Source: Candidatus Pacebacteria bacterium CG10_big_fil_rev_8_21_14_0_10_44_54 (GTDB lineage: Bacteria; Patescibacteriota; Microgenomatia; UBA1400; PJMF01). From it: a stretch of DNA of 64,000 nt. A program made the position numbers and the translations under genes. Below the pieces are notes generated by a model, which had not been told where the DNA came from, ran no database searches, and worked only from the letters and a program-made list of their open reading frames with translations. Within the stretch, counting starts at the first letter, position 1, and each line of letters starts with the position of its first letter. The stretch covers positions 1,214 to 65,213 of the forward strand of contig PFDI01000006.1 of NCBI GenBank assembly GCA_002772695.1, written 5' to 3'. Below, piece by piece: positions 1-64,000 of this stretch.

Positions 1-333
1 TGCTGCACCAAACGTGACAGTGCTGGAGATCTTATCGGAATTGCCTTCAAGATTGCCAACATAAACTGCAAGTAAGCCACCCATCGAGTGTCCAAATATA
101 CTGACTTTGCCATCCTGTGATTCTCTGTCTATCACTTCTTGAACAGCATCGACCCAATCCCGCCAGGTAACTCCACGTAAATCTTCTCGCGAACCACCAT
201 GACCTGGCAGATTGAATAAAATTACTTCGTAGCCTTTTTCTGTGAGAGATCTTTCGAGACTTGTCCAGCCTGCAGCATCACCTGTTAAGCCGTGAATAAC
301 GATAATTTTGTTCGTTTCTGGCGGTTGTGGCAT
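1..333 (-). CDS. alpha/beta-fold hydrolase (esterase/lipase-like), 3' part; gene runs off the left edge
   Basis: Reverse-complement translation from the ATG at 331-333 gives MPQPPETNKIIVIHGLTGDAAGW...FGHSMGG. The HG oxyanion motif and GHSMGG nucleophile elbow (GxSxG) are typical of alpha/beta hydrolases. The ORF is open to the window edge. Confidence 0.6.
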   Translation of the reverse strand, partial: MPQPPETNKIIVIHGLTGDAAGWTSLERSLTEKGYEVILFNLPGHGGSREDLRGVTWRDWVDAVQEVIDRESQDGKVSIFGHSMGGLLAVYVGNLEGNSDKISSTVTFGAA

Positions 334-588
334 CGAAGCTGATTCAATCGCCTGGATTCTGACCACCGCAAAAAGGTTAAAGACAATTAATAATAAAATG
401 ATTTTTAATATTACTCGCACCACATCGTCCTACTTAATTTCTCTTTTCTCGTCTACTTTGACGACTACAGTCATGACATTCTTTCTGCTAGCAGAACTAA
501 GTAATGAAAGCATATGATGTTTGTTTTAATTGCCAAATTGTAGCATAAAAAACACTCGCTATAATCTGTCAAGCAAGCAGTTAGCTAA

Positions 589-1842
589 CTACCACCGCAC
601 CAACATAACTCCAATTTGATACAGATTCCAAGCAAATAGGATTGCAGTCATAAAAATTATCAAGCGATTTTTTACTGTGGTCAAAACCTGCGCTAATCCA
701 ACACTAAGAAATGGCAACGTCCCCACAAACATCCTCGATCCATATGGACCACCAACAATTTCTGGACCCCAGCTTGCAATTACATACAGTTGAGCTAGAA
801 AAACGAGCAAACAAATGACGGCCAACCAACGTTTAGTTTTTGCCAATATAAACAAACCCGCGAGGCAAATAACTGCTGTTGGTGCATAGCGAAAAAATCC
901 GTTGCCAGAAGAAAATAAAACGCGAGTAAAATCTGGAGCCAGCCAACTCAAGCTTTGTCCGCTAAGAATATACGGGCTCTGCCAGGATTGAAATAAAATC
1001 CAGCTAGTAATCAGCTGTGTACTTCCAATAGCTACAGCACTTCCAACTGCAAGAGAAATTTTTTTGAGCGTCGATAGCTTTGACGATATACGAAACAATA
1101 AACTGCCCAATAAAATAACACCAGTCAACACATCTTGATTGCGAACAAGACCTAACATACCAAGGCTTGCTCCAAGGCCAAACGCCTGCTTCCAGGTAAT
1201 TATTCGATTATTCCAAATCTCTCCCCAAAGGAAAAATGATAAACTAGCAAACAAGAAAGAGGCTGTGTGTGAGTTAAGTGGATCCAGCAAAATATAATAA
1301 AACAATTGGGTTGTTAGCAACAAAGAAATTATTGTCACTATAGCAATTTTTTCTGAAAAAAAACTTCGCAGTCCATGCAAACAAAAATAAACTCCAAGGA
1401 CCCCAAACCCAACTGCTCCTAGACCAACCATAACTTGCGTTACAAGCGAGTAACCATTTGTGAGTACTGAGGCGCCAATCCCTGACAAGACGTGTGTAAC
1501 AATTTGTCCCAAAATAAATGCTGGAATCCAGAGTAACCCTGTGCCAGGAGAAAATGTATTTACTATGCGCTGTGTTTGTGGATACAAAACTGGTTGATTT
1601 GGGAATGACAAACTTGGCTCAATGCTTTCATTTGCAAAATCAACATCAAAATCCATAACAAGTGAGCGAGTGTACGCATAGTAATAAATCGAGTCTCCCC
1701 AAACCGTGCTCCCCACACGCCACACGCCTACTAAATAAGTCAGTGAGGCAACAAAAAAGAAAACGGCCAACCAACGATGCATAGTAGTATGATGGAGCAT
1801 AATGAAAATACTGCAAGCACTTATCATTGGCATGCTTCTCAT
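589..1842 (-). CDS. polytopic integral membrane protein, putative GT-C-type glycosyltransferase; true start may be the internal Met at 1782
   Basis: 417-aa ORF with about 10 hydrophobic segments. A first-loop acidic motif YYYAYTRSLVMDFDVDF (DxD-like) resembles GT-C/PMT-like membrane glycosyltransferases. A start at 1782 would remove the overlap with the divergent gene at 1802. Confidence 0.45.
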   Translation of the reverse strand: MRSMPMISACSIFIMLHHTTMHRWLAVFFFVASLTYLVGVWRVGSTVWGDSIYYYAYTRSLVMDFDVDFANESIEPSLSFPNQPVLYPQTQRIVNTFSPGTGLLWIPAFILGQIVTHVLSGIGASVLTNGYSLVTQVMVGLGAVGFGVLGVYFCLHGLRSFFSEKIAIVTIISLLLTTQLFYYILLDPLNSHTASFLFASLSFFLWGEIWNNRIITWKQAFGLGASLGMLGLVRNQDVLTGVILLGSLLFRISSKLSTLKKISLAVGSAVAIGSTQLITSWILFQSWQSPYILSGQSLSWLAPDFTRVLFSSGNGFFRYAPTAVICLAGLFILAKTKRWLAVICLLVFLAQLYVIASWGPEIVGGPYGSRMFVGTLPFLSVGLAQVLTTVKNRLIIFMTAILFAWNLYQIGVMLVRW

Positions 1843-2836
1843 CGCCAGTTTTATTGTCGGAGTCTGGCTAGGTCCAAAACTTTCTATCCAACTTGATAAC
1901 TTTTCCTCTCCTGTGGTGACAGAAATAGTGATGCCAATCGAGCAACCATATCTGGCTTACAGCATCCCAACGCTACAGTCGAAGGTTATTGAACCAGTAC
2001 CTCAAATTGAGATTACAGAGCCAATTGCGACAGAAAGTGCTTTTGTAAGCTATCTAGTACGACTGCGATTTGGCAGTCGAAACATGACTGGACAACTAAA
2101 TGTGCCTAAAAAAATGACTACAAAGACTCCGATACTTCTCATGATACGCGGCTACGTCCCACCAGCCGCATATTCAACAGGTGTTGGTACCAAAAATGCT
2201 GCAGCGGTGTTTGCGTCCAACGGATATATCACTCTTGCTCCAGATTTTTTTGGGGTGGCAGGTAGCGATGAAGATTTGAGTGACATTTGGGAAGCTCGAT
2301 TTGAGAAGCCATTACTTATGGCACAGCTGTTGCGAAGCTTGCCGACATTTCAGGATGGAGAACGACCAGTCGGTATCTGGGCACACAGCAATGGTGGTCA
2401 AATTGCAGTAACAACACTCGAAATCCTACAACAACCAATTCCCACTACGCTCTGGGCACCAGTAACAGCTCCATTTCCATACTCTGTCCTATACTACAGC
2501 GACGAAGAAGAAGACGAAGGTCGTGCAGTACGTCTCTGGATTAATCAACTAGAATCTGAGTATGACTTGCGACAATTCTCGCTGCGACAATACATTTCTG
2601 CACTGACGGGCCCACTACAGATTCATCACGGACAACTGGACGAAGCCGCACCAAAAATTTGGAGTGATGAGTTTGTCGCTTTGCTTGATAAAAATCAAAT
2701 AAAATATACCTACCATCAATACCCGCAGGCAGATCACAACCTACGACCAAACTGGAATTTAGCCATACAAAGAGACCTAACCTTCTTTGCTCAAACACTC
2801 ACTAATCCAACAATTTCTTCTGATCTCCTTCTGTAA
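1802..2836 (+). CDS. membrane-anchored alpha/beta hydrolase (dienelactone hydrolase / S9 peptidase-like)
   Basis: N-terminal TM helix, then a hydrolase domain with nucleophile elbow WAHSNGG (GxSxG) and a C-terminal His region (QADHNL). Confidence 0.65.
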   Translation: MKILQALIIGMLLIASFIVGVWLGPKLSIQLDNFSSPVVTEIVMPIEQPYLAYSIPTLQSKVIEPVPQIEITEPIATESAFVSYLVRLRFGSRNMTGQLNVPKKMTTKTPILLMIRGYVPPAAYSTGVGTKNAAAVFASNGYITLAPDFFGVAGSDEDLSDIWEARFEKPLLMAQLLRSLPTFQDGERPVGIWAHSNGGQIAVTTLEILQQPIPTTLWAPVTAPFPYSVLYYSDEEEDEGRAVRLWINQLESEYDLRQFSLRQYISALTGPLQIHHGQLDEAAPKIWSDEFVALLDKNQIKYTYHQYPQADHNLRPNWNLAIQRDLTFFAQTLTNPTISSDLLL

Positions 2837-3911
2837 GCGAACCTTGAGTGACGGTTCTGACTGTATCTATTTTGCGCTCCAACTGTCTGTGTCTTGTACC
2901 CATTAATGCTTCGTAGTCATTGTGGAGTGTCGAAATTGAACGGCCATACTTTGCCAATTGTTCGCTAAATTTCCCCCACTCCGAGACAAATCCGTCGATG
3001 TGTTTTATCACTTCTTTGAGCTTGCCACCGATCATGAAGTTACGATAACTCTCTCGCACGGTTCTAGCTACAATAATAAATGAAAATGGAGACACAACTA
3101 TCACGCGCTGCTGCAGTGCTTCATCCAATACCTCTGGAAACTTTTGATTAAGAAAGGAAAAAACCATCTCATTTGGCACAAATAAGATAGCGTAATCGAG
3201 TGTATTACTATCTGGTTGAATATACTCGGCAACTTTCGAGATCTTCGCCCTAATGTTTGTACGCAGTTGTTTAATTAAAACCGTTTTTTCACTCGTACTT
3301 TTGCTTGATGCTAGCTTCTGAATATCGGCATAGGGAAACTTAACATCAACTGGCACTACCCGATCATTGGGTAATAACAGGGTAATATCCGGACGAGCAG
3401 TGCCCCCCACTTGCTTAGCTTGTCTTGCAAAATGTACACCTTCTATTAACCCGTTTACTCGTAGCAAATCCTCGATTATGCGCTCTCCCCACTCTCCTCG
3501 AGCTTGGTTATTTGACAACACTTTTGCCAACTGCTCAGTAGACTGCGCCAACTCGCTCGTAAGCTTGCGATTCTCGCTCAAGCTTGTGACTAATTCTGCA
3601 AACTTGTGTGATCTATCCTTTTCAAGACCTCGCAACTCATCTTGGCGTACTGCCAAATCTTTCTGTAGGCGAGTAACAAGCCCTTCAAGCATTTGTTGTT
3701 TATTGGCCAAATCAGTTTTTATCGCGTCACGATCTCCAGCTAACAATCGCTTGCTCTGCTCGGCTATTTTCTCGGCACTACGACCAAAAACTTCGTCGAC
3801 TAGCTTGGTCATGTCACTATCAGATTGCTTGGGCAACAACTGACGCAAAAAGAAATACAAGAATGCAAAACCAGCTACAATAACAAGTAAAATTACAATT
3901 TCAAAATCCAT
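2802..3911 (-). CDS. rmuC: DNA recombination protein RmuC
   Basis: 369 aa. N-terminal TM helix, a long coiled-coil segment, and a C-terminal RmuC nuclease-like domain (LLPNDRVVPVDVKFP...AILFVPNE...VIVVSPFSF). Confidence 0.8.
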   Translation of the reverse strand: MDFEIVILLVIVAGFAFLYFFLRQLLPKQSDSDMTKLVDEVFGRSAEKIAEQSKRLLAGDRDAIKTDLANKQQMLEGLVTRLQKDLAVRQDELRGLEKDRSHKFAELVTSLSENRKLTSELAQSTEQLAKVLSNNQARGEWGERIIEDLLRVNGLIEGVHFARQAKQVGGTARPDITLLLPNDRVVPVDVKFPYADIQKLASSKSTSEKTVLIKQLRTNIRAKISKVAEYIQPDSNTLDYAILFVPNEMVFSFLNQKFPEVLDEALQQRVIVVSPFSFIIVARTVRESYRNFMIGGKLKEVIKHIDGFVSEWGKFSEQLAKYGRSISTLHNDYEALMGTRHRQLERKIDTVRTVTQGSLTEGDQKKLLD

Positions 3912-3937
3912 AACTGCAAGCTAGTATACTAAACTCA

Positions 3938-4333
3938 GTGCAAAAAGCTCCCTCAAGATTACAACAGCCAAAACAATTTAAAAAATCTGCCTACCTCAAA
4001 ACACTTCCCTTTGGATTATTTAGTCTTGTAGGTCTAGGAGGGCTTTACTACCTGCTCACAAACATTTCTCCCCAACAAATTGCACATGTGCCACTACCAA
4101 ACATGTACGGTCCATTTCTTCTACTTATTTTTCTAAGTATTTTTTTTCTACTTGGATATGCGCTCAATAATACTCGCAGAGGCTTTGTTGCTGCGAGTAG
4201 CATTTCTTTACTTATTTTTTTACATTTGCAACATATTGTAATCAACAAATACGTGGTTGGGGCAATCGCTATTTTATTTCTGATCACTGAAGTTTTAGCC
4301 AAACGTACGCATCGGGAGCAAAAAGTGACATAA
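3938..4333 (+). CDS. hypothetical small membrane protein (3-4 TM)
   Basis: 131-aa ORF with hydrophobic segments and no recognisable motifs. It lies in an otherwise empty gap between rmuC and the TrpR-like gene. Confidence 0.4.
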   Translation: MQKAPSRLQQPKQFKKSAYLKTLPFGLFSLVGLGGLYYLLTNISPQQIAHVPLPNMYGPFLLLIFLSIFFLLGYALNNTRRGFVAASSISLLIFLHLQHIVINKYVVGAIAILFLITEVLAKRTHREQKVT

Positions 4334-4354
4334 TATGATAGACTACTGCCTGGT

Positions 4355-4699
4355 ATGAAGCAGAAAAAGCAAATACAGCCAAATTTTTTCGAACTACAGC
4401 TTGCAGGCACGCTAGCAGATATTCATGGCGCCGAAAAGATGCTTGTTTTCCTGCGAGCCTTTTTATCCAAAAATGAATTGGCACAGCTGGGTACGCGCCT
4501 CGCCATTCACGCAGAGCTGGAAGCCGGGCAATCATACGAACAGATTCAAAAAAAACTTGGTGTTTCAAGCGCAACAATATCGCTCGCTTCGCAACAACAA
4601 AAAAACAGCGCAATGAAAATGGCGCTGCAGCTACTTGCGCTTGACTCTTGGGCACGAGAAAAAGCAGAAAAAATTCGCCGCTACCTGCCTTTTCTCTAA
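4355..4699 (+). CDS. TrpR-related YerC/YecD-family HTH protein
   Basis: 114 aa. LSKNELAQLGTRLAIHAELEAGQSYEQIQKKLGVSSATISLAS matches the Trp-repressor-like HTH of the YerC/YecD family. Confidence 0.6.
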   Translation: MKQKKQIQPNFFELQLAGTLADIHGAEKMLVFLRAFLSKNELAQLGTRLAIHAELEAGQSYEQIQKKLGVSSATISLASQQQKNSAMKMALQLLALDSWAREKAEKIRRYLPFL

Positions 4700-4732
4700 T
4701 TTTCACTTATACTGGATACTAATAAAAAAACT

Positions 4733-6154
4733 ATGTCCGAAACGTACTACGTAACGACCGCTATCCCCTATATCAATGCCAAACCACATATTGGTCATGT
4801 TCTTGAGTGGTTCCAGGCAGATACACTAGCCCGCTATCACCGCTTATTAGGCAAAGACGTTGCCTTCACCAGTGGAACCGATGAAAATAGCCTCAAAAAT
4901 GTTCAAGCAGCAGAAAAAGCTGGGGTGGACGTACAGCATTGGCTTGACGAATACGCCAAAATTTTCCAAGATGCATTTGCTTATTTTGGCATAGAGCTTA
5001 CACACTTTCGTCGTGGCAGTGATCAAAATCGACACTGGCCAGGCGTACAAAAGCTTTGGCAACGCTGCGCGGACAATGGCGATATTTATAAAAAAACCTA
5101 TACGGGCCTCTACTGCGTAGGTTGCGAAAGTTTTTATACCAAAGAAGACTTGACAGAAGCTGGAGAGTGTCCTGAACACCTCACGAAACCAGAAAAAATC
5201 ACCGAGAAAAACTACTTTTTTCGTCTAACAAAATACCAAGACAAAATCCTCAGACTCTTCAATTCTGGAGAACACGAGATAGTTTCACAGCAATACAAAA
5301 ATGAAATGTTGCGATTTATCGAACGGGGCTTAGAAGATTTCAGCATCTCACGCTCGAGCACGCGAGCTCGTGGCATTGGCGTACCTGTGCCCGGTGATAA
5401 CTCGCAAGTCATGTATGTTTGGTTTGATGCGCTTGCAATTTATATTACAGCACTTGGCTGGGGAAGCGACGAAAGTGACTTCAAGAAATACTGGCCCTCG
5501 GCAGTGCAGGTGATTGGTAAAGGCATAAACAGATTTCACTCTATTTACTGGATTGGCATGCTTCTCTCGGCTAAACTTTCATTACCAAAAGTAACATTTG
5601 TTCATGGATATTTGACAGTAAGTGGTCAGAAAATGAGCAAATCACTTGGCAATGTACTTGATCCTTTTAAATTAGTAGAAGAATTTGGTCTTGAACCAAT
5701 ACGACACTACTTGCTGAGATATGTTCCTACGCACGCTGATGGTGATTTCTCTAGAGAAAAATTTGCCGAAACCTACACGGCCGACCTTGCCAACGGTATC
5801 GGCAATCTCTGCTCGCGAATTGCGAAGCTCAGTGAAAAATCTGAAATTTCAGGTGGAAAAACTCCTAGTGAGTTTGATCCGACATATGTCTCTGCTTTTA
5901 CAAATTTCGAGATCTCAGTCGCTTCAGAGTGGATACAAAACCAAATTCGCAATCTAGACGGCTTCCTCAGTGACCAAAAGCCTTGGAAAAAAGATACTGC
6001 AGAACGACATGAAATCCTAACTGTGGCAGTAGCACGTCTATTAAGCATTGGGTACCATCTTCAACCACTTTTACCAAAAACAGCCGAAAAAATTATCAAT
6101 CATTTCACCCAACCAAAAATTGCAGCAATCTCACCACTTTTCCCTCGGAAGTAA
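4733..6154 (+). CDS. metG: methionyl-tRNA synthetase, short form without a C-terminal tRNA-binding domain
   Basis: HIGH motif (PYINAKPHIGHVLE), zinc-knuckle Cys (CVGCESF...CPEH), KMSKS motif (QKMSKSLGNV). 473 aa. Confidence 0.95.
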   Translation: MSETYYVTTAIPYINAKPHIGHVLEWFQADTLARYHRLLGKDVAFTSGTDENSLKNVQAAEKAGVDVQHWLDEYAKIFQDAFAYFGIELTHFRRGSDQNRHWPGVQKLWQRCADNGDIYKKTYTGLYCVGCESFYTKEDLTEAGECPEHLTKPEKITEKNYFFRLTKYQDKILRLFNSGEHEIVSQQYKNEMLRFIERGLEDFSISRSSTRARGIGVPVPGDNSQVMYVWFDALAIYITALGWGSDESDFKKYWPSAVQVIGKGINRFHSIYWIGMLLSAKLSLPKVTFVHGYLTVSGQKMSKSLGNVLDPFKLVEEFGLEPIRHYLLRYVPTHADGDFSREKFAETYTADLANGIGNLCSRIAKLSEKSEISGGKTPSEFDPTYVSAFTNFEISVASEWIQNQIRNLDGFLSDQKPWKKDTAERHEILTVAVARLLSIGYHLQPLLPKTAEKIINHFTQPKIAAISPLFPRK

Positions 6155-6160
6155 TTTTGC

Positions 6161-6958
6161 ATGATTATTGACACACACTGCCATTATAATCTTGAACCGC
6201 TTTTTTCATCATGGCAAACACACTGGAATAAGGCACAAACCGCGGGTGTATTGGCGACCATAATTGTTGGCACAAATCTCGAATCTAGCAACATAGCTTA
6301 CAAGCTTGCCAAAGATAACAAAGCTTTTTTTGCAACTATAGGCCTACATCCAAATCACTTTCAAACCATGAAGCAGCTCGAAGAAATAGCCAAACTAGAA
6401 CCGCTAATTGCAGACACTAGCGTGGTAGCAATCGGCGAAATTGGTCTTGACTTCTTTCGACTCACTGACTCGCCTAGCGATCAACAAATTAAAGAATTGC
6501 AAAAACAAGGCTTCCGCCTACAACTCGAGCTTGCCGCAAGATATAACCTTCCTGTCTGCCTACACGTACGTGATAAACAAGCCGAAGCATACTTTGCTGT
6601 TTTAGAAATCATAAAATCTGTCGAGCGAAACCAGCTGCCATTTATTTTGCACTGCATCTCTGGACCAACTGAATATATAGCAGAAGCTCTAACGCTCGGT
6701 GCGTATCTAGGCGTTGCGGCAAATAGCACCTATCCAAATAACCATGCAATTCGAAGCAGTCTTGCAAAGTCACCAAACAACCGAATTTTACTAGAAACAG
6801 ATGCGCCGTACTTGCCACCACAACCATATCGCGGTCAAGTTTGCGAGCCATGGATGATTACTGAAACTGCCAAAGCACTATTTTCTCAAAAAAAAATTTC
6901 TGCTAACCAGATACTAAACAACACGAAGGCAGCTTTTTTAGATAAAATAACCATATGA
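6161..6958 (+). CDS. tatD: TatD-family metal-dependent DNase/hydrolase
   Basis: MIIDTHCHYNLEP start, IGEIGLDF, LHVRD and LETDAPYL motifs of the TatD family. Confidence 0.9.
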   Translation: MIIDTHCHYNLEPLFSSWQTHWNKAQTAGVLATIIVGTNLESSNIAYKLAKDNKAFFATIGLHPNHFQTMKQLEEIAKLEPLIADTSVVAIGEIGLDFFRLTDSPSDQQIKELQKQGFRLQLELAARYNLPVCLHVRDKQAEAYFAVLEIIKSVERNQLPFILHCISGPTEYIAEALTLGAYLGVAANSTYPNNHAIRSSLAKSPNNRILLETDAPYLPPQPYRGQVCEPWMITETAKALFSQKKISANQILNNTKAAFLDKITI

Positions 6959-8466
6959 ATATTGGAGAAAAAATAGCACGCTACGTGACTAGACACCCGG
7001 TAAAAACACAGCGAGGACTAGAAATTTTGCCAGGATTTGTCTCGTGGTCACTTATTCTCTTTCCAGTCTGGGGGTCATTTGTCGTACCTGAGGTAGTTGC
7101 ATACTACGTTATCACGTTTAGTGTGTACTGGCTGTATCGCTCAATTACTATGGCAATTTTTTCAGTTTTGGCACACCTAAAGGTGCGAGCAGCTAGTAAG
7201 TTTGATTGGCTAGACAATCTCAAGCAACAACACCCAAAAACCTGGAGCACGATTCATCACTGCATCATTATACCCACCTATAAGGAGCCGCTTGAAACCC
7301 TGGTGCGTACCTTGGCCGCGCTACAAGCCCAAACATTTCCAAAAGAAAACCTACATATTGTTCTATCTTTTGAGGAGCGCGAAGGTGCTGCTGCAAGAAA
7401 AAAAGCCGCGGAACTTTCACAAAGATTTCACAAAACATTTGGCTCACTTCTCACCACATATCACCCCGACATTGCAGATGAAATAAAGGGCAAGTCTTCC
7501 AATACTGCTTGGGGGGCGAGGCAAGCAAAGAAATTGATCATCGATAAAAAAAAGATCTCACTAAACAATACTACAATCACAAGTGAGGACGCAGATGCTT
7601 TATTTCACCAATCATACTTCACCGCACTTACCCATGACTTCTTGACTCGAGAAGATCGCTACAACTGTATCTGGCAAGGTTCGATCGTATTTTATAACAA
7701 TATTTGGAGTGTTCCCGCTCCAATCCGCGTGCTCGCCTCACTTTTTTCTGTGATTCAAATGCATCTACTGATGCGGTCAGATCGATTGATTAATTTCTCT
7801 ACCTACTCGACTTCTTTTCGGCATATAGTTGATATCGATTTTTGGGATACCGACGTCATACCCGAAGACTATCGTCTCTTCTTTAAATCCTACTTTGCCA
7901 AGAAAGGTAAGTTTGAGGTTCACCCAATCTTTTTACCAATCTACTCTGACGCACCAGAATCACCTACACGCTGGCAAACGTACAAAAATCAGTACGAACA
8001 ACTCAAACGCTGGGCTTGGGGTGTCAGCGATGACGCCTATATTATCAAGCAGTACCTCACAACTCCAAACGTTCCATTTTGGGATAAATCTATTCGTGTT
8101 CTTAAAACAATAGAGGATCATTTTCTTTGGCCAGTCAATTGGTTTGCTATTACAGTATCCGCGTTCTTTCCCCCACTTCTTAATGAGGAGTTTAATAGAA
8201 CCGTAATTGGTAAAACACTTCCACAAGTTACCTCTGCCCTCCTGACCGCCTCACTCATCTCAATGTTCGCAGTCTTTATTATTGACGCAATAAATCGCCC
8301 ACCAAGACCCAAAAAGAGAAGATTTTTGTCAATTATCTTTCAGCCACTCGAGTTTTTGCTCTTACCCATCATTGGTTTTTTCTTTTCTGCCCTGCCTGGC
8401 ATTGATGCACACACCAGACTGATGCTTGGAAAATATTTAGAGTATAAGGTGACAGAAAAAGTTTAA
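6955..8466 (+). CDS. membrane-embedded family-2 glycosyltransferase (GT-A fold) with N- and C-terminal TM segments
   Basis: CIIIPTYKEPLETLVRTLAALQAQTFP is a GT2 nucleotide-sugar binding region. A DAD (DxD) motif is present. Flanking hydrophobic helices suggest a synthase-like membrane GT. Its ATG overlaps the tatD stop. Confidence 0.7.
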   Translation: MNIGEKIARYVTRHPVKTQRGLEILPGFVSWSLILFPVWGSFVVPEVVAYYVITFSVYWLYRSITMAIFSVLAHLKVRAASKFDWLDNLKQQHPKTWSTIHHCIIIPTYKEPLETLVRTLAALQAQTFPKENLHIVLSFEEREGAAARKKAAELSQRFHKTFGSLLTTYHPDIADEIKGKSSNTAWGARQAKKLIIDKKKISLNNTTITSEDADALFHQSYFTALTHDFLTREDRYNCIWQGSIVFYNNIWSVPAPIRVLASLFSVIQMHLLMRSDRLINFSTYSTSFRHIVDIDFWDTDVIPEDYRLFFKSYFAKKGKFEVHPIFLPIYSDAPESPTRWQTYKNQYEQLKRWAWGVSDDAYIIKQYLTTPNVPFWDKSIRVLKTIEDHFLWPVNWFAITVSAFFPPLLNEEFNRTVIGKTLPQVTSALLTASLISMFAVFIIDAINRPPRPKKRRFLSIIFQPLEFLLLPIIGFFFSALPGIDAHTRLMLGKYLEYKVTEKV

Positions 8467-10050
8467 ATGACTATACTGAGTGCACAAATGAAATTACTCT
8501 CAGAAATTCGCGAGCGCTTGCGTGAGCCAAAAAGCATCTTGTTTCTATTGCTCCTACTTCTTACCTTACTAAGAGTTCCTAATTTCTCAGAACCGTACTG
8601 GTATGGTGATGAGGGAATCTACCTTACAATTGGCAACGCCTTGCGTGAAGGTGGTACGCTCTACACCACTATTGTTGATCATAAAACGCCACTCATTTAC
8701 TACCTCGCTATGATTGTTGATAACCAACTACAGTTTCGTGTGCTGCTGTATGGCATGATGCTGCTCTCAACCGCTGCTTTCTTCTCGCTTTGTCAAACAT
8801 TGTTTTCTCGACTCAAACCTGCTGCATTTGCTACCCTACTCTTTGTTGTCTTTACTTCTCTGCCCTGGTTTGAAGGGCATATCCCCAACGGAGAACTATT
8901 TGTCATTTCATTTGTACTGTATGGAGCTTGGCTCTTTGTCAAAACACCTGTGGCACAGGCCTTCTTTTTACGAAAGACTGTCAAAACACAAAAAAACTTT
9001 CTGCTGTTTGCGGCTGGAGTCAGCTTTGGTCTTGCGCTGCTAACAAAAGTACCTGCCTTATTTGATATCATCGCCTTTGGCGCAGTTTTTGTTTTCTTGA
9101 TTTGGAGGGAGCATTTCCAACTTCTCACTACTCGACTAAAGGAAGCTTTTGTCTTTGTAGCAGGCTGCCTTATACCGCTTGTGCTCTCAATTGTATATTT
9201 TTATGCAATAGGCTCAGGCAGTGACTATCTTGATTTTGGCTTGCTCTATAACTTCAAGTATGCAGGATCATGGCAACTTGCATTTGCTAGTCCTGTTGTG
9301 CTTTTTCTCTTTAGTTTACCAGGAAAAACACTTGTTCTCGGCAGCATACTACTACTCATACTTGGTCTGAATAAAAAACTTTCAGCGGCCAGCCAGTTTT
9401 CACTCGCTTGGTTTTGGCTCTCATTATTTGCTAGCCTTCTTTCTAATCGACCATATCCGCATTATTTCTTGCAGGCAATTCCCCCCGCTGCAATTCTAGT
9501 AGTACTACTGATTATGCAAACAAGAAAAATTTCTTCAGCCTCCAATGCTATCAAGCTTACTTTGCTTGGTGGAAGCCTGAGTACGTTGCTTGCCGTGCTT
9601 GTTTTGCTGCATGTTGGACTTTATAGCACTGTCTCTTACTACACAAATTGGCTCCGTTACATGAGCAAGCAAACAAGCAGACAAGAGTACTATCAATCAT
9701 TTGACAAGCTAATGAGTGACAACTATGCGGCTGCAAAACTTATTATCACCACACAAGACAAACCAAGTCTGTTTATCTGGGGCACTAATCCCATGCTATA
9801 TGCGCTCACCAAAGCCGTGCCTCCTACTCGCTTTACAGTTTCATTTCATGTTGCTGATTTGGATGTATACAGTGAAACTATGTCCGATGTCTATTCCGCT
9901 CAGCCTGAATTCATTGTCGTAATGAACAACGAGTCGAGAAACCTACCTGGCCTCAATGCAATGCTTTTCGAAGCGTATACACTCAATGCACAGTACCAAC
10001 ACTTTACACTTTGGAAACGGTTATCGAACGCATCAAGCCTGCTATACTAG
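8467..10050 (+). CDS. GT-C family glycosyltransferase (ArnT/PMT_2-like; uses a polyprenyl-phosphate-sugar donor)
   Basis: 527 aa with more than 10 TM helices. The first-loop motif EPYWYGDEGIYLTIGNAL corresponds to the conserved DE/acidic motif of ArnT/PMT-type GT-C enzymes. Confidence 0.7.
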   Translation: MTILSAQMKLLSEIRERLREPKSILFLLLLLLTLLRVPNFSEPYWYGDEGIYLTIGNALREGGTLYTTIVDHKTPLIYYLAMIVDNQLQFRVLLYGMMLLSTAAFFSLCQTLFSRLKPAAFATLLFVVFTSLPWFEGHIPNGELFVISFVLYGAWLFVKTPVAQAFFLRKTVKTQKNFLLFAAGVSFGLALLTKVPALFDIIAFGAVFVFLIWREHFQLLTTRLKEAFVFVAGCLIPLVLSIVYFYAIGSGSDYLDFGLLYNFKYAGSWQLAFASPVVLFLFSLPGKTLVLGSILLLILGLNKKLSAASQFSLAWFWLSLFASLLSNRPYPHYFLQAIPPAAILVVLLIMQTRKISSASNAIKLTLLGGSLSTLLAVLVLLHVGLYSTVSYYTNWLRYMSKQTSRQEYYQSFDKLMSDNYAAAKLIITTQDKPSLFIWGTNPMLYALTKAVPPTRFTVSFHVADLDVYSETMSDVYSAQPEFIVVMNNESRNLPGLNAMLFEAYTLNAQYQHFTLWKRLSNASSLLY

Positions 10051-10056
10051 TGCGGT

Positions 10057-10389
10057 ATGGCATATTTGCAACAATTTCGCACACCACTAATCGGTAATAT
10101 TATCATCATTCTTATTCAAGTCAGCCTGACTGTTGTAGCCTTAAAAACCATACAGCCAGTTGTTCCACTTCTAAACAATCAGCAGCTGGCAAACAACACG
10201 CTGTTGCCAAAAGCTTGGCTGACAGTTATTCCTACACTCTCACTCTTTTTTAGCCTCTGTAGCCTTTCACTCATGGTTTTTTGTCACAGCTTGAACAAAA
10301 CAGTTTTACATTTATTTGCTTGGACCAGCACAGCATTTAATGGCATTTTATTACTCGCGCTCACTCGCATCATTATGCTTGTCAGGTAA
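10057..10389 (+). CDS. small 3-4 TM membrane protein, possibly a GtrA-like flippase accessory
   Basis: 110-aa hydrophobic ORF embedded in the glycosyltransferase cluster. The GtrA assignment rests on size, topology and context only. Confidence 0.4.
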   Translation: MAYLQQFRTPLIGNIIIILIQVSLTVVALKTIQPVVPLLNNQQLANNTLLPKAWLTVIPTLSLFFSLCSLSLMVFCHSLNKTVLHLFAWTSTAFNGILLLALTRIIMLVR

Positions 10390-10394
10390 TACAT

Positions 10395-11456
10395 ATGCTC
10401 GCATTTTTTCTTAGTTTTTTGTTTGCTTTTCTTCTAGCACCAGTTGTAATTCGGCTCTATAAAAGACAAGGTTGGCTCGATGATCCTGCGCACAATACCC
10501 ATGTGAAAAAAACTCATACAACAGCAGTGCCACGCGGAGGTGGTTTGGTTATTTTTTTTGCCGTGCTAGCTTGTAGTCTACTTTTCTTACAGTTTGATCA
10601 ATACTTACTCGCTATCCTGACTGGAGCTCTCCTGCTCACTATAATCGGCTTCTTGGATGATATACTCGACCTTCATCCCTTTCCTCGTTTAGCGATAAAC
10701 GGCCTCGCAGCCTTAATCGTAGTTGGTTCTGGTATTGGTATAGCCTATATCAGCAATCCTTTTAGCTCTGGCGTACTCATGCTTGATCAACCGAGACTAA
10801 CGCTCTCATTCTTGGGTGAAACAAGAAGTATTTGGGTTTTGGCAGATCTCTTTGCTGTTTTTTTTATCATTTGGAATAGCAATATCGTTAATTGGTCAAA
10901 AGGTGTCGATGGACAATTGCCGGCTTTTTCAATGGTAGCACTCGTGTTTGTTGGTCTGTTGTCTCTTCGATTTTTTGATGATCCAACTTCGTTCAACACT
11001 GCCCAGCTTGCTTTCATTGTTGCCGGAGCATTTGCAGGACTACTGCCGTGGAATTGGTTTCCCCAAAAAATTATGCCGGGGTACGGTGCCGGCTCTCTAG
11101 CTGGATTTTTCTTAGGAGTACTGGCTATTCTCTCTGGAGCAAAATTAGCAACGACACTTATGGTACTTGCTATTCCAACAGCTGATGCTGTGTTTACCAT
11201 CGTTCGCAGACTACATGCAGGAAAATCACCATTCTGGGGCGACAGAGGACATCTACATCATAAATTATTTGATACCTTCGGTTGGAGCAGACAAAAAATA
11301 GCAATATTTTATGGCATCTCGAGTGTAGCGCTTGGCTTCCTCTCGCTGTATTTGAATACTGTGGGAAAATTGCTTACAATAGCAATTACCATGAGCCTCG
11401 TGTTTGGTCTCTTATCTTGGATAAAGATCAAAAAAAGTACTCAGAAAAAAATATGA
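10395..11456 (+). CDS. polyprenyl-phosphate sugar-1-phosphate transferase of the WecA/TagO/MraY (GT4-PNPT) family, WecA-like
   Basis: Motifs GWLDDPAHNTHVKKTHTTAVPRGGG (WecA-type PRxGG), IGFLDDILDL (DDxxD) and 10-11 TM helices. Confidence 0.8.
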   Translation: MLAFFLSFLFAFLLAPVVIRLYKRQGWLDDPAHNTHVKKTHTTAVPRGGGLVIFFAVLACSLLFLQFDQYLLAILTGALLLTIIGFLDDILDLHPFPRLAINGLAALIVVGSGIGIAYISNPFSSGVLMLDQPRLTLSFLGETRSIWVLADLFAVFFIIWNSNIVNWSKGVDGQLPAFSMVALVFVGLLSLRFFDDPTSFNTAQLAFIVAGAFAGLLPWNWFPQKIMPGYGAGSLAGFFLGVLAILSGAKLATTLMVLAIPTADAVFTIVRRLHAGKSPFWGDRGHLHHKLFDTFGWSRQKIAIFYGISSVALGFLSLYLNTVGKLLTIAITMSLVFGLLSWIKIKKSTQKKI

Positions 11457-12421
11457 CTGCGTCGCTCCCCAAAACTCTTTTTCTGTTGTTAAAAACAGCC
11501 CGTCCTCGACAATGGGTAAAAAATCTCTCGTTATTCGCAGCTTTACTCTTTTCTGGTTTCTTGTTTTATAACCCTGTAGATGCTTTGCCGTACTTTTGGA
11601 CTGTAGCTCTGGCAACACTCACTTTTACGTTGGTTACTTCTGCTATTTACATAGCCAATGACCTCGTTGACAAAAAAGCTGATGCCCAACATCCATTTAA
11701 GCGAAAACGACCCATAGCGTCGGGAGAGCTTTCAACCGAAGTGGCAAAACTGGCTGTCTTCTCTTTACTTATTCTGGCGGGGTTTTTTTCACTTTATTTT
11801 TCACTTTTTTTCAAACTGCTGGTACTGCTGTATATTCTGCTACAAATTGGATACTCAAAAATATTTAAACATGTTCCAATTCTTGATGTTGCTTCAATTG
11901 CACTTGGGTTTCTAATTCGAATTTATGCGGGCTCTGTCGTGGTCAACCTACACATGAGTGTTTGGTTTTTGCTCACAGTTATCTCTGCTTCACTCTTTCT
12001 TGCGGTAGGGAAAAGACAAAGTGAGAGAACCCTACTAATGGGAAATTCTTCTGAATCAATTGGAAGTACTAGAAAAATCCTCAAACGATATAGCGAGCGC
12101 TTGCTGGATCAATACACTGCAATGTTTGCCACAGCAACTTGGCTGACATACGCTATCTTTACTTTTCAAAATGAAGTCATTGTTCCACAATCTGAATTTG
12201 CAACAATCTTTCGGCTGTTACCAAAAACACTTCACACCCAAAAATGGCTTATGATCTCTGTACCCTTTGTCATCTTTGGTGTCATGAGGTATTTGCAGCT
12301 TGTGTATGAAAAAAACCAAGGAGAATCTCCAGAGCGAGTGCTCTTTAATGACAAGCCCCTACTCATCACCGTTTTTCTTTTTGGCCTCAGCGTTATTTTT
12401 GCCTTGTACTTACTTGCATAA
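11453..12421 (+). CDS. UbiA-family prenyl-phosphate phosphoribosyltransferase (decaprenyl-phosphate 5-phosphoribosyltransferase/DPPR synthase-like)
   Basis: Start chosen at MTASLPK (ATGA overlap with the upstream stop at 11454-11456). The TARPRQWVKNL motif is the DPPR-synthase (Rv3806c-like) hallmark. YIANDLVDKKADAQHPFKRKRPIASG is the UbiA Asp-rich region. About 8 TM helices. Confidence 0.7.
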   Translation: MTASLPKTLFLLLKTARPRQWVKNLSLFAALLFSGFLFYNPVDALPYFWTVALATLTFTLVTSAIYIANDLVDKKADAQHPFKRKRPIASGELSTEVAKLAVFSLLILAGFFSLYFSLFFKLLVLLYILLQIGYSKIFKHVPILDVASIALGFLIRIYAGSVVVNLHMSVWFLLTVISASLFLAVGKRQSERTLLMGNSSESIGSTRKILKRYSERLLDQYTAMFATATWLTYAIFTFQNEVIVPQSEFATIFRLLPKTLHTQKWLMISVPFVIFGVMRYLQLVYEKNQGESPERVLFNDKPLLITVFLFGLSVIFALYLLA

Positions 12422-12424
12422 TTT

Positions 12425-13675
12425 ATGCAGCGATTTGTAGAGCGCTACTACAATCCCTTGTTGCTCGTACTCGTAGCAATCGCATTTTTCTCTCGCCTCT
12501 ATCGAATTCACATTCCAGAGCGGTATATGTTTGATGAGGTATATCACGCTGTGACAGCTCAACTCATTGCAAAAAATGATCCAAGAGCTTATGAATGGAC
12601 TGCCCAGTCTGATCAACCAAATACTGCAATTGATTGGCTGCATCCACCGGGCGCTAAATTATTTCAGGCTGGAAGCGTGTTGTTATTTGGCGAAACTAGT
12701 TTCGCTTGGCGAATTAGTTCTGTTGTATTTGGAACGCTCGTGGTTCTTACAGTGGGTTGGTTAACCCAAGCTTTGTTCGCAAATAAAGCACTCTCGCTGT
12801 TCGCCACACTCTTTGCAGTTTGTGACGGTTTACTACTTGTACAATCTCGTATCGCGATGAACGACATTCATGTCACGTTTTTTATATTGCAAACACTGCT
12901 ATGGTATTGGCTCTACCGAGAAAAAAAAGTTGTAAAGTATTTTATAGTCGCAATTGTAATGGCTGGTTGTGCTGTAGCAAGCAAGTGGTCGGGATTATTT
13001 GTATTTGGAGTGATCACAATTGTAGAACTTGCTCAGTGGCAGAAAGATCAAACTATACATCTGCTACAAAAAATTTCTCTATTACTACTACTTCCATTAG
13101 GAATATATCTGGCAAGCTACTCGCAAATGTGGCTACAGGGAAAATCACTTACCCACTTTATTCAACTTCACAAACAAATTTGGGCCTACCAAACAACTTT
13201 GACTGCGACTCACCCATACCAATCTACTCCTCTCCAGTGGTTCTTGAATATCAGACCTGTTTGGGTTTCTGTTGAGTACGGCAGCGAAACTAGGGCAGAC
13301 ATTTATGCTTTTGGTAATCCAGCATTATTTTTTTGGGGCATGTTTGCCATACTGTTTAGTGCTGTTTCAGTAGTACAGCTTCGAAAAAAAATCTCACCAG
13401 CGTTTATATTTTTATTCTTAGCTTATATTATAGTCTGGACCCCCTGGTTTCTCTCTCCTCGCGTTATGTTCTTTTATCACTACACACCAGCCGTCCCTTT
13501 ACTCTGCATCTTACTCGCCTACTGGCTGGTGAAAATAAACAAAAAATCTCTCACGATAACAATTTCCATCAGCATCATTCTTGCCAGTATTGTTTGGTTT
13601 CCTCATTGGACACAACTGCCTGTTTCAAACAAATTTGCTGATGATATTTACTTTTATTTTACAACGTGGAAATAA
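12425..13675 (+). CDS. GT-C family glycosyltransferase (PMT/GT39-like dolichyl/polyprenyl-phosphate-sugar:protein or glycan transferase)
   Basis: 416 aa, multi-TM. The first-loop MFDEVYHA motif (DE) matches the PMT family. Confidence 0.7.
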   Translation: MQRFVERYYNPLLLVLVAIAFFSRLYRIHIPERYMFDEVYHAVTAQLIAKNDPRAYEWTAQSDQPNTAIDWLHPPGAKLFQAGSVLLFGETSFAWRISSVVFGTLVVLTVGWLTQALFANKALSLFATLFAVCDGLLLVQSRIAMNDIHVTFFILQTLLWYWLYREKKVVKYFIVAIVMAGCAVASKWSGLFVFGVITIVELAQWQKDQTIHLLQKISLLLLLPLGIYLASYSQMWLQGKSLTHFIQLHKQIWAYQTTLTATHPYQSTPLQWFLNIRPVWVSVEYGSETRADIYAFGNPALFFWGMFAILFSAVSVVQLRKKISPAFIFLFLAYIIVWTPWFLSPRVMFFYHYTPAVPLLCILLAYWLVKINKKSLTITISISIILASIVWFPHWTQLPVSNKFADDIYFYFTTWK

Positions 13676-13677
13676 TC

Positions 13678-16600
13678 CTACTCCAAGAAAGTAAGTTCGC
13701 GAATTTCTCTCATTACTTCTTTAATCAGGTTTGATAGATCAGCAACTGCGGCATCGGTTAGCTCAAATGAGCGAGAAACAATCTTACCACTGGTTTTATG
13801 AGGCTCTACAAACTCAAAAACACCTTCGGTAACTTTTGGGTGAAAGGTCGGGTCAAGATCGGCTAATAGTTTATAAAAAAGTAACTGACGCTTGTATGGT
13901 CCACGAATACTTTCCGATAGTGATTGTTCTCTCTCAGACAGCTCTGCGGCTTGTGTCTTGCCTTCGATATCATTGTGACTACGCTGCTTACCTGTTTTGT
14001 AATCAATAACCCGGACAGTATTTTTTGATTTATCCACCCAATCAACTCGATCAACTCTACCACTTAACGCAATGCCATCGAGCATCGTAGTCGAAAATCC
14101 AGAACCAAAAAATCGTTCAATAAAAACAGGCTGCGCAGAGAATCGTTCGGCATTTTGGTAGTATGCCTCGAGTAAGTTTTTGCCATACAATGCTCTCGTT
14201 TCTAACTCATCTTTGCTCAACAACTCACGCTCCAATGCTCTGGTAAAAACTTGTTGTGCGCTCGACAAACTTGGCAAACTGTCTGACTCAAGGATACTGC
14301 GAAAAACAAATTCCAACGCCTTGTGTACTGCCGAGCCGAACGCCATTGGTGCGGGTTTTGCCTGAGGCAAACGAAGCAACACATCTTCGAGAAATTCTTT
14401 TGGATCTCGCAAGTATTTGTTGAGTGCTGTTACTGAAAGCCGAAAATCAGTAAGTAAACATGCGATGTACTCCCTCTCTGATGAAGAGTACTTGGCAGTA
14501 AATTGCGACATGACACTTGTTTCCAAAAACTGTTGTTGTTCAAATGTATCTATTTCCTGACTTACTTTTGTTTCAGAAAGTGAGATCATCTCACTAAAAA
14601 ACTGCGAAGGCAGTAAATATTTCTGCCTTCCTGACTGTATTGCTGTTTGAGAATAGCTTGCTACAAACTCCTTTTTTGCTCGAGTGAGTGCAACATAAAA
14701 TAATCTGCGATCCTCTGCCAGCTGCTCGTGTTTGTCTGTGGCTGAAAATTGCAGAACTGCCTCTGGTAATACCAATAAACTTGGTTTTCGCACGTTTCCC
14801 CAAACTCCATCAATGCAATTTGTAAGAAACACATACTCCCATTCTCGTCCCTTGGCTTTGTGTGCAGTGGTTACATCAATCGCATCTGTATTTGTTTGTA
14901 AATACTCTGCTTCTAGACGAATTCCACGATCTTGCATGATTGCAACAGCTCTCAAAAACGCCTCTAAACCAAAAGAGTGGTCGTTGTAGCTGAGCTGTTT
15001 AACAGTGTTGGTTAGTGCCTGAATTTCTGCAAGAAAGGTAAATTTTTCTGGCTGTTCTAGCAACCAAACTAGGTATCCAGACTCATGTAATATCTTGGTA
15101 AACCAATCTGGAAATGGCTCTTGTTGTTCGGTAACCCCCCAAAGCTTCAGCTTGGCAACAAAACGTACAATTGGATCATCACTCGACAGCTCGGTCGATT
15201 CTTCTATTAATTCAAACAGTGAAACTCCTTGTTTGCTCGCTTGTCGACCAAGCGTCCAGAGATGCACTCGAGAAATACCGAGCCAAGCAGCTCCTAGCAC
15301 TGCAAATAAATCATAACCTGCCTCGCCACCTCGCAGCTCAAATATAGTCTGCAACAGTTTTATCAATCCCAAAATATGTGGTTTGTCCAATACGCTTGTG
15401 CCCCCCGAAACAGTGCAGGCAATTCCTTGTGCCAAAAGTGATTCCGCTACAGCAAACACTTCTTTATTAGTTCGGCACAAAACTACGATTTCCTGAGACG
15501 ATATACCGCTTGCGAGTAGGCTGCGTACCCGTCCAGCTAATGCCATGTGCTCCATCCAACTTGTTTCTGCTACAACAACACTTGCACCAGTCTTGAGTTT
15601 TGTTTCTGCCAGAAGCTTGGTGGTTAATCCATCATGCAAGAGGGATGGTAATGAATCGGGTAACCGAGTGTGGGAAGTAAGTGAAAACGCAGCATCATAA
15701 ATAGGCTGTGGACAACGATATCCAATCTTGAGCGTTACTACTCTGGCTTGTGGATACAATTCAAGAAAGCGGTAGGTATTCTCTAAAGAAGCTCCCTGAA
15801 ATCGATAGATAGCCTGATGTGGATCTCCAACCACAAATACATTGGCATCAGCACCCCAAAATGAGGTAAGGTACTCTACCAGTGAATTCTGGGCAGTGTT
15901 TGTGTCTTGGTACTCATCAACTAGCACGTACAAAAATCGCTCCTGACAGATACTCAGAAAATCTGGATTATCTGTAAATGATCTCAAGACAAAAAGAATC
16001 ATATCTTCATAATCGTAACGCTGTTGTTCTCTAAGAGCGTTTTCATATGCCACATATAATTCAAGCAACTCCTGGTTTTTTGCTCGACTGCGAATAAATT
16101 TAATCTGCTCTGCTTTGGTACTCGGCGTTTGCACCTCAGCAAAAGCAGTCTCAACAATTGTGGCAAAATCTGCTGGAGAAACCCCTTCGCGCTTGAGCTC
16201 GCCAATCGCTCTCATAACAGCTGACACATAGAGAAGTGGTTGGTTGAGGGGCTTGAGAATATCAAGCGGCATAGTTTCAAACAGCCTATGCAAAATTTCT
16301 GATCTCTCTAGTTCAGTCACCGGCTCACTCTCTTGGGCAATTGGAAAATACTCAGGATACTCTTTAATCAGAGAAGTACAAAAAGCGTGAAAAGTCGTAA
16401 TTGTCACTGAATACCCGACCGAACCGATCAAAGATACAAGACGAGATCGCATCTCACTGGCTGCAGCATCAGTAAAGGTAAGCGCCAAGATGCTCGATGC
16501 AGGTGTGTCAGTCTGCTGTAAAATCTGGGCAATACGCAAAGATAAAACTTGTGTCTTGCCCGTACCGGGGCCTGCCAACACCATCACGGGGCCATCGATG

Positions 16601-16704
16601 GTATCTACTGCAAGTTTTTGATCTGGATTGAGTTGTTTGTAAAATTCAAGAAATGATTTCTTTCCCCTCATATTTTCTTGCATCACTGCTCCAAGCATTG
16701 CCAT
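13678..16704 (-). CDS. UvrD/PcrA-type SF1 helicase fused to a C-terminal PD-(D/E)XK (Cas4/AddB-like) nuclease domain (AddA-like)
   Basis: Walker A LAGPGTGKTQVL, helicase motifs (DEYQDTN, VGDPHQAIYRFQGA, TAHKAKGREW). The C-terminal VIDYKTGK resembles the nuclease-domain motif. Confidence 0.85.
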   Translation of the reverse strand: MAMLGAVMQENMRGKKSFLEFYKQLNPDQKLAVDTIDGPVMVLAGPGTGKTQVLSLRIAQILQQTDTPASSILALTFTDAAASEMRSRLVSLIGSVGYSVTITTFHAFCTSLIKEYPEYFPIAQESEPVTELERSEILHRLFETMPLDILKPLNQPLLYVSAVMRAIGELKREGVSPADFATIVETAFAEVQTPSTKAEQIKFIRSRAKNQELLELYVAYENALREQQRYDYEDMILFVLRSFTDNPDFLSICQERFLYVLVDEYQDTNTAQNSLVEYLTSFWGADANVFVVGDPHQAIYRFQGASLENTYRFLELYPQARVVTLKIGYRCPQPIYDAAFSLTSHTRLPDSLPSLLHDGLTTKLLAETKLKTGASVVVAETSWMEHMALAGRVRSLLASGISSQEIVVLCRTNKEVFAVAESLLAQGIACTVSGGTSVLDKPHILGLIKLLQTIFELRGGEAGYDLFAVLGAAWLGISRVHLWTLGRQASKQGVSLFELIEESTELSSDDPIVRFVAKLKLWGVTEQQEPFPDWFTKILHESGYLVWLLEQPEKFTFLAEIQALTNTVKQLSYNDHSFGLEAFLRAVAIMQDRGIRLEAEYLQTNTDAIDVTTAHKAKGREWEYVFLTNCIDGVWGNVRKPSLLVLPEAVLQFSATDKHEQLAEDRRLFYVALTRAKKEFVASYSQTAIQSGRQKYLLPSQFFSEMISLSETKVSQEIDTFEQQQFLETSVMSQFTAKYSSSEREYIACLLTDFRLSVTALNKYLRDPKEFLEDVLLRLPQAKPAPMAFGSAVHKALEFVFRSILESDSLPSLSSAQQVFTRALERELLSKDELETRALYGKNLLEAYYQNAERFSAQPVFIERFFGSGFSTTMLDGIALSGRVDRVDWVDKSKNTVRVIDYKTGKQRSHNDIEGKTQAAELSEREQSLSESIRGPYKRQLLFYKLLADLDPTFHPKVTEGVFEFVEPHKTSGKIVSRSFELTDAAVADLSNLIKEVMREIRELTFLE

Positions 16705-17309
16705 AGCGCAACCGAGCCAAACGTTTTGTACGGTGACCAGGGGGCAATAATTTTTTGTATTTGTTCTTTGCTTGGTTTTTCTATTTTGTATAACTTAATA
16801 ATACCTTTGCGCAAACCCAAATCTCCAAATGAAAAAATATCCTGACGAAGTAGTGTAAACATCAAAAACATCTCCGCAGTCCAGCTACCTACACCCTTAA
16901 CTTTGGTCAGCTCAACTATTACTTCATCTTCTGAAAGTGAATCAAGAGAATTAAAGTCAACTTCATTATCTTGAAATTTCTGTGCTAGATCTTTGACATA
17001 CTTCACTTTTGCCCAAGAAAGTCCAATATTCCGCACTGAATGGTCTGCAGCCAACAAAATTTGTTTTGGAGTATACTCACCACCAAAAAATTGTTCGAAC
17101 TTTTTATAAATTGCTGATGCAGCTTTACCAGAAAGTTGCTGCCCCACTATTGCTCTGCAAAGAGCGACAAAGTAATCTGTTCCTGTCGTACGACTCTCGA
17201 CCCTCTCAAACCATTTGCCTAGATCAACTTTAAGCAACACCTCATAAATGATTGGGTCTACTTTTTTGAAGTGAACAAACACATGCTCGTAATCATTAGT
17301 TTTTGTCAT
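16683..17309 (-). CDS. HhH-GPD DNA glycosylase (3-methyladenine DNA glycosylase II, AlkA-like)
   Basis: HhH motif LTKVKGVGSWTAEMFLMF followed by a catalytic Asp region (FSFGDLGLRKG). Confidence 0.8.
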   Translation of the reverse strand: MTKTNDYEHVFVHFKKVDPIIYEVLLKVDLGKWFERVESRTTGTDYFVALCRAIVGQQLSGKAASAIYKKFEQFFGGEYTPKQILLAADHSVRNIGLSWAKVKYVKDLAQKFQDNEVDFNSLDSLSEDEVIVELTKVKGVGSWTAEMFLMFTLLRQDIFSFGDLGLRKGIIKLYKIEKPSKEQIQKIIAPWSPYKTFGSVALWQCLEQ

Positions 17310-17506
17310 TCAGATTTTATTTCCTGTTGCAGCCTACCAATTTGTCGAGACATGCGCTCACCTGCCTGTTTGAAATTGTCACGCAAAGGCGCATTGCTTG
17401 CAAACTGTGCTCGAGCCAGTTGGCGTCGTTTGGCAATAGCAGACTTGAGTCGAGATTCGAGCGCTTGGGCGCGTTGTTGGCCGAAAGACATAGTTTTCTT
17501 TTGCAT
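17306..17506 (-). CDS. hypothetical small basic coiled-coil protein (66 aa)
   Basis: Its stop overlaps the alkA-like start (ATGA at 17306-17309). It is R/Q/A-rich (MQKKTMSFGQQRAQALESRLKSAIAKRRQLARAQF...). Several alternative overlapping ORFs exist here, so the call is weak. Confidence 0.3.
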   Translation of the reverse strand: MQKKTMSFGQQRAQALESRLKSAIAKRRQLARAQFASNAPLRDNFKQAGERMSRQIGRLQQEIKSE

Positions 17507-17539
17507 ACTAAACCATAAATACTATACACTCAGCATACT

Positions 17540-17821
17540 ATGAAACACGAACAATACATGCAACTTGCAATTGCCGAAGCTAAAAAAGCAGAGCAAGCTG
17601 GTCGCACTCCACTCGGAGTTGTGATTGTAATGAATGACGAGGTTATTATGGCCGGAACAAGTCATGTTAGCGAGTGGCTCGATCCAGCCGCGCATGGCGA
17701 AACATACTGTATGCGAGTGGCCTGCAAAAAACCTTACCAACTCAATTCTACTACTTTGACCCAAGTATTCTCAGCCTCTACCTATCAAAAAATATCACAA
17801 TTCTGGGAAAATTATGTTTAA
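17540..17821 (+). pseudogene. truncated/degenerate tRNA-adenosine (cytidine/deoxycytidylate-type) deaminase, tadA-like remnant
   Basis: The N-terminus MQLAIAEAKKAEQAGRTPLGVVIV and DPAAHGETYCMRVACKK match the TadA start and the H(A/C)E zinc motif. The PCxxC zinc motif and C-terminal half are absent, and homology decays after about 70 aa. No continuing deaminase frame follows. Confidence 0.5.
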
Positions 17822-17945
17822 AAATAATGTCTCTCAAGTGTCACGATTATCTCAGACACTTGTCTAAAATACGGAATACCCGTCATTTATATGCAGCATA
17901 CAATGGGAATCGGGCATCCCACTACCTAGTAGGATATAATTAAGC

Positions 17946-18620
17946 ATGGCAAAGAAAAGTAAAACCAAGGTGTTTGAAGATTTTTTTGCTCAGTTTCAGT
18001 TGCGATCGTACAAACAAGGAGAAATGATAATTCGGGCAGATGATGACCCACGGGGCATTTTTTGCCTCACCAAAGGATATATTCGCCAGTATGTGATTTC
18101 TAGAGCCGGTGGCGAACTCACCTTGTATATTTTGCAACCGATTTCCTACTTTCCAATGGTCTGGGCTTTCAACAATACTCCCAATGTCTACTACTACGAA
18201 ACACTTACTCCAGCTGAGATCGGCAGAGCACCTAGAAATCAGGTTCTAGATTTTATTAAGGATAAACCAGACTTAATTTTTGAACTCATGAGTGAGTTAT
18301 TGAGGCGACATGAAGAGTCGCTCGCGAGAATTGAGCACCTGGTTTTTAGCGATGCATACCGACGAGTTATCTCAATGTTACTGTACGTCGCTAAGTACTT
18401 TGGTGCCAAAAATAAAGATGGCATTGTTGTGAATCACCGTTTTACTCATCAAGATATCTCTACCTTAGTTGGTGTAGCCAGAGAAACAGTGAGTATCGAG
18501 ATGGGCAAGTTAGTGCAACGAAAGTTTATTACTTTTGTCGGCCATACCATGATTTTTAGCGACATTGTACGGCTAGAACAAGAGCTACGCAGCTCTAAAA
18601 CCGCCCCTGCTAACAATTAA
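17946..18620 (+). CDS. Crp/Fnr-family transcriptional regulator
   Basis: cNMP-binding beta-roll (IFCLTKGYIRQY...GGELTLYILQP) and a C-terminal HTH (HQDISTLVGVARETVSIEMGKLVQRKFI). Confidence 0.85.
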   Translation: MAKKSKTKVFEDFFAQFQLRSYKQGEMIIRADDDPRGIFCLTKGYIRQYVISRAGGELTLYILQPISYFPMVWAFNNTPNVYYYETLTPAEIGRAPRNQVLDFIKDKPDLIFELMSELLRRHEESLARIEHLVFSDAYRRVISMLLYVAKYFGAKNKDGIVVNHRFTHQDISTLVGVARETVSIEMGKLVQRKFITFVGHTMIFSDIVRLEQELRSSKTAPANN

Positions 18621-18747
18621 CTGGTAATTTCTCTCACAACTTTTTTTGCTGTTGCATTACTGAACTTGGTTGTCATGGCATATATACTTCTTTTCAACAC
18701 AACACACGCTATCAATAAGTTAGTAGTACCAAAGAAAGTAATAAGAT

Positions 18748-19044
18748 ATGTTAAACAGCACATCAAAAACTGCATCGCAATCAAATAGTATCAACCCCAC
18801 AGTCGCCGCGACCATCACAGGAGCAGCTATTGGTGCCGGAGTTGTCGCTGCTGGAGTAGTAGCAATGAAAAACAGCACAAACCAAGAAAAAGTCAAACAG
18901 GTCATCGACGATGTAAAGGCTAAGGCTTCTAGCTACATGCGCACAGCTGAGGAGCAAGTTAGCAATGGAAAATCGAAAGTCGAAGAAACCAAAGGTGTGG
19001 CTCACAAGTCTAACCAGAAAGTGAAGAAAATATGGCAGAAGTAA
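18748..19044 (+). CDS. small membrane-anchored protein (YtxH-like: one TM plus a charged coiled-coil tail)
   Basis: Gly/Ala-rich TM (TITGAAIGAGVVAAGVVAM) followed by a K/E-rich helix. Confidence 0.5.
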   Translation: MLNSTSKTASQSNSINPTVAATITGAAIGAGVVAAGVVAMKNSTNQEKVKQVIDDVKAKASSYMRTAEEQVSNGKSKVEETKGVAHKSNQKVKKIWQK

Positions 19045-19406
19045 TTAAACTTGAACCAGCAGTCGTGATCCAAGACACTCCTGCAATAAACACGACACCC
19101 GCATCAAAACAGACAACTGAATACATACTGTACTATCTGCTGGGAGCTCTTGAAGTACTGCTCGGTTTCCGACTCATTCTCAAGTTGCTGGGAGCTAGCG
19201 CGAGCAGTGGTTTTGTAGACGCAATTTATGCTGTCAGCGGCATATTTATTCTCCCCTTTGAAGGTATTTTTAGCAGGGGGTATACGCAGGGTGTCGAGAC
19301 CACTGCTGTGCTAGAACCATCAACCATAGTTGCTATGATTGTCTACGGAATGCTTGTTTGGGGGATTAGTAATCTTTGGCATATTTTGAAAAAGGAGCAG
19401 TCATGA
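19032..19406 (+). CDS. small polytopic membrane protein, possibly YggT-like
   Basis: 124 aa with three hydrophobic helices. It overlaps both the upstream and downstream ORFs, consistent with one operon. Confidence 0.5.
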   Translation: MAEVIKLEPAVVIQDTPAINTTPASKQTTEYILYYLLGALEVLLGFRLILKLLGASASSGFVDAIYAVSGIFILPFEGIFSRGYTQGVETTAVLEPSTIVAMIVYGMLVWGISNLWHILKKEQS

Positions 19407-19546
19407 ATCTTTCACTCACCACATTGAGTCCGGTAACAGCCTTAATTTTTGGAGTGTTAATCTTACTGTTTCCCCGATTTTTAAACTACCTGATTGCAGG
19501 ATATCTCATCATCACAGCGCTCATTGGTTTGGGTGTATTTAACTAG
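19403..19546 (+). CDS. tiny 2-TM membrane protein (47 aa, DUF3096-like)
   Basis: MNLSLTTLSPVTALIFGVLILLFPRFLNYLIAGYLIITALIGLGVFN. The ATGA overlaps the previous stop. It is absent from the ORF track because it is shorter than 60 aa. Confidence 0.35.
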   Translation: MNLSLTTLSPVTALIFGVLILLFPRFLNYLIAGYLIITALIGLGVFN

Positions 19547-19570
19547 AAGTAACAGTACGAAAGACATAGT

Positions 19571-19915
19571 ATGCTCACCATTATAGTATTACTCGTCGTG
19601 GGCTCTGCCCTTGCCTATATCTCAAAGTTTAATATCATGCCAGTTACAGTCAACTTTGGTAGGTATGCCGTTACCGATGTTCCGCTTTTTTATGTCATTA
19701 TCGGATCTGTCACTGTTGGCTTGGTGGTGTCGTACCTTTTTTACCTTGTCAATGCAATTGCAACTTCACTCAAACTCCGTGGCAAAGACCAGGAAATTAA
19801 GAAACATAAAAATATCGTGCTGTCGCTAACGAAGCGCGTGCACCAACTGGAGCTGGAACATGAAAAACAAAAAACCGACGCCTCGTTTGAACCAAGTGAT
19901 GAAAATGCATTGTGA
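19571..19915 (+). CDS. LapA-domain (DUF1049) small membrane protein
   Basis: Two N-terminal TM helices followed by a charged coiled-coil tail. This architecture is typical of the LapA/YciS family. Confidence 0.55.
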   Translation: MLTIIVLLVVGSALAYISKFNIMPVTVNFGRYAVTDVPLFYVIIGSVTVGLVVSYLFYLVNAIATSLKLRGKDQEIKKHKNIVLSLTKRVHQLELEHEKQKTDASFEPSDENAL

Positions 19916-20379
19916 GAAGAGTGTTGGCAAAACTATGGAAGGCGTGTCACTTTCCAAAAAAGATACAGCTATTTATCATGCGTTGCTCTCAGGAACAGTT
20001 TCTCATTGGGGTAACAGGAATTATTTTTAACCATAAAAATGAAGTGTTGTTATTTAAGCATGTGTACCGATCTCACTCATGGAGTTTGCCCGGTGGCTAC
20101 ATGAAGTCTGGTGAACACCCAAGAGAAGCACTCGAGAGAGAGATCAAAGAAGAGTCGGGGCTTGTGGTGAGTGTAGACAAACAGCTTAAGACGCGAACCG
20201 ACCGAGACAGCCCACGACTTGATATATGCTACATTGGAGTTCTCGTTGGCGGAGAGTTTGCTTCTTCTTCAGAAGTCTCTGAATTTGGATTTTTTACCTT
20301 GTCTACTTTGCCCTTGCTTCGAAAAAACCAGGTATTTTTGATTCACGAGGCTTTTAATTCTCTTCCTTTAAATTCCTAA
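19912..20379 (+). CDS. NUDIX hydrolase
   Basis: Nudix box LPGGYMKSGEHPREALEREIKEESGL (Gx5Ex7REUxEExGU). An alternative start lies at the internal Met (MRCSQEQ). Confidence 0.8.
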   Translation: MRRVLAKLWKACHFPKKIQLFIMRCSQEQFLIGVTGIIFNHKNEVLLFKHVYRSHSWSLPGGYMKSGEHPREALEREIKEESGLVVSVDKQLKTRTDRDSPRLDICYIGVLVGGEFASSSEVSEFGFFTLSTLPLLRKNQVFLIHEAFNSLPLNS

Positions 20380-20618
20380 TTCTGAGGTTACGGGCAATCC
20401 AATCGTTTTCAGCTCGTTTCTAGCGTACTGTTTGACCATGAGTTAGTTGGATGTATAGATCTAGCATTTCATGAAATCAGCAAAAAACTTGCAGTAGTTG
20501 CAGACAATTGGGCCTCTGCAGCAAAATTGTTGAACCAAGTTATGGAAGACAGAAAAGTCTAATTCTACAGTGTAAATCAAAACTTTGAACGTATCTAAAA
20601 CCTAATTGCCTGCTAGTG

Positions 20619-20692
20619 TCGGGGTGACTGGACTCGAACCAGCGATCTCGCGACCCCCAGCCGCGCATTCTAGCCATCTGAACTACACCCCG
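20619..20692 (-). tRNA. tRNA-Pro (anticodon GGG)
   Basis: The reverse complement CGGGGTGTAGTTCAGATGGCTAGAATGCGCGGCTGGGGGTCGCGAGATCGCTGGTTCGAGTCCAGTCACCCCGA folds as a cloverleaf: a 7-bp acceptor stem (CGGGGTG/CACCCCG), an anticodon stem CGCGG/TCGCG with loop CTGGGGG (GGG anticodon after U33), and a T-arm GCTGG-TTCGAGT-CCAGT. CCA is not encoded. Confidence 0.8.
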
Positions 20693-20809
20693 TTTTGTTT
20701 CGTAACAGAATCCTACACTTTACGTAACACTTGGAATGTACTATACATCCTAGTACAAAGTTTTTATAGTAAAAAACCCAAAAATACATCTACCAAGCAA
20801 AGGAAAACT

Positions 20810-21856
20810 ATGCCAAAACCAACGGTAAAAAAAACATCCGACACCCCAAAACTAACCGATGAGCAATCTGCAAAACGCCAGGCAGTTTCTATCGCCATGC
20901 AGCAGATCGAAAAGGAATTTGGCAAAGGCTCAATTATGAAGATGGGCGACTCGCTCAAACACATGGCTACCATTCCTGTTGTATCTTCTGGATCACTTGC
21001 GCTCAACCTTGCGCTTGGTGTTGGCGGCTACCCCAAAGGCAGAGTGGTAGAAATTTATGGACCAGAGGCATCAGGCAAAACTACGCTCTGTTTACACGCC
21101 ATTGCAGCGGTACAGAAACAAGGGGGTACGGCTGCATTTGTCGATGTAGAACACGCATTAGACCCTCTTCGAGCCAAGCGTATCGGCGTCAACCTAGAAG
21201 ACCTACTAATTTCACAGCCAGATTATGGTGAGCAGGCACTCGAAATTGCCGAAACTCTCATCCGCTCTGGTGGTGTCGACATTGTTATTGTCGACTCTGT
21301 TGCAGCTTTAGTGCCAAAATCAGAAATTGAGGGTGAGATGGGAGATGCCCAAATGGGCGTGCAAGCGAGACTGATGTCTCAAGCAATGCGAAAATTGACT
21401 GCGGCCATCAGTCGCACTAACACGCTCGTTATGTTTACCAACCAAATTCGCATGAAGATCGGCGTCATGTTTGGCAGCCCCGAGACAACAACTGGTGGAA
21501 ATGCACTCAAGTTCTATGCTTCACAACGTCTTGATATTCGCAAAATTGGCAATATTCAAGAAGGTGAAAAGGTTGTCGGTAGTCGTCACCGCGTGCGAGT
21601 CAAGAAAAATAAAGTTGCCCCCCCATTTCAAGTGGCCGAATTTGACATGGACGAAAACGGGATCTCAATGACCGGTGACACAGTAGATATCGGCGCTATG
21701 GAGAACGTTATCGAGAAAAGCGGCAGCTTCTACAAGTATGAAGGTGAAGTGCTCGCGCAAGGACGTGAAGCAACCAAAACTTACCTGGCAGAACACCCAG
21801 ATTTACTCAAGAAAATTCAAAAAGAAATCTGGCAAAAAATCAAGCAGTCCGATTGA
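20810..21856 (+). CDS. recA: recombinase RecA
   Basis: Start set at MPKPTVKK, preceded by AAGGAAA. The longer ORF from 20606 runs antisense through the tRNA. Walker [10 protein letters not shown], and the L1/L2 loops and FDMDENGIS region typical of RecA. Confidence 0.95.
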
Positions 21857-22041
21857 CTCTCTGCCACATAAGCAGTACAATCGAAGCCGTATTCCTACAA
21901 GGAAGTAGAAAAAAATAAAAGCAAAACAATGTCCGTATGAATCAATACTTTGACGCTCTATTAGCCCGCAGTGTTTAAATAACTCCGGGTCGTGCTTTTT
22001 TCTCTTTCCTCTAGGTTTGTCACTATAAGACAAGGAGTTTT

Positions 22042-23601
22042 ATGTCATTATTTAGCAATTTATCGTCGCTGTTTGGTCCCCAGACACAACAAAGCAAACT
22101 ACGCCCCACACTATCAGGCAAGTTAAAAAACAAAAAAAATAAAGTTACAGTCCCTGCACCAGCGCCACTTGCGCCAAAAAAACAACTGTCACCGCCTCAA
22201 CCAGATCACAATATACAAGAAAAGGCTCGTGAAATTATTGTCGAGGCCAAAGCTGAGGCGTTGGCCATCCGAAGCAGGGCAGAGCGCGAAACACAAGCAC
22301 ATGCACAAAAGCTGGAAGAACAACAGCGACAACTCAATCAAAAGCTAGATCGAATTGATGAGCGACTCTCCAACATGGACAAACGTGAAGGAGATCTTGA
22401 GAAACAACGCAAAGAAATTGAGAAAAAAAATCAAGAACTAGCTGAAGAGCGAGTCAAGCTCATCAAAAAACTGGAAAGTGTCGCCGAACTTACCCGAGAG
22501 GAAGCGAGAAAGTCACTTTTTGCAGACCTTGACGAACAACTCAGCAAAGAAAAAGCACGCTTTATCAGGCAAAAGGAAGAAGAAACTAAAGAAGAAGCAG
22601 ATAGTAAGGTACAAGAAATCTTGATTGACGCCATGAAACATGGTGCCACCGATTATGTTCCAGAGTACACCATCTCTGTTGTACAACTGCCTTCGGAAGA
22701 GATTAAAGGAAAAATCATCGGTAAATCTGGGAGAAACATCAATGCATTCGAGCACGAAACGGGCGTCGATCTTGATCTAGATACAGCGCCAACCGAAGTC
22801 CGCCTGTCTTGTTTTGATCCAGTCAGAAGAGAAATTGCGCGGATTGCTCTCGAGCGACTGATCAAAGATGGTCGTATTCAACCTACTCGCATCGAAGAAG
22901 TGGTCGCAAAAGTCCGACAAGAAATTGATAAAGTTACCTTCGAAGCCGGCAAGAAACTTTGTCATGAGCTTGGTGTCTATAACTTACCAGTTGATCTCAT
23001 GAAATTGCTCGGCAAGTTTAAATTCCGCTTCTCGTACGGTCAAAATATGATTGCCCACACGCTTGAAGAGACGCAGATTGGTATTAAACTTGCCAGCGAA
23101 CTTGGCCTAGATGTCAACACGGTCAAACTCGGCTGTCTATTTCATGACATTGGAAAAGTGTCGGAAGAAGCAGAAGGCAGTCATGTCGAACTCGGTGTCA
23201 AAATTGCTAAACAGTTTAAATTACCCCAAGCAGTGGTCGATTGTATTGCGCAGCATCACGAAGATGAGCCATTCTCTGGTCCAGAACAAACCCTTGTATA
23301 CATTGCAGATGCTATCTCGGGTGCTCGACCGGGCGCGCGGTACGAAAACTATGATGCCTACGTTAAACGCTTACAGCAATTAGAGGAAATCGCCACAAAT
23401 CATCCACAGGTCAAACAAGCCTATGCTATTCAGGCAGGTCGGGAGGTACGTGTCATCCTTATGCCAGAGCAATCAAAGGATGATGACGTAACTGTCTTGA
23501 GCGCAAAAATTCGTGACGAGATAAAAACTAACATGACGTATCCTGGTACTGTCACAGTTTCTGTTATCAGAGAAGTTCGCGCAAATGCGGTAGCAACCTA
23601 A
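22042..23601 (+). CDS. rny: ribonuclease Y (KH + HD domains)
   Basis: Coiled-coil N-region, KH domain (IIGKSGRNINAFEHETGVDLDLD) and HD domain (HTLEETQIGIKLA...LFHDIGK). The RBS AAGGAG lies 7 nt upstream of the ATG. No N-terminal TM helix is visible. Confidence 0.9.
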   Translation: MSLFSNLSSLFGPQTQQSKLRPTLSGKLKNKKNKVTVPAPAPLAPKKQLSPPQPDHNIQEKAREIIVEAKAEALAIRSRAERETQAHAQKLEEQQRQLNQKLDRIDERLSNMDKREGDLEKQRKEIEKKNQELAEERVKLIKKLESVAELTREEARKSLFADLDEQLSKEKARFIRQKEEETKEEADSKVQEILIDAMKHGATDYVPEYTISVVQLPSEEIKGKIIGKSGRNINAFEHETGVDLDLDTAPTEVRLSCFDPVRREIARIALERLIKDGRIQPTRIEEVVAKVRQEIDKVTFEAGKKLCHELGVYNLPVDLMKLLGKFKFRFSYGQNMIAHTLEETQIGIKLASELGLDVNTVKLGCLFHDIGKVSEEAEGSHVELGVKIAKQFKLPQAVVDCIAQHHEDEPFSGPEQTLVYIADAISGARPGARYENYDAYVKRLQQLEEIATNHPQVKQAYAIQAGREVRVILMPEQSKDDDVTVLSAKIRDEIKTNMTYPGTVTVSVIREVRANAVAT

Positions 23602-23628
23602 AAAAGTAGGTTATACTAGAGAATCATT

Positions 23629-23847
23629 ATGAAAGAATTTTGGCTCGCTCTGCAAATCGTCATCTCAATTTTTTTGATTGCAGCGATTCTTTTGCAATCA
23701 CAAGGCTCGGGCTTGGGAGCAACTTGGGGCGGAGGAGGTGAGACGTACCATACTAGAAGAGGTTTAGAAAAAGTTTTGTTTTACCTTACAATGGCTGGAG
23801 TGGTATTGTTTATTGTAGCTGCCCTCGGGGTTGTATCCACTCGATAG
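23629..23847 (+). CDS. secG: preprotein translocase subunit SecG
   Basis: 72 aa. TM1, then LLQSQGSGLGATWGGGGE (the SecG Gly-rich loop), then TM2. Confidence 0.8.
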   Translation: MKEFWLALQIVISIFLIAAILLQSQGSGLGATWGGGGETYHTRRGLEKVLFYLTMAGVVLFIVAALGVVSTR

Positions 23848-23853
23848 AAAATT

Positions 23854-25257
23854 ATGCGCAAGGCATACTGGTACGTAAGCGCTTACATTCGAAAACGTGG
23901 GTTGATGGTGGCTCTTTCACTTGTGATCGCTCTTAGTTTTTTCTCTTTTGTTGTCCCTATTATTGCAAGCAGACTAGAAAAGCGCGAGCAGTTTTATATT
24001 GGCATTATTGGTCAGTACACGATTTATGACTTGCCAGATATTGTTGCTGATCAACTCAGCGTAGGACTAACCACCATTACCGAAGATGGTGAAGTCATGC
24101 CGGTATTAGCGCAACGTTGGGCAGTTGAACAAAGTGGCAAAACATATCGCTTCGTGCTCAAAGATAATCTTGTCTGGAGTGATGGTGAAAAAATCAAGGC
24201 AGATGAAATCAATTTTGATCTAAAAGACACAAGCATTTCTGCAACAGAAAATGATCTCATTTTTCAGCTCCCTGCTGAGTTTTCACCATTTCCAAGCTTG
24301 GTTGCAAAACCACTTATAAAAATAGTCGACCAAAATCTAGCCTTCTCTCGCAAGCGACCACTGCCAGTAGGCATTGGTGCTCACCACGTGAGCGATTATA
24401 AAACTAAAAATAACCGACTCTCAGAATTAGTAGTAGATAGTGAAAACAAGCGATATGTCTATAGGTTCTTTCAGACTGAAGAGGATGCACTGATTGCATT
24501 TAAACAAGGAAAAATTGATCTTTTACTAGATCTTGTCAAACACCATGAGATTTTTGAGTGGCCAACGGTCGTAACGTCACCAAAACTAAATACAAATCAA
24601 TACGTAGCAATTTTTTTTAATCTGCAAGACCCACTGATGTCAAAAAATATTCGTCAGGCACTCTCGTACGCTACGAGTAAGCCAACAGACGCAACTCGAG
24701 CTATCGGCCCGATCAGCTCGAATTCTTGGGCATATCTTCCTGGTGCCAAAAATTATGAGAAGGACTGGGAGCGTGGACTCGAGCGATTGCTCGACGAACC
24801 GCCGCAACTCCCCCTTGTATTTACCCTCACAACTACTCCAACTTTTTCGAGTAAAGGTGATGAAATAAAAAAGGAGTGGGAAGAATTTGGCAAGTATGCT
24901 GCAGAAACATGTGCTTCTGCCAAGGAGGTTGAGGATAAAAACCTCTGTGAAAACATGCGCATTGCAGTCACACTCAAAGTTGTAAACTTTCCTGACACCA
25001 ATGATTTTCAACTACTACTCATAGGCCAAGAATCTACACCTGATCCTGATCAATACCATCTTTGGCACTCTGATCAAAGCACGAACTTCACCAATTATAA
25101 AAACACCCGCATTGACAACCTGCTCGAAAAAGGCAGACAAACCTTTGACCAAGTAGAGCGCAAAAAAATCTACCAAGAGTTTCAACAATTTATCCTCGAA
25201 GACCCACCCGCAATATTTTTGGAATACTTGCAAACGTACGATATCAGCAGAAAATAA
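23854..25257 (+). CDS. extracellular solute-binding protein, family 5 (peptide/nickel-type SBP), membrane-anchored
   Basis: N-terminal TM/signal anchor. Length and pattern are consistent with SBP_bac_5. No cognate permease or ATPase genes lie adjacent. Confidence 0.65.
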   Translation: MRKAYWYVSAYIRKRGLMVALSLVIALSFFSFVVPIIASRLEKREQFYIGIIGQYTIYDLPDIVADQLSVGLTTITEDGEVMPVLAQRWAVEQSGKTYRFVLKDNLVWSDGEKIKADEINFDLKDTSISATENDLIFQLPAEFSPFPSLVAKPLIKIVDQNLAFSRKRPLPVGIGAHHVSDYKTKNNRLSELVVDSENKRYVYRFFQTEEDALIAFKQGKIDLLLDLVKHHEIFEWPTVVTSPKLNTNQYVAIFFNLQDPLMSKNIRQALSYATSKPTDATRAIGPISSNSWAYLPGAKNYEKDWERGLERLLDEPPQLPLVFTLTTTPTFSSKGDEIKKEWEEFGKYAAETCASAKEVEDKNLCENMRIAVTLKVVNFPDTNDFQLLLIGQESTPDPDQYHLWHSDQSTNFTNYKNTRIDNLLEKGRQTFDQVERKKIYQEFQQFILEDPPAIFLEYLQTYDISRK

Positions 25258-27507
25258 TCACAAACGCCTTCGCCATTTGCGAACTAGCTCAAATACGCGC
25301 ACTACCCAAAACCGTGGCGAGAGCGGAATATCCTGTGCTTCAAGGTATTGCACCTCTCTCCCACCAAAACCACGCTTAAATAATGATACTCCTGCAAATC
25401 GATGTCCTTTCACACCAGGTGGAGCAACGCCCCAAAGGTTATAACTTTGACAACCGTGTTGTTTTGCTTCGATGATGACGCGCCACTGAACTGCATAGGA
25501 ACCTGGTAATTTAGTGTTAGCGTCAGTTGAAACACCATAGTGATAGACTGCTTGCTGGTGATACATCAGTACAAATGCAGAGGCAAGTAGTTGCTCACCT
25601 TGATAAGCAGAGACTAAAATTGCCTGATTATTTTCTGCAAATATGCGAAATTGTTCAACTAAAAAATCATAGCTAAATGGCACAAAATCGTGTCTGGCTG
25701 CCACCAACCGCTGTTCCTCATAAAACTGTTTGATTGCGCTCGGATCACGAGAAACAGTGGTTCTAATTCCCAATTTTTCTGCTTTTTTGATTGCCGAACG
25801 GGTGTTCTTGCGCATTTGTGCCAAGATTTGCTCATTATCTTTGGCAAGATCGATCTCTATGGTTCTATCTGCCGTCACATGCATAGCAGCAGGTACTGCG
25901 CCTAGTTGAGCTGCTTGGGCTCGAGCACCAGGGTTCTCGAGCACCTGCGGTCTAAATCTAAGAAAAGAACAGCCGTGCTGTTTTGCAATTGTCCGCAAAT
26001 GAGAAAAAAAAGCCGAAGCAACCAATATGCGATCCCAATCTAACAATGGTCCGCCCGGTAAGCTGCAGTAAGTACCGCGTCGCGCTCGCTCAAAAATCAT
26101 AAGTGCTACACCAATCAAATTACTTTTCTCATACAAGCCAATTCGAGCAATCTCTTTGCCAAGTTTTCGCTGAAACTCTCCCCAGTGCCAGGATTGCAGG
26201 AAATTCGCCTCTACTCGATTTGCCAACCAATCTTCCCAAATTTCTTTTTTGGTTATTTCTCTCACGACGTAGTCCTGTTGTATATCCAATTGCCCCAAGA
26301 TCACAGTCGCCAAACGAGCCGCAACTTGTGGTGTAATCTGGCGATGTGTGGGAAGTGTAAAGACAGTACTAGCAAGTGCCTCAGCTGCCAAACAACTCCC
26401 TACTTGATACGTTGTATTCCACTTGGTGCTGCCTGCATCTACAGCAGACCGATACCAGCGATCAGATAAGTAGAAATTATGTTTTTTTAACTCTGCTGTC
26501 AAAGTGGCTGGATCTCTAGCTATGATGGCAAAGCGCAGCGGCGAAAGCTTGTCTGTTGTTGCTGGCGAGACGGCGTACTGAAAAAGAAAACGCTCATAAA
26601 TGGCCGCAATTTTTGCCCGATGCTCTAAAGCCTGTGACAATGAATGCAACTGCTCAAAGACCAATCGAGCCTGTCCCACAGAAAGCTTCTCAAAAAGTGG
26701 TGTGGTGCGAAGCACTGGAGAGGTAATGATGCCAAAAGATACAGCGACTCGCTGCAATACTTTGCCCAAACCAAGTGAGAATGTAGCTCGTATTATCACT
26801 GTCAAAAGCGGATAGAATGCCTGGCGCCAGTCACTACGTGAGCGCAGTAAGTGCCGACTGGGCTCTTCTACGAGTAGGTTTTTGCGAAATAAACAGCAGC
26901 CACCTGCAACGACATCAATCACTTTATCTCTACCAAACGAAGTGACAACAATATCTCCAAAACTACCCAGTAATTTTTTATCCGATGTATGACTGCCAAA
27001 AGATTGAGCTAGGTCCTCTATGAGCAATAAGTTATTTTTGTTACACCAATCACGGATTGCGACAATAGCTGCCGGATAACCAAGTAGGTGTTGGACTAAA
27101 ACTACTCTTGCATCTGGATTGGCAGCAAATGCTTTCTGCAGGGTTTCGACATTCAAATTGATTGAGTGTTCAGCGAGATCGACAAAAACCGGTTGTAGTT
27201 TTGCCCCCAAAATTGCCTCCTCTATCGCAGCACATGTAAAGGCTTGTGTCAGCACTTTTGCATTCTGTGGCAGTGACAAAGCTTGGAGTGAAAACTGAAT
27301 TGCATCGCGACCAGTGGAAAAAAAGTATGGATCAGTAAACTCAGGAAAGTACTCAAGCAATTTAGCACTCAAGTCTGTTTGTGTTTGCCTCAAATTTGGA
27401 GGAAATATATACCACCACAATGCCTGACAGGCAAATTTCAGCGAGTAATTTGACCCAAGGCTACCAAAAATAGGAACAGTCTGATTCATAAATGCTCTGT
27501 TAGCCAT
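25258..27507 (-). CDS. bifunctional fusion of an N-terminal DegT/DnrJ/EryC1/StrS-family PLP sugar aminotransferase and a C-terminal FemAB-family (FemX-like, GNAT-fold) aminoacyl-tRNA-dependent transferase
   Basis: The N-terminal half has the DegT pattern (VLTQAFTCAAIEEAILGAKLQPVFVD...LLLIEDLAQSFGS...GSFGDIVVTSFGRDKVID with a putative PLP-binding Lys). The C-terminal ~335 aa starts with FLQSWHWGEFQRKLG and continues with YHYGVS...NLWGV, which is FemAB/FemX-like. It is one uninterrupted 749-aa ORF. Confidence 0.75.
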   Translation of the reverse strand: MANRAFMNQTVPIFGSLGSNYSLKFACQALWWYIFPPNLRQTQTDLSAKLLEYFPEFTDPYFFSTGRDAIQFSLQALSLPQNAKVLTQAFTCAAIEEAILGAKLQPVFVDLAEHSINLNVETLQKAFAANPDARVVLVQHLLGYPAAIVAIRDWCNKNNLLLIEDLAQSFGSHTSDKKLLGSFGDIVVTSFGRDKVIDVVAGGCCLFRKNLLVEEPSRHLLRSRSDWRQAFYPLLTVIIRATFSLGLGKVLQRVAVSFGIITSPVLRTTPLFEKLSVGQARLVFEQLHSLSQALEHRAKIAAIYERFLFQYAVSPATTDKLSPLRFAIIARDPATLTAELKKHNFYLSDRWYRSAVDAGSTKWNTTYQVGSCLAAEALASTVFTLPTHRQITPQVAARLATVILGQLDIQQDYVVREITKKEIWEDWLANRVEANFLQSWHWGEFQRKLGKEIARIGLYEKSNLIGVALMIFERARRGTYCSLPGGPLLDWDRILVASAFFSHLRTIAKQHGCSFLRFRPQVLENPGARAQAAQLGAVPAAMHVTADRTIEIDLAKDNEQILAQMRKNTRSAIKKAEKLGIRTTVSRDPSAIKQFYEEQRLVAARHDFVPFSYDFLVEQFRIFAENNQAILVSAYQGEQLLASAFVLMYHQQAVYHYGVSTDANTKLPGSYAVQWRVIIEAKQHGCQSYNLWGVAPPGVKGHRFAGVSLFKRGFGGREVQYLEAQDIPLSPRFWVVRVFELVRKWRRRL

Positions 27508-28961
27508 TGCGGCATTCTGCCTTCTAGCAATAACACTGTGTTTTTATCAAGTAACTGTATTTTTTTGCGCACATCGGCTTGCGTAGAAACTAGCTTGTCA
27601 GAAAACACTTGCTGAAACACTGTCTTGCCTGCTTCTCCAAGATACCAAACTTCGCCCACAACCACTGCAGCTTGCTGCGCTAGTTGAGAGTGAATTGCGA
27701 CAGACTCTCTGCCGAGATCAACAATGCCTGTTGTGATTAATATTTTGCGTGACTCAGATTGTTGTGCTAATAACCGCAAAGCGGCCGAGAATCCATCGGG
27801 ATTGCTGGTACCAAAATCATCTAGTATTGTCGCTCCAGACTTCGCAGTTTTGCGCTGGATCCATTTGTCACCAGGGACAAATGATTCTAGTCTAGCCACA
27901 ATTTGTTTGTCTGAAAGTTTCAAGTATTGTGCTGCTGCTATTACAGCCTTAATACTGTCTTGGTAGTGATCACCGACTATCTTAGATTGCAGCTTAGGGG
28001 ATGAATTTCGCCATGTCTCGACTATCTCAAGCGCACAGATGTTCTTGGCTGCAGCGACAATTTGCATTGCAGACTGATTGGCACAAAACACAGCAGCACC
28101 TTGTGGCAATGACGCAAGCAGTTCTGCCTTGGCTTCGGCTATAAGCTGCTTCGAACCAAATAATTCAAGATGTTGTTTGCCAAGCCCGGTGAGAATGGCC
28201 ATGTCTGGAGGAGCTACTGAAGCTAATCGAGCAATTTCACCTACTCTGTATGCGGCATACTCTAGCACAAGAATTTTTGAGCAACCCAAGTGCTTGTATA
28301 CATATCGCGCTACTCCCAAAGCAGTGTTGATCGATCCCGGAGTGGTGCAAACCTTGCCCCGCTGTTGCAGTACGTGACTCAACAGCTGTTTAGTTGTCGT
28401 CTTGCCATAACTACCAGTTATTCCAATGATGAATGGTTGTTGCTTTTTTATACGCTGGCGCACCAGAAACAAATAGTAGGTCGTCACAAGTGATACCAGT
28501 CCTCCTGTCAAGGCTGTGAATAATAACAACACTACAGGCGCAAAAATATATACACCGATTGCAAGTACAATCAGGCGAATTGTTGCAATAGCTGGTACGG
28601 CTACAACCCAATAAGCTAGTGAAAAAACAAGTAGAAAAAGCACGACAACACTACCCAAAAGCAGTATTCCCACACGCAGTGTTCTTTTCGGTCGTTTAAA
28701 TGTTTTCAAACGAAAAATTGTCAGCGATGGCAACACGTGTAGTAATATTTGGCGACCTGTTAGGGAGCGTATATGGGCTACTAATCTATCAAGTCGATAC
28801 TCTTTTTGCTGCAACAAGCCACTCCACCAGATCAAGCCAGCAAACGTATCAAGTAGACACCCAAGCAGAAAAAGAACAATAATAAAATTACCCATTGTGT
28901 GCCTCAATAATGTACCTCCCAACTTGTTTTGGATGCGTAAACGGCACGCCGTGTCGAGCAT
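27486..28961 (-). CDS. Mur-ligase-family protein, MurF-like (central and C-terminal domains), with an N-terminal polytopic membrane domain replacing the usual UDP-MurNAc-peptide-binding domain
   Basis: The first ~170 aa form 4-5 hydrophobic helices. They are followed by Mur ligase P-loop IIGITGSYGKTTTKQLL, AILTGLGKQHLELFGS and the C-terminal ATILDDFGTSNPDGFSAAL (MurF-like DDSYNANP motif). The 3' end overlaps the fusion gene by 22 nt. Confidence 0.75.
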   Translation of the reverse strand: MLDTACRLRIQNKLGGTLLRHTMGNFIIVLFLLGCLLDTFAGLIWWSGLLQQKEYRLDRLVAHIRSLTGRQILLHVLPSLTIFRLKTFKRPKRTLRVGILLLGSVVVLFLLVFSLAYWVVAVPAIATIRLIVLAIGVYIFAPVVLLLFTALTGGLVSLVTTYYLFLVRQRIKKQQPFIIGITGSYGKTTTKQLLSHVLQQRGKVCTTPGSINTALGVARYVYKHLGCSKILVLEYAAYRVGEIARLASVAPPDMAILTGLGKQHLELFGSKQLIAEAKAELLASLPQGAAVFCANQSAMQIVAAAKNICALEIVETWRNSSPKLQSKIVGDHYQDSIKAVIAAAQYLKLSDKQIVARLESFVPGDKWIQRKTAKSGATILDDFGTSNPDGFSAALRLLAQQSESRKILITTGIVDLGRESVAIHSQLAQQAAVVVGEVWYLGEAGKTVFQQVFSDKLVSTQADVRKKIQLLDKNTVLLLEGRMPQWLTEHL

Positions 28962-29634
28962 TGGGAATCAGTCGCAATCTTGCGGTTGGAATGCCTTGTT
29001 GTAAACGAGCGACAAACTCTAGAGGTGTAGTCTCGTCATTTGCTCCCCAAATAATAGTTGTGTCAGCAGTAATACTGGGCAAAAGCACGTCTACCTCATG
29101 CTCTAACACGCGCCGCATTGACTCTCTCATAATTGGATTGGCCTTGAGATAGTCTTGCTCTCCTGCCAATCGATAAATAACTCGACGAAGCAGATTGGAA
29201 GTAGTGAGTTTTTTGCCAAATTTTGCCAGGTAGTAAAAAAAATTTCGCTTAAGCCAAGATGTCAGGCTCTGTGAGCGCATACCAGCACTCGCAATAAGTA
29301 CTAACTTTTCTACCTGACTTGGGAAACGGGCGGCGTATGTAACTGCCAAATGCCCTCCAAACGAGTGACCAACCAACGTTATTTTTTTCTTTCCAACAAA
29401 TTGTCTTGCCAGCCATGCAACATATTCATCTACTCCCCAGGATTCAGTGAGCGGAAACTCAAATCCGGGCAGTCTGAGAACACTCCCTTTGATACCTACA
29501 TTTTGTAGCTGTTGTTTGATTGGCTGCCACTTTGCGCTTGGACTCGAATCTCTTGACCAACCGTGAAGAATGATGACCTCCGATGTTGTGTTCTCCATAA
29601 GCTCATTATACGCACCTCTGGCGAAAAAACGCAC
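28888..29634 (-). CDS. alpha/beta-fold hydrolase
   Basis: HGWSRDSS (HG oxyanion), nucleophile elbow LVGHSFGG, and a C-terminal His (NARHGVPFTHP). Its 3' end overlaps the MurF-like gene. Confidence 0.75.
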   Translation of the reverse strand: MRFFARGAYNELMENTTSEVIILHGWSRDSSPSAKWQPIKQQLQNVGIKGSVLRLPGFEFPLTESWGVDEYVAWLARQFVGKKKITLVGHSFGGHLAVTYAARFPSQVEKLVLIASAGMRSQSLTSWLKRNFFYYLAKFGKKLTTSNLLRRVIYRLAGEQDYLKANPIMRESMRRVLEHEVDVLLPSITADTTIIWGANDETTPLEFVARLQQGIPTARLRLIPNARHGVPFTHPKQVGRYIIEAHNG

Positions 29635-29669
29635 CTTGTCTCAATGTCTAGATTTCGTATACTAGCCAA

Positions 29670-30344
29670 ATGCGTACACTTACTTTGCTCACCCTCGCAA
29701 GCTTCGCTCTCATCATTTCTGCCTGCACACCGCCAACCACCACTTCACCTCTCAAACTCAACTCAGCCGCAAGCCAAACAGCTACAAATACTACTAGTAC
29801 TAATCAAGGTCAGCCACCACTTGCAGATCAAAAGGACACTATGTCGCCAAATGGAAAATCAGAAAAAACCCTGGCAGATTTCGGTGAAATCGCCGGTAAA
29901 ACAGTTACGCTCACGACTACCAAAGGGCCCGTGGTAATCGAGCTCTATCGAGAAGAAGCGCCGCTCACTACAGCAAATTTTCTCTCGCTCGTCAATACTG
30001 GCTTCTATGATGGCATCGTTTTCCACCGAGTGATTGCAGATTTTATGGCACAAGTGGGCGATCCGTTGACCAAAGATCCAAACCAACAAGCAATGTGGGG
30101 TACTGGGGGACCTGGTTACATCATCGCTGACGAATTTGCACCAGGACTCTCGCACAATAGTCCCGGTGTTGTTTCTATGGCAAACTCTGGACCAAACACT
30201 GGTGGTAGTCAGTTTTTCATTACCTACGGACCAACGGAGTGGCTCGATGGCAAACACGCCATTTTTGGTAAAGTCACTCAAGGAATGGACGTCGTTGAAC
30301 AAATTACCGTTGGTGATTTGATTGTGTCGATTCAGGTGGAGTAA
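29670..30344 (+). CDS. cyclophilin-type peptidyl-prolyl cis-trans isomerase, predicted lipoprotein
   Basis: Signal peptide with lipobox LIISAC. Cyclophilin core FHRVIADFMAQVGDP...SMANSGPNTGGSQFFI. Confidence 0.85.
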   Translation: MRTLTLLTLASFALIISACTPPTTTSPLKLNSAASQTATNTTSTNQGQPPLADQKDTMSPNGKSEKTLADFGEIAGKTVTLTTTKGPVVIELYREEAPLTTANFLSLVNTGFYDGIVFHRVIADFMAQVGDPLTKDPNQQAMWGTGGPGYIIADEFAPGLSHNSPGVVSMANSGPNTGGSQFFITYGPTEWLDGKHAIFGKVTQGMDVVEQITVGDLIVSIQVE

Positions 30345-31938
30345 GGCATTGCAAGCAAGTACAAAAAATAAAATCCTTCGATTTTTTTTGTACAGTATTT
30401 GTTTGCTCTCCCTGTTTCTTTCGTTCGGCATCCTAGCTACAGCCAACGCCTATCATTTGTTGATAACAGGCAATTACAAACAATCACATAAAAGTGCGGC
30501 GTTTGCACTGCCAGTTGCAAGACTGACAAACAAGACTTGGGTGAGTGGATTGCAAACACTCATTGCCACAGGCAATACGCTGCTTGAACTCGAAAGGCTA
30601 CAGCAGGATGTTAATACTGGCGTTCCTCCAAATATCTCCGGACTCGTTCAAAATTTGCGTCAGGCAGAAATCAACTTAGAACATGCTTCGCAAAATATCA
30701 AAAACTCCAGCCTGCTCTCCCTCATTTTTTCTGACAAACGTGAGCGGATCGAAGAAATTACCAACACACTCAAACACATGCTGCCACTAGCAGAATACTT
30801 CATACAAGATGAAAAAAATCTACTGGTACTACTACAAAACTCGGATGAACTGCGCGCGACGGGCGGCTTCATGGGCTCATATGCAGTACTCCGTTTTGAC
30901 TCAGGTGTACTGCAAGAAATTGTGGTGGAAGATATCTATGACGCTGATGGACAGGTACTAGAATACTTCGAGCCACCCAAAGGAGTTGGTGAGTTCTTGA
31001 GCGGCGGCAATGGCTGGCGACTACCTGATGCCAACTGGCACCCTGACTTCGCCCAGAGCTCACGAGACACGCTGCGGTTTTTTGCCTTGGCAGGTCACGG
31101 CAGTATTGATGGAGTCATTGCGATCAATTTGCCGGTCGTGCAGTCACTTCTTGCTATCACTGGTCCTATCCTGCTACCCGATCAAGATCTTGTTTTAAGT
31201 GCTGAAAATATTAGCCAAGCACTAAGAACTGACAGAGAGTCATTTTTTGCTGGTAGCACTGCCAAAAAAAATACTATGATTCAAGCAATTACCCAACTAA
31301 AACTTTCTATTGCTGCCCTAGAAGGTCGCGGAAAAATGCAAGTACTTGAGCAACTCAGACAACAAACCAAAAAAGGAAATGTTCTGGTATATTTTCCAAA
31401 CCCAGAGCTCGAAAAGCATGTCGCGCAACTAGGTATTTCGGGTAGTCTTGGACCGAGTAATATAGATGCACACAGTCTCTATTATTATCCAGTAGAATCA
31501 AATGTTGGCATCAATAAAGTCAATGCCTTTGTCATGCGTGAGTACGTTATGACAACCGCAGATACCATCACTGAACTTGGCATCACTCTACACAATACCA
31601 GTAGCCAAGATGGCTACGTCAATTATCAGCGGCTTCTGTTTGCCCCAGGACAACGTGTAGAAGAAATAGTCGTGAACGGTGAACAAATTTTACAATTTGA
31701 TCGTGAGCAAGTCGCGAGTAGTACTGGCCAGCACTACGACCAAATTGGATTTCTCGTCACGACCCTGCCGAACAACACGACGCGCGTTGCTATTTCTCTT
31801 TCGCATGATTCCGGATTCACTCGTGTAATATTTCAAAAACAACCTGGTACGAATGATACAACCCTCACTAGCATCACTCCGGATACTGCTACAACTCACC
31901 AGTTGAACCAATCCTTTCTCGAGTACGTGATAGAATGA
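30322..31938 (+). CDS. large membrane-anchored extracytoplasmic protein, DUF4012-like
   Basis: One N-terminal TM helix followed by about 490 aa of extracytoplasmic domain. The motif [22 protein letters not shown] recalls, from memory, the TGGFxGSY signature of DUF4012 proteins found near cell-wall genes. Confidence 0.5.
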
Positions 31939-33041
31939 CCGCTATGCCAGACCCAATAGAAACTACTATAGAAAAGGCTCGATCACTACTGGCCGAGCTT
32001 GACTTGCCTTACATTGCGGCAGCACACAAAGCGGTAGAAAACAAATCGCTCGCACCAGATTTTTGGCAACAGGAAAATGCCCAAGAAATCATGAACGAAC
32101 TCTCGCTTCTGCAAGAACAACTCAATGTAGCCACTGCTCTCGGGAACGCCATAGAAGATATGGACCTACTTCAAACTTTGTTAGCTTCAACAACCGAAGG
32201 AAGTGGTGATTTTCTTGAAGTTGAACAGCAACAAAAAGAAAGTCATAAAAAACTAGAAAAGCTCGTCCACAAAGTCAGACTCCAGAAGTATCTCAGTGGT
32301 CCGTATGATAGCTTTGGCGCACTGCTCTCGGTGCATTCTGGACAAGGGGGGACTGAAGCCATGGATTGGGCAGATATGTTACGTCGCATGTATGTCCGCT
32401 ACTTTGAGCGTAAAAACTGGAAATACAACTTGGTCAGCGAGTCACGCGGTGAAGAAGCTGGCATCAAAAGCGTCGAGTATGAAGTACACGGCCCTTACAT
32501 CTATGGCTACCTCAAACGAGAACGTGGCACACATCGACTCGTTCGTCAAAGTCCATTTAATGCGGATAGTTTGCGCCAAACTTCATTTGCGCTCGTATCA
32601 GTACTTCCCATCATTCCTGCTAGTGAAAAATCAATTGTCATCGATGAAAAAGATCTTGAGTGGCAATTCTCGCGTGCTGGTGGCGCAGGTGGGCAAAATG
32701 TAAATAAAGTAAATACTGCGGTAGAACTAACACATAAGCCAAGCGGTATTTCCATACGCTGCAGAGAAGAGCGCACGCAGGTGCAAAACAAAGATCGTGC
32801 TCTGCAGAAACTACGTGCTGAGTTGGCCTTTCGCCAAGAAACTACAAGAGACGAAACGCTGGCCAAAGAAAAAGGTGCTCACACGCACGCCAGTTGGGGT
32901 AACCAAATTCGCAATTATGTCTTGCACCCCTACAAACAAATAAAAGACGTGCGGACAGAAGTTGTAAGAACAGACACCCAGGTTGTCTTGGATGGCGACT
33001 TAGATGAGTTTGTAGAGGCACAGTTGTGTCTGTTATACTAA
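31935..33041 (+). CDS. prfB: peptide chain release factor 2, encoded in a single frame
   Basis: SPF tripeptide (RF2 stop-codon recognition) and GGQ motif ([12 protein letters not shown]). The canonical frameshift site is replaced by in-frame CTT GAC (ELDLPY). Confidence 0.9.
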
Positions 33042-33059
33042 ATTTCTACTACCAAAATT

Positions 33060-33644
33060 ATGCATAAACTTGATCTTTCTGCACCACAAATCCCAAGTGA
33101 AGAGCCACAAACTGCTCCAGAACCAATGAAAACTGCGGTTGACGCACTGCCAGTCGAGAGCAATAATCAGACTCTCAAACGAGAGCTCCCTATGAAAAAA
33201 AGAAACATGATCCTTGGGTTTTATATTGCTGCTATTTTGGCTGGAATTGCCACTGGCTACGGCAGCTTTCAGCTCTATGCTGGCTCTAGCGACAGTAGTA
33301 CAACCAAATCAAACGACACGATGGTTGTCTCAAAAGTGGCTGGTGACAACGTCAAGAATGGTGACGTGTTTGGGAGTACTGATGCGAACGCATTTGAAGA
33401 CAGCGCAACTGGATTTTTGGAAGCAGGTGGCATCAACGGTGAAGGCTCTCATAAACTACTTCGTCCAGGCGGAGTGTCTCAAACCGTATACTTGACTTCA
33501 TCTGTAACTGATCTAGACAAACTGGTTGGAATGGAAGTGACCGTCTGGGGCGAGACCTTCAAAGCACAAAAGGCAGGTTGGCTTATGGACGTTGGGAGAG
33601 TTGAGGTGGTCGAGGTTGACGGCACTGCCCCCACAGAAAAATAA
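33060..33644 (+). CDS. hypothetical membrane-anchored protein
   Basis: 194 aa. One TM helix (MILGFYIAAILAGIATGY) followed by a Gly/Ser/Thr-rich extracytoplasmic domain. Confidence 0.45.
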   Translation: MHKLDLSAPQIPSEEPQTAPEPMKTAVDALPVESNNQTLKRELPMKKRNMILGFYIAAILAGIATGYGSFQLYAGSSDSSTTKSNDTMVVSKVAGDNVKNGDVFGSTDANAFEDSATGFLEAGGINGEGSHKLLRPGGVSQTVYLTSSVTDLDKLVGMEVTVWGETFKAQKAGWLMDVGRVEVVEVDGTAPTEK

Positions 33645-33698
33645 TTGCCTTGTACACAAGCACCTGGTTGCCAAGTTCCGTCGTGTTGACTACACTAG

Positions 33699-34640
33699 GT
33701 GTTGCCTATGATTCGCTTTCAAGACGTCTCCAAAGAATTTTCTGCTAATAATTTTGCAATCAAAGAAGTTTCGTTTTCAGTTGAGCCAGGTGAATTTGTA
33801 TATATTACTGGTGCATCTGGTAGCGGCAAGACCACGCTCATGCGCCTCATCATTCGTGAATATACTCCTACCTCAGGCCAAATTTCGCTCTTTGGCGATG
33901 CATTGACGTCAATTTCTTCAAAAAAAATTACTGATCTGCGGCGCAAAATTGGTGTTGTTTTTCAAGACTACAAATTGTTACCTGAACTCAATGTCTGGGA
34001 AAATATTGCACTGCCACTAGAGATAGTAAATCAACCACAAGCAGAAATTGAAAATCGCGTAACCGACTTACTTAAGTTGATTGACCTACTCGATAAACCA
34101 TACCTTTTTCCAAGCCAGCTATCGGGTGGCGAAGCACAGCGAGTTGGCATTGCTCGGGCACTAGCGCTTGGACCTGACCTCATTTTTGCTGACGAACCAA
34201 CAGGAAATCTCGATGTCAATAATGCTCGATCCATAGTAGAGCTACTGCAAAAGATCAACAAGTTGGGCACGACTATTCTTTTTGCCACACATAACCTCGA
34301 TCTTACCAAGAATGATTCTGCCCGCATTCTGAAACTAGCCAATGGCAATTTGGTTAACGATTCAAAACCACCGGTCAAAAAAGAAGCTCCCAAACCAAAT
34401 GAGCTTGTAAAGGCTTCAGAGCCCCCAAAAAAGAAAGAGGTCGAAAAGCAAAAACTAGAAAAAAAACCAAGTCTGCTCTCTCGTTTTTTTTCCAAGGAGA
34501 AAAAGAAAAAAGAAGTGGAACATCCCAAAGAAAAAATTGAAACTCCCAAGATAACTTCAAAAGAAAAAAAGATTGGAACAAATCAAAAGAAAAAAACAAA
34601 AAAAGAACGAGTGATAGTATCAGAGGAAAATCTGGAGTAA
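33699..34640 (+). CDS. ftsE: cell-division ABC ATPase FtsE with a ~90-aa Lys/Glu-rich C-terminal extension
   Basis: MIRFQDVSKEF...GASGSGKTTL (Walker A), LSGGEAQRV signature, Walker B IFADEPTGNLD. The tail is KKEAPKPNELVKASEPPKKKEVEKQKLEKK... Confidence 0.9.
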   Translation: MLPMIRFQDVSKEFSANNFAIKEVSFSVEPGEFVYITGASGSGKTTLMRLIIREYTPTSGQISLFGDALTSISSKKITDLRRKIGVVFQDYKLLPELNVWENIALPLEIVNQPQAEIENRVTDLLKLIDLLDKPYLFPSQLSGGEAQRVGIARALALGPDLIFADEPTGNLDVNNARSIVELLQKINKLGTTILFATHNLDLTKNDSARILKLANGNLVNDSKPPVKKEAPKPNELVKASEPPKKKEVEKQKLEKKPSLLSRFFSKEKKKKEVEHPKEKIETPKITSKEKKIGTNQKKKTKKERVIVSEENLE

Positions 34641-34642
34641 GC

Positions 34643-35515
34643 ATGCAACCATTTACTTATGCTCTCACCACCATGCGCCGAACTCCCTATCAGTCACTCG
34701 CCGCGCTCTTGATGGTGTCAGTAACATTTTTTGTGGCATATCGTCTCTCATTTATCCTCTCAGGTGCTCACCTGGTGCTATCTCATTTTGAGACATCACC
34801 ACAAGTAATTGCCTTTTTCAAACTTGATACTGACAAACCAGCAATGGAATCCCTCGCAGCGTCTCTATCCAAGACTACTTCGGTCAGTGAGGTGCGACTT
34901 ATAACCCAAGATCAGGCACTCAAAGACTATGCCAAAGAGTACGATGACTCGCCACTATTACTTGAACTCGTAACTGCAGATATTTTGCCTGCTAGTATCG
35001 AGGTTTCAGCAACTAGTGTCGATACGTTGACAACTGTAGCCGAAAATCTTAGAAAAGAACAAATTATTGATGATGTCGTGTTTCAACAGGATATTGTCGA
35101 ACAGCTCAGCAGCTGGACTCAAGCATTACGAATAGCCGGCTTGGTTGACGTTGGCATTTTAAGCATCGCTTCATTTCTTACTATTAGCATCATTATCACA
35201 CTCAAGGCTGCAAATAAAAAATACTCAGTCACAATCATGCGACTGATTGGTGCCTCAAACTGGTACATCAACAAACCATTTATTGTCGAAGGCATACTCT
35301 ACGGTGTACTGGGAGCACTGCTCGGGTGGATAGCCATCACTGCTATTCTCCTGTATCTTACCCCCACACTTTCCTCTTTTTTCTCTGGTATTTTAGAGTT
35401 TCCTGTTCCACTCGAGTTCTTACTGATGCAACTGGGTGTTGGACTTTTGGTTGGAGCAATACTTGGTGGTCTCGCAAGCTTCTTGGCTACCAATCGCTTT
35501 GCCCAACGTGCCTAG
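34643..35515 (+). CDS. ftsX: cell-division permease-like protein FtsX
   Basis: It lies immediately downstream of ftsE. One N-terminal TM, a periplasmic domain, and three C-terminal TM helices (FtsX topology). Confidence 0.85.
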   Translation: MQPFTYALTTMRRTPYQSLAALLMVSVTFFVAYRLSFILSGAHLVLSHFETSPQVIAFFKLDTDKPAMESLAASLSKTTSVSEVRLITQDQALKDYAKEYDDSPLLLELVTADILPASIEVSATSVDTLTTVAENLRKEQIIDDVVFQQDIVEQLSSWTQALRIAGLVDVGILSIASFLTISIIITLKAANKKYSVTIMRLIGASNWYINKPFIVEGILYGVLGALLGWIAITAILLYLTPTLSSFFSGILEFPVPLEFLLMQLGVGLLVGAILGGLASFLATNRFAQRA

Positions 35516-35525
35516 TCACTCTGTT

Positions 35526-36701
35526 ATGAAATTGCTTATTACATTCTTGTTTCTTTGGTTTGGTTTTGCTCCGCATCCAGTGCATGCGCTTGAGTGTGAA
35601 ATTGTCTGTAACGATACTACTGATGTAGATTGTCTCAAAGACAAGCAAGCTTGTCTCGAATCAAAACTTGATGAAACGAAAGAACAACGAATTACACTTA
35701 CTAATACTGTTAGTATCATTAACGGAAAAATCCAAATCCAGGAAGTCTTGATTCAACAAACAGAAGCAGAGATTGCCTTACTTGAAAAACAAATTGTCGA
35801 TTTGAGCCAAAGAATTGGTGGCCTCAATCTCTCGCTTGATCGACTTACCACGCTCTTGGTAGAGCGTATCCAGACAGAATACAAGCAATCTCGTGTCAAT
35901 AAAAATCTTTTTGTCCTAAATAAAAAATCTGCTACTTCGTTTTTTTCTCAACTGAGATACCTCAAGGAGGCTCGGCTACAAACCGCGCTCGCCATGCAAC
36001 GAGCAGAAGCCCAGCGCCTTGCATTTGATCAGCAGAAAATAACCAAGGAAGAAAAACAGCAGGAGGTTGAAAAAGTTCAGTCTCGACTCGAGCGAGAACA
36101 ATCTGTTTTGGCAAAGCAACGAAGCGAGCAACAATACCTACTCAGCGAAACAAAAAGTAATGAAGCTGCCTATCAAGCAGCTCTTGCCAAAACACTCGCT
36201 GAACTCTCAGCCATTCAATCAATTATTGCGGGCAAAGGCGTAGAATCACAAGTAGGTCCAGTAAATACGGGAGACACAATTGCCAGCATCATACTCGGTT
36301 CGAGTGTTTGTTCTACTGGCTCACATCTGCATTTTGAGGTGGCCAAAAACGGAGTGACACAGGATCCCGCAGCATATCTAAAATCAATTTCTCCTATCTG
36401 GAATAATCAGCCAGATAGCCCATTTGGTTTTGGTGGTAGTTGGGATTGGCCCATGTTTGATGCTGCAAGAATCAATCAAGGTTTCGGCATGACCTACTAT
36501 GCTCGAGTACATCGCGCCTATGGCGGCGAACCACATACCGGTATTGATATGTCGAGCATATCAAACGACGCTCGAGTTCGCGCTGTACAACCCGGCACCC
36601 TCTATCGCGGGAGCATTGCTTGCGGTGGTGGCAACTTGCGCTACGTGCGTGTTGAGCAAAGCGATAATATCAGCACCTATTACCTGCACGTAAATTACTA
36701 A
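35526..36701 (+). CDS. coiled-coil M23 (LytM-domain) peptidase, EnvC/PcsB-like FtsEX partner
   Basis: Start set at MKLLITFLFLWFG (signal peptide). The long coiled coil is followed by an M23 domain with HxxxD (HTGIDM) and a terminal H-x-H (YYLHVNY). Confidence 0.8.
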   Translation: MKLLITFLFLWFGFAPHPVHALECEIVCNDTTDVDCLKDKQACLESKLDETKEQRITLTNTVSIINGKIQIQEVLIQQTEAEIALLEKQIVDLSQRIGGLNLSLDRLTTLLVERIQTEYKQSRVNKNLFVLNKKSATSFFSQLRYLKEARLQTALAMQRAEAQRLAFDQQKITKEEKQQEVEKVQSRLEREQSVLAKQRSEQQYLLSETKSNEAAYQAALAKTLAELSAIQSIIAGKGVESQVGPVNTGDTIASIILGSSVCSTGSHLHFEVAKNGVTQDPAAYLKSISPIWNNQPDSPFGFGGSWDWPMFDAARINQGFGMTYYARVHRAYGGEPHTGIDMSSISNDARVRAVQPGTLYRGSIACGGGNLRYVRVEQSDNISTYYLHVNY

Positions 36702-36745
36702 CATGCTATAACACTTGATGTCATCTATTTTCGTATGCTGAATGG

Positions 36746-37933
36746 GTGAGAATCACTTTGTGCACACTGCTCATCGCGTTTACCTTGCGGTTTGGACTAG
36801 ATACAGCGCATGCCCAAAACATTGTTGTTTCCGAACTTTACCCAGCTCCCAATGCAGGTGAAAATGAGTGGATAGAACTCTACAATGCAGCGTCAAGCGC
36901 TGCAGATCTAACCGATTGGACTGTGTTTGACACACTCAGTACTCCCAGCTTGCTGCACCAATTTACAGATTTTATTTTGCAGCCATACGAAATTTTTATT
37001 CTCAATTTATCAGGCAGCACGCTCAATAACACTGGTGACACTGTTGTCCTAAGTGATCCGGCTGCTACCTATTCAGCTTCACTCTCTTACTCGAGTAGCA
37101 CCAAAGGTCTTTCGTGGCACCAAGATTTGCTGACAGGAGAAGTGTTCGAGTCATCACCTAGCGCAGGTATTGTCGCTACTGCAAGTGCAGTGCAACCTAG
37201 TCCAATACCCATCGCTACTCAAGCAGCTGTCTCGGCCACTCCTGCTGCTGTAGTAATAAAACCAAACGTGCAACTTTCTGAAATCATGGCATGTCCTTAC
37301 TCTGGACAACCAGAGTGGATAGAGCTGCGCAACTTCGGTGAAACTATTTCGCTTGAAAACTGGCTAATTACAGATAGCACCGGAAACACTCGGGAACTCG
37401 CTGGTTTGATAGCAAATGACAGCCGAGTGGTTTTTTCTTGGAGCAACAGTATGCTTAATAACTCAGGAGACTCGCTCCTCATCACGACCAATCTTGGCAC
37501 CGTAGTTGCTGAAGCAAGCTACTCATATTGCAAAAGTGGCTACAGCCTAACTCTGAACAACGACAACTGGGTGCCTTCGCATCCGACGCCAAACGAGGCA
37601 AATAAGCTGTTTGAAGAAAGTGATGGGGAAGATGTAATGGAGGTGAACAAAATTGAAGCCACAAGTGTGCAGTCTACTGCCGCTTCTGCAGATCAAGTCA
37701 AAGATTCTGGACAAGTCCTTGGCACTACAATAACTGCACAGCCAGCCTATCCGTATTCACTAGCAAAAGAAATTATCACAATACAAGCATTGGTGCAGCA
37801 AGATAAACTGACAAAAAATACGACACAGAAATCGCTACCAGCCAAATCAAATGAAACATCACTCGGTGGTATACTAGGAGGCCTGCTTGTAACAATAAGT
37901 AGTCTCTATGCCCGCAAAGATCTCTTCACCTAG
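36746..37933 (+). CDS. secreted, C-terminally membrane-anchored protein with two lamin-tail (LTD) domains
   Basis: Signal peptide. Two repeats, VVSELYPAPNAGENEWIELYN... and QLSEIMACPYSGQPEWIELRN..., match the LTD pattern. Ser/Thr-rich linkers and a C-terminal TM helix are present. Confidence 0.6.
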   Translation: MRITLCTLLIAFTLRFGLDTAHAQNIVVSELYPAPNAGENEWIELYNAASSAADLTDWTVFDTLSTPSLLHQFTDFILQPYEIFILNLSGSTLNNTGDTVVLSDPAATYSASLSYSSSTKGLSWHQDLLTGEVFESSPSAGIVATASAVQPSPIPIATQAAVSATPAAVVIKPNVQLSEIMACPYSGQPEWIELRNFGETISLENWLITDSTGNTRELAGLIANDSRVVFSWSNSMLNNSGDSLLITTNLGTVVAEASYSYCKSGYSLTLNNDNWVPSHPTPNEANKLFEESDGEDVMEVNKIEATSVQSTAASADQVKDSGQVLGTTITAQPAYPYSLAKEIITIQALVQQDKLTKNTTQKSLPAKSNETSLGGILGGLLVTISSLYARKDLFT

Positions 37934-38300
37934 CCCAAAAGTACCACTTTTTATAAACGCATATCTGCCAGTTCTGCTTTGGGCTACTCTTATTTTCTAT
38001 CTATCTAATCAAGCTATCTTGCCAGGTCTTTATGTAGAAACATACGACTTTATCTTCAAAAAATCAGCTCACATTACCGTGTATGCCATACTCTACTTCC
38101 TCGTATACCGCTCACAAATCCTCGTAGGAGTAACAGGAAATAAGCGTTGGCAAGTACCGTTTCTACTTGTACTTATCTATGCCATTAGTGATGAACTTCA
38201 CCAACAATTGGTACCAGGAAGATTTGGTACCTTGCGTGACGTCGGTTATGATCTACTTGGAGCTTGCCTGGCATTTTTAAAACTATACCGATACATCTAG
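37908..38300 (+). CDS. VanZ-family membrane protein
   Basis: Four TM helices with conserved KKSAHITVY and AISDELHQQLVPGRFGTLRDV motifs of VanZ-like proteins. Confidence 0.65.
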   Translation: MPAKISSPSPKVPLFINAYLPVLLWATLIFYLSNQAILPGLYVETYDFIFKKSAHITVYAILYFLVYRSQILVGVTGNKRWQVPFLLVLIYAISDELHQQLVPGRFGTLRDVGYDLLGACLAFLKLYRYI

Positions 38301-38392
38301 CAAATTTGATCTCCCTCTTGACTTGCAGTTCGTATACAGTACACTTGGATCCACATAGCTGACTGTAAAAATTCACGTGCTGATACGAAAGG

Positions 38393-38677
38393 ATGACAAT
38401 CATGACAAAGTCTCAGCTCATAGCAATTGTCGCCAAAAAAGCTCATCTTACAAAAAAAGCATCCTCTGATGCGATTGAGGCACTACTCGAAGAGGTTACG
38501 CGCTCACTTAAAAAAGGTGAAAAGGTAGTACTCTCGGGTTTTGGTACAATTTATGTTAGTACCGTCAATGACAAACAAGTTGTGCCATTTGGTAATGAAG
38601 ACAAACGACAAACTATCAAATCGCATCGAGTAGTAAACCTCAAGGTAGGCAAACCTCTCAAAAAAGCTGTTTGGTAA
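38393..38677 (+). CDS. hup: DNA-binding protein HU
   Basis: MTKSQLIAIVAKKAHLTKKASSDAIEALLEEV...GFGTIYVS is the HU/IHF fold. An alternative start is the Met at 38402. Confidence 0.9.
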   Translation: MTIMTKSQLIAIVAKKAHLTKKASSDAIEALLEEVTRSLKKGEKVVLSGFGTIYVSTVNDKQVVPFGNEDKRQTIKSHRVVNLKVGKPLKKAVW

Positions 38678-38704
38678 ACTACACATAGTTGCTTGAGTAA
38701 AAAA

Positions 38705-38727
38705 ACACCCTTTTATAAGGGTGTTTT
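38705..38727 (+). terminator. rho-independent terminator downstream of hup
   Basis: ACACCCTT-TTAT-AAGGGTGT hairpin (8-bp perfect stem) followed by TTT. Confidence 0.6.
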
Positions 38728-38735
38728 AGGAAACT

Positions 38736-39728
38736 ATGCCAGAACCAGTAATCACTGTAAGAAATCTAAAAAAACATTTTTCTGTTTACAAAAAAGAACC
38801 AGGATTACTCGGCTCAGTCCGCTCACTTCTGCGACGCGAATACGAAACTGTAGCTGCGGTTGATGATATTTCATTTTCAATCAAACAGGGTGAAGTTGTT
38901 GGTTTTATCGGACAAAACGGAGCAGGCAAAACAACAACGCTTAAGATGCTTGCTGGCCTGCTATATCCCACTAGTGGAGAAGTTTCTGTACTCGGCTTCA
39001 ATCCTTGGAATCGAGAAAATGCTTTTCAAAAACAATTCTCACTAGTGCTGGGACAAAAAAATCAACTTTGGTGGGACCTACCCGCCATGGAAACATTTTT
39101 GCTCAACCAAGCGATTTATGATATCCCAAACCCACGGTTTCGCAAAACACTCAATAAACTAGTTGATTTGCTCGATGTAAAAGATTCCATACAAATTCAA
39201 GTCCGCAAACTTTCGCTCGGACAACGCATGAAGTGCGAACTTATTGCAGCACTTTTGCACAATCCAAAAGTGCTCTTCTTGGATGAGCCAACTATTGGTC
39301 TTGACGTGATTATGCAAAAAACACTGCGAGATTTTATTTCTGAGTACAATAAAGAGTATAACGCAACAATCATTTTGACGAGTCACTATATGGATGACGT
39401 CAAAGAACTTTGTGAGCGTGTCATCATGATTGATCATGGCAAAAAAATATATGATGGCTTACTCAGTAGTATCATTAACAAATATGCTCGCAACAAAATT
39501 CTCTCAGTAGTATTCGCTGCGCCCGTCAGCAAAAATGACTTGAAAAAGTTTGGCACAATAAAACACCTCACTGGCTCATCAGCTACTTTGCTTGTCTCGC
39601 GCAAAGATGCAACAAAAATTGCAGCTCGCTTGCTTGAATCACTACCAGTACAGGATCTTAATATCGAGGAAGCACCACTAGAAGCAATTATTCGAGAAGT
39701 GTTTGGTAATAGAGCAAAAATCGCGTGA
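38736..39728 (+). CDS. ABC transporter ATP-binding protein
   Basis: Walker A GQNGAGKTT, signature LSLGQRMK, Walker B LFLDEPTIGLD. Confidence 0.9.
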   Translation: MPEPVITVRNLKKHFSVYKKEPGLLGSVRSLLRREYETVAAVDDISFSIKQGEVVGFIGQNGAGKTTTLKMLAGLLYPTSGEVSVLGFNPWNRENAFQKQFSLVLGQKNQLWWDLPAMETFLLNQAIYDIPNPRFRKTLNKLVDLLDVKDSIQIQVRKLSLGQRMKCELIAALLHNPKVLFLDEPTIGLDVIMQKTLRDFISEYNKEYNATIILTSHYMDDVKELCERVIMIDHGKKIYDGLLSSIINKYARNKILSVVFAAPVSKNDLKKFGTIKHLTGSSATLLVSRKDATKIAARLLESLPVQDLNIEEAPLEAIIREVFGNRAKIA

Positions 39729-40516
39729 ACCCATATCTTAGATTACTGTCGCTCTCCTGGCAAAATGGTCTCGTCTACAGAACCAATCTCTTGATGTGGC
39801 GGTTTCGACAATTTTTATCAAGCCTGATGTCACTCACTGTCTGGAGTGTCCTATTTACTAGCCAAACCAACGTATTTGGCTACAACAGGGCAGAGATGAT
39901 TAGTTACATTTTTATGGCAGCCATACTGCATGGACTCGTGCTTGCATCAGCACTGTACGGCCTCGCAGAACGAATCTACTCGGGTGATATCAGCTCGTTG
40001 CTACTCAAACCGGTCTCTTTGTTTTCGTATCTAGCAATCGAAGAAGTGGCAGACAAGGGTCGCAATATTCTTGCCACCTTGATCGAAAGCGGCATACTCA
40101 TCGCACTCTTTCAACCAGAAATTGTGCTTCCTTCGGCATATACTACAGTAGTTTTCCTCCTCTGGGCAGCTGGTGGAGTGATTCTCAACTTTCTTTTCTC
40201 GCTCTTATTTGGCACCCTCGGCTTTTGGAGTCCTGATACTTGGGGGCCAAAATTTTTATTCTTTATTTTCCTTGATTTTAGCGCTGGCAAGTTATTTCCG
40301 CTTAATATTTTGCCAGATTGGCTACAGTCTGCTTTATTCCTCACCCCATTTCCATACCTCACCTTTATGCAAACGCAGGTTTTTCTCGGCAAAGTGGCAA
40401 TCGATAAAATTTTGATTCATAGTAGCGCATTGCTACTTTGGATAGTTTTATTTTATTTACTCAACAAATTTCTTTGGCACTGGGGATTTAAAAACTACGC
40501 AGCACAAGGACAGTAA
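39725..40516 (+). CDS. ABC-2 family transporter permease
   Basis: Six TM helices. Overlapping start/stop couples it translationally to the ATPase gene. Confidence 0.7.
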   Translation: MNPYLRLLSLSWQNGLVYRTNLLMWRFRQFLSSLMSLTVWSVLFTSQTNVFGYNRAEMISYIFMAAILHGLVLASALYGLAERIYSGDISSLLLKPVSLFSYLAIEEVADKGRNILATLIESGILIALFQPEIVLPSAYTTVVFLLWAAGGVILNFLFSLLFGTLGFWSPDTWGPKFLFFIFLDFSAGKLFPLNILPDWLQSALFLTPFPYLTFMQTQVFLGKVAIDKILIHSSALLLWIVLFYLLNKFLWHWGFKNYAAQGQ

Positions 40517-41310
40517 TGAATCGAATACAAACATACTGGCGAGTCTGGCGATTAACTGGCTTTAACGCACTGCAAGTTGCCTTTGTGCATCGAGGTACAA
40601 ATATATTTTTCTTACTCGGAAAAATGTTTCGATTTTCAATCAGCCTGTTGTTTTTGCTACTGATTAAGCAAAGCGTCTCTACGCTTGGTGGTTATTCTAG
40701 CGATGAAATGCTGGTCTTTTTTTTGGTTTATCAAGTGATCGATTCATTTTCTCAAGCACTCTTTCGCAACGTCTATGTATTTGGCAATCAAGTAAAAAAT
40801 GGCGAGCTTGATTTTTTACTCATTAAACCGCTCAATCCATTATTTCGCATCCTAACCGACAAACCAGATATAAATGATTTGTTATTTTTGCTGCCAACAG
40901 TGGGCGTAAGCTTCTATCTGCTTAGCACTCTGACAATCTCTGTCACCCCCGTCTCAATTCTTTTGTTTGCAGTATTGTTTGTGAATGCGCTTGTCATAGC
41001 ATTGGCACTGCACATTCTCATTGTAGCTATTGCTGTGTCTATCGTTGAAATTGAAGGACTTGTTTGGCTCTATCGAGATCTTACCTCGCTCGGCAGATTT
41101 CCTGTTTCTATCTATCATGAGTCTATTCGTTTAGTCTTATTTTTTCTCATTCCGATTGGACTAATGCTTACTGTTCCAGCACAGGTGTTACTCAATCTAA
41201 AACCTTCAGTCGGTATTGCTCTAGTATTTGGCATCACCGGATTGTTGCTACTTTCCAGTTTACAATTTTGGAAATATAGTCTGAAAAAATATACTAGCGC
41301 AAGCAGCTAA
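40516..41310 (+). CDS. ABC-2 family transporter permease (second subunit)
   Basis: Six TM helices. It abuts the previous permease, and its stop overlaps the convergent rpsI. Confidence 0.7.
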   Translation: MNRIQTYWRVWRLTGFNALQVAFVHRGTNIFFLLGKMFRFSISLLFLLLIKQSVSTLGGYSSDEMLVFFLVYQVIDSFSQALFRNVYVFGNQVKNGELDFLLIKPLNPLFRILTDKPDINDLLFLLPTVGVSFYLLSTLTISVTPVSILLFAVLFVNALVIALALHILIVAIAVSIVEIEGLVWLYRDLTSLGRFPVSIYHESIRLVLFFLIPIGLMLTVPAQVLLNLKPSVGIALVFGITGLLLLSSLQFWKYSLKKYTSASS

Positions 41311-41816
41311 CGACGCGGCGACTGTCTTGAGCGTCGGGCTTTTCCACCCATGCCAATTTTGCGAGTTTCCTTCATGCGATCATCACGGGTGAGCATACCC
41401 TCTTGTTTGAGCAAAGTGTGAAATTCTGCATTTTGTTTGTCGAGTGCTCGAGCTAAACCATGTACGATAGCTTCTAGTTGTGCTCTCGTACCAGAACCAG
41501 AAACCTTGACTGAAACAGCGGTCGTCTCGCTAGCGCCAGTTACAGCCAGTGGTGCGCGAAGCAGCCGTACTGCGTCTGGAATGGTGTTGAAATACTCTCC
41601 TGCCAATACACCATTAACAGCAAAGTCTCCCTCCACCGTGTATAAACGAACACGTGCAGTAGCGACTTTCCTTCGGCCAATTCCCTCAGTGTATGCACCA
41701 GTCTGCGTTGGAACTGTGTTCTTTTCAACTACCTTAGCTGACTTCTTGGCTTGTGGGATAATTTTCTTTACCACTCGCTGTGCTTGACCTTTTTTCTTTG
41801 CTAAACGTAACGCCAT
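41307..41816 (-). CDS. rpsI: 30S ribosomal protein S9 with a basic N-terminal extension
   Basis: C-terminal GGKARRSRQSPRR and YTEGIGRRK motifs. Confidence 0.9.
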   Translation of the reverse strand: MALRLAKKKGQAQRVVKKIIPQAKKSAKVVEKNTVPTQTGAYTEGIGRRKVATARVRLYTVEGDFAVNGVLAGEYFNTIPDAVRLLRAPLAVTGASETTAVSVKVSGSGTRAQLEAIVHGLARALDKQNAEFHTLLKQEGMLTRDDRMKETRKIGMGGKARRSRQSPRR

Positions 41817-41819
41817 AAC

Positions 41820-42245
41820 TTACTCCTTTGTAGCCAATTGACTCTGATGCCCGTGTTCTGCTCCAGCATAGATTTTGAGTCGCTTCATTCGCTGATTTCG
41901 CAATTTATTTTTTGGCAACATGTTGTAAACGGCTTTTTCAATAATACGTTCGGGAAATTTAGCTTGCATATCTGCAAAAGGGGTGCTGACAAAACCGCCA
42001 GGATAATTTGAGTGACGATAATACATCTTCTGCTGGGCTTTATTGCGAGTGACTGCTACTTTGGCAGCGTTAATAACGACAACATAATCACCCATATCAA
42101 CATTTGGTGTATAGTCTTTCTTTTTCTTACCTATAAGCAATGTAGCAATTTGTGTTGCAGATCTGCCAAGAATCGCCTTGGAGACATCTACTTCATGCCA
42201 AGCTCTCGTTACATCTGCTGGTTTAGTGATAGACGATTTGTGCAT
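41820..42245 (-). CDS. rplM: 50S ribosomal protein L13
   Basis: Start MHKSSITKPADVTRAWHEVD is typical of L13. Confidence 0.9.
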   Translation of the reverse strand: MHKSSITKPADVTRAWHEVDVSKAILGRSATQIATLLIGKKKKDYTPNVDMGDYVVVINAAKVAVTRNKAQQKMYYRHSNYPGGFVSTPFADMQAKFPERIIEKAVYNMLPKNKLRNQRMKRLKIYAGAEHGHQSQLATKE

Positions 42246-42246
42246 G

Positions 42247-42729
42247 TTATTTCTTCTTTGTTATTGATTTCTTTTTTGTTGTGGCTGCTGGTTTTTTTGC
42301 CACAGATTTCTCTACCGCCACCGTCTTTTTTGGTATATTTGGGGTTTTTGGTTTAAATGTTCCCAAACGCTCTCTTTGTTCTAGTAGGGTGACCTTAAAA
42401 AGTGGTGTTGCATCACCTCGGCGAATACCAGCAGGTGAAATGGTAACAAAACCAGAGTCGCGTTTCTTGAATGCCGGGGCAATAACAGCAACCAATGCAT
42501 TACTAATATCACGTTTGCCAAACTGCTTGTGCAACACTCTTCTATTGACAACAGAATCAGTTTTTGAACGCACTATGACTGAGTCTACCTGACGCTTGAG
42601 CTCTTTCGCCTTGGCTTGGGTCGTTGTGATCGTACCATGCAAAAACAACTCACGCAGGAGGTTTTTCATCAGAGCACCCCGGTGCTTTGTGTCACGATTT
42701 AGCTTGCGTTTTGCTACTCTGTGTCTCAT
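42247..42729 (-). CDS. rplQ: 50S ribosomal protein L17 with a Lys-rich C-terminal tail
   Basis: MRHRVAKRKLNRDTKHRGALMKNL is the L17 N-terminus. The tail is KKPAATTKKKSITKKK. Confidence 0.9.
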   Translation of the reverse strand: MRHRVAKRKLNRDTKHRGALMKNLLRELFLHGTITTTQAKAKELKRQVDSVIVRSKTDSVVNRRVLHKQFGKRDISNALVAVIAPAFKKRDSGFVTISPAGIRRGDATPLFKVTLLEQRERLGTFKPKTPNIPKKTVAVEKSVAKKPAATTKKKSITKKK

Positions 42730-42735
42730 GGTAAA

Positions 42736-43710
42736 TTACTCGCCTAAACTGACGCCCTTTTTCTGCAGTGCGCCATCAACAACTACCACGCTTTTCTCAC
42801 CAAGATTTTTTACCTTTGCAATAATATTTTTTGAGGTACCAACTAAGTCACCAACAGTGGCAAAACCACCCTTGCGTAATGCATTGGCTATACGAGTTGG
42901 GAGGTCAAGCTCTTCGACAGTGAGTCGAAGTACTTCTGCCTCTTCTGGACTGAGGGTTGATTCTGGCTCAACAACCACTTGTGTCGCAGGATTTGTAATC
43001 TGCGTAAACTGTCTAGACAGTATCTGGGCTGCTTGCTTGACTGCGTTTATCGGTGAGATAGAACCGTCAGTTGTGATTGATAAAATAAGTTTGTCAAAAT
43101 CGGTTCTGCGTCCAACTCGAGTAGACTCGACTTTATATGATACGCTTACGATTGGTGAGAATAGCGCATCGAGCATGACGTCACCAACTCCGGTGCTTTG
43201 CTTGTCATCGGACACTTGATACCCAGTGCCTGTGTCCACTGTCATTTCTATGTCTATTGAACCATTTTTTGCTAAAGTCATAATGTGCTGGTCACCATTG
43301 GCAATAGAAAAACCAGCCTCACACTCAATATCTTTGGCAGTAAGTACTTTTGGTCCCTTAGCTGAAAGCCGCAGTGTGCCGGCGCCGTTTGCCTGAGCAA
43401 TGACTCGCACTAACTTAAGATTAAGACCAATCTCTAAGACGTCTTCGGTAACACCCGGAATCGCACTAAACTGATGGTCAACGCCCTGCATTCTGAATTG
43501 TGTAATTGCTGCACCAGGCAAAGACGACAAAAGCACTCGGCGAATTGCATTGCCAAGCGTGTGGCCATAGCCTTGCTCAAGTGGTTCTATGGTAATGACA
43601 GAAGTCTGATCATTTTCTGCCACTTCGCTCAACTCAAATGTTGGGTTCATGACAGGGTATTCTGCTGTATCTTGTAACATATTGTTCCTTTTTGTTTCTT
43701 CTCCTCTCAT
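42736..43710 (-). CDS. rpoA: DNA-directed RNA polymerase subunit alpha
   Basis: N-terminal domain motifs (IEPLEQGYGHTLGNAIRRVLLSSL) and the C-terminal domain (RIANALRK...VGDLV). Confidence 0.9.
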   Translation of the reverse strand: MRGEETKRNNMLQDTAEYPVMNPTFELSEVAENDQTSVITIEPLEQGYGHTLGNAIRRVLLSSLPGAAITQFRMQGVDHQFSAIPGVTEDVLEIGLNLKLVRVIAQANGAGTLRLSAKGPKVLTAKDIECEAGFSIANGDQHIMTLAKNGSIDIEMTVDTGTGYQVSDDKQSTGVGDVMLDALFSPIVSVSYKVESTRVGRRTDFDKLILSITTDGSISPINAVKQAAQILSRQFTQITNPATQVVVEPESTLSPEEAEVLRLTVEELDLPTRIANALRKGGFATVGDLVGTSKNIIAKVKNLGEKSVVVVDGALQKKGVSLGE

Positions 43711-43749
43711 CTGAGAGAATCCGTTTCTTTGGTTTATACTTTTTACTAC

Positions 43750-44355
43750 TTATCGACTGTAATACTCTACTACTAACTGCTCTACAACTGGTTCAATTAC
43801 GTCACTGCGTACTGGCAATCTAACAACCCTAGCTGCAACTTGTTTTTTCTCGAGCCATTCTGGCTGGACCGCGTCTGATTCAAGCATAGCTTTGATAGCA
43901 GGAATTTTGCTCGCTTTTGTGCTCAAAACAAGCGCGTCATTTATTTGTACTTGGTAGGATGCCACATTGTGTTTCTTACCATTGAGTCGTACATGGTAAT
44001 GACTGACAAGCTGTCGCGCAGCAGCGCGAGTTGGCGCCCAACCTAAACGAAACACAACGTTATCTAGTCTTCGTTCAAGATAAGAGATAAGCGTTGAACC
44101 CGTGGCAAGCTGGCTCTTGGTAGCTTGTTGGTAAAGTCGCTGTAATTGCTTTTCTGAAACACCATAGACATAACGAATCTTCTGTTTTTCTCTCAATTGA
44201 ATACCGTAATCTGATAATTTTCTTCGTCTCTTAGCGCCATGCTGGCCTGGTCTGATGTTAATACGACGACCCACCTTGAGCGCATTTGTCTTAAGAGACA
44301 AATCTTCACCAATCTGGCGTGCTAGTTTGTTTCGTGAACCTGTGTATCGTGACAT
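43750..44355 (-). CDS. rpsD: 30S ribosomal protein S4
   Basis: MSRYTGSRNKLARQIGEDL start and S4 domain. Confidence 0.9.
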   Translation of the reverse strand: MSRYTGSRNKLARQIGEDLSLKTNALKVGRRINIRPGQHGAKRRRKLSDYGIQLREKQKIRYVYGVSEKQLQRLYQQATKSQLATGSTLISYLERRLDNVVFRLGWAPTRAAARQLVSHYHVRLNGKKHNVASYQVQINDALVLSTKASKIPAIKAMLESDAVQPEWLEKKQVAARVVRLPVRSDVIEPVVEQLVVEYYSR

Positions 44356-44357
44356 AA

Positions 44358-44753
44358 TTATTTGTTGTGCTTTGCTTTCCTTGGTCGAGTACCATTGTGT
44401 GGAGACGGAGTCATATCGGCAATCATGTTGATCCGGATACCCTGAGCTTTAAGAACACGTAGTGCTACATCTCTACCCGGACCTGGTCCTTTAATATACA
44501 GATCCATTGTCTGCATCCCAAATGCACGGGCCTTATTGACTGCATTTTCGAGCGTAATTGTCGCAGCATAAGGCGTTGACTTGCGCGAACCGGTAAATCC
44601 TGCTTCACCAGCGGTTGACCAACAGAGTACATTGCCCTGCTCGTCGGTCACGCTAGCAAGTGTGGTATTGAATGTTGCTGTCACATACAAACGACCACTC
44701 GAAACAAGCCGTTGCTTCTTATTTTTTGATGCTGATTTGGTAGTGTTTGCCAT
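44358..44753 (-). CDS. rpsK: 30S ribosomal protein S11
   Basis: GSRKSTPYAA and PHNGTRPRKAK motifs. Confidence 0.9.
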   Translation of the reverse strand: MANTTKSASKNKKQRLVSSGRLYVTATFNTTLASVTDEQGNVLCWSTAGEAGFTGSRKSTPYAATITLENAVNKARAFGMQTMDLYIKGPGPGRDVALRVLKAQGIRINMIADMTPSPHNGTRPRKAKHNK

Positions 44754-44756
44754 AGA

Positions 44757-45167
44757 TTATTTTTTTGCTGAACTATCTTCTAACTTTGCAGCCATTTCTT
44801 TGCTCAATGAACCAACCGTTTTGCGTTTGCCACCGCCGCGTGCACTGCGAGAGTTGGTTCGGGTTCTTTGTCCTCGAGCTGGTAATTTTGCAGCATGTCT
44901 GGAACCACGATAGGTCTTGGTTCTCTTAAGTCTATCTATATTGTCGTTAATTTCTCGCCGCAGATTTCCCTCAGTTTGGAATCGTTCGAGGCTTCGTTGG
45001 ATTCTATTTATTTCATCGGTGGTGAGATCTCGGGTTCTTTTGTGTTCATCAACATGTGCTTCGGTCAAAATACTCTTCGCCCGATACGCGCCAACACCAA
45101 AGATACTCTGCAGTGCGAACTGAATCTTTTTATGTTCTGGAAGGTCAACACCAACGATACGAATCAT
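44757..45167 (-). CDS. rpsM: 30S ribosomal protein S13
   Basis: MIRIVGVDLPEHKK start and a basic C-terminal tail. Confidence 0.9.
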   Translation of the reverse strand: MIRIVGVDLPEHKKIQFALQSIFGVGAYRAKSILTEAHVDEHKRTRDLTTDEINRIQRSLERFQTEGNLRREINDNIDRLKRTKTYRGSRHAAKLPARGQRTRTNSRSARGGGKRKTVGSLSKEMAAKLEDSSAKK

Positions 45168-45170
45168 ATA

Positions 45171-45287
45171 CTAGCCCTGTCTTTGCTTATGCTTAGCATT
45201 TGTCGAGCAAACCACACGCAACACACCCTTTCGGCGAATAAATTTACAGCCGATGCAGATTTTTTTTAGTGATGTCCGAACTTTCAT
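45171..45287 (-). CDS. rpmJ: 50S ribosomal protein L36
   Basis: Hand-translated 38 aa: [38 protein letters not shown], with a C-x2-C...C-x-H zinc ribbon. It is absent from the ORF track because it is shorter than 60 aa. Confidence 0.85.
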
Positions 45288-45342
45288 GTTTAATTCCTCA
45301 AGAGAGGTGAACTATACCAGGTGTGATCTTGTTTGAAAAGAC

Positions 45343-45672
45343 TTAAATTGACTGCGGTTCCTTTTGTGTTGATCTAAAGGTTATTTTCATCTTTTTGAGG
45401 TCATATTTTGATACATATCCCTTAACTACATCGCCAGGCAAAACCCGAATTCGAAATAGTCTCATCTTTCCAACTAATGTGCCAAGTAGTGTTCTGCCAA
45501 TCATTTGTGGATACTGCGACTGCTTGATTTCAACATAAAACATAGTGTTTGGCAGACAACGAGAAACCTCACCTTCCACCTCAAAACGGTCACTAGCAGC
45601 AGCCTTTTGTTGAGTTGGGTCGACTTGTCGCCGGCCTTTTGCAGTTCGCTTATGATCTTGCACTTTACCCAT
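45343..45672 (-). CDS. infA: translation initiation factor IF-1 with a ~35-aa basic N-terminal extension
   Basis: S1-like core LPNTMFYVEIKQSQYPQMIGRTLLGTLVGKMRLFRIRVLPGDVV. Confidence 0.85.
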   Translation of the reverse strand: MGKVQDHKRTAKGRRQVDPTQQKAAASDRFEVEGEVSRCLPNTMFYVEIKQSQYPQMIGRTLLGTLVGKMRLFRIRVLPGDVVKGYVSKYDLKKMKITFRSTQKEPQSI

Positions 45673-45693
45673 AGAACCCCAGATTATAACAAA

Positions 45694-46482
45694 TTATAGG
45701 CTTTTTGTCAGGACTTCGTGTCCAAACTCAGTTACAAGCACCGTTTCTTCAAACATCGCAGAGAGCGAGCCGTCTTTGGTGCGATAGGTCCAGTTGTCCT
45801 TTGCTAATTTGAGCTCTGGGTCGCCCGCCGCGTACATCACTTCTATAGCAACAGTCTGTCCTGTCGAAAAAAATACTTTCTCATCAGACTTATTTGCTAC
45901 TACAGGTATGCTAGGCTCCATATGTAGTTTTTCACCTATGCCATGGCCAGTTAATTGGTAAATAGCGCCAAAACCATGAGTATCAAGAACGCGTTGCATA
46001 GCTTTGCTAACAGCATAGACAGAGGCACCGGATCGCACTTTTGCTATAGCTGCTGCGAGGCTCTTCTTGCCAACCGCAAGAAACTCCTGGGTTCCAACAG
46101 GTGCCTCACCAACAATAAAGCTTGTGGTTGTATCGAGATGATATCCCTTGTTGAGTAGTCCAATGTCGATGGTAACTACATCCCCGCTCTGGATTGTATC
46201 TTGTTGTGGTATACCATGACAAAGAGCGTCGTTGCGCATGACACAAGTTGCCCAGCTGTATCCAGGAACACTAGAAAAACTAGCTACAACCTTGTGTTTT
46301 TTTAGTAATGCTTGAGCCCAAGACTCAATTTCTTCAAAAGTCGTGCCAGGGACTGTCCGTCGCTCCAGCTCATCTCTGATCTGAGCCAGAATACGACCGC
46401 CTTGTCGCATTGCAGTAATTCTAGTAGTAACTTGCTGCGTAGGTGACAACTTATGCCTCGATTGCAGCAATGATCTGAGCAA
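45694..46482 (-). CDS. map: methionine aminopeptidase type I
   Basis: Metal ligands in the DVVTIDIG, HGIGEKLHMEP and TVAIEVM regions. Confidence 0.9.
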   Translation of the reverse strand: MLRSLLQSRHKLSPTQQVTTRITAMRQGGRILAQIRDELERRTVPGTTFEEIESWAQALLKKHKVVASFSSVPGYSWATCVMRNDALCHGIPQQDTIQSGDVVTIDIGLLNKGYHLDTTTSFIVGEAPVGTQEFLAVGKKSLAAAIAKVRSGASVYAVSKAMQRVLDTHGFGAIYQLTGHGIGEKLHMEPSIPVVANKSDEKVFFSTGQTVAIEVMYAAGDPELKLAKDNWTYRTKDGSLSAMFEETVLVTEFGHEVLTKSL

Positions 46483-46987
46483 AAACGTCTTCTATAGAGA
46501 GTTCGCCATCAACGGTTCGTAGCTTGCCTTTTTTTCGATATGCTTCAATAACAGGAGTCGTCACACTATGAAAAAGAGAAATACGCTGTCTGATCGCAGA
46601 GAGTGTCTCGTCTTCACGTTCTGCTACACGACCGGAAATTCTCCAGAGTGCTTCCTTGTCAGAAACGTCAATATAAACTACATGATCAATAGAGCCGTTG
46701 AAGGCTTCTGCTTGGGCTACAGTGCGAGGAAAACCGTCGAGTACAAAGCCATTTTGGTATTCTGGCTTTTTAAGGTACGTGAGAACAACTTCTAGTGTTG
46801 TCTCATCTGGGACAAGCGCTCCAGAATTAAGCAGCTCTTTGAGCCAACGACCAAGCCTAGTTTTTTCCTTAGCCATTTCTCGAAAGATGTGACCAGAAGA
46901 AAGGTACGGAATTTTATATTTATCAGACAGCATGCTTCCCTGTGTTGATTTGCCGGCTCCCTGTATACCAATCAAAACTATTTTCAT
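46451..46987 (-). CDS. adk: adenylate kinase, short form without a zinc lid
   Basis: P-loop GIQGAGKSTQ and GFVLDGFPRTVAQAE motifs. Confidence 0.9.
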   Translation of the reverse strand: MKIVLIGIQGAGKSTQGSMLSDKYKIPYLSSGHIFREMAKEKTRLGRWLKELLNSGALVPDETTLEVVLTYLKKPEYQNGFVLDGFPRTVAQAEAFNGSIDHVVYIDVSDKEALWRISGRVAEREDETLSAIRQRISLFHSVTTPVIEAYRKKGKLRTVDGELSIEDVFAQIIAAIEA

Positions 46988-47018
46988 GTTTATCCTTTTT
47001 TTCTTTGTACTGTGATTA

Positions 47019-48302
47019 TTATGTATACTGGTCGTAATTTTGTTCGACCAGCATACTCTCAGCCTGTTTTGTCGTCTCTAAAATAACGGAAACAACAATC
47101 AGCACTCCAGTTCCGCCAATAGCAAGCGATTGAATTTGTGTCAGTAACTGCGCCACTGATGGTAAAACTGCAACAAAACCAAGAAAAAGGGCTCCTGCAA
47201 AGGTAATGCGAGAAACCACAAACTCTAGATATTTCTTTGTCGATGCTCCTGGTCGTATGCCAGGAATAAAGGCGCCACTTTTTTTTAGTTCAGAAGAAAT
47301 GTCCTCTGCGTTAAAAAAGATCAACGCAGAGAAAAAGGTAAACACGAGCACTACTAGAAAGTAAATTGTCATATATATATAGGAAGTCTCTGCAAACCAA
47401 ATGCTCAGGTTCTGCCCTAAGGTGATAAGTTCTGGGTTGGCGCTGGCCAAGAAAATCCTGGCCAAAAAAGATGGTACAAGCATTAGTGAAACAGCAAAAA
47501 TAATTGGCAACACTCCTGTAACGTTGACACGAATAGGTAGGTGCGTTGTCTGTCCACCATAAACTTTGCTACCACGAGTTCGTTTGGCATACTGAATTTG
47601 CACTTTTCTGATCGCCTCATTCATGAACACTATCAAGGCAATAACCAAAAGAAACAGGGTTAGAAAAATCACAACAGTCATAAGTTGATCTGCAGTTGTA
47701 AGCGACCATACCTGTCCAACTGAGGTTGGGAGCTGACTAATAATACCAGCGAATAAAATCATGGAAATACCATTACCAATGCCGTAGATTGAGATAAGCT
47801 CGCCTAACCACATAACCACCAAAGAACCAGTGATCAAAGAAAGAATGATTGCTCCCAAAATGACGAGGTCTGAGGCAAGTAGCAAATCCTGTGATCGCAA
47901 TAACGCTAGAACAGAAATACTCTGAACAATGCCAAGTGGAACCGAAAGCAATCTTGTATATTGATTAACTTTTTCTCGACCACTCTCGCCGTCTTTCTGT
48001 AATTCTTTGAGTTTTGGGATAACCATACCTGCAAGCTGCATCACAATTGATGCTGTGATAAATGGATTGATTCCCACGGCAGCGATCGAAAACCTTGCCA
48101 ACGTTCCGCCAGAAAACACATTGAGAAGACTGAGAAACTGACTGCCGCTGAATAATTGCTCAAGTCTATCAATGTCTACACCAGGCAAGGGAATATGTGC
48201 AAGAATACGAAAAACTAAGAAAATTAAGGCAGTAAAAAATAACTTTTTTCTGAGTTGTGCAGAAGAAGCTATTTTTTGGAAGAGGGCAATAAATCTCTGC
48301 AC
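47019..48302 (-). CDS. secY: preprotein translocase subunit SecY
   Basis: 427 aa, 10 TM helices. It sits in the conserved position between rplO and adk. Confidence 0.9.
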
Positions 48303-48310
48303 AATGTGAG

Positions 48311-48760
48311 TTAACTTGTTTGCGTGATACTACCACCTGCTGCTTCAATCTTTTGTTGAGCAGCTTTCGTAACATCCAAATCTTGCACAGTTTTTTTCTT
48401 TGAGATCTCGCCAGTTGCAATAATCTTAACGCCTTTTGCTCGACTGCTGATAATTTTTTCTAATTTCAGTGTCTCAAGTGTCACAATATCTGCTACGACT
48501 GTATTAAGCTTGCTAAGTGAAAGCTCTACTCGCTTACCAGATGAAACAAATTTTCCCTTACCACGAAGCATTGGCATGCGCTTAATAAGTGGCAATTGAC
48601 CACCCTCAAACCATAATGGAATGCCTTTACCCGAACGAGACCTCTGACCCTTTTGTCCTCTACCGGCCGTGTGACCACCAATGCCAGACCCGTAGCCTCG
48701 GCCTACGCGCTTACGTTTTTTTGTGGTACTAGCTGTGAGTTGTGAGAGTAAACTTGGCAT
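48311..48760 (-). CDS. rplO: 50S ribosomal protein L15
   Basis: [26 protein letters not shown] motif. Confidence 0.9.
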
Positions 48761-48762
48761 GA

Positions 48763-49446
48763 TTATTTTTTCTTAGCAGGTGCTTTTTTTGTGGATACTT
48801 TTGTTTTTGCTTTGGTTGTTGGGCTTTTTTTGACTAATTTACTTACAGCAGCTTTTGGCTCTACAGACTTTTTGGCTGGCTTTTTTGCGTCAGGCTTCTT
48901 GACCGCAGTAAGTCGCGCTTGTTCTTCTGCAATTTTTGCCGCTTCCTCAGCCTCTACCTGCGCAATTGATTTGAGAGAGATATGCTTTAGCTCAACAATA
49001 TTTGAAATTTGCACGAGCGCGGCAAAAGTAGTGTATACATTTGAAGCTTGGTTTTGTGTCCCCAAAATCTTGCTTGAAATATCTCGAATCCCTGCAGCCT
49101 CTACAACTGCTCGGACGGGACCTCCCGCAATAACTCCCGAACCCTTTGGCGCTGGTTTGAGTAAAACTTGTCCTGCACCTTTTTTCATAAGGATGCGAAA
49201 TGGAATCGTCGTACCGTCAATCGGAACTGTTATGAATTTCTTCTTGGCTTTCTTAATACCCTTTTGAATTGCAGTCACTACATCACTCGCTTTGCCAAGC
49301 CCAACACCAACTTTGCCTTTTCGGTCACCAACAACCATCAATACTGAAAAGCCAACCTTACTCCCACCTTTTGTTTTTTTGGAAACGCGAGAGATCTGGA
49401 TCACCTTTTCGTCGTACTCTGATGCCTGATTATGTTGTTCTACCAT
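48763..49446 (-). CDS. rpsE: 30S ribosomal protein S5 with an ~80-aa Lys/Ala-rich C-terminal tail
   Basis: Start set at MVEQHNQ, 8 nt after the rplR stop (the ORF-track start at 49533 overlaps rplR). S5 dsRBD and C-terminal domain, then the tail [21 protein letters not shown]...KKAPAKKK. Confidence 0.85.
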
Positions 49447-49453
49447 ACGGATC

Positions 49454-49816
49454 CTATATTGTAATGCCTTCTGCTCGTAATGTCTGGACAAACTCACGAA
49501 TCCTACCAAGATATGGATACTGTCCACGATCAAAAATTGCAGTTGTAATCTTTCGCTTTTGCAGCTCTGCTGCTACTGTTGCCGCAATCTTCTTGCCAGC
49601 TTGAGTTTTAGTCTCGACCTTTTTCTTGGCAGATTGTGACTTTGTATGCATGCCGAAGAGTGTTTTTTGTGCAGCATCATCTATAACCTGTACCAAAAGA
49701 TGCTTGTTGGAGCGCGAGACAGAAATTCTCGGTCGAACCGCAGTACCAAAAAGTTTGGCACGCACTCTACGTTGGCGCACTTGGTTTCGAGTCAATCTGT
49801 GAAAATCTTGTGTCAT
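49454..49816 (-). CDS. rplR: 50S ribosomal protein L18
   Basis: RVRAKLFGTAVRPRISVSRSNKHLLVQVID motif. Confidence 0.9.
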   Translation of the reverse strand: MTQDFHRLTRNQVRQRRVRAKLFGTAVRPRISVSRSNKHLLVQVIDDAAQKTLFGMHTKSQSAKKKVETKTQAGKKIAATVAAELQKRKITTAIFDRGQYPYLGRIREFVQTLRAEGITI

Positions 49817-49833
49817 GATGATGTTCTTATAGC

Positions 49834-50373
49834 TTATGCAGCCGCTGCCTTACCTTGTTTGCGCTTGACTTTCTCACTCTCATATCTGATGCCCTTGCCT
49901 TTATACGGCTCAGGTGGTCGCTTTGAGCGAAGTTCTGCCGCTAGTTGTCCTACCTGCTGCTTGTCTATGCCAGTGATAATAATTGTTTCTGTATCTGGTA
50001 CTTCAAACTTAATCCCAGGGACAGCATCTTGTGTGATCGGATGTGAAAATCCCAGAGCAAGTGAAATACCCGCACCTTTGGATTGCGCCCTATAACCAGT
50101 GCCAACAAGTTTGAGCGTTTTAGTAAAACCTTCGCTCACGCCCACAATTGCGTTCTGCAGTAGACTTCTGATCAGACCATGATTTGCCCTACTTTGCCTA
50201 GTGTCATTGGCCCTGTTTACCGTTATTTCTTCTGGCGTTTGGCTAAATGAAATACCTGTTGGTATCGCCACCACCAACGCTCCTTTTGGTCCCACCACCC
50301 GCATTTCACCATCTGCTTGAGTGAGCGTTACTCCAGAGGGGATGCTGATTGGGGTGCGTCCGATTTTTGACAT
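49834..50373 (-). CDS. rplF: 50S ribosomal protein L6
   Basis: MSKIGRTPISIPSGVT start and two L6 repeats. Confidence 0.9.
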   Translation of the reverse strand: MSKIGRTPISIPSGVTLTQADGEMRVVGPKGALVVAIPTGISFSQTPEEITVNRANDTRQSRANHGLIRSLLQNAIVGVSEGFTKTLKLVGTGYRAQSKGAGISLALGFSHPITQDAVPGIKFEVPDTETIIITGIDKQQVGQLAAELRSKRPPEPYKGKGIRYESEKVKRKQGKAAAA

Positions 50374-50376
50374 AAT

Positions 50377-50766
50377 TTACCAAACTTGACAGAGCAATTC
50401 TCCGCCCACTTTTCTTTTTCGTGCTTCCTTATCTGACAACAAACCCTGATTGGTGGAAAGAATAGTAATGCCATATCCACCCAATGCCCGAGGAATTTTG
50501 TTGGCTGGAGCGTAAACACGACGACCAGGCTTCGAGATTCTTTTAACGTCATTGACTACCGAAACTCGATTGTTGTACTTGAGCTTGACGTGTAGAGCTG
50601 GAAACTGACCACTTGTAATCTGCTCAATCTTGGTGATGTAACCCTCTTGTACCAAAATCTCCCCAAGCGAGTAACGCATTTTTGAATACGGCATCTCGAC
50701 CGTATCGTGATTCGCACGAAGTGCATTCTTAATTCTAATTAGAAAATCTGCAATTGGATCTGTCAT
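50377..50766 (-). CDS. rpsH: 30S ribosomal protein S8
   Basis: MTDPIADFLIRIKNA start. Confidence 0.9.
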   Translation of the reverse strand: MTDPIADFLIRIKNALRANHDTVEMPYSKMRYSLGEILVQEGYITKIEQITSGQFPALHVKLKYNNRVSVVNDVKRISKPGRRVYAPANKIPRALGGYGITILSTNQGLLSDKEARKRKVGGELLCQVW

Positions 50767-50768
50767 GT

Positions 50769-50999
50769 TTATTTACTTGCCTTTACAACACCAGGCAATT
50801 CGCCTTTAAGCGCTAACTCTCTAAATGTTAAACGACTGAGCCCAAAGTAACGCATATATGCCTTTGGTCGACCGGTTATTTTACACCGGTTTACCCCTCG
50901 AGTCGAGAAGCGATTGTATTTTTTTTCGCCTGACAACAAAAGTGCCTGTCGCTTTTGTAGCAACTTCTTTGATTTAGCGATTTTAGATTTCTTTGCCAT
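50769..50999 (-). CDS. rpsN: 30S ribosomal protein S14, short (76 aa), without the zinc-binding Cys pairs
   Basis: C-terminal [39 protein letters not shown] motif. Confidence 0.85.
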
Positions 51000-51016
51000 A
51001 CCCTCTTCTCTGTCTA

Positions 51017-51580
51017 CTACTTAGTATCTACTTCTTTTGCAAACGGCATACCCAATAACGTTAGTAATTGCAGTGCGTCTTCGTTCTTTTCAGCAGTTGA
51101 AACAAACACTGCTTGAAAACTACGAATACTCTCTACCATATCATAGCTCACCTCTGGAAAAATTATCTGCTCTTCAATACCTAGGCTGTAATTGCCATTA
51201 CCATCAAAACCTGTTTTGGAAACACCTTGGAAGTCTTTAACACGAGGGAGTGCGACTGCAATAAGTTTTTCCAGAAATTGCCACATTCGCTTGCCACGCA
51301 AGGTGACTTTTACCCCAAGCGGATCTCCTTCCCGCAACTTGAAGCTGGCGATTGATTTGCGTGCGAGGGTGATGTTTGGCTTTTGGCCAGAAATAACCAT
51401 AAACTGCTGGACAATATTTTCGAGGGCTTGTTTTCGGGCTCGAGGTTCCTGCGGATCTTTGACTCCCATATTGAGCACTATCTTGAGTAATCTTGGTACT
51501 GCAAAATCACTCTGAACGTCCATCTCTTTTTTGAGTTGTGGCACAACTGTCTCTAGGTAGTATTGTTGTAGCGCTGTCAT
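51017..51580 (-). CDS. rplE: 50S ribosomal protein L5
   Basis: L5 N- and C-terminal domains, in conserved order. Confidence 0.9.
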
Positions 51581-51918
51581 TTTGATTTCTTTTTCTCTAC
51601 TTTAGGCATCGGTGCTACAGCACCAGATTTTTTGAATATTCTGGTTTTGTGACCATCTTTGGTAAGCTCATATCCAATTCTGTCTGGCTTACCTGCGTCA
51701 TTGAGTACTGCGATCTTACTCATTGCGAGGGGTCGCTCGACTTTGCGAATTTCTCCGGCCTGACCCTGTCTTGGTTTGACGTGACGAGAGTAAAGATTTG
51801 CACCAGGCACAATCACCTTGCGTTGTTTTGGCAATATGCGGGCAATTTCGCCAATCATACCCTTATCTCTTCCAGAGGTGACAACAACTTTGTCGCCGAC
51901 AAATACTTTCATACTCAT
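51577..51918 (-). CDS. rplX: 50S ribosomal protein L24
   Basis: KOW motif [21 protein letters not shown]. Confidence 0.9.
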
Positions 51919-52289
51919 AAAACCTCAGGCGCTAAACTTGCAATTTTACTAAAACCTCTATTTTTTACTTCCCTACCAATTGGACCAAATACACGAGTAC
52001 CAATCGGATTGACGCTTTTTCTCGACTCAATAATAACTGCTGCATTATCGTCGAATCTGACATACGTACCATTATTACGACGAAACTCTTTGCGGGTACG
52101 AACTATCACAGCCTTGACCATCTCGCCACGCTTGATATTTGACTGCGGGTCAGCAACGATAACAGAAGCTGCGACAATATCCCCAATATAACCAAATCGT
52201 CGCTTCGAACCACCATGTACCTGAATGACGCGCAAACGCTTGGCACCGCTGTTATCACTAACGGCTAGTACAGATCTCAGTTGAATCAT
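51915..52289 (-). CDS. rplN: 50S ribosomal protein L14
   Basis: Start set at [17 protein letters not shown], the canonical L14 N-terminus, which gives a 4-nt overlap with the rpsQ stop. The ORF-track start at 52349 would overlap rpsQ by 64 nt. Confidence 0.9.
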
Positions 52290-52525
52290 GCTGCCTTTGC
52301 CACAAGTTCTAGTACTCTGAATCGCTTGGTTTTGCTCATTGGTCGACACGACTCAATAATGACTTCAGCACCTTCCACCAACTTCATATCAACATAATGA
52401 CATGCATACTGCTTGGTTCTCTTTACGGATTTTCCGTACATTGGATGTTGCCACTGCCTAGTTACAGTAACCTGCGCAGTATTTGGCGTCTTTATCGCAG
52501 TAATCACTCCTTGTAGTTGCTTCAT
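52286..52525 (-). CDS. rpsQ: 30S ribosomal protein S17
   Basis: OB-fold motif [19 protein letters not shown]. Confidence 0.9.
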
Positions 52526-52728
52526 GTTGTTGCCTTTTCTTTTTCCCTGAGAACTGTGAGTACGCGCGCAATATCTTTGGCCAAATGCGTCACCTGCGCT
52601 GTGTTGGCTAGTTTGCCGGCAAACTTTTGCATGCGCAATGAAATAAATGATTTCCTCAATGCAGCAAGCTTCGTTGTCAATTCGGCTGACTCAAGTTCGT
52701 GTAGTTTGTGAATATCAGTTTTTTTCAT
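52522..52728 (-). CDS. rpmC: 50S ribosomal protein L29
   Basis: LHELESAELTTKLAALRKSFISLRMQ motif. Confidence 0.85.
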   Translation of the reverse strand: MKKTDIHKLHELESAELTTKLAALRKSFISLRMQKFAGKLANTAQVTHLAKDIARVLTVLREKEKATT

Positions 52729-52731
52729 GTT

Positions 52732-53136
52732 TTATTTCTTCAAAAATGTTGTTTTCACCGATAATTTGTGCCCCGCTTTTCGAAAAGCAATTCTCGCCGT
52801 GTCTTCAGTCACACCAGAAAGCTCAAATAAGACTACTCCGGATTTGACAACTGCCACATGCTCCTCTACCGCGCCTTTGCCTGATCCCATCTTTACCCCA
52901 ACTGGCTTTTTAGTAATTGGCTTGTGTGGAAAAACTCGAATCCAGTACTTGCCTGCCCGTTTAGTCATAAAAGTTATCTTCTTGCGTGCTGCCTCTATTT
53001 GACGTCCAGTCACCCAACCCGTGCTGATGGCTTGCAAACCAAAATCTCCAAATGCAATATCAGCACCTCGAGTGGAAATGCCTCGACGTTTACCTCGAAA
53101 CTGTTTGCGGTATTTTTCTTTTTTTGGTTGCAACAT
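52732..53136 (-). CDS. rplP: 50S ribosomal protein L16
   Basis: MLQPKKEKYRKQFRGKRRG start. Confidence 0.9.
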   Translation of the reverse strand: MLQPKKEKYRKQFRGKRRGISTRGADIAFGDFGLQAISTGWVTGRQIEAARKKITFMTKRAGKYWIRVFPHKPITKKPVGVKMGSGKGAVEEHVAVVKSGVVLFELSGVTEDTARIAFRKAGHKLSVKTTFLKK

Positions 53137-53138
53137 AC

Positions 53139-53789
53139 CTAAACTACCTCGCCTTTATAGATCCATACCTTTATACCGACGAATCCTGAACGAGTTCGCG
53201 CGGCTTCTTGGAAATAATCTATATTTGCTCGCAAAGTCTGTGTGGGAACACTACCTTTTGAGTACTTTTCATTTCTACCAATTTCTGCTCCACCAATTCT
53301 GCCAGAAAGGGAAATTTTTACCCCTTGCGCACCCGCTTGCATCACTCGGTCAATCGCTTGTGAAACAGCTCGACGATGTGGATAGCGCTTAATAAGTTGG
53401 TTTTGAATGCGCTCGACGACAAGTTTTGCACTCAAATCTGGCTTATTGACTTCCTCTACTCGCAAATCTATCTTGACTCGGTCCTTTTTGAGTTTAGCAA
53501 CATTAAGTAATCGCTCGACATCTTTCTTGACTTCCTCAAGATTTGCGCCGCCCCTACCGATAACTACTCCTGGACGAGAAACATATAAAACTATTTTTAT
53601 CACCGTCAGAGAGCGCTCAATGTCAATTTGGACCACACCTGCCGTCAAGAGTTTCTTCTTGAGCTGTGAACGTAAGCGAAAATCTTCGATTACAGTATCA
53701 CTATACTCTGCAGGCTCCGCAAACCAACGAGACTTCCAGCCGAAAGTGTTGCCGACACGAAAACCAGTTGGATGTACTTTTTGTCCCAT
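53139..53789 (-). CDS. rpsC: 30S ribosomal protein S3
   Basis: MGQKVHPTGFRVGN start and KH domain. Confidence 0.9.
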   Translation of the reverse strand: MGQKVHPTGFRVGNTFGWKSRWFAEPAEYSDTVIEDFRLRSQLKKKLLTAGVVQIDIERSLTVIKIVLYVSRPGVVIGRGGANLEEVKKDVERLLNVAKLKKDRVKIDLRVEEVNKPDLSAKLVVERIQNQLIKRYPHRRAVSQAIDRVMQAGAQGVKISLSGRIGGAEIGRNEKYSKGSVPTQTLRANIDYFQEAARTRSGFVGIKVWIYKGEVV

Positions 53790-53813
53790 ATTTTTTGCCA
53801 GAGGGGTATTGTA

Positions 53814-54266
53814 CTACACTCTCTTACTTTTTACTCGACTTTTTTGCTTGGTTGTTACTTTTTTTACAGCGGTTTTTCTCGGTTTCTTTGCTGGAGCCAC
53901 CTTTGCTTCTTTTGCTTCTGTAGCTGGCTTCTCGACAATCTCTTCTAGCTCCAAAACTACATGGCTAGCCAACTTGACAATGCTGTGAGCACGTCCTCTA
54001 CTAACAGCGCGAAATCGCTTATAACGTGGCCCTTCATTGATTTGGAGTGACTTAATTTTAAGTTGATCAGCAGTGATATTGTGATTGTGTTGTGCATTTG
54101 CCAAAGCTTGACGAAATACCTTGAGCAAAACAACTGCAGAGCGACGCTCAATTACAGCAAGCTGTCTTAGTGCTTGTTCGACAGAAAGTCCGCGAACTGC
54201 GTCTGCTGCGAAACGAATTTTTCTTGGTGTTTGTCTGGTATTTTTTTGTACTGCACGAATAATCAT
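53814..54266 (-). CDS. rplV: 50S ribosomal protein L22 with a Lys-rich C-terminal tail
   Basis: L22 core. The tail is KPATEAKEAKVAPAKKPRKTAVKKVTTKQKSRVKSKRV. Confidence 0.9.
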   Translation of the reverse strand: MIIRAVQKNTRQTPRKIRFAADAVRGLSVEQALRQLAVIERRSAVVLLKVFRQALANAQHNHNITADQLKIKSLQINEGPRYKRFRAVSRGRAHSIVKLASHVVLELEEIVEKPATEAKEAKVAPAKKPRKTAVKKVTTKQKSRVKSKRV

Positions 54267-54273
54267 AAGTGTT

Positions 54274-54558
54274 TTAGGTCTTAGTCAGGACTCTCTTTAC
54301 AATTCTGCCGTGTCCACGGAATGTTCTGGTTGGGGCAAATTCACCAAGCTTGTGGCCGACCATAGCTTCGCTGACAAATACTTCTATAAATACCTTGCCT
54401 TGATGAACTAAAAATGTGTGACCAACAAAATCTGGACTAATCACTGAGTGTCGACTCCAGGTCTTAATGGCTGTTTTATCGCCACTTTGCTTCTGCTTCA
54501 TTACCTTACTAAGCAATTTTGGATCTACGTATGGTCCTTTTTTACTTGATCTGGACAT
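54274..54558 (-). CDS. rpsS: 30S ribosomal protein S19
   Basis: [16 protein letters not shown] start. Confidence 0.9.
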
Positions 54559-54560
54559 GA

Positions 54561-55397
54561 TTATTTTTTGCTCCGTCTATCTCGTACAATATATTTTTTA
54601 CTTGTCTTTCGCTTACTTCTAGTTTTTTTACCAAATGCATGCTTGCCCCATGGTGTCTTCGGGTACTTCATGCCAACACCACTCCTACCTTCGCCACCAC
54701 CATGAGGGTGACTGCCAGGGTGCTGCGCTGTACCTCTTACTGTAGGACGAATACCGAGCAATCGCTTTCTACCAGCTTTGCCAAGCTTACGACCCTTCCA
54801 CTCTGGGTTACCAACCTGGCCGATTGTAGCCAAACACTCTCGTTTTAGCAATCGAAGTTCTTTTGAAGGCAGTAATACAACAACAAACTTGCCTTCTTTT
54901 GATTGAATTACTGCACTTGCTCCAGCACCACGAACAATCTGAGCCCCTTTGCCAGGCATAATCTCGAGATTGTGGATGGGTACGCCGACAGGAATCTTCG
55001 CCATTGGCAATGCGTTGCCAGGTTTAATCTCGGCTTTCTCACCTACCAAAACTGTATCGCCAGCTTGTAGGCCTTCCGGTGCAAGTTGATATTTTTTATC
55101 ACCATCTGGATAATGAATGAGTGCCAAGTGCGCGCTTCGCATGGGATCATACTCGATGCGTTGTACTACACCTGGGATTTCCCGCTTACTACGCCTCCAA
55201 TCAATAATTCTCATTCGTTTTTTGACTCCACCACCACGATGGCGAACGGTGATATGACCACGAAAACCTCGTCCTTGACGCTTCTTATGACCTGGCACTA
55301 GAAGTGATTTTTCTGGTGAACCCTTGTGCAAGAAAGAGCGATCAACGACAACTTGATTTCTTCTGCCGGCAGTGGTTGGATTTCGTTTCAGTAACAT
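54561..55397 (-). CDS. rplB: 50S ribosomal protein L2
   Basis: [12 protein letters not shown]-terminus and [16 protein letters not shown]-terminus. Confidence 0.9.
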
Positions 55398-55398
55398 G

Positions 55399-55710
55399 TT
55401 ACTTTACTACCTTCTCCTCTGAGCCTATATTAAATAAATCAATGCTATCACCAGTTTTGAGTGTTACGAGTGCTCGCTTTCTTTTTGCCTTGTGTGACAA
55501 AAGGCGCTTCCTACCAACTCGGTGTGCTCGAGGTTGTTGTGTTACTGTGCGAACCGCAGTAACCGTGACAGGAAAAATTTCTTGAATCGCTTCTCTAACC
55601 TGATTTTTTGTCGTGTGAATTGCAACTTCGAACGTATAGACATTGAGTGTAGAAGCAAGTTTGTACGACTTCTCGGTAATAACTGGTTTTGTAATCGCAA
55701 ATGTTTTCAT
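55399..55710 (-). CDS. rplW: 50S ribosomal protein L23
   Basis: IITEKSYKLASTLNVYTFEV motif. Confidence 0.85.
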   Translation of the reverse strand: MKTFAITKPVITEKSYKLASTLNVYTFEVAIHTTKNQVREAIQEIFPVTVTAVRTVTQQPRAHRVGRKRLLSHKAKRKRALVTLKTGDSIDLFNIGSEEKVVK

Positions 55711-56388
55711 CTATGCCTTTTTGGTCTTTGCTGTAGTCGCAGCGGACTGCTTATTTACAACAGCTTTCTTTGGCTTGGCTGTTTTTGATTTGGCTGTCTT
55801 TGCTATGACAGGCTTTTCAACAACTATCGGCTTGCCAGTAATCCGTGTGTTTACCAAAGCCTTTGACTTTTCAGTAAATAAAATTTTATCAGCTTGCACG
55901 ATATGTAGCGCATTAAGCTGTACAGCCGATACCGAAGTGACTCGAGAGATATTACGAAGAGATCTAATTGATTCTGGAGTGGCTTTTTCTAAAACGACAC
56001 AAATTCTTTGAGCCTTTGGTGCTACCTTATCAAGAACCGCTACTGCCTCTTTTGTTTTGCCACTGAGTTTGTTGAGTTCGGGCACAACAACAATTGCGGC
56101 AGACTGCATCTCGAGTGCAGATTTAAGTGCCATTCGCTTCATTGTCTTTGGTAGAGATCGGTTCCAATTTGCATTGCCAACTGGACCGTGTGCAACACCA
56201 CCACCAACAAAAATGTGTGCCGATTTTGCTCCATGACGCGCTCCACCCGTCCCTTTCTGCTTGTACATCTTCCGCTTAGTAAGATTGACTTCCGAACGTG
56301 TCTTTACCTTACTAGTACCCTGACGCTTGTTGGAGAGTGCAACAGAAACAGCTTGAGAAACGAGTTGTACATTGATGTTTTTTTTCAT
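55711..56388 (-). CDS. rplD: 50S ribosomal protein L4 with a Lys/Ala-rich C-terminal tail
   Basis: Start set at MKKNINVQ (ATG at 56386-56388, just after the rplC stop). The ORF-track start at 56436 overlaps rplC by 47 nt. KGTGGARHGAK motif. Confidence 0.85.
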   Translation of the reverse strand: MKKNINVQLVSQAVSVALSNKRQGTSKVKTRSEVNLTKRKMYKQKGTGGARHGAKSAHIFVGGGVAHGPVGNANWNRSLPKTMKRMALKSALEMQSAAIVVVPELNKLSGKTKEAVAVLDKVAPKAQRICVVLEKATPESIRSLRNISRVTSVSAVQLNALHIVQADKILFTEKSKALVNTRITGKPIVVEKPVIAKTAKSKTAKPKKAVVNKQSAATTAKTKKA

Positions 56389-56389
56389 A

Positions 56390-57121
56390 CTATTTCTCAG
56401 CCTCTGTTGATTCAAGTTCTCGTTCCGCAGCAGCAATGCCAGATGCTACCAAGTTTAGTTTGATCTGTTTTTGGCCACCGTCTTTGCGAATACGAAGTGA
56501 AGAATTAATAGCACCTGGTACTGGGCCACTCAACCAAATTTCATTTTCTTTCTGATCAACATGAACAATCACGAGTCCCGATACTGTGACGGTGTCAACG
56601 CCAGAATGACCGGGCATTCTCTTGCCCTTGTACACCCTACCAGGAGTTGTACCAGCGCCAATGGAACCAACCGCACGAGTTCGATCTGATTGACCATGTG
56701 TCTTTGGTCCACCTTTAAAACCATAACGCTTGACAGCACCAGTGAACCCCCTACCTTTTGATACGCCTTGTACTTTGACTAAATCTCCTACCGCTAGATA
56801 GTCGAGCGCAGAAACTGAAGTTCCAACTTTGGGGACTTTTATTTCTTCGGTTTCCTCAAAACTGCTACCGCGCAAAAACTCAGCACCAAGAGAAAAGCCG
56901 CTTTTTGCAAGTTGTGCGCGAAGTGGCTTCTTCATATTTTGGAGCTTTTTTTTGCCATAACCAAGAGTTATTTCAAACGAATTTGGTGTTTTGAGTTCTT
57001 TTGAACCAATAACCAAGTTTTTATCTGCACGACAACGAGTGACAGCAATGCGCTTACCAGCTGTATTCCAGGCTTGTGTCATGCCAATTTTGGTCACAAA
57101 AATATCTTGCATACGTATCAT
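56390..57121 (-). CDS. rplC: 50S ribosomal protein L3 with a C-terminal extension
   Basis: IGMTQAWNTAGKRIAVT and FKGGPKTHGQSDR motifs. Confidence 0.9.
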   Translation of the reverse strand: MIRMQDIFVTKIGMTQAWNTAGKRIAVTRCRADKNLVIGSKELKTPNSFEITLGYGKKKLQNMKKPLRAQLAKSGFSLGAEFLRGSSFEETEEIKVPKVGTSVSALDYLAVGDLVKVQGVSKGRGFTGAVKRYGFKGGPKTHGQSDRTRAVGSIGAGTTPGRVYKGKRMPGHSGVDTVTVSGLVIVHVDQKENEIWLSGPVPGAINSSLRIRKDGGQKQIKLNLVASGIAAAERELESTEAEK

Positions 57122-57157
57122 TATTTCTTTGTTGTGCTGTTGACAGCAAATATCCCC

Positions 57158-57490
57158 CTACATTTTTATCTGAATCGAAACACCGGCAGGCAATTCTAAA
57201 TGCATCAGTGAGTCAATGGTTTTACTTGTTGGGTTAACTATATCGAGCATGCGCTTGTGTGTTCTAATCTCATAGTGCTCTTGAGCATTCTTGTCTGTGT
57301 GTGGAGAAGTTAAAACAGTAAAGTCACGAATGTGTGTCGGAAGCGGAACTGGACCAACCACCTGCGCACCAGTAGAAAGTGTTGTCTCTAGTATTTTCTT
57401 ACTTGCTTCATCAATAACTCGATGATCGTAGGACTTAAGACGAACTCGGATCTTGTTGACTGGTGCCGCTGTTTTTGCTTGTTTTGCCAT
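57158..57490 (-). CDS. rpsJ: 30S ribosomal protein S10
   Basis: Start set at [27 protein letters not shown], the canonical S10 N-terminus. The ORF-track start at 57583 would run through the promoter/terminator region. Confidence 0.9.
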
Positions 57491-57520
57491 TTGTCTTTCT
57501 CGACTAAATCGTAGGGTGCG

Positions 57521-57549
57521 ATTATACAAACAATTTCTCGAGAAGTAAA
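57521..57549 (-). promoter_or_regulatory. near-consensus sigma-70-like promoter of the S10 operon (TTTACT-N17-TATAAT on the minus strand)
   Basis: Minus-strand sequence TTTACTTCTCGAGAAATTGTTTGTATAAT lies about 30 nt upstream of the rpsJ ATG. The spacing and -10 are consensus. Confidence 0.55.
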
Positions 57550-57581
57550 CCCCGTCACTCGAGATAAGATTGTTTATTTGC

Positions 57582-57618
57582 AAAAAAAAGAAGCGCCCGA
57601 GATTTACTCGAGCGCTTC
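57582..57618 (-). terminator. rho-independent terminator downstream of tuf
   Basis: Minus-strand GAAGCGC-(15-nt loop)-GCGCTTC 7-bp GC-rich stem followed by T8. Confidence 0.7.
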
Positions 57619-57633
57619 AATGTTTTCTGTATC

Positions 57634-58830
57634 TTATTTCAAGATTTTTGTAATCGCTCCTGCACCAATTGTGTGCCCACCTTCTCGGATAGCAAAACGC
57701 AATCCTTCGTGCAGCGCTACTGGAACAATTAGTTTTACTGTCATTTTGGCATTATCACCAGGAATAACCATCTCAACGCCATCTGGCAAAGTGATCTCAC
57801 CTGTCACGTCAGTTGTTCTGATATAAAACTGTGGACGATACCCAGTAAAGAATGGCTTGTGACGACCACCCTCTTCTTTAGTCAGAATGTAAACCTCTGC
57901 CTCAAATTCGGTGTGTGGTTTTGCCGTACCTGGCTTGGCCAAAACTTGTCCACGCTCGACATCATCTTTGCCAACACCGCGCAAGAGAATGCCGACGTTG
58001 TCGCCAGCCTCACCTTGATCAAGCATCTTTCGGAACATTTCAACACCTGTGACCGTTGTTTTCTGTGCTTTGTGCAAGCCAACAATTTCAATTTCCTCGC
58101 CAACTTTGACAACACCGGTGGCGATTCTACCAGTAACAACAGTACCCCTCCCTTTGATTGAAAAAACATCTTCGATTGGCATTGAAAAGGGCTTATCAAG
58201 ATCGCGAACTGGATCTGGTACGTACTCGTCAACCGTATTCATGAGCTCCATTACCTTTGCTTGTGCGTCTTTGTCACCTTCTAGTGCCTTGAGTGCGCTA
58301 ACACGAACTATTGGAGTTTTGTCACCATCATAACCATACTTAGTAAGCAGCTCTCTCACTTCCATCTCGACCAAATCAAGCAGTTCTTCATCATCGACCA
58401 TGTCAACTTTATTAAGAGCGACGACAATTTGTGGAACGTTGACTTGCTTTGCCAAGAGAATATGCTCTCGAGTCTGAGGCATTGGTCCATCTGTCGCAGC
58501 AACCACCAAAATCGCGCCATCCATTTGAGCTGCACCAGTAATCATGTTCTTGATGTAGTCGGCGTGACCAGGGGCATCGATGTGTGCGTAGTGACGTTTT
58601 TCTGTTTCGTACTCAAGGTGAGAAATATTGATAGTAACACCGCGAGCTGCTTCTTCGGGTGCGTTATCAATATCACCGTATCCCATAGCTTTGTTGATGT
58701 CTGACGGCATATTCGCAGCAAGCGTGGTAGTAATCGCCGCCGAAAGCGTTGTCTTTCCGTGATCAACATGACCAATCGTCCCGATGTTTACATGTTGTTT
58801 GTTGCGAACAAATTTTTTTGCATCTGCCAT
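57634..58830 (-). CDS. tuf: elongation factor Tu
   Basis: [18 protein letters not shown] and NKVDMV GTPase motifs. The full domain 2/3 is present, ending [10 protein letters not shown]. Confidence 0.97.
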
Positions 58831-58868
58831 TTTGCCTCCGATTTTTATACTTTCAAACTACTACTAAA

Positions 58869-60995
58869 TTATTTCTGCCGTTCTGCGATGATTTTTTCTG
58901 TTATCGACTGCGGAACAATGTCATAATGACTTGGGAGCATCACAGAAGATGCTCGTCCCTGAGTCATACTTCTGAGAATTGTAACATAGCCCTGCATCTC
59001 TGCCAATGGTGCGAGTGCAGTGATGATTGTTGCAGCACCTCGAGAGGTCGTACCTTGAATTTGTGCGCGACGAGAGCCGAGATCGCCAATAACATCGCCC
59101 ATGAATTCTTCTGGAGTGGAAACTTCAAGTTTCATGATTGGTTCGAGCAATACCATGCCAGCAGCTTTTACACCTTCACGCATACCAAGTGATCCAGCCA
59201 TCTTGAAGGCTAACTCACTAGAATCAACATCGTGATATGAACCATCATAGAGCGCAACGGAAATATCAGTTAACTGATAACCAGCCAGAAAGCCGCGCTC
59301 GAGAGATTCTTGAATACCTTTATTGGTTGGCTCTATATACTCACGTGGAACCGATCCACCAGTAATTTCATTTTTGAATTCATAGCCAGTGCCTCGATCT
59401 TTTGGTTCCAAACGAAGCAAAACATGACCGTACTGGCCACGACCACCACTCTGTTTGATGTACTTACCTTCACCCTCACTTGCTTTGGTAATCGTCTCTT
59501 TATACGCAACTTGTGGCTTACCAACGTTGGCATCGACGCCAAATTCTCGCTTCATGCGATCAACAATAATCTCAAGATGTAGCTCACCCATACCGCCAAT
59601 TATTGTCTGGCCAGTATCGGCATTGGAGCTAATTTTAAAAGTAGGGTCTTCTTCACCGAGCTTAGCAAGTGCCATACCCATTTTTTCTTGATCAGATTTG
59701 GTTCTTGGTTCGATTGCAAGTGAGATAACTGGCTCAGAAAAGGTAATGCCCTCAAGAATAATTGGGTGTGCTTCATCACAGAGTGTGTCGCCAGTCTTAG
59801 TATCTTTTAGTCCCACAACAGCCACAATCTCACCTGCTCGCGCTTCAGTGATCTCTTCACGCTGGTTGGCATGCATTAGAAGCAAACGACCCACACGCTC
59901 TTTTTTCTTACGGGTAGAATTGTAAACGTATGTACCTGCCTTGAGAACACCTGAGTACACACGACAGTATGTGAGCTTACCCACATGTGGATCGGTTTGG
60001 ATTTTGAAAGATAGAATACTGAGTTCTTCCTCTGGTACTAGTTGGCGAACAATTGGTTCATCTGTTCTTGGATTGATGCCTTCAATGTGATCTATATCTG
60101 TTGGAGATGGTAAATACTCTACTACTGCATCAAGAACTGGTTGTACACCCGTATTCTTCAGTGATGAGCCAGCAAATACTGGGACAAGTTTGTAGGCAAT
60201 AACCGCGCGACGCAAGGCTGCTTTTAGCTCATCAATACTAATTTCTTCTTCAGCGAAAAATTTCTCAAGTAGAACATCATCTGTTTCGGCGATTGCCTCT
60301 ACAAGCTCTGCTCTCATTTTCTCGGCTTCTACTTGGAATTCTTCTGGAATATCACGGATTTCTGGTTCTGTGTCAACAGCATTGTCTTTCCAGAACAATG
60401 CCTTGCGCTCTATCAGCTGTACCACCCCGCGAAAATCATTTTCAGCTCCCATTGGCAGTACCATAACAGCTGGCTTAACACCAAATTTCACTCGAATATC
60501 CTCGACAGTTGCCAAAAAATCTGCGCCTAGTTTGTCCATTTTATTGACAAAACAAATGCGTGGCACGTTATATTTGTCGGCTTGTCGCCAAACTGTTTCT
60601 GACTGTGACTGCACACCTTCACTGGCGTCAAGCACAGTCACGCCACCATCAAGTACGCGCAAACTGCGCTCTACTTCGGCTGTAAAGTCTACATGACCTG
60701 GTGTGTCAATTATATTGAGTCGATAGGGCAGTTTATCCAAGTGAGCGTCAAAGTATGGAGTCCAGAAAGCAGTAGTCGCGGCAGAAACAATGGTAATGCC
60801 ACGCTCTTGCTCTTGTGCCATCCAATCCATAGTGGCAGCACCCTCATGCACCTCGCCGATCTTGTATGTCTTACCAGTAAAGTACAAAATGCGCTCAGTT
60901 GTGGTGGTTTTGCCAGCATCAATATGCGCAATAATACCTATATTACGAATGCGGCTTAATGGAACCTTGATGGATGTGGGTATCTGGGTAGCCAT
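58869..60995 (-). CDS. fusA: elongation factor G
   Basis: [25 protein letters not shown]. 708 aa. Confidence 0.97.
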
Positions 60996-61004
60996 GGCTC
61001 TTTC

Positions 61005-61481
61005 TTACCAACGGAAGTGAGCGAATGCTTTATTTGCTTCGGCCATCCTATGTGCGGTTTGCTTACGATTGATTGCCCCACCAGTATTTTCTAAAGCATC
61101 GAGCATCTCTGCAGCCAATTTTTCACCAAATGAATGAAGTTGCTTATTTGGACGCTTGTTTGACTCCTGAACTAACCAGCGCAAGGCAAGTGCCTCACTT
61201 CTGCGCGGTCGTACTGGCATAGGCACTTGGTATGCCGCACCACCAACGCGACGAGATCGCACTTCCATTTGCGGTGTGACTGCCGCAAGTACTGTTTCAA
61301 GCAGTTCGAGTGGTTTCTTCTTGGACTGTGTTGCAGCTGATTCGAGTGCTCTATAGACTTGCTTTCTTGCCACACTCTGCTTGCCATCTTTCATTACGTA
61401 ATTGATCAAACGAGAAACGGTAACAGAATGATATTTACTGTCTGGAGCTATATTTCTAACTGGTGGTCGTTTTGATCTCAT
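61005..61481 (-). CDS. rpsG: 30S ribosomal protein S7
   Basis: S7 fold, 158 aa. It sits in the str-operon position. Confidence 0.9.
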   Translation of the reverse strand: MRSKRPPVRNIAPDSKYHSVTVSRLINYVMKDGKQSVARKQVYRALESAATQSKKKPLELLETVLAAVTPQMEVRSRRVGGAAYQVPMPVRPRRSEALALRWLVQESNKRPNKQLHSFGEKLAAEMLDALENTGGAINRKQTAHRMAEANKAFAHFRW

Positions 61482-61498
61482 ATATATGGATTCTTGAA

Positions 61499-61906
61499 CT
61501 AACTACGCTTTACACCGTACTTACTGCGACTGGTCTTGCGTCCATCTACGCCAGTAGCATCGTACTTACCGCGTACAATATGATACTTCACACCAGGCAA
61601 ATCTTTAACCCGACCGCCACGAACCAACACTATGCTATGCTCAGCCAAAGAGTGGCCTTCCCCCATAATATAGGCTGTAACCTCCATCTTATTGGATAAA
61701 CGAACACGAGCAACTTTCCGCAATGCTGAGTTTGGCTTCTTTGGGGTCATAGTCTTTACCACCGTACAAACACCACGTTTTTGTGGGTTTGTTGTTTTGA
61801 CTGGTCGACCAGTTACAGAATTAAAGCTGCGACGGAGTGCGGTCGCTTTAACCTTACTTGACTTGCTTTTACGACCCTTACGAACTAATTGATTTATTGT
61901 TGGCAT
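61499..61906 (-). CDS. rpsL: 30S ribosomal protein S12
   Basis: [13 protein letters not shown] start and [11 protein letters not shown] motif. Confidence 0.95.
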
Positions 61907-61966
61907 ATATCTTCTCTCGAGTTCATGATTTTATCACATTCCCTGGCTGAGTGCAGGGGGAGATCA

Positions 61967-64000
61967 CTACATTCTTGCACGCTCCTCACTAGTCGGGATA
62001 AGACGACCAATTATAACGTTCTCCTTGAGACCCTGTAGTTCGTCAACTGCACCAATACTCGCGGCATCAGTCAAAATGTGTTTGGTGTGTTGAAACGAAG
62101 CTGCCGAAAGCCAAGAGTCTGTGTAGAGAGAAGATCGGGTGATACCAAGGAATAATACCTTAGCCGTTGCCGGTTCGCCACCAGCCGCAATAGTCTCTTC
62201 GTTGATTTGACTAAAGCGGCTTCGTTGCACAATTTCACCAGCCAAAAAGGAAGTATCGCCAGATGCCTCAATCTGCAACTTATCACTCATCTTGCGAACA
62301 ATGACTTCAAAATGCTTGTCGTGGATAGGAATACCTTGCGACTCGTAAACACGCTGTACCTCTCGAACAAGATGCTGTTGCACTGGCAAAAGCCCTTGCA
62401 GCTGTAGTAATTCTCTGAGGTTAATTGATCCGCCAGTCAATTGTTGACCAATATGTACTAGGTCTCCATCTTCTACAATGAGTGGCGTACGACTTGGAAC
62501 AGTGTACTCGACCTTATCCGTACTACCAATAGTAATGGTAGTTTCGTCATTCTTAGTTTTAATCCTCACTTTTCCGGCTACTTCTGCAATTAGCGCTTGA
62601 TTTTTTGGGTTGCGAGCCTCAAGCAATTCTTCAACGCGAGGAAGCCCTTGTGTCACATCAAGACCGACGATACCACCAGAGTGCTTGACACGCATGGTTA
62701 GTTGTGTTCCTGGTTCACCAATCGACTGAGCGGCAACAATGCCAACTGGAACACCGATCTGCACCATATCATGGGTGGAAAAATCCCAACCATAGCACTT
62801 CGAGCACATGCCTTTAATTGCCTGGCATGCTAGTGGTGATCGAACAAAAACTGGACTAATCTTTGCTTGTGCAATGTCTTGAGAAAGTGTAGGAGTAATG
62901 ATATCTCCCTGTTTTACAAAGACTTTCTTACCAACCTTAATCTCTTGTGCCGCAATACGACCCATGATTCTGGTTGCATAGATATCTGGACGATCTGCTT
63001 GGGAAATTTCGATACCTTCAGTCGCACCACAATCCTCAAGTCTGATAATAACATCATGCGAAACATCGCATAATCTACGTGTCAAATATCCTGCATCCGC
63101 AGTTTTGATAGCAGAGTCTGTCAGTCCTTTTCTCGATCCACGAGCCGAAGTTACATACTCAAAAATTGAAAGACCCTCACGAAAATTTGACTTGGTAGGC
63201 ATTTCTACGATGTTTCCCAAGGGATCAACAACCAAACCACGCATGGCGGCAAGTTGCTTAACCTGATCCTTAGAAGCACGAGTACCACCTGAGTTGATCA
63301 TAACTTTGACCGCATTTGTCTCAGGATATGAATTCCAAGTTTTTTCGGCAACCGTGTCGGTCGTCTTGATCCAAACGTCAAATGACAACCGCTTGCGTTC
63401 ATCAGCAGAGATACTACCTTCAAGATACTCTTCTTGGATTGTCTCAGCCTGCTTGTTTGCAAGCTCAATAATGCCATCTTTTTCTGGGATCATGGCACAA
63501 TCTGTCACCGAAACAGAAAGTCCTGAGTCAGTTGCTGCGCGAAAACCAAGGTCTTTGATGTCATCAATCAGCGCTGACACTTCTGCCTGCTCGTGAACTT
63601 GAATCGCCCGAGTAACAATCTGCTTGATTCTCTGTGCATTTACCGGCTCGTTGATAAACTCGAACGAATCTGGTAATACCGCATTAAAAAGCAGTCTCCC
63701 AACGGTTGTCTCGAGTCGTTCAAACTTTCCATTTATCTCAACACGAACAGTGATTTGTTGTCTGCGAGTGATATGACCTGTCTGGTATGCAAGTAGCGCT
63801 TCATCTGTATTGGCAAAAACTTTTGCAAATACTGGTCTGGCTTCATTAACTAAAGTTAAATAGTAAATACCCATAGCCATTTCTTTGTTTGGCACGGTAA
63901 TTGGTTCGCCATTTGCTGGCTTTAGCAAGTTGTGTGTCGCCATCATCTGACTACTTGCTTCTGCCTGTGCTTCGACAGTCAGTGGGACATGAACAGCCAT
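61967..64000 (-). CDS. rpoC: DNA-directed RNA polymerase subunit beta' (C-terminal ~677 aa; the 5' end lies beyond the window)
   Basis: The ORF is open to the right edge. Conserved beta' C-terminal regions are present, and it sits immediately upstream of rpsL as in the str operon. Confidence 0.9.
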   Translation of the reverse strand: MAVHVPLTVEAQAEASSQMMATHNLLKPANGEPITVPNKEMAMGIYYLTLVNEARPVFAKVFANTDEALLAYQTGHITRRQQITVRVEINGKFERLETTVGRLLFNAVLPDSFEFINEPVNAQRIKQIVTRAIQVHEQAEVSALIDDIKDLGFRAATDSGLSVSVTDCAMIPEKDGIIELANKQAETIQEEYLEGSISADERKRLSFDVWIKTTDTVAEKTWNSYPETNAVKVMINSGGTRASKDQVKQLAAMRGLVVDPLGNIVEMPTKSNFREGLSIFEYVTSARGSRKGLTDSAIKTADAGYLTRRLCDVSHDVIIRLEDCGATEGIEISQADRPDIYATRIMGRIAAQEIKVGKKVFVKQGDIITPTLSQDIAQAKISPVFVRSPLACQAIKGMCSKCYGWDFSTHDMVQIGVPVGIVAAQSIGEPGTQLTMRVKHSGGIVGLDVTQGLPRVEELLEARNPKNQALIAEVAGKVRIKTKNDETTITIGSTDKVEYTVPSRTPLIVEDGDLVHIGQQLTGGSINLRELLQLQGLLPVQQHLVREVQRVYESQGIPIHDKHFEVIVRKMSDKLQIEASGDTSFLAGEIVQRSRFSQINEETIAAGGEPATAKVLFLGITRSSLYTDSWLSAASFQHTKHILTDAASIGAVDELQGLKENVIIGRLIPTSEERARM

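Follow-up and report, generated by a model that had tools for sequence, protein, structure and literature searches.

A cluster of six genes in a Candidatus Pacebacteria MAG, together with its counterparts in other genomes, probably represents a conserved Microgenomates-type CPR envelope-glycan operon built around extracytoplasmic pentofuranosylation, a reading to which somewhat more than even credence is given, with ribofuranose as the most likely sugar. We regard the cluster as most likely the CPR form of a pentofuranose system that pairs a polyprenyl-phosphoribose synthase with a GT-C, as described by Kelly et al. (2024), to which, judging from the encoded families, a synthase and a primer enzyme resembling WecA are here added. 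A tiny CPR bacterium would then encode a mechanism familiar from tuberculosis bacteria and from certain gut bacteria; no description of a lipid-linked ribose-type donor mechanism in the CPR group was found in the literature searched. The window, i.e. the whole stretch of 64,000 nucleotides that was analysed, contains the following genes in this region:

6161..6958, + strand: TatD-family metal-dependent hydrolase (PF01026), a context gene coupled translationally to g1
6955..8466, + strand: g1, membrane-integrated processive GT2 synthase, hyaluronan/cellulose/chitin-synthase-like (motifs, AF2 model, Foldseek)
8467..10050, + strand: g2, glycosyltransferase of GT-C fold ending in a soluble alpha/beta domain (AF2 model, Foldseek)
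10057..10389, + strand: g3, small membrane protein with three helices, without family assignment (hydrophobic segments, conserved loop)
10395..11456, + strand: g4, MraY/WecA-superfamily polyprenyl-phosphate sugar-1-phosphate transferase, nearer WecA (PF00953, TIGR02380)
11453..12421, + strand: g5, predicted polyprenyl-phosphate 5-phosphoribosyltransferase of the PPPRS/DPPRS family, UbiA fold (NF008978, 8j8j, ligand residues)
12425..13675, + strand: g6, compact PMT-type GT-C without MIR domain, an accessory cluster member (PF02366, PF16192, PF13231)

The ORF listing and the junctions bear out the six consecutive + strand ORFs between 6955 and 13675, and the ATGA overlaps at positions 6955 and 11453, that an earlier note on this DNA had described. 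The encoded proteins measure 503 aa (g1), 527 aa (g2), 110 aa (g3), 353 aa (g4), 322 aa (g5, counted from its ATG, a TTG-extended ORF beginning at 11282) and 416 aa (g6). At 6955-6958, the start of g1 shares nucleotides with the stop of the preceding TatD-like gene, itself not one of the six, while at 11453-11456 the stop of g4 is overlapped by the start of g5; the remaining junctions within the cluster are of 0, 6, 5 and 3 nt. The same genes were called by public gene callers on four independent assemblies. The TatD-family protein reaches 197 bits against TIGR00010 (cutoff 206), and in 52 of 54 loci its gene immediately precedes g1, as it does in the divergent locus L089, where MetRS has moved away. 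This gene is considered as context, translationally coupled to g1, its membership of the pathway being unproven.

The proposed pathway hinges on g5, which is, as far as its sequence allows to judge, a true relative of the decaprenyl-phosphate phosphoribosyltransferase Rv3806c, with which it shares 33% identity. Among the NCBIfam models, g5 just reaches the cutoff of NF008978 (207.7 bits for a cutoff of 207) and stays below those of NF008977 (213.9 for 234) and NF008976 (140 for 474). At E<=0.01, its PDB sequence matches are 8j8j (Rv3806c, E=3e-32) and 8j8k, both being decaprenyl-phosphate phosphoribosyltransferase, and include no other UbiA structure. In the alignment, the peptide LKTARPRQWVKN of g5 pairs with VKAIRPRQWVKN of Rv3806c. 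The residues compared were R22, K28, Y70, N73, D77, K87, R90, Q135, Y138, K143, Y157, K191, K208 and the NDxxDxxxD motif, the roles of which in Rv3806c have been reported, along with the finding that other UbiA enzymes do not conserve the phosphoribose sites (PMC10994848). Thirteen of these 15 substrate-binding and motif residues are identical in the g5 of the window. More precisely, R22, K28, Y70, N73, D74, D77, D81, K87, R90, Y138, K143 and K191 are identical in 81/81 g5 sequences and Q135 in 79 of the 81; the Y157 position is occupied by Phe in g5, as reported in some mycobacteria (PMC10994848), and the K208 position varies among orthologs. In NCBI, the identical protein carries the name decaprenyl-phosphate phosphoribosyltransferase. 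One could instead regard g5 as an ordinary UbiA prenyltransferase of the menaquinone, heme O or archaeal-lipid type whose DPPR-synthase motif is coincidental, in line with its match to the general Pfam UbiA domain and with the "4-hydroxybenzoate polyprenyltransferase" label given by JGI pipelines to many of its orthologs. However, this scarcely credible option is effectively refuted by the PDB matches, by the conservation of the ligands of the PRPP ribose, 5'-phosphate and pyrophosphate in all 81 sequences, and by the scores of 208-214 bits with the DPPRS models against 44 bits with the best non-DPPRS UbiA model (aromatic, heme and menaquinone prenyltransferases). The DPPR-synthase-like assignment made in the earlier note is thereby upheld with regard to both of the objections raised there: judged by the model scores, g5 does not group with menaquinone/heme O prenyltransferases, and the (A)RPRQWVKN match is not a chance resemblance, since two substrate-binding residues, R22 and K28, lie within it.

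As for the GT-C enzymes, Pfam and PDB sequence searches gave no match for g2, although PF02366/PF13231 are present in some of its orthologs. Its AF2 model (pLDDT 93.9) finds ArnT (5f15, E=5e-7) as best Foldseek match, then AglB, AftA (8if8, E=1e-4), Pmt4, ALG3 and PimE, the top 20 matches being all GT-C-fold proteins (19 glycosyltransferases and the GPI-transamidase subunit U), which supports its first description as an ArnT/PMT-like GT-C. An invariant YGDEGIY (D48 E49) is located just past the first helix. The PMT-like nature proposed for g6 is likewise sustained by its PMT and PMT_4TMC domains, with PF02366 (E=5e-19), PF16192 (E=3e-18) and PF13231 (E=1e-9) all above cutoff, and g6 has conserved FDE and HPPGAK motifs. 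With the protein O-mannosyltransferase equivalog NF058602 it scores 87 bits for a cutoff of 800, so that g6 is taken as a PMT-fold relative rather than as a demonstrated Pmt ortholog. The GT-C constantly linked to g5 is g2 and not g6, the latter being directly 3' of g5 in 48 of 73 loci. To our knowledge, the PMT-family enzymes characterised to date use polyprenyl-P-mannose as donor, and the fold of a GT-C does not reveal its donor specificity.

The two enzymes that would provide the acceptor also belong to recognisable families, as had been read from the sequence. g1 displays the D, DxD, (T/G)ED and QxxRW motifs and the flanking helices of processive membrane GT2 enzymes of the BcsA/HAS/chitin synthase/NodC type: the motifs IPTYxEP, KGKSSN, SEDADA, IPEDYR and QLKRW are invariant, with D212-A-D214, E304-D305 and Q349-x-x-R352-W353 as invariant residues, and the catalytic region stands between two N-terminal and about 3-4 C-terminal membrane helices. 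Its AF2 model (pLDDT 82) is nearest to hyaluronan and cellulose synthases, the best Foldseek matches being the Chlorella virus HAS 7sp7 (E=5e-9), XlHAS1 and BcsA. PF13632 is carried by g1 orthologs, whereas the g1 of the window only shows PF00535 at E=0.006, below cutoff. g4 matches PF00953 (Glycos_transf_4) at E=1.6e-20 (74 bits vs 27) and, in agreement with its description as a WecA-type phosphotransferase, appears to be a WecA/MraY superfamily member closer to WecA (83 bits with TIGR02380, cutoff 326) than to MraY (54 bits), both scores being far under the equivalog cutoffs. Its DD, N..N..VDG and GDRGHLHH motifs are kept across 78 sequences. Between g2 and g4, g3 possesses three hydrophobic segments, a conserved QPxIPLFYSLA..QxL..K loop and an invariant Arg in helix 3. 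Of the 69 loci tabulated, 67 have a homologous ORF in this place. A Pfam search of four orthologs gave nothing at E<=0.5, and a PDB profile search no meaningful match. The description of this protein as "GtrA-sized" therefore holds for its size, but membership of the GtrA family (PF04138, four transmembrane helices) was not supported, given the three hydrophobic helices and the lack of a Pfam match. g3 is a candidate flippase or accessory subunit.

The order g1-g2-g3-g4-g5 is kept in about 80 Microgenomates-type genomes, so that a PPPRS gene is clustered with GT-C genes (g2 by its fold, g6 by its PMT domains) in about 80 loci. In the loci with enough upstream sequence, g1 is present in 56/58 and g2 in 57/58. 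The median ratio of bit score to self score amounts to 0.72 for g1, 0.64 for g4 and 0.62 for g5, vs 0.37 for MetRS. The wider block of RmuC, MetRS, TatD and UvrD genes is also syntenic in these genomes and, for this reason, part of the gene-order conservation may correspond to general collinearity rather than function. This equal synteny of the flanking genes, the 25 of 73 loci without g6 directly after g5, and the typical PMT architecture of g6 would all suit a set of neighbours without common pathway, in which g1 would be an independent exopolysaccharide synthase, g4 the cell's general WecA and g6 a protein O-mannosyltransferase supplied with polyprenyl-P-mannose from elsewhere, while the g5 product would serve another acceptor system. 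We nevertheless hold this to be distinctly unlikely, as 79 of the 80 loci have g4 next to g5, the two overlapping by 4 nt at the median, and as the five-gene core outlasts changes of its flanks: the divergent L089, with a g5 of 46% identity and different flanks, retains TatD-g1-g2-g3-g4-g5, and L091 retains at least g2-like, g3, g4 and g5 genes. In addition, an unrelated cluster from Shapirobacteria contains a DPPRS-family gene directly 5' of four PMT_2 GT-C genes, and the annotation of ~60 kb of the window lists no lipid-monosaccharide donor synthase, of the DPM1/GtrB type or other.

From the gene families, folds, residue conservation and synteny observed, we infer the substrate flow, the acceptor, the identity of the sugar and the role of g3 as follows. 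At the cytoplasmic face of the membrane, g5 would move 5-phosphoribose from PRPP onto polyprenyl phosphate, a step proposed because the catalytic and substrate-binding residues are conserved. The product would then be dephosphorylated by a further enzyme, and the resulting donor would cross the membrane, possibly via g3. On the other side, g2 would take the lipid-linked pentose as sugar donor, as would g6 in most genomes, and the acceptor would most likely be a glycan that g4 starts on polyprenyl phosphate and/or that g1 polymerises and exports. A polyprenyl-P-pentose donor feeding GT-C enzymes, as foreseen in the earlier note, is a type of pathway that has since been demonstrated experimentally elsewhere (PMC11127046).

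Regarding the sugar, systems made of a PPPRS, a flippase and a GT-C attach Ribf to glycans, or Xylf where the locus also encodes an ORF13-type epimerase and Araf where it encodes DprE1/E2 (PMC11127046). DprE1/DprE2 genes are absent from the Pfam lists at window positions ~1450-61600, as had been noted before, and their domains (FAD_binding_4/ALO oxidase, SDR reductase) do not occur among the recurrent neighbours within +/-10 kb in 80 loci. Under the framework of Kelly et al., the lack of a linked epimerase in this cluster leads to the prediction of ribofuranose and, since no epimerase is linked in any of the ~80 genomes, this sugar is more likely than arabinofuranose. The pentose-donor logic first proposed is thus retained but its arabinose is not, ribofuranose being the default product. 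Elsewhere in these genomes there may be genes for DprE1/E2, for an epimerase of the ORF13 type or for a mannose donor synthase of the Ppm1 type. A mycobacterium-like arabinose route, with such DprE1/DprE2-type enzymes and with g2 and g6 as arabinofuranosyltransferases making an arabinan-like polymer on the WecA-primed glycan, would fit the homology of Rv3806c with g5, the AftA match of the g2 model, and the parallel between arabinogalactan assembly and a WecA-like enzyme, a processive GT2, a DPPRS and GT-Cs (PMC11127046). We consider it unlikely in the light of the oxidase and reductase genes missing from the window and from the recurrent neighbours, whereas DprE1/E2 homologs are in-locus in all Araf systems surveyed by Kelly et al. 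(PMC11127046); besides, g2 is structurally nearer to ArnT than to AftA.

The cluster, the window and the recurrent neighbours yielded no 5'-phosphatase (HAD-PRP or PAP2) and no flippase of the MATE, GtrA or SMR type. If the 5-phosphate were kept and the GT-Cs transferred phosphoribofuranose, thereby making an anionic, teichoic-acid-like envelope glycan, the absence of a linked phosphatase would be accounted for. In the same line, g5 is made up of the UbiA domain alone, no added domain occurs among its best 150 relatives (202-335 aa in length in all but two), and the 5'-phosphate-binding residues K28 and Y70 are retained. Such a transfer is nonetheless highly improbable: there is no known precedent for a GT-C using, or for the flipping of, a polyprenyl-P-phosphosugar, and M. 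tuberculosis has a separate phosphatase, Rv3807c, to remove the 5'-phosphate (PMC11127046). Moreover, a phosphatase-dead ORF15 mutant gave some Ribf (PMC11127046), so that unlinked phosphatases can fill this role.

Compared with known systems, the cluster resembles the mycobacterial arabinogalactan set (WecA, GlfT2, the UbiA enzyme Rv3806c, Rv3807c, DprE1/DprE2, Rv3789 and AftA/Emb GT-Cs) in its parallel activities, namely those of a WecA-type primer enzyme and a processive GT2, the supply of a pentose donor on a lipid carrier, and transfer by GT-Cs. Unlike in mycobacteria, the neighbourhood yielded no DprE1/DprE2, PAP2 phosphatase or GtrA-family homolog of Rv3789, g1 belongs to the membrane-channel synthases of the HAS/BcsA type, which GlfT2 does not, and both GT-Cs, small at 416-527 aa, are ArnT/PMT-like instead of Emb-like. 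The pilin arabinosylation of Pseudomonas aeruginosa PA7/Pa5196, which comprises a PPPRS, DprE1/E2 homologs and the GT-C TfpW, likewise has a PPPRS-family enzyme that feeds a surface-modifying GT-C outside Actinobacteria (PMC11127046), but its epimerase genes and pilin locus have no counterpart near the present cluster. The GtrA/GtrB/GtrC and CsbB/GtcA/YfhO systems share the principle of building a lipid-linked monosaccharide on the inner side, flipping it and having a GT-C use it on the outer side; their GtrB/CsbB donor synthase is a GT2 acting on UDP-sugar, whereas this role would here be played by the UbiA-fold PRPP enzyme g5, the GT2 of the cluster, g1, bearing the QxxRW processive-synthase signature. 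Finally, Citrobacter youngae O1/O2, with the PPPRS-PRP ORF15, the MATE flippase ORF14 and the GT136 GT-C ORF12 (Kelly et al., PNAS 2024, PMC11127046), also has a gene for an Rv3806c-homologous UbiA-fold phosphoribosyltransferase beside GT-C gene(s), and ArnT, by sequence the nearest relative of GT136 with a solved structure, is also the protein that the g2 model matches best, a likeness at fold level only. In contrast to ORF15, g5 is not fused to a HAD phosphoribose-phosphatase domain, and the unclassified three-helix g3 of 110 aa stands in place of the MATE flippase. The operon described here further includes a WecA-like enzyme and a processive GT2 synthase, and it forms a class-wide conserved core operon where that of Citrobacter is a serotype-variable side-chain module.

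The six genes of the glycan cluster (g1 to g6) are present in the ORF listing as consecutive ORFs on one strand, as the earlier note had it:

6955-8466, + strand: g1, GT2 synthase, 503 aa
8467-10050, + strand: g2, GT-C enzyme, 527 aa
10057-10389, + strand: g3, small membrane protein, 110 aa
10395-11456, + strand: g4, WecA-like enzyme, 353 aa
11453-12421, + strand: g5, DPPRS-like enzyme, 322 aa
12425-13675, + strand: g6, PMT-type GT-C enzyme, 416 aa

Of the two ATGA overlaps previously reported, the one at 11453-11456 is real and couples g4 with g5; the one at 6955-6958 also exists, but its upstream partner is the stop of a TatD-like gene (6161-6958) lying outside the six. The other junctions display gaps of 0, 6, 5, and 3 nt, and a convergent UvrD-like helicase gene lies 2 nt past the end of g6. 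The true start of g5 is the ATG at 11453 and not the mechanically listed upstream TTG; in four independent assemblies, public gene callers predict an identical product of 322 aa. A consensus scan of positions 2500-17500 detected 29 promoter-like sites against 27 expected from shuffles, and 20 terminator-like sites against a shuffled expectation of 13±3.6. As neither count is clearly above expectation, the operon limits were judged by spacing alone. Elsewhere in the window lie a superoperon of ribosomal proteins and housekeeping genes of the usual kind, and the assumption of a CPR genome in the earlier note proved right.

From its sequence, g5 very probably encodes a PRPP:polyprenyl-phosphate phosphoribosyltransferase. 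Its clade was assigned by HMM score separation and residue conservation. The protein reaches 213.9, 207.7, and 140 bits with the NCBIfam models of decaprenyl-phosphate phosphoribosyltransferase (DPPRS) and 135 bits with the fused HAD-UbiA model PRK08238, while the other UbiA clades (archaeal prenyltransferase, 4-hydroxybenzoate, heme O, MqnP, and chlorophyll synthase) give at most 44 bits. With DPPRS at 208-214 bits against ≤44, the grouping with menaquinone or heme O prenyltransferases that the earlier note had considered can be set aside. In the PDB, the two matches to g5 are both decaprenyl-phosphate phosphoribosyltransferases, namely 8j8j (the M. tuberculosis enzyme Rv3806c, E=3e-32) and 8j8k, and no UbiA structure of another kind occurs within E=0.01. 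The cryo-EM study of Rv3806c defines the residues liganding PRPP and decaprenyl phosphate, the phosphoribose sites being without conservation in other UbiA enzymes (PMC10994848). When residues 17-242 of Rv3806c were aligned with g5 and 80 orthologs, R22, K28, Y70, N73, D74, D77, D81, K87, R90, Y138, K143, and K191 were identical in all 81 sequences and Q135 in 79 of the 81, for an overall identity between g5 and Rv3806c of 33%. K208 varies among the orthologs, and the Y157 position is occupied by Phe in all g5 sequences aligned, a substitution that occurs in some mycobacteria (PMC10994848). Since the RPRQWVKN motif contains both R22 and K28, its match is functional and not the chance resemblance that had been feared.

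Upstream of g5, g4 encodes a Glycos_transf_4 protein (E=1.6e-20) that fits the WecA model (83 bits) better than the MraY model (54 bits), both values being far under the equivalog cutoffs; its conserved motifs are DD, N..N..VDG, and GDRGHLHH. For g1, the sole Pfam result is a sub-threshold GT2 match. PDB sequence and profile searches with g1, g2, and g3 returned no usable match, the apparent ones being artefacts from repeat proteins or Fabs, and structures were predicted for g1 and g2 instead. The AlphaFold2 model of g1 (pLDDT 82) displays a GT-A domain surrounded by long helices, two at the N-terminus and several at the C-terminus, and its closest structures are the hyaluronan synthases of a Chlorella virus and of Xenopus and the bacterial cellulose synthase BcsA (E 5e-9 to 1e-7). 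The g1 orthologs carry PF13632, are labeled "cellulose synthase/poly-beta-1,6-GlcNAc synthase-like" by JGI, and share a mean column identity of 77-78% in alignments of 23-53 sequences, with IPTYxEP, KGKSSN, SEDADA (DxD), IPEDYR (ED), and QLKRW (QxxRW) being invariant. Motif sets of this kind mark processive membrane GT2 synthases.

The two remaining enzymes are of the GT-C type. For g2, neither Pfam nor the PDB gave a sequence match; the protein was modeled with very high confidence (pLDDT 93.9), and all of its 20 top structural matches are GT-C-fold proteins, including GPI-transamidase subunit U, ArnT (5f15, 5e-7), AglB, AftA (8if8, 1e-4), Pmt4, ALG3, PimE, and Emb proteins. In GT-C enzymes, the catalytic acid sits after the first helix, and it is at this place that g2 bears YGDEGIY, invariant among orthologs. 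As for g6, it is a compact PMT-type GT-C enzyme devoid of a MIR domain, with PMT, PMT_4TMC, and PMT_2 domains all above cutoff and conserved FDE and HPPGAK motifs. Neither sequence nor fold reveals which donor a GT-C enzyme uses.

The g3 product was previously described as a small GtrA-sized membrane protein. Its size agrees with this description, but membership of the GtrA family was rejected: the protein has three hydrophobic segments, and four orthologs gave no Pfam match even at E=0.5. A PDB profile search gave no meaningful match either. Nearly all loci nevertheless have the gene in this place, with a conserved QPxIPLFYSLA..QxL..K loop and an invariant Arg in the last helix.

A genome scan with one genome per species and a g5 alignment yielded 80 loci, essentially all from Patescibacteria MAGs of the Pacebacteria/Woesebacteria/Microgenomates type; two very specific peptide patterns were used, so that close relatives only (57-86% identity) were recovered. 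Dozens of these MAG records display Patescibacteria-specific synteny (L008-L083) under the title "uncultured Pseudomonadales", and one record each is titled "Vitreimonas sp." (L029) or "Limisphaerales bacterium" (L013); all are probably taxonomy mislabels in public records. Comparison of the window proteins with six-frame ORFs shows that most loci follow the order MetRS-TatD-g1-g2-g3-g4-g5-g6, then UvrD on the opposite strand. The adjacency of g4 and g5 is found in 79 of the 80 loci, with a median overlap of 4 nt, and among the 58 loci with enough upstream sequence, g1 is present in 56 and g2 in 57. Immediately 3' of g5, g6 occurs in 48 of 73 loci; where it is missing, g5 is followed by a GalU-like nucleotidyltransferase (PF00483; L063, 11008-11889, and 13 others) or by other genes. 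Five loci (L064, L065, L066, L072, L052) have a membrane protein of the DUF2298 family (687 aa; PF10060, E=3e-84) inserted between g5 and a g6-like gene.

Since the flanking housekeeping genes are equally syntenic, gene order alone could reflect collinearity. More distant relatives, whose g5 is 44-46% identical to the window protein, were collected by an exhaustive representative search. Locus L089 retains TatD-g1-g2-g3-g4-g5 within quite different flanks and without g6, L091 retains g2-like, g3, g4, and g5 genes, and L090 has the cluster without the g2 GT-C and with a Trans_reg_C regulator gene between g4 and g5. The gene content of these divergent relatives designates g1-g5 as the functional core and g2 as the GT-C constantly tied to g5. 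In L090 (8026-9985), the WecA-like protein is 504 aa long with an N-terminal extension of ~190 aa, and a Wzy_C protein is encoded downstream. Besides, Candidatus Shapirobacteria (L087, 1431-10611, and L088) have a second type of cluster, where a DPPRS-family gene (NF008978, 209 bits) overlaps on one side with the gene of an FAD-dependent oxidoreductase (NF005560, 374 bits) and is followed on the other by four PMT_2 GT-C genes and a methyltransferase gene. This cluster is an independent case of linkage between polyprenyl-phosphate phosphoribosyltransferase and GT-C genes in CPR, in which the oxidoreductase could act as a partner that modifies the sugar by epimerisation.

Constraint was expressed per gene as the median over loci of the bit score divided by the self score. 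The value for g1 (orthologs in L005-L084) is 0.72, unusually strong for a glycosyltransferase and above that of the neighboring MetRS (0.37); next come g4 (0.64), g5 (0.62), g6 (0.42), g2 (0.39), TatD (0.39), UvrD (0.37), and g3 (0.15). Across ~80 species-level genomes, the cytoplasmic enzymes exceed methionyl-tRNA synthetase in conservation, which points to an essential surface polymer.

Several neighbors deserve mention. The TatD-family gene (window 6161-6958; L089 4809-5627) sits just ahead of g1, to which it is coupled by ATGA, even where MetRS has moved elsewhere, as in L089. Its translational coupling raised the idea of a missing 5'-phosphatase, which stays speculative, as the protein scores as an ordinary member of the YchF/TatD exonuclease family and linkage of metG and tatD is generic. 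Upstream of MetRS, a 131-aa membrane protein without family match (3938-4333, +) recurs in this place in 48 loci and a TrpR/YerC-like 114-aa protein (4355-4699, +) in 22, and both genes may lie in the same transcription unit. Farther away, an unusual 749-aa fusion of a DegT/DnrJ/EryC1 aminotransferase with FemAB (25258-27507, -) overlaps the start of a Mur-ligase-family gene (27486-28961, -) and may be connected with the chemistry of peptidoglycan cross-bridges or of amino sugars.

The absence of DprE1/DprE2, the epimerase pair of the mycobacterial arabinose route, was borne out, Pfam annotation of ~1450-61600 in the window revealing neither FAD_binding_4/ALO oxidase nor SDR. Over the same interval, the annotation likewise lists no phosphatase (PAP2, HAD), flippase (MATE, GtrA, SMR), PRPP synthase, or donor synthase of the DPM1/GtrB type. 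When all unassigned ORFs lying up to 10 kb on either side were clustered across the 80 loci, no epimerase, phosphatase, flippase, or PRPP or donor synthase emerged as a recurrent neighbor, and none of the 150 best g5 relatives, all but two of which are 202-335 aa long, has an added phosphatase domain. These absences hold for the gene neighborhood, not for whole organisms.

In the systems demonstrated by Kelly et al. in 2024, a polyprenyl-phosphoribose synthase homologous to Rv3806c converts PRPP to undecaprenyl-phosphate-ribofuranose, a flippase exports the lipid-linked donor, and the pentofuranose is transferred by a GT-C to a glycan on the outer side of the membrane, xylofuranose arising only with an ORF13-type epimerase in the locus and arabinofuranose only with DprE1/E2 (PMC11127046). 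A pathway of this type would be the most economical reading of the cluster. Families, folds, residue conservation, and linkage being observed directly, it is the whole substrate flow that we infer: g5 would produce a lipid-linked pentose donor, used by g2 and, where present, g6; the acceptor glycan would come from g4, providing a polyprenyl-PP-linked primer, and g1, acting as a processive, self-exporting synthase; g3 would be a candidate exporter or GT-C accessory; and ribofuranose would be the default sugar. That the g5 product feeds the neighboring GT-Cs is somewhat favored, and the chances that the sugar stays ribose are about even. A bolder proposal, which we regard as improbable, sees in g1-g5 a minimal arabinogalactan-like system for the main, and essential, secondary cell-wall polymer of Microgenomatia, a WecA-primed and synthase-extruded glycan extended or decorated outside with ribofuranose or even 5-phosphoribofuranose (anionic, teichoic-acid-like), the new g3 family replacing known flippases and no dedicated phosphatase being needed.

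CPR/Patescibacteria represent a large share of bacterial diversity and most are uncultured; to our knowledge, little is known of their cell envelope. The operon offers a concrete, testable handle on this envelope, with ribofuranose as a prediction, and the pentofuranose pathway would widen PRPP-derived lipid-linked glycosylation from Actinobacteria and Proteobacteria to CPR. Moreover, g3 is nominated as a new family of small membrane proteins for donor export or GT-C assistance. Since mycobacterial drugs are aimed at Rv3806c-type enzymes and at the steps that follow them, it could also become testable whether CPR members can be inhibited selectively. The name of g5 is already known from the NCBI pipeline, an identical protein from a Candidatus Pacebacteria bacterium being called decaprenyl-phosphate phosphoribosyltransferase there. 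Full-text searches found nothing relevant tying CPR, Patescibacteria, or Microgenomates to these enzymes, and otherwise gave only PMC11127046 and its commentary.

Among known systems, the closest are the three-component pentofuranose system of Citrobacter and the decaprenyl-phospho-arabinose/arabinogalactan pathway of mycobacteria. As for the differences, a phosphatase is here neither fused nor linked, and the neighborhood is devoid of a known flippase family and of an epimerase. The GT-Cs are small and ArnT/PMT-like, and the donor module is physically combined with the WecA-like g4 and the HAS/BcsA-like g1. Finally, the cluster is a highly conserved core operon and not a variable decoration module.

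Follow-up and report, generated by a model that had tools for sequence, protein, structure and literature searches.

The operon at positions 25258-29634 of the window (the whole 64,000-nucleotide stretch of DNA that was analysed) probably represents, in CPR, a widespread module for completing the stem peptide of peptidoglycan, with a membrane-anchored ligase as the enzyme of the MurF step. MurF is regarded as a universally conserved, soluble enzyme of three domains and as an antibiotic target; the ligase encoded here belongs to a large MurF family that has a conserved membrane domain in place of the UDP-binding one. A literature search on membrane-anchored MurF, and on MurF/FemAB in CPR, returned no relevant paper, and this form of MurF is apparently undescribed.

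The operon comprises three overlapping ORFs on the minus strand, encoding an alpha/beta-hydrolase (a cytoplasmic serine hydrolase; 28888-29598, with the likely start at M13 of a 248-aa ORF that extends up to 29634), the membrane-anchored ligase (hereafter TM-ligase; 469 aa, 27486-28895, with the longest ORF reaching 28961), and a fusion of a DegT/DnrJ/EryC1-like PLP-dependent domain with a FemAB-family domain. The ORF check placed all three at the coordinates given by an earlier, sequence-only reading, and the operon structure and translational coupling that it had proposed were supported. The gene overlaps are also real, but the extents that it had assigned to them (27486-27507 and 28888 to about 28961) are too large, because the longest ORFs run past the likely starts. 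An identical database protein (P0001, 743 aa) starts at M7 of the fusion ORF, which reduces the overlap between the fusion and ligase genes to an ATGA at 27486-27489. For the ligase, the identical database protein (P0121, 469 aa) begins at M23 of the 491-aa ORF, so that the longer ORF has no identical database entry, and with this start the ligase and hydrolase genes overlap by 8 nt (ATGGGTAA, 28888-28895); a TTG at 28907, with GGGAGG 7 nt upstream, is an alternative ligase start. Promoter-like and terminator-like matches in the region did not exceed their frequency in shuffled sequences. The window contains no other Mur genes, and the operon here lies outside any dcw cluster.

Over the ligase ORF (27486-28961), Pfam detected Mur_ligase_M at 88.9 bits and Mur_ligase_C at 29.3 bits, each over its cut-off, and no N-terminal Mur domain. 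The best NCBIfam match was the murF model TIGR01143, at 173.3 bits (cut-off 288.6), in an alignment that begins at model position 68; a Poribacteria homologue (L029) scores 249.6 bits on the murF model. MurF of T. maritima is the best PDB sequence match (2e-29), and MurF proteins make up the leading phmmer matches as well as every one of Foldseek ranks 1-10. Other candidate families for the ligase (CapB/PgsB, MurT, cyanophycin synthetase, and FPGS) were rejected, all scoring far under MurF. The P-loop GITGSYGKT is invariant, and H242 and K256 are conserved in the ligase alignments. The ligase is derived from MurF. However, the MurF motif DDxYNANP is degenerate in the lineage of the window (DDFGTSNP), and the incoming substrate may therefore differ from D-Ala-D-Ala. 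Clustering at 50% identity gave 635 representative clusters of the membrane-anchored MurF family at E<=1e-30, and a comparison of the soluble part of the ligase with 1.84 billion representatives yielded, among the best 150 matches, only proteins of the TM type, short ones included.

The N-terminal membrane module of the ligase (residues ~1-152; 28440-28895, minus strand) was delimited by hydropathy, AlphaFold, and invariant columns in alignments. In the 491-aa ORF, residues ~24-47 and 92-162 form hydrophobic segments, and the AlphaFold model (pLDDT 87.4) has long helices at residues 2-30, 73-99, and 101-152, ahead of the P-loop strand. The module is thus predicted to consist of three long hydrophobic helices and a cytoplasmic-face segment, the latter carrying invariant QQKEYRLDR (residues 29-37) and RPxxT (68-72) motifs (alignments A1 and A3); the wider pattern of the first motif is QQKEYRxDR, and counterparts of the membrane-module motifs occur in other phyla. 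No Pfam family matched residues ~1-152. These features bear out the suggestion that the ligase had exchanged its N-domain for transmembrane helices: the soluble UDP-binding N-domain of MurF is replaced by a predicted three-helix membrane domain with invariant basic and acidic motifs.

The hydrolase ORF (28888-29634) matched Abhydrolase_1/6 in Pfam, and its closest solved structure is only a metagenomic carboxylesterase, 5jd6. Its Ser79/Asp188/His216 triad and HGW motif are kept in 81/81 sequences, and its gene adjoins that of the TM-ligase in 81 of 84 related loci from more than eight phyla, which makes the hydrolase an obligate partner of the membrane-anchored ligase. The sequence-only reading, which had called the layout non-canonical and would have been weakened by a lack of conserved synteny, is supported on both counts. 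Downstream of the ligase, Ddl occurs directly 3′ in 39 of the 84 loci and a DegT-like gene (with FemAB) in 35, with no locus having both, and DegT is absent from all 80 metagenomic Ddl loci. Most of these 80 loci, and all four CPR Ddl genes examined individually, adjoin a TM-ligase, and the ligase is linked to D-Ala-D-Ala chemistry via these Ddl neighbours. The operon in the window is not of the ABH-TMLIG-Ddl (hydrolase-ligase-Ddl) type, but has DegT::FemAB in the place of Ddl. Gene order is kept in more than 35 CPR loci, and in one further locus (L005) the module occurs in rearranged order within an unrelated neighbourhood. ROK-family kinase genes lie upstream of the module in two loci (L006 and L007).

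In several lineages, the division/cell-wall cluster seems to have no MurF-like gene other than that of the TM-ligase. In Poribacteria (L029) the hydrolase-ligase pair takes the place of murF in the dcw cluster (FtsI-MurE-ABH-TMLIG-Ddl-x-MurD-..-MurC). In one CPR locus (L037) a four-gene unit lies between murI and mraY (FtsI-MurA-MurE-MurC-MurB-MurD-MurI-ABH-TMLIG-DegT-FemAB-MraY-FtsW-MurG-x-FtsA-FtsZ), in an otherwise complete peptidoglycan cluster that includes MurI but no Ddl or Alr, and in another (L087) all four ligase steps are encoded inside ~10 kb. Other Mur-ligase genes nearby were in every case tested (19/19) MurC, MurD, or MurE, and no canonical murF was found in the local context of any TM-ligase locus. 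The sequence-only reading had reasoned that, were this ligase the sole MurF of its genome, the operon would probably serve housekeeping peptidoglycan synthesis with an odd anchor; as far as local context shows, the position in the murF slot, the identity of the neighbouring Mur ligases, and the Ddl gene that follows the pair in other phyla point to exactly this. In cultured Pseudalkalibacillus, Ddl comes after the hydrolase-ligase pair, together with a VanX-type dipeptidase and a PBP. This organism probably also has a normal murF, so that members of the family are not in every case the only MurF, and its module may be an accessory, van-like copy.

The fusion ORF (25258-27507) matched DegT_DnrJ_EryC1 (113.5 bits, cut-off 19.8) and FemAB (126.2 bits, cut-off 24) in Pfam. 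The fusion is genuine, as had been supposed from the window: it recurs in ~16 protein clusters (31-100% identity) from independent assemblies, which rules out a sequencing artefact. Splitting of this ORF in relatives had been named as a reason to doubt it, and DegT and FemAB are indeed two separate genes in most CPR; however, the split genes are the ancestral state and the fusion is derived and lineage-specific, not an error in the window. A separate ligase::DegT fusion (P0344) was found in two sequencing runs from another lineage. All parts of the module are functionally coupled, given their conserved order, their co-occurrence in the rearranged locus, and the two types of fusion.

The DegT domain (residues 1 to ~413; 26251-27489, minus strand) matches sugar aminotransferases in the PDB by profile (E=4e-51). 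Its invariant residues include K189 (in SFGRDK), the PLP lysine, which aligns with K184 of PglE; E158-D159, of which D159 is the Asp that binds the pyridine nitrogen; and G60-R61. It also has an insertion of ~55 residues relative to solved DegT enzymes. No dehydratase or dehydrogenase able to supply a keto-sugar was found beside the DegT-like gene in any locus inspected (the window, the fully annotated L037, and L001-L008 by precomputed Pfam annotations). The FemAB domain (residues ~414-743 and the stop codon; 25258-26250, minus strand), an aminoacyl-tRNA-dependent transferase by family, aligns nearly end to end with FmhB (7e-30) and FemX (3e-21) by profile, and its double-GNAT fold gives a Foldseek TM score of 0.83 to FemX of Weissella viridescens, FemX(Wv). 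The columns of FemX(Wv) K36 and R211, which we take to contact the UDP-pyrophosphate of the acceptor, hold Q and F in the FemAB domain, in a profile alignment whose ~20% identity makes single columns unreliable. Invariant motifs comprise FLQS, KxTR, NxWG, and FK.GFGG; the F704-K705 of the last is unchanged in 13 fusions and nine stand-alone or fused FemAB sequences, and matches K305 of FemX(Wv), which has a catalytic role (PMC12945691).

Gene content, conservation, dcw placement, retention of the catalytic residues, and the fusions are observed; which substrates are used, in what order the steps run, and what the hydrolase and the DegT-like domain do we infer in the following scheme. The ligase would use ATP to activate the C-terminal carboxylate of a MurNAc-tripeptide precursor, either UDP-linked or already lipid-linked, and would add D-Ala-D-Ala, or some equivalent terminal unit, at the inner membrane face, beside MraY. 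The hydrolase, with its intact Ser-Asp-His triad, would work with the ligase, possibly by editing or hydrolysing wrong products, by acyl transfer, or as a stand-in for the lost N-domain. The FemAB domain would then most likely be FemX-like, transferring an amino acid from aminoacyl-tRNA to the position-3 side-chain amine of the finished precursor. The DegT-like domain is coupled to both of its neighbours (fused to FemAB here and to the ligase elsewhere), and may therefore act on the same precursor or on the unit added by the ligase. Counting against this scheme are the ligase score under the curated murF cut-off, the degenerate DDxYNANP motif, and, in a low-identity alignment, the Q and F in the FemX K36 and R211 columns; also, we know of no peptidoglycan precursor step that requires a DegT-type aminotransferase or a serine hydrolase. 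In favour of a FemX-like role for the FemAB domain are its full-length likeness to FmhB and FemX with the catalytic Lys retained, the Fem gene that goes with a Ddl-type module in L129/L130, and the co-clustering of murF and fem-family genes as consecutive steps in van clusters (PMC4229326; PMC4790382).

The distribution of Ddl could alternatively mean that the DegT-like and FemAB proteins take over from alanine racemase and Ddl, so that the stem peptide would obtain its terminal dipeptide by a tRNA-dependent route, which we consider rather unlikely. Here, the PLP enzyme would make or epimerise an amino-acid unit, FemAB would form a dipeptide by using aminoacyl-tRNA to acylate a free amino acid, and the type-II TM-ligase would attach this unit to the tripeptide. 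The slot that Ddl and DegT share after the ligase with no overlap is consistent with such a route, as are the L037 cluster, with DegT and FemAB where Ddl and Alr are missing, and the two Rosetta-stone fusions. By column-by-column comparison, the ligases of the two module types are distinct subfamilies with different invariant motifs (QxExY..R[YF] and ENDLPD in Ddl-type ligases; the type-II motifs QQKEYRLDR and EGRMP in the window), but the differences map poorly onto the incoming-substrate motif, with DDxYNANP not segregating between Ddl-type and DegT-type ligases. The contigs known to have a DegT-type module hosted none of the best 120 of 5363 CPR Ddl matches, which in so small a sample is a weak negative; certain Ddl genes lack a neighbouring TM-ligase (L118, L158, and L162), so that Ddl could lie elsewhere in DegT-type genomes, and a Fem gene coexists with a Ddl-type module in L129/L130. 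Also against this route, FtsI-type PBPs are present and DD-transpeptidases need D-Ala-D-Ala, whereas tRNA delivers L-amino acids, and to our knowledge there is no racemase of the DegT family. There is a precedent for the dipeptide step in the FemAB-like DhpH-C, which uses Leu-tRNA and a free analogue of alanine to form a dipeptide (PMC12945691). It is doubtful that CPR with the module have rewired the last cytoplasmic precursor steps altogether, without Ddl or Alr, such that the PLP and FemAB enzymes make the terminal unit and a MurF without a UDP-binding domain attaches it at the membrane, possibly to a lipid-linked tripeptide, helped by the serine hydrolase.

The sequence-only reading had favoured an envelope pathway apart from peptidoglycan, in which DegT would produce a nucleotide amino sugar whose amine FemAB would aminoacylate, and the membrane ligase would couple or extend the product on a lipid-linked glycan. 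This now seems very unlikely: in relatives the module occupies the dcw murF slot and no other murF is nearby, the hydrolase-ligase pair is elsewhere coupled to Ddl, VanX, and PBP, and genes for a sugar dehydratase, dehydrogenase, glycosyltransferase, or flippase are not conserved beside the module. The DegT-family membership with an intact PLP site, the loss of the UDP-binding N-domain from the ligase, and the ROK-family kinase genes that precede the module in two loci would agree with such a pathway, and amino-sugar acylation by FemAB-like enzymes has a precedent in Orf11/Sbb17, acting on streptothrisamine (PMC12945691). The FemAB half does resemble Sbb17 in fold (TM 0.80), but by profile is nearer FmhB/FemX (7e-30 vs 3e-11). 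An accessory van-like module, providing a modified stem-peptide terminus or branch beside normal MurF and Ddl, e.g., to make the cell intrinsically resistant to lytic enzymes or cell-wall antibiotics, is highly improbable, although the VanX-type dipeptidase and PBP of Pseudalkalibacillus resemble van clusters with murF and vanK (PMC4229326; PMC4790382). The degenerate incoming-substrate motif in the lineage of the window would also suit an accessory role. However, the Poribacteria and CPR modules belong to a dcw cluster where no second murF is seen, and CPR genomes are ~1 Mb and rarely keep redundant pathways.

If the module completes the stem peptide at the MurF step, as we favour, the final cytoplasmic step of peptidoglycan precursor synthesis would be membrane-bound in many bacteria and would need a second enzyme absent from textbook pathways; the step would be directly testable, since the module occurs in cultured Pseudalkalibacillus. 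CPR cell walls are essentially uncharacterised, and from the DegT-like and FemAB partners an unusual stem peptide or cross-bridge is to be expected in CPR, one that would be overlooked by automated pathway reconstructions calling these genes plain murF or hypothetical.

Among known systems, the ligase resembles MurF (TIGR01143) in its central ATP-binding domain with P-loop, its C-terminal domain, and its best structural matches, and the genes of its relatives are in the dcw murF slot (L029, L037, and L087) and coupled to Ddl. It differs in having, instead of the soluble UDP-MurNAc-binding N-domain, a membrane domain of ~150 residues with invariant motifs of its own, as well as in its score under the curated cut-off, its pairing with a serine hydrolase (81/84), and the degenerate DDxYNANP of this lineage. 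In MurT/GatD and the murF2/vanK of van clusters, late peptidoglycan precursors are likewise handled by a Mur-ligase-fold enzyme or an extra MurF together with a partner. The substrate of MurT is lipid II at the membrane (PMC3266927), but MurT has no membrane domain and matches the ligase weakly (5e-05), and the MurF of van clusters is described simply as MurF or as an enzyme that adds D-Ala-D-Ala, with no mention of a membrane-anchored form (PMC4229326; PMC4790382).

The FemAB domain shares with FemX/FmhB the double-GNAT fold, the catalytic Lys in FK.GFGG, and a full-length profile match, and its gene neighbours a murF-type gene, as do vanK and staO (PMC4229326; PMC4790382). Unlike FemX/FmhB, it is fused to a PLP enzyme in the window, and the residues of FemX(Wv) that contact UDP-pyrophosphate align to other residues, at low identity. 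The DegT domain has the fold, PLP lysine, and pyridine-nitrogen Asp of the sugar aminotransferases PglE, ArnB, and QdtB, but GRDA replaces the usual SGT(D/A)AL, the ~55-residue insertion is present, no keto-sugar partner enzyme is nearby, and the domain is encoded in a peptidoglycan precursor operon, with either FemAB or the ligase as its fusion partner. DhpH, from the biosynthesis of dehydrophos, also has an N-terminally fused PLP domain. The fusion shares its two-domain logic, in that the FemAB-like domain of DhpH acylates a small amine with aminoacyl-tRNA (PMC12945691); however, DhpH belongs to Streptomyces secondary metabolism, with no link to a Mur ligase or dcw cluster, and the likeness drawn here is one of domain logic.

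The window, ~43% G+C, is typical of genome segments from the Candidate Phyla Radiation (CPR). Its minus strand encodes, as reported in the sequence-only reading, an alpha/beta-hydrolase (28888–29598), a ligase with Mur_ligase_M and Mur_ligase_C domains but without the N-terminal Mur domain (27486–28895), and a protein whose two halves are DegT/DnrJ/EryC1 and FemAB (25258–27489). The database protein P0121 (Candidatus Pacebacteria bacterium) is 100% identical to the ligase, and its start corresponds to M23 in the ligase ORF; for the fusion ORF, the identical database protein starts at M7. With these starts mapped onto the sequence, the hydrolase and ligase genes overlap by ATGGGTAA and the ligase and fusion genes by ATGA. 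The three genes are therefore tightly coupled, although the overlaps are shorter than originally given.

The best family match of the ligase is murF (173 bits against a cut-off of 288.6), beginning only at model position 68. Pfam-type domain calls, hydropathy and an AlphaFold model agree with the earlier description of membrane helices in place of the Mur N-domain: three long hydrophobic helices precede the P-loop (hydropathy and model; pLDDT 87.4, pTM 0.83), and the ten solved structures nearest to the model are all MurF. The membrane domain contains two motifs that are invariant across 16–24 sequences of ~30–58% identity, QQKEYRxDR directly after helix 1 and RPxxT before helix 2, with homologous motifs outside CPR (Qx(E/D/N)xY..R[YF] and KKxLVxTxR); given this invariance, the domain is predicted to be more than an anchor.

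Gene neighborhoods were compared across 84 loci encoding the membrane-anchored ligase. The hydrolase gene adjoins the ligase gene in 81 of these; neighbors include Ddl at 39/84 loci and the DegT-like enzyme (+FemAB) at 35/84, with no locus (0/84) combining Ddl with DegT/FemAB. In Poribacteria, the hydrolase–ligase pair occupies the murF slot of the dcw (division and cell-wall) cluster, between murE and ddl/mraY, and no canonical murF was found in that cluster. In the CPR locus L037, a four-gene hydrolase–ligase–DegT–FemAB unit lies between murI and mraY, in the order FtsI-MurA-MurE-MurC-MurB-MurD-MurI-[unit]-MraY-FtsW-MurG-x-FtsA-FtsZ. Canonical MurF was not found near the ligase loci, where all other Mur-ligase genes tested (19/19) were MurC, MurD or MurE. 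The murF-slot context, these non-MurF neighbors and the MurF-like structures therefore best support a MurF-step enzyme. We regard the MurF-step assignment as likely when only the ligase is considered, and it is probable, at lower confidence, that the three-gene operon as a whole constitutes a MurF-step module of peptidoglycan synthesis. The sequence-only reading is thus supported in part: its gene and domain anatomy holds. A separate envelope pathway for amino sugars, proposed from the sequence alone, is unlikely, because the dcw context points to the situation that the proposal itself had named as counting against it.

Without exception, the hydrolase sequences (81/81) keep Ser79, Asp188 and His216 together with an HGW oxyanion motif. 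No signal peptide was detected in the hydrolase, and no solved structure is closer to it than a metagenomic carboxylesterase; we know of no peptidoglycan step that predicts its reaction. In two CPR loci with a split four-gene module, a ROK-family sugar kinase gene is directly 5' of the hydrolase gene (L006, 3984–4844; L007, 3910–4734).

The hydrolase–ligase–DegT–FemAB order is retained in >30 CPR loci, while locus L005 has a rearranged order (ligase–hydrolase–fusion–extra FemAB) in an unrelated neighborhood. The DegT::FemAB fusion is genuine, being present in ~16 clusters (31–100% identity) from independent assemblies; DegT and FemAB are separate adjoining genes in most CPR genomes, and the fusion is thus real, yet derived and lineage-specific. 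An independent fusion of ligase and DegT-like enzyme (P0344, 876 aa), with the hydrolase gene before it and FemAB after it, is encoded in two sequencing runs (L092, 969–3599; L093, 494–3124). In the lineage of database protein P0010, a 69-aa ORF separates the ligase and fusion genes (L003, 7792–8001; L004, 7334–7543), and the fusion protein has a low-complexity insertion of ~40 residues. Together with their fusions, the DegT-like and FemAB partners specific to CPR amount to a further sub-variant.

The fusion in the window retains the catalytic residues of the DegT half (PLP lysine K189 in SFGRDK, and E158-D159) and, in the FemAB half, K705 in FK.GFGG, which corresponds to FemX K305. Its structure model is confident (pLDDT 88.7, pTM 0.77), with the FemAB half superposing on FemX (TM 0.83) and the DegT half on PglE/ArnB-type aminotransferases. 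The profile of the FemAB half aligns with FmhB and FemX over almost their whole length. A Fem gene also occurs within a Ddl-type module (hydrolase–ligase–Ddl) in L129 (4–5653) and L130, in the order SerRS-FemAB-ABH-TMLIG-Ddl-FtsQ-like; the seryl-tRNA synthetase gene directly upstream of FemAB may indicate that Fem uses Ser-tRNA as its donor in this lineage. In vancomycin-resistance clusters, murF and fem-family genes co-cluster as consecutive steps (PMC4229326, PMC4790382). Taken with the profile match and the Fem gene in a Ddl-type module, the simplest reading is that FemAB would add a branch in a FemX-like manner. A caveat is that two FemX residues that contact the UDP-pyrophosphate have no conserved counterparts in the alignment to the FemAB half.

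The DegT-like enzyme falls firmly within the sugar-aminotransferase family (E=4e-51) and carries an insertion of ~55 residues specific to its family; near its gene, no partner that would form a keto-sugar is encoded. DegT and Ddl alternate at one position, the two module types have distinct ligase subfamilies, and the L037 cluster encodes every precursor enzyme other than Ddl and Alr. Given the alternation and the L037 gap, the DegT-like and FemAB proteins might therefore supply the incoming unit of the ligase by a PLP- and tRNA-dependent route, for which the FemAB-like DhpH-C, which uses Leu-tRNA and a free analog of alanine to form a dipeptide, offers a precedent (PMC12945691). However, Fem and Ddl coexist in L129, and some Ddl genes have no link to the module. 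The stereochemistry is also awkward for a tRNA route to D-Ala-D-Ala: amino acids arrive on tRNA in the L form, but PBPs require D-Ala-D-Ala. We consider such a supply route improbable.

Elsewhere in the window, a plus-strand cluster (10395–13675) encodes a PMT-family glycosyltransferase, a UbiA-family prenyltransferase and a phosphosugar transferase of the GT4 (WecA/MraY-like) type. This cluster suggests that a polyprenyl-phosphate-linked glycan pathway exists apart from the murF module. Consecutive plus-strand genes (33699–36701) encode an FtsE-like ABC ATPase, FtsX and an M23-peptidase-domain protein, the usual division-associated module controlling a cell-wall hydrolase; the product of 36746–37933 (plus strand) is 395 aa long and contains two Lamin Tail Domain repeats. 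The longest recA ORF (20606–21856, TTG start at 20606) overlaps an opposite-strand tRNA-Pro(GGG) gene (20618–20692). The RecA domain match does not start until residue 93, and recA translation therefore probably begins well downstream of the TTG. At E<=1e-5, no Pfam family matched the three large ORFs at 589–1842 (minus strand; 417 aa), 6955–8466 (plus; 503 aa) and 8467–10050 (plus; 527 aa).

The ligase family is large and reaches beyond CPR. Exhaustive searching with the ligase's soluble portion as query recovered 635 representative clusters at E<=1e-30, and the long N-terminal extension or its motif is present in all of the best 150 matches. Scanning one genome per species identified carriers in many CPR classes, Chloroflexota, Poribacteria, Omnitrophota, Alphaproteobacteria, Bdellovibrionota, Clostridia and the cultured Pseudalkalibacillus (Bacillaceae). 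Complete genomes with the module include OZ246405.1, JGI 3300065475 Ga0606646_0000001, CP066689.1, NZ_CP174509.1 and, from Poribacteria, OZ241980.1; the DegT-type module is present in cultivated Saccharibacteria (L022, L069, L071). Such proteins are publicly annotated as 'Mur ligase family protein', 'hypothetical protein' or plain MurF, and our literature search found no description of a membrane-anchored MurF of this build. CPR-type modules also occur in many TPA metagenome-assembled genomes titled 'uncultured Pseudomonadales' or 'Gammaproteobacteria' (L011, L012, L014–L018, L020, L037, L057 and others), one of which, OZ246405.1, is a 1.23 Mb chromosome; these taxonomic labels are probably wrong.

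In Pseudalkalibacillus sp. A8 (L072, NZ_CP174509.1, 9238–16826), consecutive genes encode the hydrolase, the membrane-anchored ligase, a Ddl-family ligase, a VanX-type D-Ala-D-Ala dipeptidase and a PBP, which may represent a van-like alternative precursor cluster; loci L064 and L075 show the same row. This cultured carrier makes the module testable in a tractable system. To a peptidoglycan specialist it would be unexpected that a MurF is embedded in the membrane, lacks a UDP-binding domain and has a dedicated serine hydrolase. The ligase is predicted to work like MurF, but it differs in two defining features of that enzyme, lacking the N-domain and scoring below the curated cut-off, and it has, in addition, a conserved membrane module and a hydrolase as its obligate partner.

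Follow-up and report, generated by a model that had tools for sequence, protein, structure and literature searches.

Predicted bifunctional fusion of a DegT-like PLP enzyme and a FemX-type transferase joining operon partners in Patescibacteria

The open reading frame at 25258..27507 on the minus strand of the window (the whole stretch of DNA analysed here, 64,000 nucleotides) raises the question of why a DegT-like PLP domain and a FemX domain should share one polypeptide, and whether that polypeptide is a genuine enzyme. The preliminary description regarded the locus as a single continuous DegT and FemAB ORF, placed the junction at around nt 26260-26290, and proposed that amino-sugar formation is coupled to aminoacylation. 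The ORF listing contained one ORF of 749 codons counted from the first ATG, with no internal stops, so the continuity of the frame holds. Translation likely starts at Met7 (ATG, 27489-27487), giving 743 aa. This start overlaps the stop of the upstream murF-like gene as ATGA, and the database protein that is 100% identical to the fusion (P0001) is also 743 aa long. An AF2 model of the 749-residue form showed a pLDDT of 94.9 and a pTM of 0.89, values which imply that the interdomain arrangement is defined in the model.

Residues 1-408 (26284..27507, minus strand) were assigned to a DegT/DnrJ/EryC1-fold PLP domain by Pfam, phmmer searches of the PDB, and Foldseek. The match to PF01041 (DegT_DnrJ_EryC1; E value, 1.6e-32; 113.5 bits against a gathering cutoff of 19.8) bears out the DegT signature noted earlier in the N-terminal half. 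The top PDB match was 1o61 (E value, 1.3e-15), and the structural comparison showed a fold type I domain with TM scores of ca. 0.75 to ArnB, PglE, PseC, and KabA. The lysine of SFGRDKVID (residues 190-198), previously put forward as the Schiff-base residue, is K195; its codon (26923..26925, minus strand) lies in the SFGRDK motif, whose counterpart in the alignment with 1o61 is the strand bearing the catalytic Lys. The IEDLAQ motif aligns with IEDAAE of 1o61, and its Asp165 (codon 27013..27015, minus strand) is predicted to pair with the pyridine nitrogen of PLP. K195 and D165 were both invariant in alignments of 121 and of 80 sequences. Since these two residues are invariant across ca. 200 divergent sequences, PLP chemistry appears to be retained. 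Further invariant charged residues particular to this family, namely R67, D68, R193, D194, and D198, lie around the cofactor.

A family-specific insertion (residues ca. 217-274; 26686..26859, minus strand) separates the PLP-lysine strand from the C-terminal subdomain, and only ca. 23 residues of 4qgr stand opposite it in the alignment. It consists of two hydrophobic or amphipathic helices in the AF2 model (DSSP; H227-241 and H247-257) and contains a conserved Y232-P233. A Kyte-Doolittle scan found no membrane spans in the fusion, and thus the hydrophobic insertion is no classical transmembrane segment. Among the NCBIfam models of characterised DegT equivalogs (PseC, LegC, ArnB, WecE, RfbH, DesI, and others), none reached its cutoff; the best was LegC with 82 bits (cutoff, 420), and the other models scored lower. 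Compared with the DegT sugar aminotransferases (PseC, PglE, ArnB, WbpE, perosamine synthase, and KabA/NtdA), the domain shares the fold-type-I architecture, the S-F-x-x-x-K strand with the Schiff-base Lys, the E-D-x-A-Q motif, and the C-terminal L-P-T-H motif. In contrast to these enzymes, it has G-R-D-A in place of G-T-A-A, R193-D194 before the lysine, an invariant N-terminal SLGSNY motif, and the two-helix insertion of ca. 35 residues, and no keto-sugar partner enzyme is encoded nearby. The DegT-like domain forms a distinct subfamily, seen essentially only in Patescibacteria.

The remaining residues, 409-749 (25258..26283, minus strand), form a predicted FemX-type double-GNAT aminoacyl-tRNA transferase domain of the short type, which lacks the coiled-coil insert. 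This assignment was obtained by Pfam, Foldseek, and profile searches, in keeping with the FemX-like C-terminal half of the preliminary description: PF02388 (FemAB) matched with an E value of 1.9e-36 (126.2 bits against a cutoff of 24), and PF13480 (Acetyltransf_6) matched with an E value of 1.3e-13. The domain shares the double-GNAT fold (TM score, 0.81-0.83) and the short format of ca. 335 residues with FemX of Weissella viridescens (FemX_Wv; UDP-MurNAc-pentapeptide:L-Ala transferase; 1NE9/4II9). Its identity to FemX_Wv and to FemX/FmhB of S. aureus (lipid II:Gly; 6SNR) is only ca. 16-19%, and in neither of those systems is a PLP enzyme fused or obligatorily adjacent, unlike here. A profile of the FemX family of CPR bacteria matched S. 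aureus FemX (6snr) with an E value of 8.7e-41; cell-wall Fem transferases thus score at this level, while natural-product ones are far weaker (4e-13).

Phe710-Lys711 (codons 25375..25380, minus strand) in FKRGFGG, part of the segment LFKRGFGG at residues 709-716, corresponds to the catalytic pair Phe304-Lys305 in FemX_Wv, of which Lys305 has a catalytic role (PMC12945691). This pair (F302/K303 of the domain alignment) is invariant in 36 family members and aligned with the FK of FemA and of S. aureus FemX. The conservation check for which the preliminary description had called thus found the PLP lysine K195 and the FemX Phe710-Lys711 all invariant, and the catalytic signatures are intact in both domains of the fusion. 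As for the acceptor, Lys36, Arg211, and Tyr215 of FemX_Wv are the residues that bind UDP-MurNAc-pentapeptide. The Tyr215-equivalent tyrosine is conserved here and Lys36 is aligned beside R/K residues, whereas a conserved Phe stands at the Arg211 position, suggesting that acceptor recognition may be unlike that of known cell-wall FemX enzymes. The FemX equivalog NF047883 (UDP-MurNAc-pentapeptide-lysine N6-alanyltransferase) scored 42.7 bits, below its cutoff of 500.

Alignment to standalone proteins located the domain junction at residues 405-425 (GQLDIQQDYVVREITKKEIWE; 26233..26295, minus strand), which fits the earlier estimate on the minus strand. At this point the C-terminus of the standalone DegT-like protein meets the N-terminus of the standalone FemX, and the added linker is essentially nil. 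The same order, an N-terminal DegT-like domain followed by a C-terminal FemX domain, was found in proteins P0002-P0016 (65-31% identity to the fusion) and in all 38 sequence clusters collected (100% to ca. 30% identity), with co-linear, full-length alignments. Entire deep clades are fused, with linkers specific to the lineage. In 69 of 77 related loci, degT-like and femX are separate adjacent genes, usually with an ATGA overlap and otherwise with a gap within ca. 20 nt, and at least ca. nine transitions between the fused and the split state were counted on the DegT tree. Because the split genes abut so closely, a 1-nt sequencing or assembly error, or a lost stop codon, could in principle join two genes into an apparent fusion. 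However, the recurrence in 38 independent clusters down to ca. 30% identity, the deep all-fused clades with their lineage-specific linkers, and the presence of the 100%-identical protein on two contigs make the chance of such an artefact negligible. The fusion almost certainly joins operon partners. Since the halves are adjacent and translationally coupled in 69 of 77 loci and have been fused repeatedly, the two activities would be functionally coupled, as the preliminary description had supposed.

The split and fused forms occur within a conserved operon in the order alpha/beta-hydrolase (ABH), murF-like ligase, degT-like, and femX. This order was found in ca. 70 species-representative genomes and in metagenome contigs from Pacebacteria, Woesebacteria, Beckwithbacteria, Saccharibacteria, and others, and was retained in the most divergent lineages too. 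The DegT-like and FemX proteins are thus tied in the genome to each other and to murF as obligate partners, and the gene described here is a Rosetta-stone fusion of such partners from a probable peptidoglycan-precursor operon. Its upstream partner, the MurF-like Mur ligase (27486..28961, minus strand; start probably Met23 at 28895), has a hydrophobic N-terminal region (residues 1-165, ca. 3-4 transmembrane segments) in place of domain 1. The closest family of this ligase is MurF, although it falls short of a three-domain MurF: it scored 173 bits against TIGR01143, below the cutoff of 288.6, and the alignment begins at model position 68. The saccharibacterial MurF-like ligases also have no domain 1, and in Saccharibacteria two FemX paralogues follow DegT. 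The first gene of the operon (28888..29634, minus strand; start probably 29598) encodes a generic carboxylesterase-like alpha/beta-hydrolase, and it yields no mechanistic hint since it matched only generic carboxylesterases and meta-cleavage hydrolases. On the other side, a conserved convergent gene for a membrane-anchored SBP_bac_5 protein (peptide-binding-protein family; 23854..25257, plus strand) ends with a stop codon that directly abuts that of the fusion.

In related loci, MurJ is immediately upstream (L069) or an FtsQ-like POTRA gene is immediately downstream (L082), and in 3-Mb non-CPR genomes of other phyla the ABH-MurF pair adjoins Ddl. No dehydratase or oxidoreductase making a keto-sugar was conserved near the pair in ca. 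80 loci, and the operon has no conserved enzyme making a keto or aldehyde substrate. Counts in the scan of the operon for promoters and terminators equalled the shuffled expectation. The tRNA and Rfam scans detected no dedicated tRNA or riboswitch near the operon; the sole match was tRNA-Pro at 20618-20692. Aminoacyl-tRNA synthetase genes that lie near the operon in some loci (LeuRS, SerRS, ArgRS, and GluRS in L005, L083, L080, and L082) were considered as a functional link and judged a coincidence, since no two loci have the same synthetase and translation genes are densely packed in these genomes. The window also encodes the envelope-glycan enzymes GT4, UbiA, and PMT.

Two natural-product systems offer comparisons. 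In DhpH of the dehydrophos pathway, the N-terminal domain is reportedly PLP-dependent and supplies the amine of L-Ala(P), as Bougioukou et al. are said to have described in PNAS in 2013. DhpH thus carries an N-terminal PLP domain and a C-terminal FemX-like domain in one chain, as here; the likeness is at the level of architecture only, and DhpH belongs to an actinomycete secondary-metabolite phosphonate pathway, whereas the present fusion is a core-genome member of a CPR cell-wall operon with murF. In DhpH from Streptomyces luridus, the C-terminal domain, a FemX-like aminoacyl-tRNA-dependent peptidyl transferase, acylates the L-Ala(P) amine (PMC12945691). Orf11/Sbb17 of streptothricin-type antibiotics is likewise FemX-like and aminoacylates a sugar amine (streptothrisamine) from Gly-tRNA, which shows amino sugars to be chemically feasible acceptors. 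This natural-product enzyme stands alone, and its match to the CPR FemX profile (4e-13) is much weaker than those of the cell-wall Fem enzymes. In ddl-murF/dcw clusters and Mur fusions such as MurE-MurF, enzymes for successive steps of peptidoglycan-precursor synthesis are closely linked and sometimes fused, and MurF adjacency is found here too. Unlike the Mur fusions, which join two Mur ligases, the present one joins a PLP enzyme and a tRNA-dependent transferase, and its MurF lacks domain 1.

The MurF-closest ligase, Ddl beside ABH-MurF, MurJ in L069, the FtsQ-like gene in L082, and the FemX profile together indicate that the operon probably serves the peptidoglycan pathway, in which it would act in late steps of precursor synthesis. 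The FemX domain would transfer an amino acid from aminoacyl-tRNA to a primary amine of UDP-MurNAc-peptide or lipid II and would thereby begin a side branch or interpeptide bridge, and, coupled to this, the PLP domain would transfer an amino group on that same molecule. Following the logic of DhpH, the PLP domain may form the primary amine out of a carbonyl, or edit it, before FemX acylates it, which we offer only as a tentative guess by analogy. The fusion would hold both steps stoichiometric and pass the intermediate on directly. The best explanation of the ORF is that it encodes a genuine, predicted bifunctional enzyme born of an end-to-end fusion of degT-like and femX; taken jointly with the proposed pathway and PLP step, we consider this explanation evenly poised between right and wrong. 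It has two precedents for FemX-like acylation of amines supplied by a pathway (the DhpH C-terminal domain on L-Ala(P) and Orf11/Sbb17 on streptothrisamine). Against it, the DegT-like domain is distant from all characterised subfamilies (82 bits against 420), the operon has no conserved keto- or aldehyde-forming enzyme, the conserved Phe at the Arg211 position implies different acceptor recognition, and the Lys or Orn of a normal stem peptide already gives an amine, so that the need for a PLP step is not obvious.

Of more weight than the fusion is what it implies: Patescibacteria possess a DegT-like PLP enzyme of a distinct kind as a core partner of FemX and MurF. CPR bacteria are a large share of bacterial diversity, and their cell-wall chemistry is essentially not determined so far; a fusion of conserved-operon neighbours points to an uncharacterised PLP-dependent step in their wall building. 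The adjacency of the two genes to each other and to murF, with the repeated fusion, is among the strongest purely genomic signals for a shared intermediate, and it links a PLP aminotransferase-like enzyme with tRNA-dependent peptidoglycan branching, a combination absent from known wall pathways. It is conceivable, though doubtful, that Patescibacteria (Microgenomates, Saccharibacteria, and relatives) have an extra PLP-dependent peptidoglycan-precursor step unused by any studied bacterium, which would make a branch amine or, with FemX, a tRNA-derived building block for MurF. As part of this same doubtful reading, the DegT-like enzyme would be tied physically or genetically to FemX and to a membrane-anchored MurF without domain 1. 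If true, a textbook pathway would gain a new enzymatic step, CPR bacteria would be predicted to contain an unusual muropeptide with stem-peptide or branch chemistry not yet described, and the step would be a lineage-specific target or marker relevant to the cultivable oral Saccharibacteria.

The amino-sugar formation of the preliminary description was assumed from the family name, and it is not supported by the low equivalog score (82 bits against 420), the absence of a conserved keto-sugar enzyme nearby, or the murF and peptidoglycan context. In its fuller form, DegT would aminate a keto nucleotide-sugar and FemX would aminoacylate it, the product residing on a secondary wall glycopolymer or glycan strand and not on the stem. 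The structural neighbours of the N-terminal domain are all sugar or sugar-phosphate aminotransferases, the FemX-like Orf11/Sbb17 acylates an amino sugar, and the window encodes the GT4, UbiA, and PMT envelope-glycan enzymes. However, next to the pair no dehydratase, oxidoreductase, glycosyltransferase, or flippase for such a polymer is conserved, murF being the gene that is invariably adjacent, and the FemX profile is closest to the lipid II/UDP-MurNAc Fem enzymes. We regard this route as unlikely. Should PLP act after FemX instead, the domain would form an aldimine with the alpha-amine of the new branch residue, followed by L to D epimerisation or by transamination to an alpha-keto-acyl cap. 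A new free alpha-amino group is available on the branch residue alone, a tightly coupled and fused pair is compatible with consecutive steps in either order, and the family's own invariant charged residues (R67, D68, R193, D194, and D198) lie near the cofactor; nevertheless, to our knowledge no DegT-fold enzyme acts on peptide N-termini or as a racemase, and the order of the two domains is uninformative, which leaves this sequence of steps quite unlikely.

Very unlikely in our judgement is that the pair replaces or supplements Alr/Ddl by making a small peptide or amino-acid block ligated by MurF, the PLP domain making an amino acid (e.g. D-Ala from pyruvate) and FemX adding an aminoacyl-tRNA residue to give a dipeptide. 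The pair directly follows murF, which is the Ddl position in related ABH-MurF-Ddl loci; in L082 it directly precedes the FtsQ-like gene, and in classical dcw clusters ddl lies directly before ftsQ; chemistry of this kind is done by DhpH. On the other hand, the two saccharibacterial FemX paralogues are more in keeping with a bridge of two residues, the size and fold of the CPR FemX domain are those of a precursor-binding FemX, and Ddl is generally reported from CPR genomes. A phmmer search with two Ddl queries against the window and 1.1 Mb of loci, which are small genome samples, matched only the queries themselves. A non-catalytic role for the DegT-like domain, as a scaffold or as a module that binds nucleotides (for example for UDP recognition), would suit a MurF without the UDP-binding domain 1 and would render the fusion chemically meaningless; given the Schiff-base Lys and cofactor-binding Asp invariant across ca. 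200 divergent sequences, this is highly improbable.

The preliminary description knew of no described architecture with this domain combination. The literature search found no paper describing a DegT and FemX fusion, the one paper that names both FemAB and DegT placing them in separate EPS loci, and to that extent the remark stands; yet DhpH is a known analogous PLP::FemX-like fusion, and databases (NCBI, JGI) hold such proteins under generic names, e.g. 'peptidoglycan bridge formation glycyltransferase FemA/FemB family protein'. The fused version is a convenient single-polypeptide reagent, which would deliver both predicted activities at 1:1 stoichiometry from one construct.

The fusion gene is a single-frame ORF of 749 codons (25258-27507, minus strand) without an internal stop, and Pfam detected in it DegT_DnrJ_EryC1 (E 1.6e-32, the strongest stretch being residues 64-214), FemAB (E 1.9e-36, in three stretches, the first from residue 422), and Acetyltransf_6 at residues 564-692, the GNAT half of Fem proteins. 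Both domains being significant, one continuous DegT plus FemAB reading frame, as proposed in the preliminary description, was confirmed. The motifs quoted there lay in the expected halves, SFGRDK from residue 190 (including Lys195) and FLQSW, YHYGVS, and NLWGV in the C-terminal half, and the position given for the junction agreed with residues 405-425 (nt 26233-26295, minus strand). At this junction, the end of the DegT part (…VILGQLD) passes directly into the start of the FemX part (IQQDYVVREITKKEIWEDW…) with zero added linker as compared to the split proteins of the related loci L001 and L003; linkers are longer and different in other fused lineages. Met7 is likely the physiological start, its ATG sharing an ATGA overlap with the TGA stop of the preceding gene; the 100% identical database protein P0001 has 743 aa.

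Searching 5.8 billion proteins by word index yielded 16 clusters sharing the full-length fused architecture (100% to 31% identity), followed by ca. 100 stand-alone DegT-like relatives of ca. 415 aa (ca. 35-43% identity). In an exhaustive HMMER search of 1.84 billion representatives, ca. 28 full-length fusions (703-885 aa) were among the best 150 matches. An artefact as the source of the fusion was ruled out by the recurrence of the architecture in other clusters, down to 31% identity, and its probability is negligible. Both searches together gave 38 fused, 159 DegT-only, and 38 FemX-only proteins. On neighbour-joining trees, the fused state required at least 9 changes for the DegT domain and at least 16 for the FemX domain, and several deep clades consisted entirely of fused members; the window gene falls in a Pacebacteria-type clade, in which the database proteins P0001-P0008 are all fused.

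The conserved operon behind the fusion is a more important result than the fusion itself. Gene order around stand-alone and fused members was compared in metagenome contigs and 70 species-representative genomes, and the window proteins were mapped by phmmer onto all ORFs of these loci. The order was uniform and on one strand: alpha/beta-hydrolase, MurF-like ligase, DegT-like gene, FemX. In Microgenomates-type genomes, the block is preceded by PPIase, DUF4012, and RF2 and followed by SBP_bac_5, SecG, RNase Y, and RecA as conserved flanks, and the window agreed in the six of these compared there (all but SecG). DegT-like and FemX genes were separate in 69 of the 77 loci, fused in four, and cut by the contig end in four. 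In split loci, the DegT stop and FemX start mostly share a 4-nt overlap (ATGA) or are no more than ca. 20 nt apart; the two genes are thus translationally coupled, and one small indel suffices for fusion. In five Saccharibacteria loci (L063, L065, L067, L074, and L076), a tandem pair of FemX paralogues comes after the DegT-like gene, suggesting a two-residue branch, and in L005 a second FemX stands behind the fusion. P0016, the most divergent of the fusions, adjoins a peptidoglycan-deacetylase-like polysaccharide deacetylase with SH3 domains (L080, 3882-5330, minus strand).

The ligase upstream of the fusion (window 27486-28961, minus strand; also in L001-L083 and L078/L079) is closest to MurF (TIGR01143, 173 bits; E 2.7e-29 against T. 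maritima MurF 3ZL8) and lacks the N-terminal UDP-binding domain 1. A hydrophobic, multi-TM region of ca. 160 residues stands in for this domain in Microgenomates (residues ca. 18-162 in the window protein), and the saccharibacterial protein simply begins at the central domain. MurT and other Mur ligases without domain 1 act on lipid II, and by analogy the MurF-like ligase may use a lipid-linked substrate at the membrane. The alpha/beta-hydrolase (window 28888-29634, minus strand) heads the operon in every case, matched only generic carboxylesterases, and is paired with MurF outside Patescibacteria (CPR) too. Since the hydrolase-ligase pair also occurs in non-CPR genomes of 3-3.5 Mb with a D-Ala-D-Ala ligase directly after it, a genuine MurF-type role of the ligase is supported. 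The DegT-like/FemX pair was shown to be obligately linked to murF. MurJ lies directly upstream in one Saccharimonadia locus, an FtsQ-like POTRA gene follows FemX in another CPR lineage, and the CPR FemX profile matched cell-wall Fem transferases at 8.7e-41 versus 4e-13 for the natural-product enzyme Sbb17. The link to MurF, the Ddl beside the hydrolase-ligase pair outside CPR, the neighbouring MurJ and FtsQ-like genes, the paired FemX, and the Fem profile together point to peptidoglycan-precursor synthesis as the place of the pair.

Foldseek matched the N-domain to ArnB, PglE, PseC, WbpE, perosamine synthase, and KabA/NtdA (TM ca. 0.75). Lys195 and Asp165, which align with the Schiff-base Lys and cofactor Asp of 1o61, were invariant in 121 sequences. 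Features of its own set this subfamily apart: an invariant SLGSNY motif at the N-terminus, G-R-D-A where G-T-A-A is usual, R193-D194 directly preceding Lys195, and two hydrophobic helices in a ca. 35-residue insertion (residues ca. 217-274). The domain scored far under every NCBIfam equivalog cutoff and is a DegT superfamily member outside all characterised subfamilies. The C-domain matched W. viridescens FemX (TM 0.81-0.83), S. aureus FemX, and FemA, and is a Fem family member likewise outside the characterised subfamilies. Its invariant Phe710-Lys711 (FKRGFGG) is the counterpart of FK in FemA and S. aureus FemX, and Lys711 corresponds in position to Lys305 of W. viridescens FemX, which is catalytic (PMC12945691). 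The Tyr215 equivalent is conserved, but a conserved Phe stands at the position of Arg211, so acceptor recognition is predicted to differ from that in the known FemX enzymes. An AF2 model of the whole 749-residue chain from an 80-sequence alignment had a mean pLDDT of 94.9 and a pTM of 0.89; such high scores for a two-domain protein suggest a fixed interdomain arrangement.

Two putatively intact active sites are thus shown within one chain, and both domains look catalytically competent by prediction; a non-catalytic PLP domain is highly improbable. The FemX domain would take an aminoacyl group from aa-tRNA to a primary amine of the precursor, and the PLP domain may make this acceptor amine out of a carbonyl on the same precursor. 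We tentatively favour this possibility, well short of an even chance, because the primary amine produced by DegT-type enzymes is the input of Fem-type enzymes, and because DhpH runs the same PLP-then-FemX logic in one polypeptide. That the pair jointly makes a tRNA-derived building block for MurF would fit its occupying the usual genomic slot of ddl, and is quite unlikely; that the PLP domain acts on the free alpha-amino group of the residue that FemX adds is unlikely.

The functional coupling of both activities, proposed beforehand, is well supported. Its amino-sugar detail is unproven. No keto-sugar-forming enzyme was conserved near the pair in the compared loci, and the context points to peptidoglycan; an amino sugar on another envelope glycan as the acceptor is rather doubtful. 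DhpH, whose N-domain is PLP-dependent, is like the window protein a PLP-FemX fusion in one polypeptide, and because of this precedent the fusion as such is not categorically new. The C-domain of DhpH is FemX-like (PMC12945691). The architecture had been put forward as not known to be described; we found no paper treating the DegT-like/FemX pair, but some of the fusions are already in NCBI and JGI, where they bear generic names. What is new here is that PLP chemistry is coupled to tRNA-dependent branching of the cell wall across a whole lineage and in its core genome.

Convergent with the operon, a conserved membrane-anchored SBP_bac_5 protein of the oligopeptide/murein-peptide-binding family (23854-25257, plus strand) ends with its stop codon directly abutting that of the fusion (25257/25258), and no ABC transporter genes lie beside it in the window. 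A DUF4012 protein (30322-31938, plus strand) is a neighbour of the operon conserved in almost every Microgenomates locus; further downstream, a secreted protein (36746-37933, plus strand) carries two lamin-tail domains. Consecutive genes at 10395-13675 (plus strand) encode a phosphosugar transferase of the GT4 (MraY/WecA-like) type, a prenyltransferase of the UbiA family, and a GT-C glycosyltransferase of the PMT type, an arrangement that recalls the making of lipid-linked sugar donors with which the envelope is glycosylated. No Pfam match at E<=1e-4 was obtained for three large ORFs of 417-527 aa that are very hydrophobic (589-1842, minus strand; 6955-8466 and 8467-10050, plus strand) and may be GT-C-like membrane glycosyltransferases. 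Genes for LeuRS, ArgRS, GluRS, SerRS, and a class II enzyme lie within a few kb of the pair in several divergent lineages (L005, L080, L082, and L083), probably by coincidence in small translation-rich genomes. The longest RecA ORF of the window starts with TTG at 20606, and tRNA-Pro(GGG) (20618-20692, minus strand) lies inside its 5' end, so translation of RecA must in fact begin further downstream.
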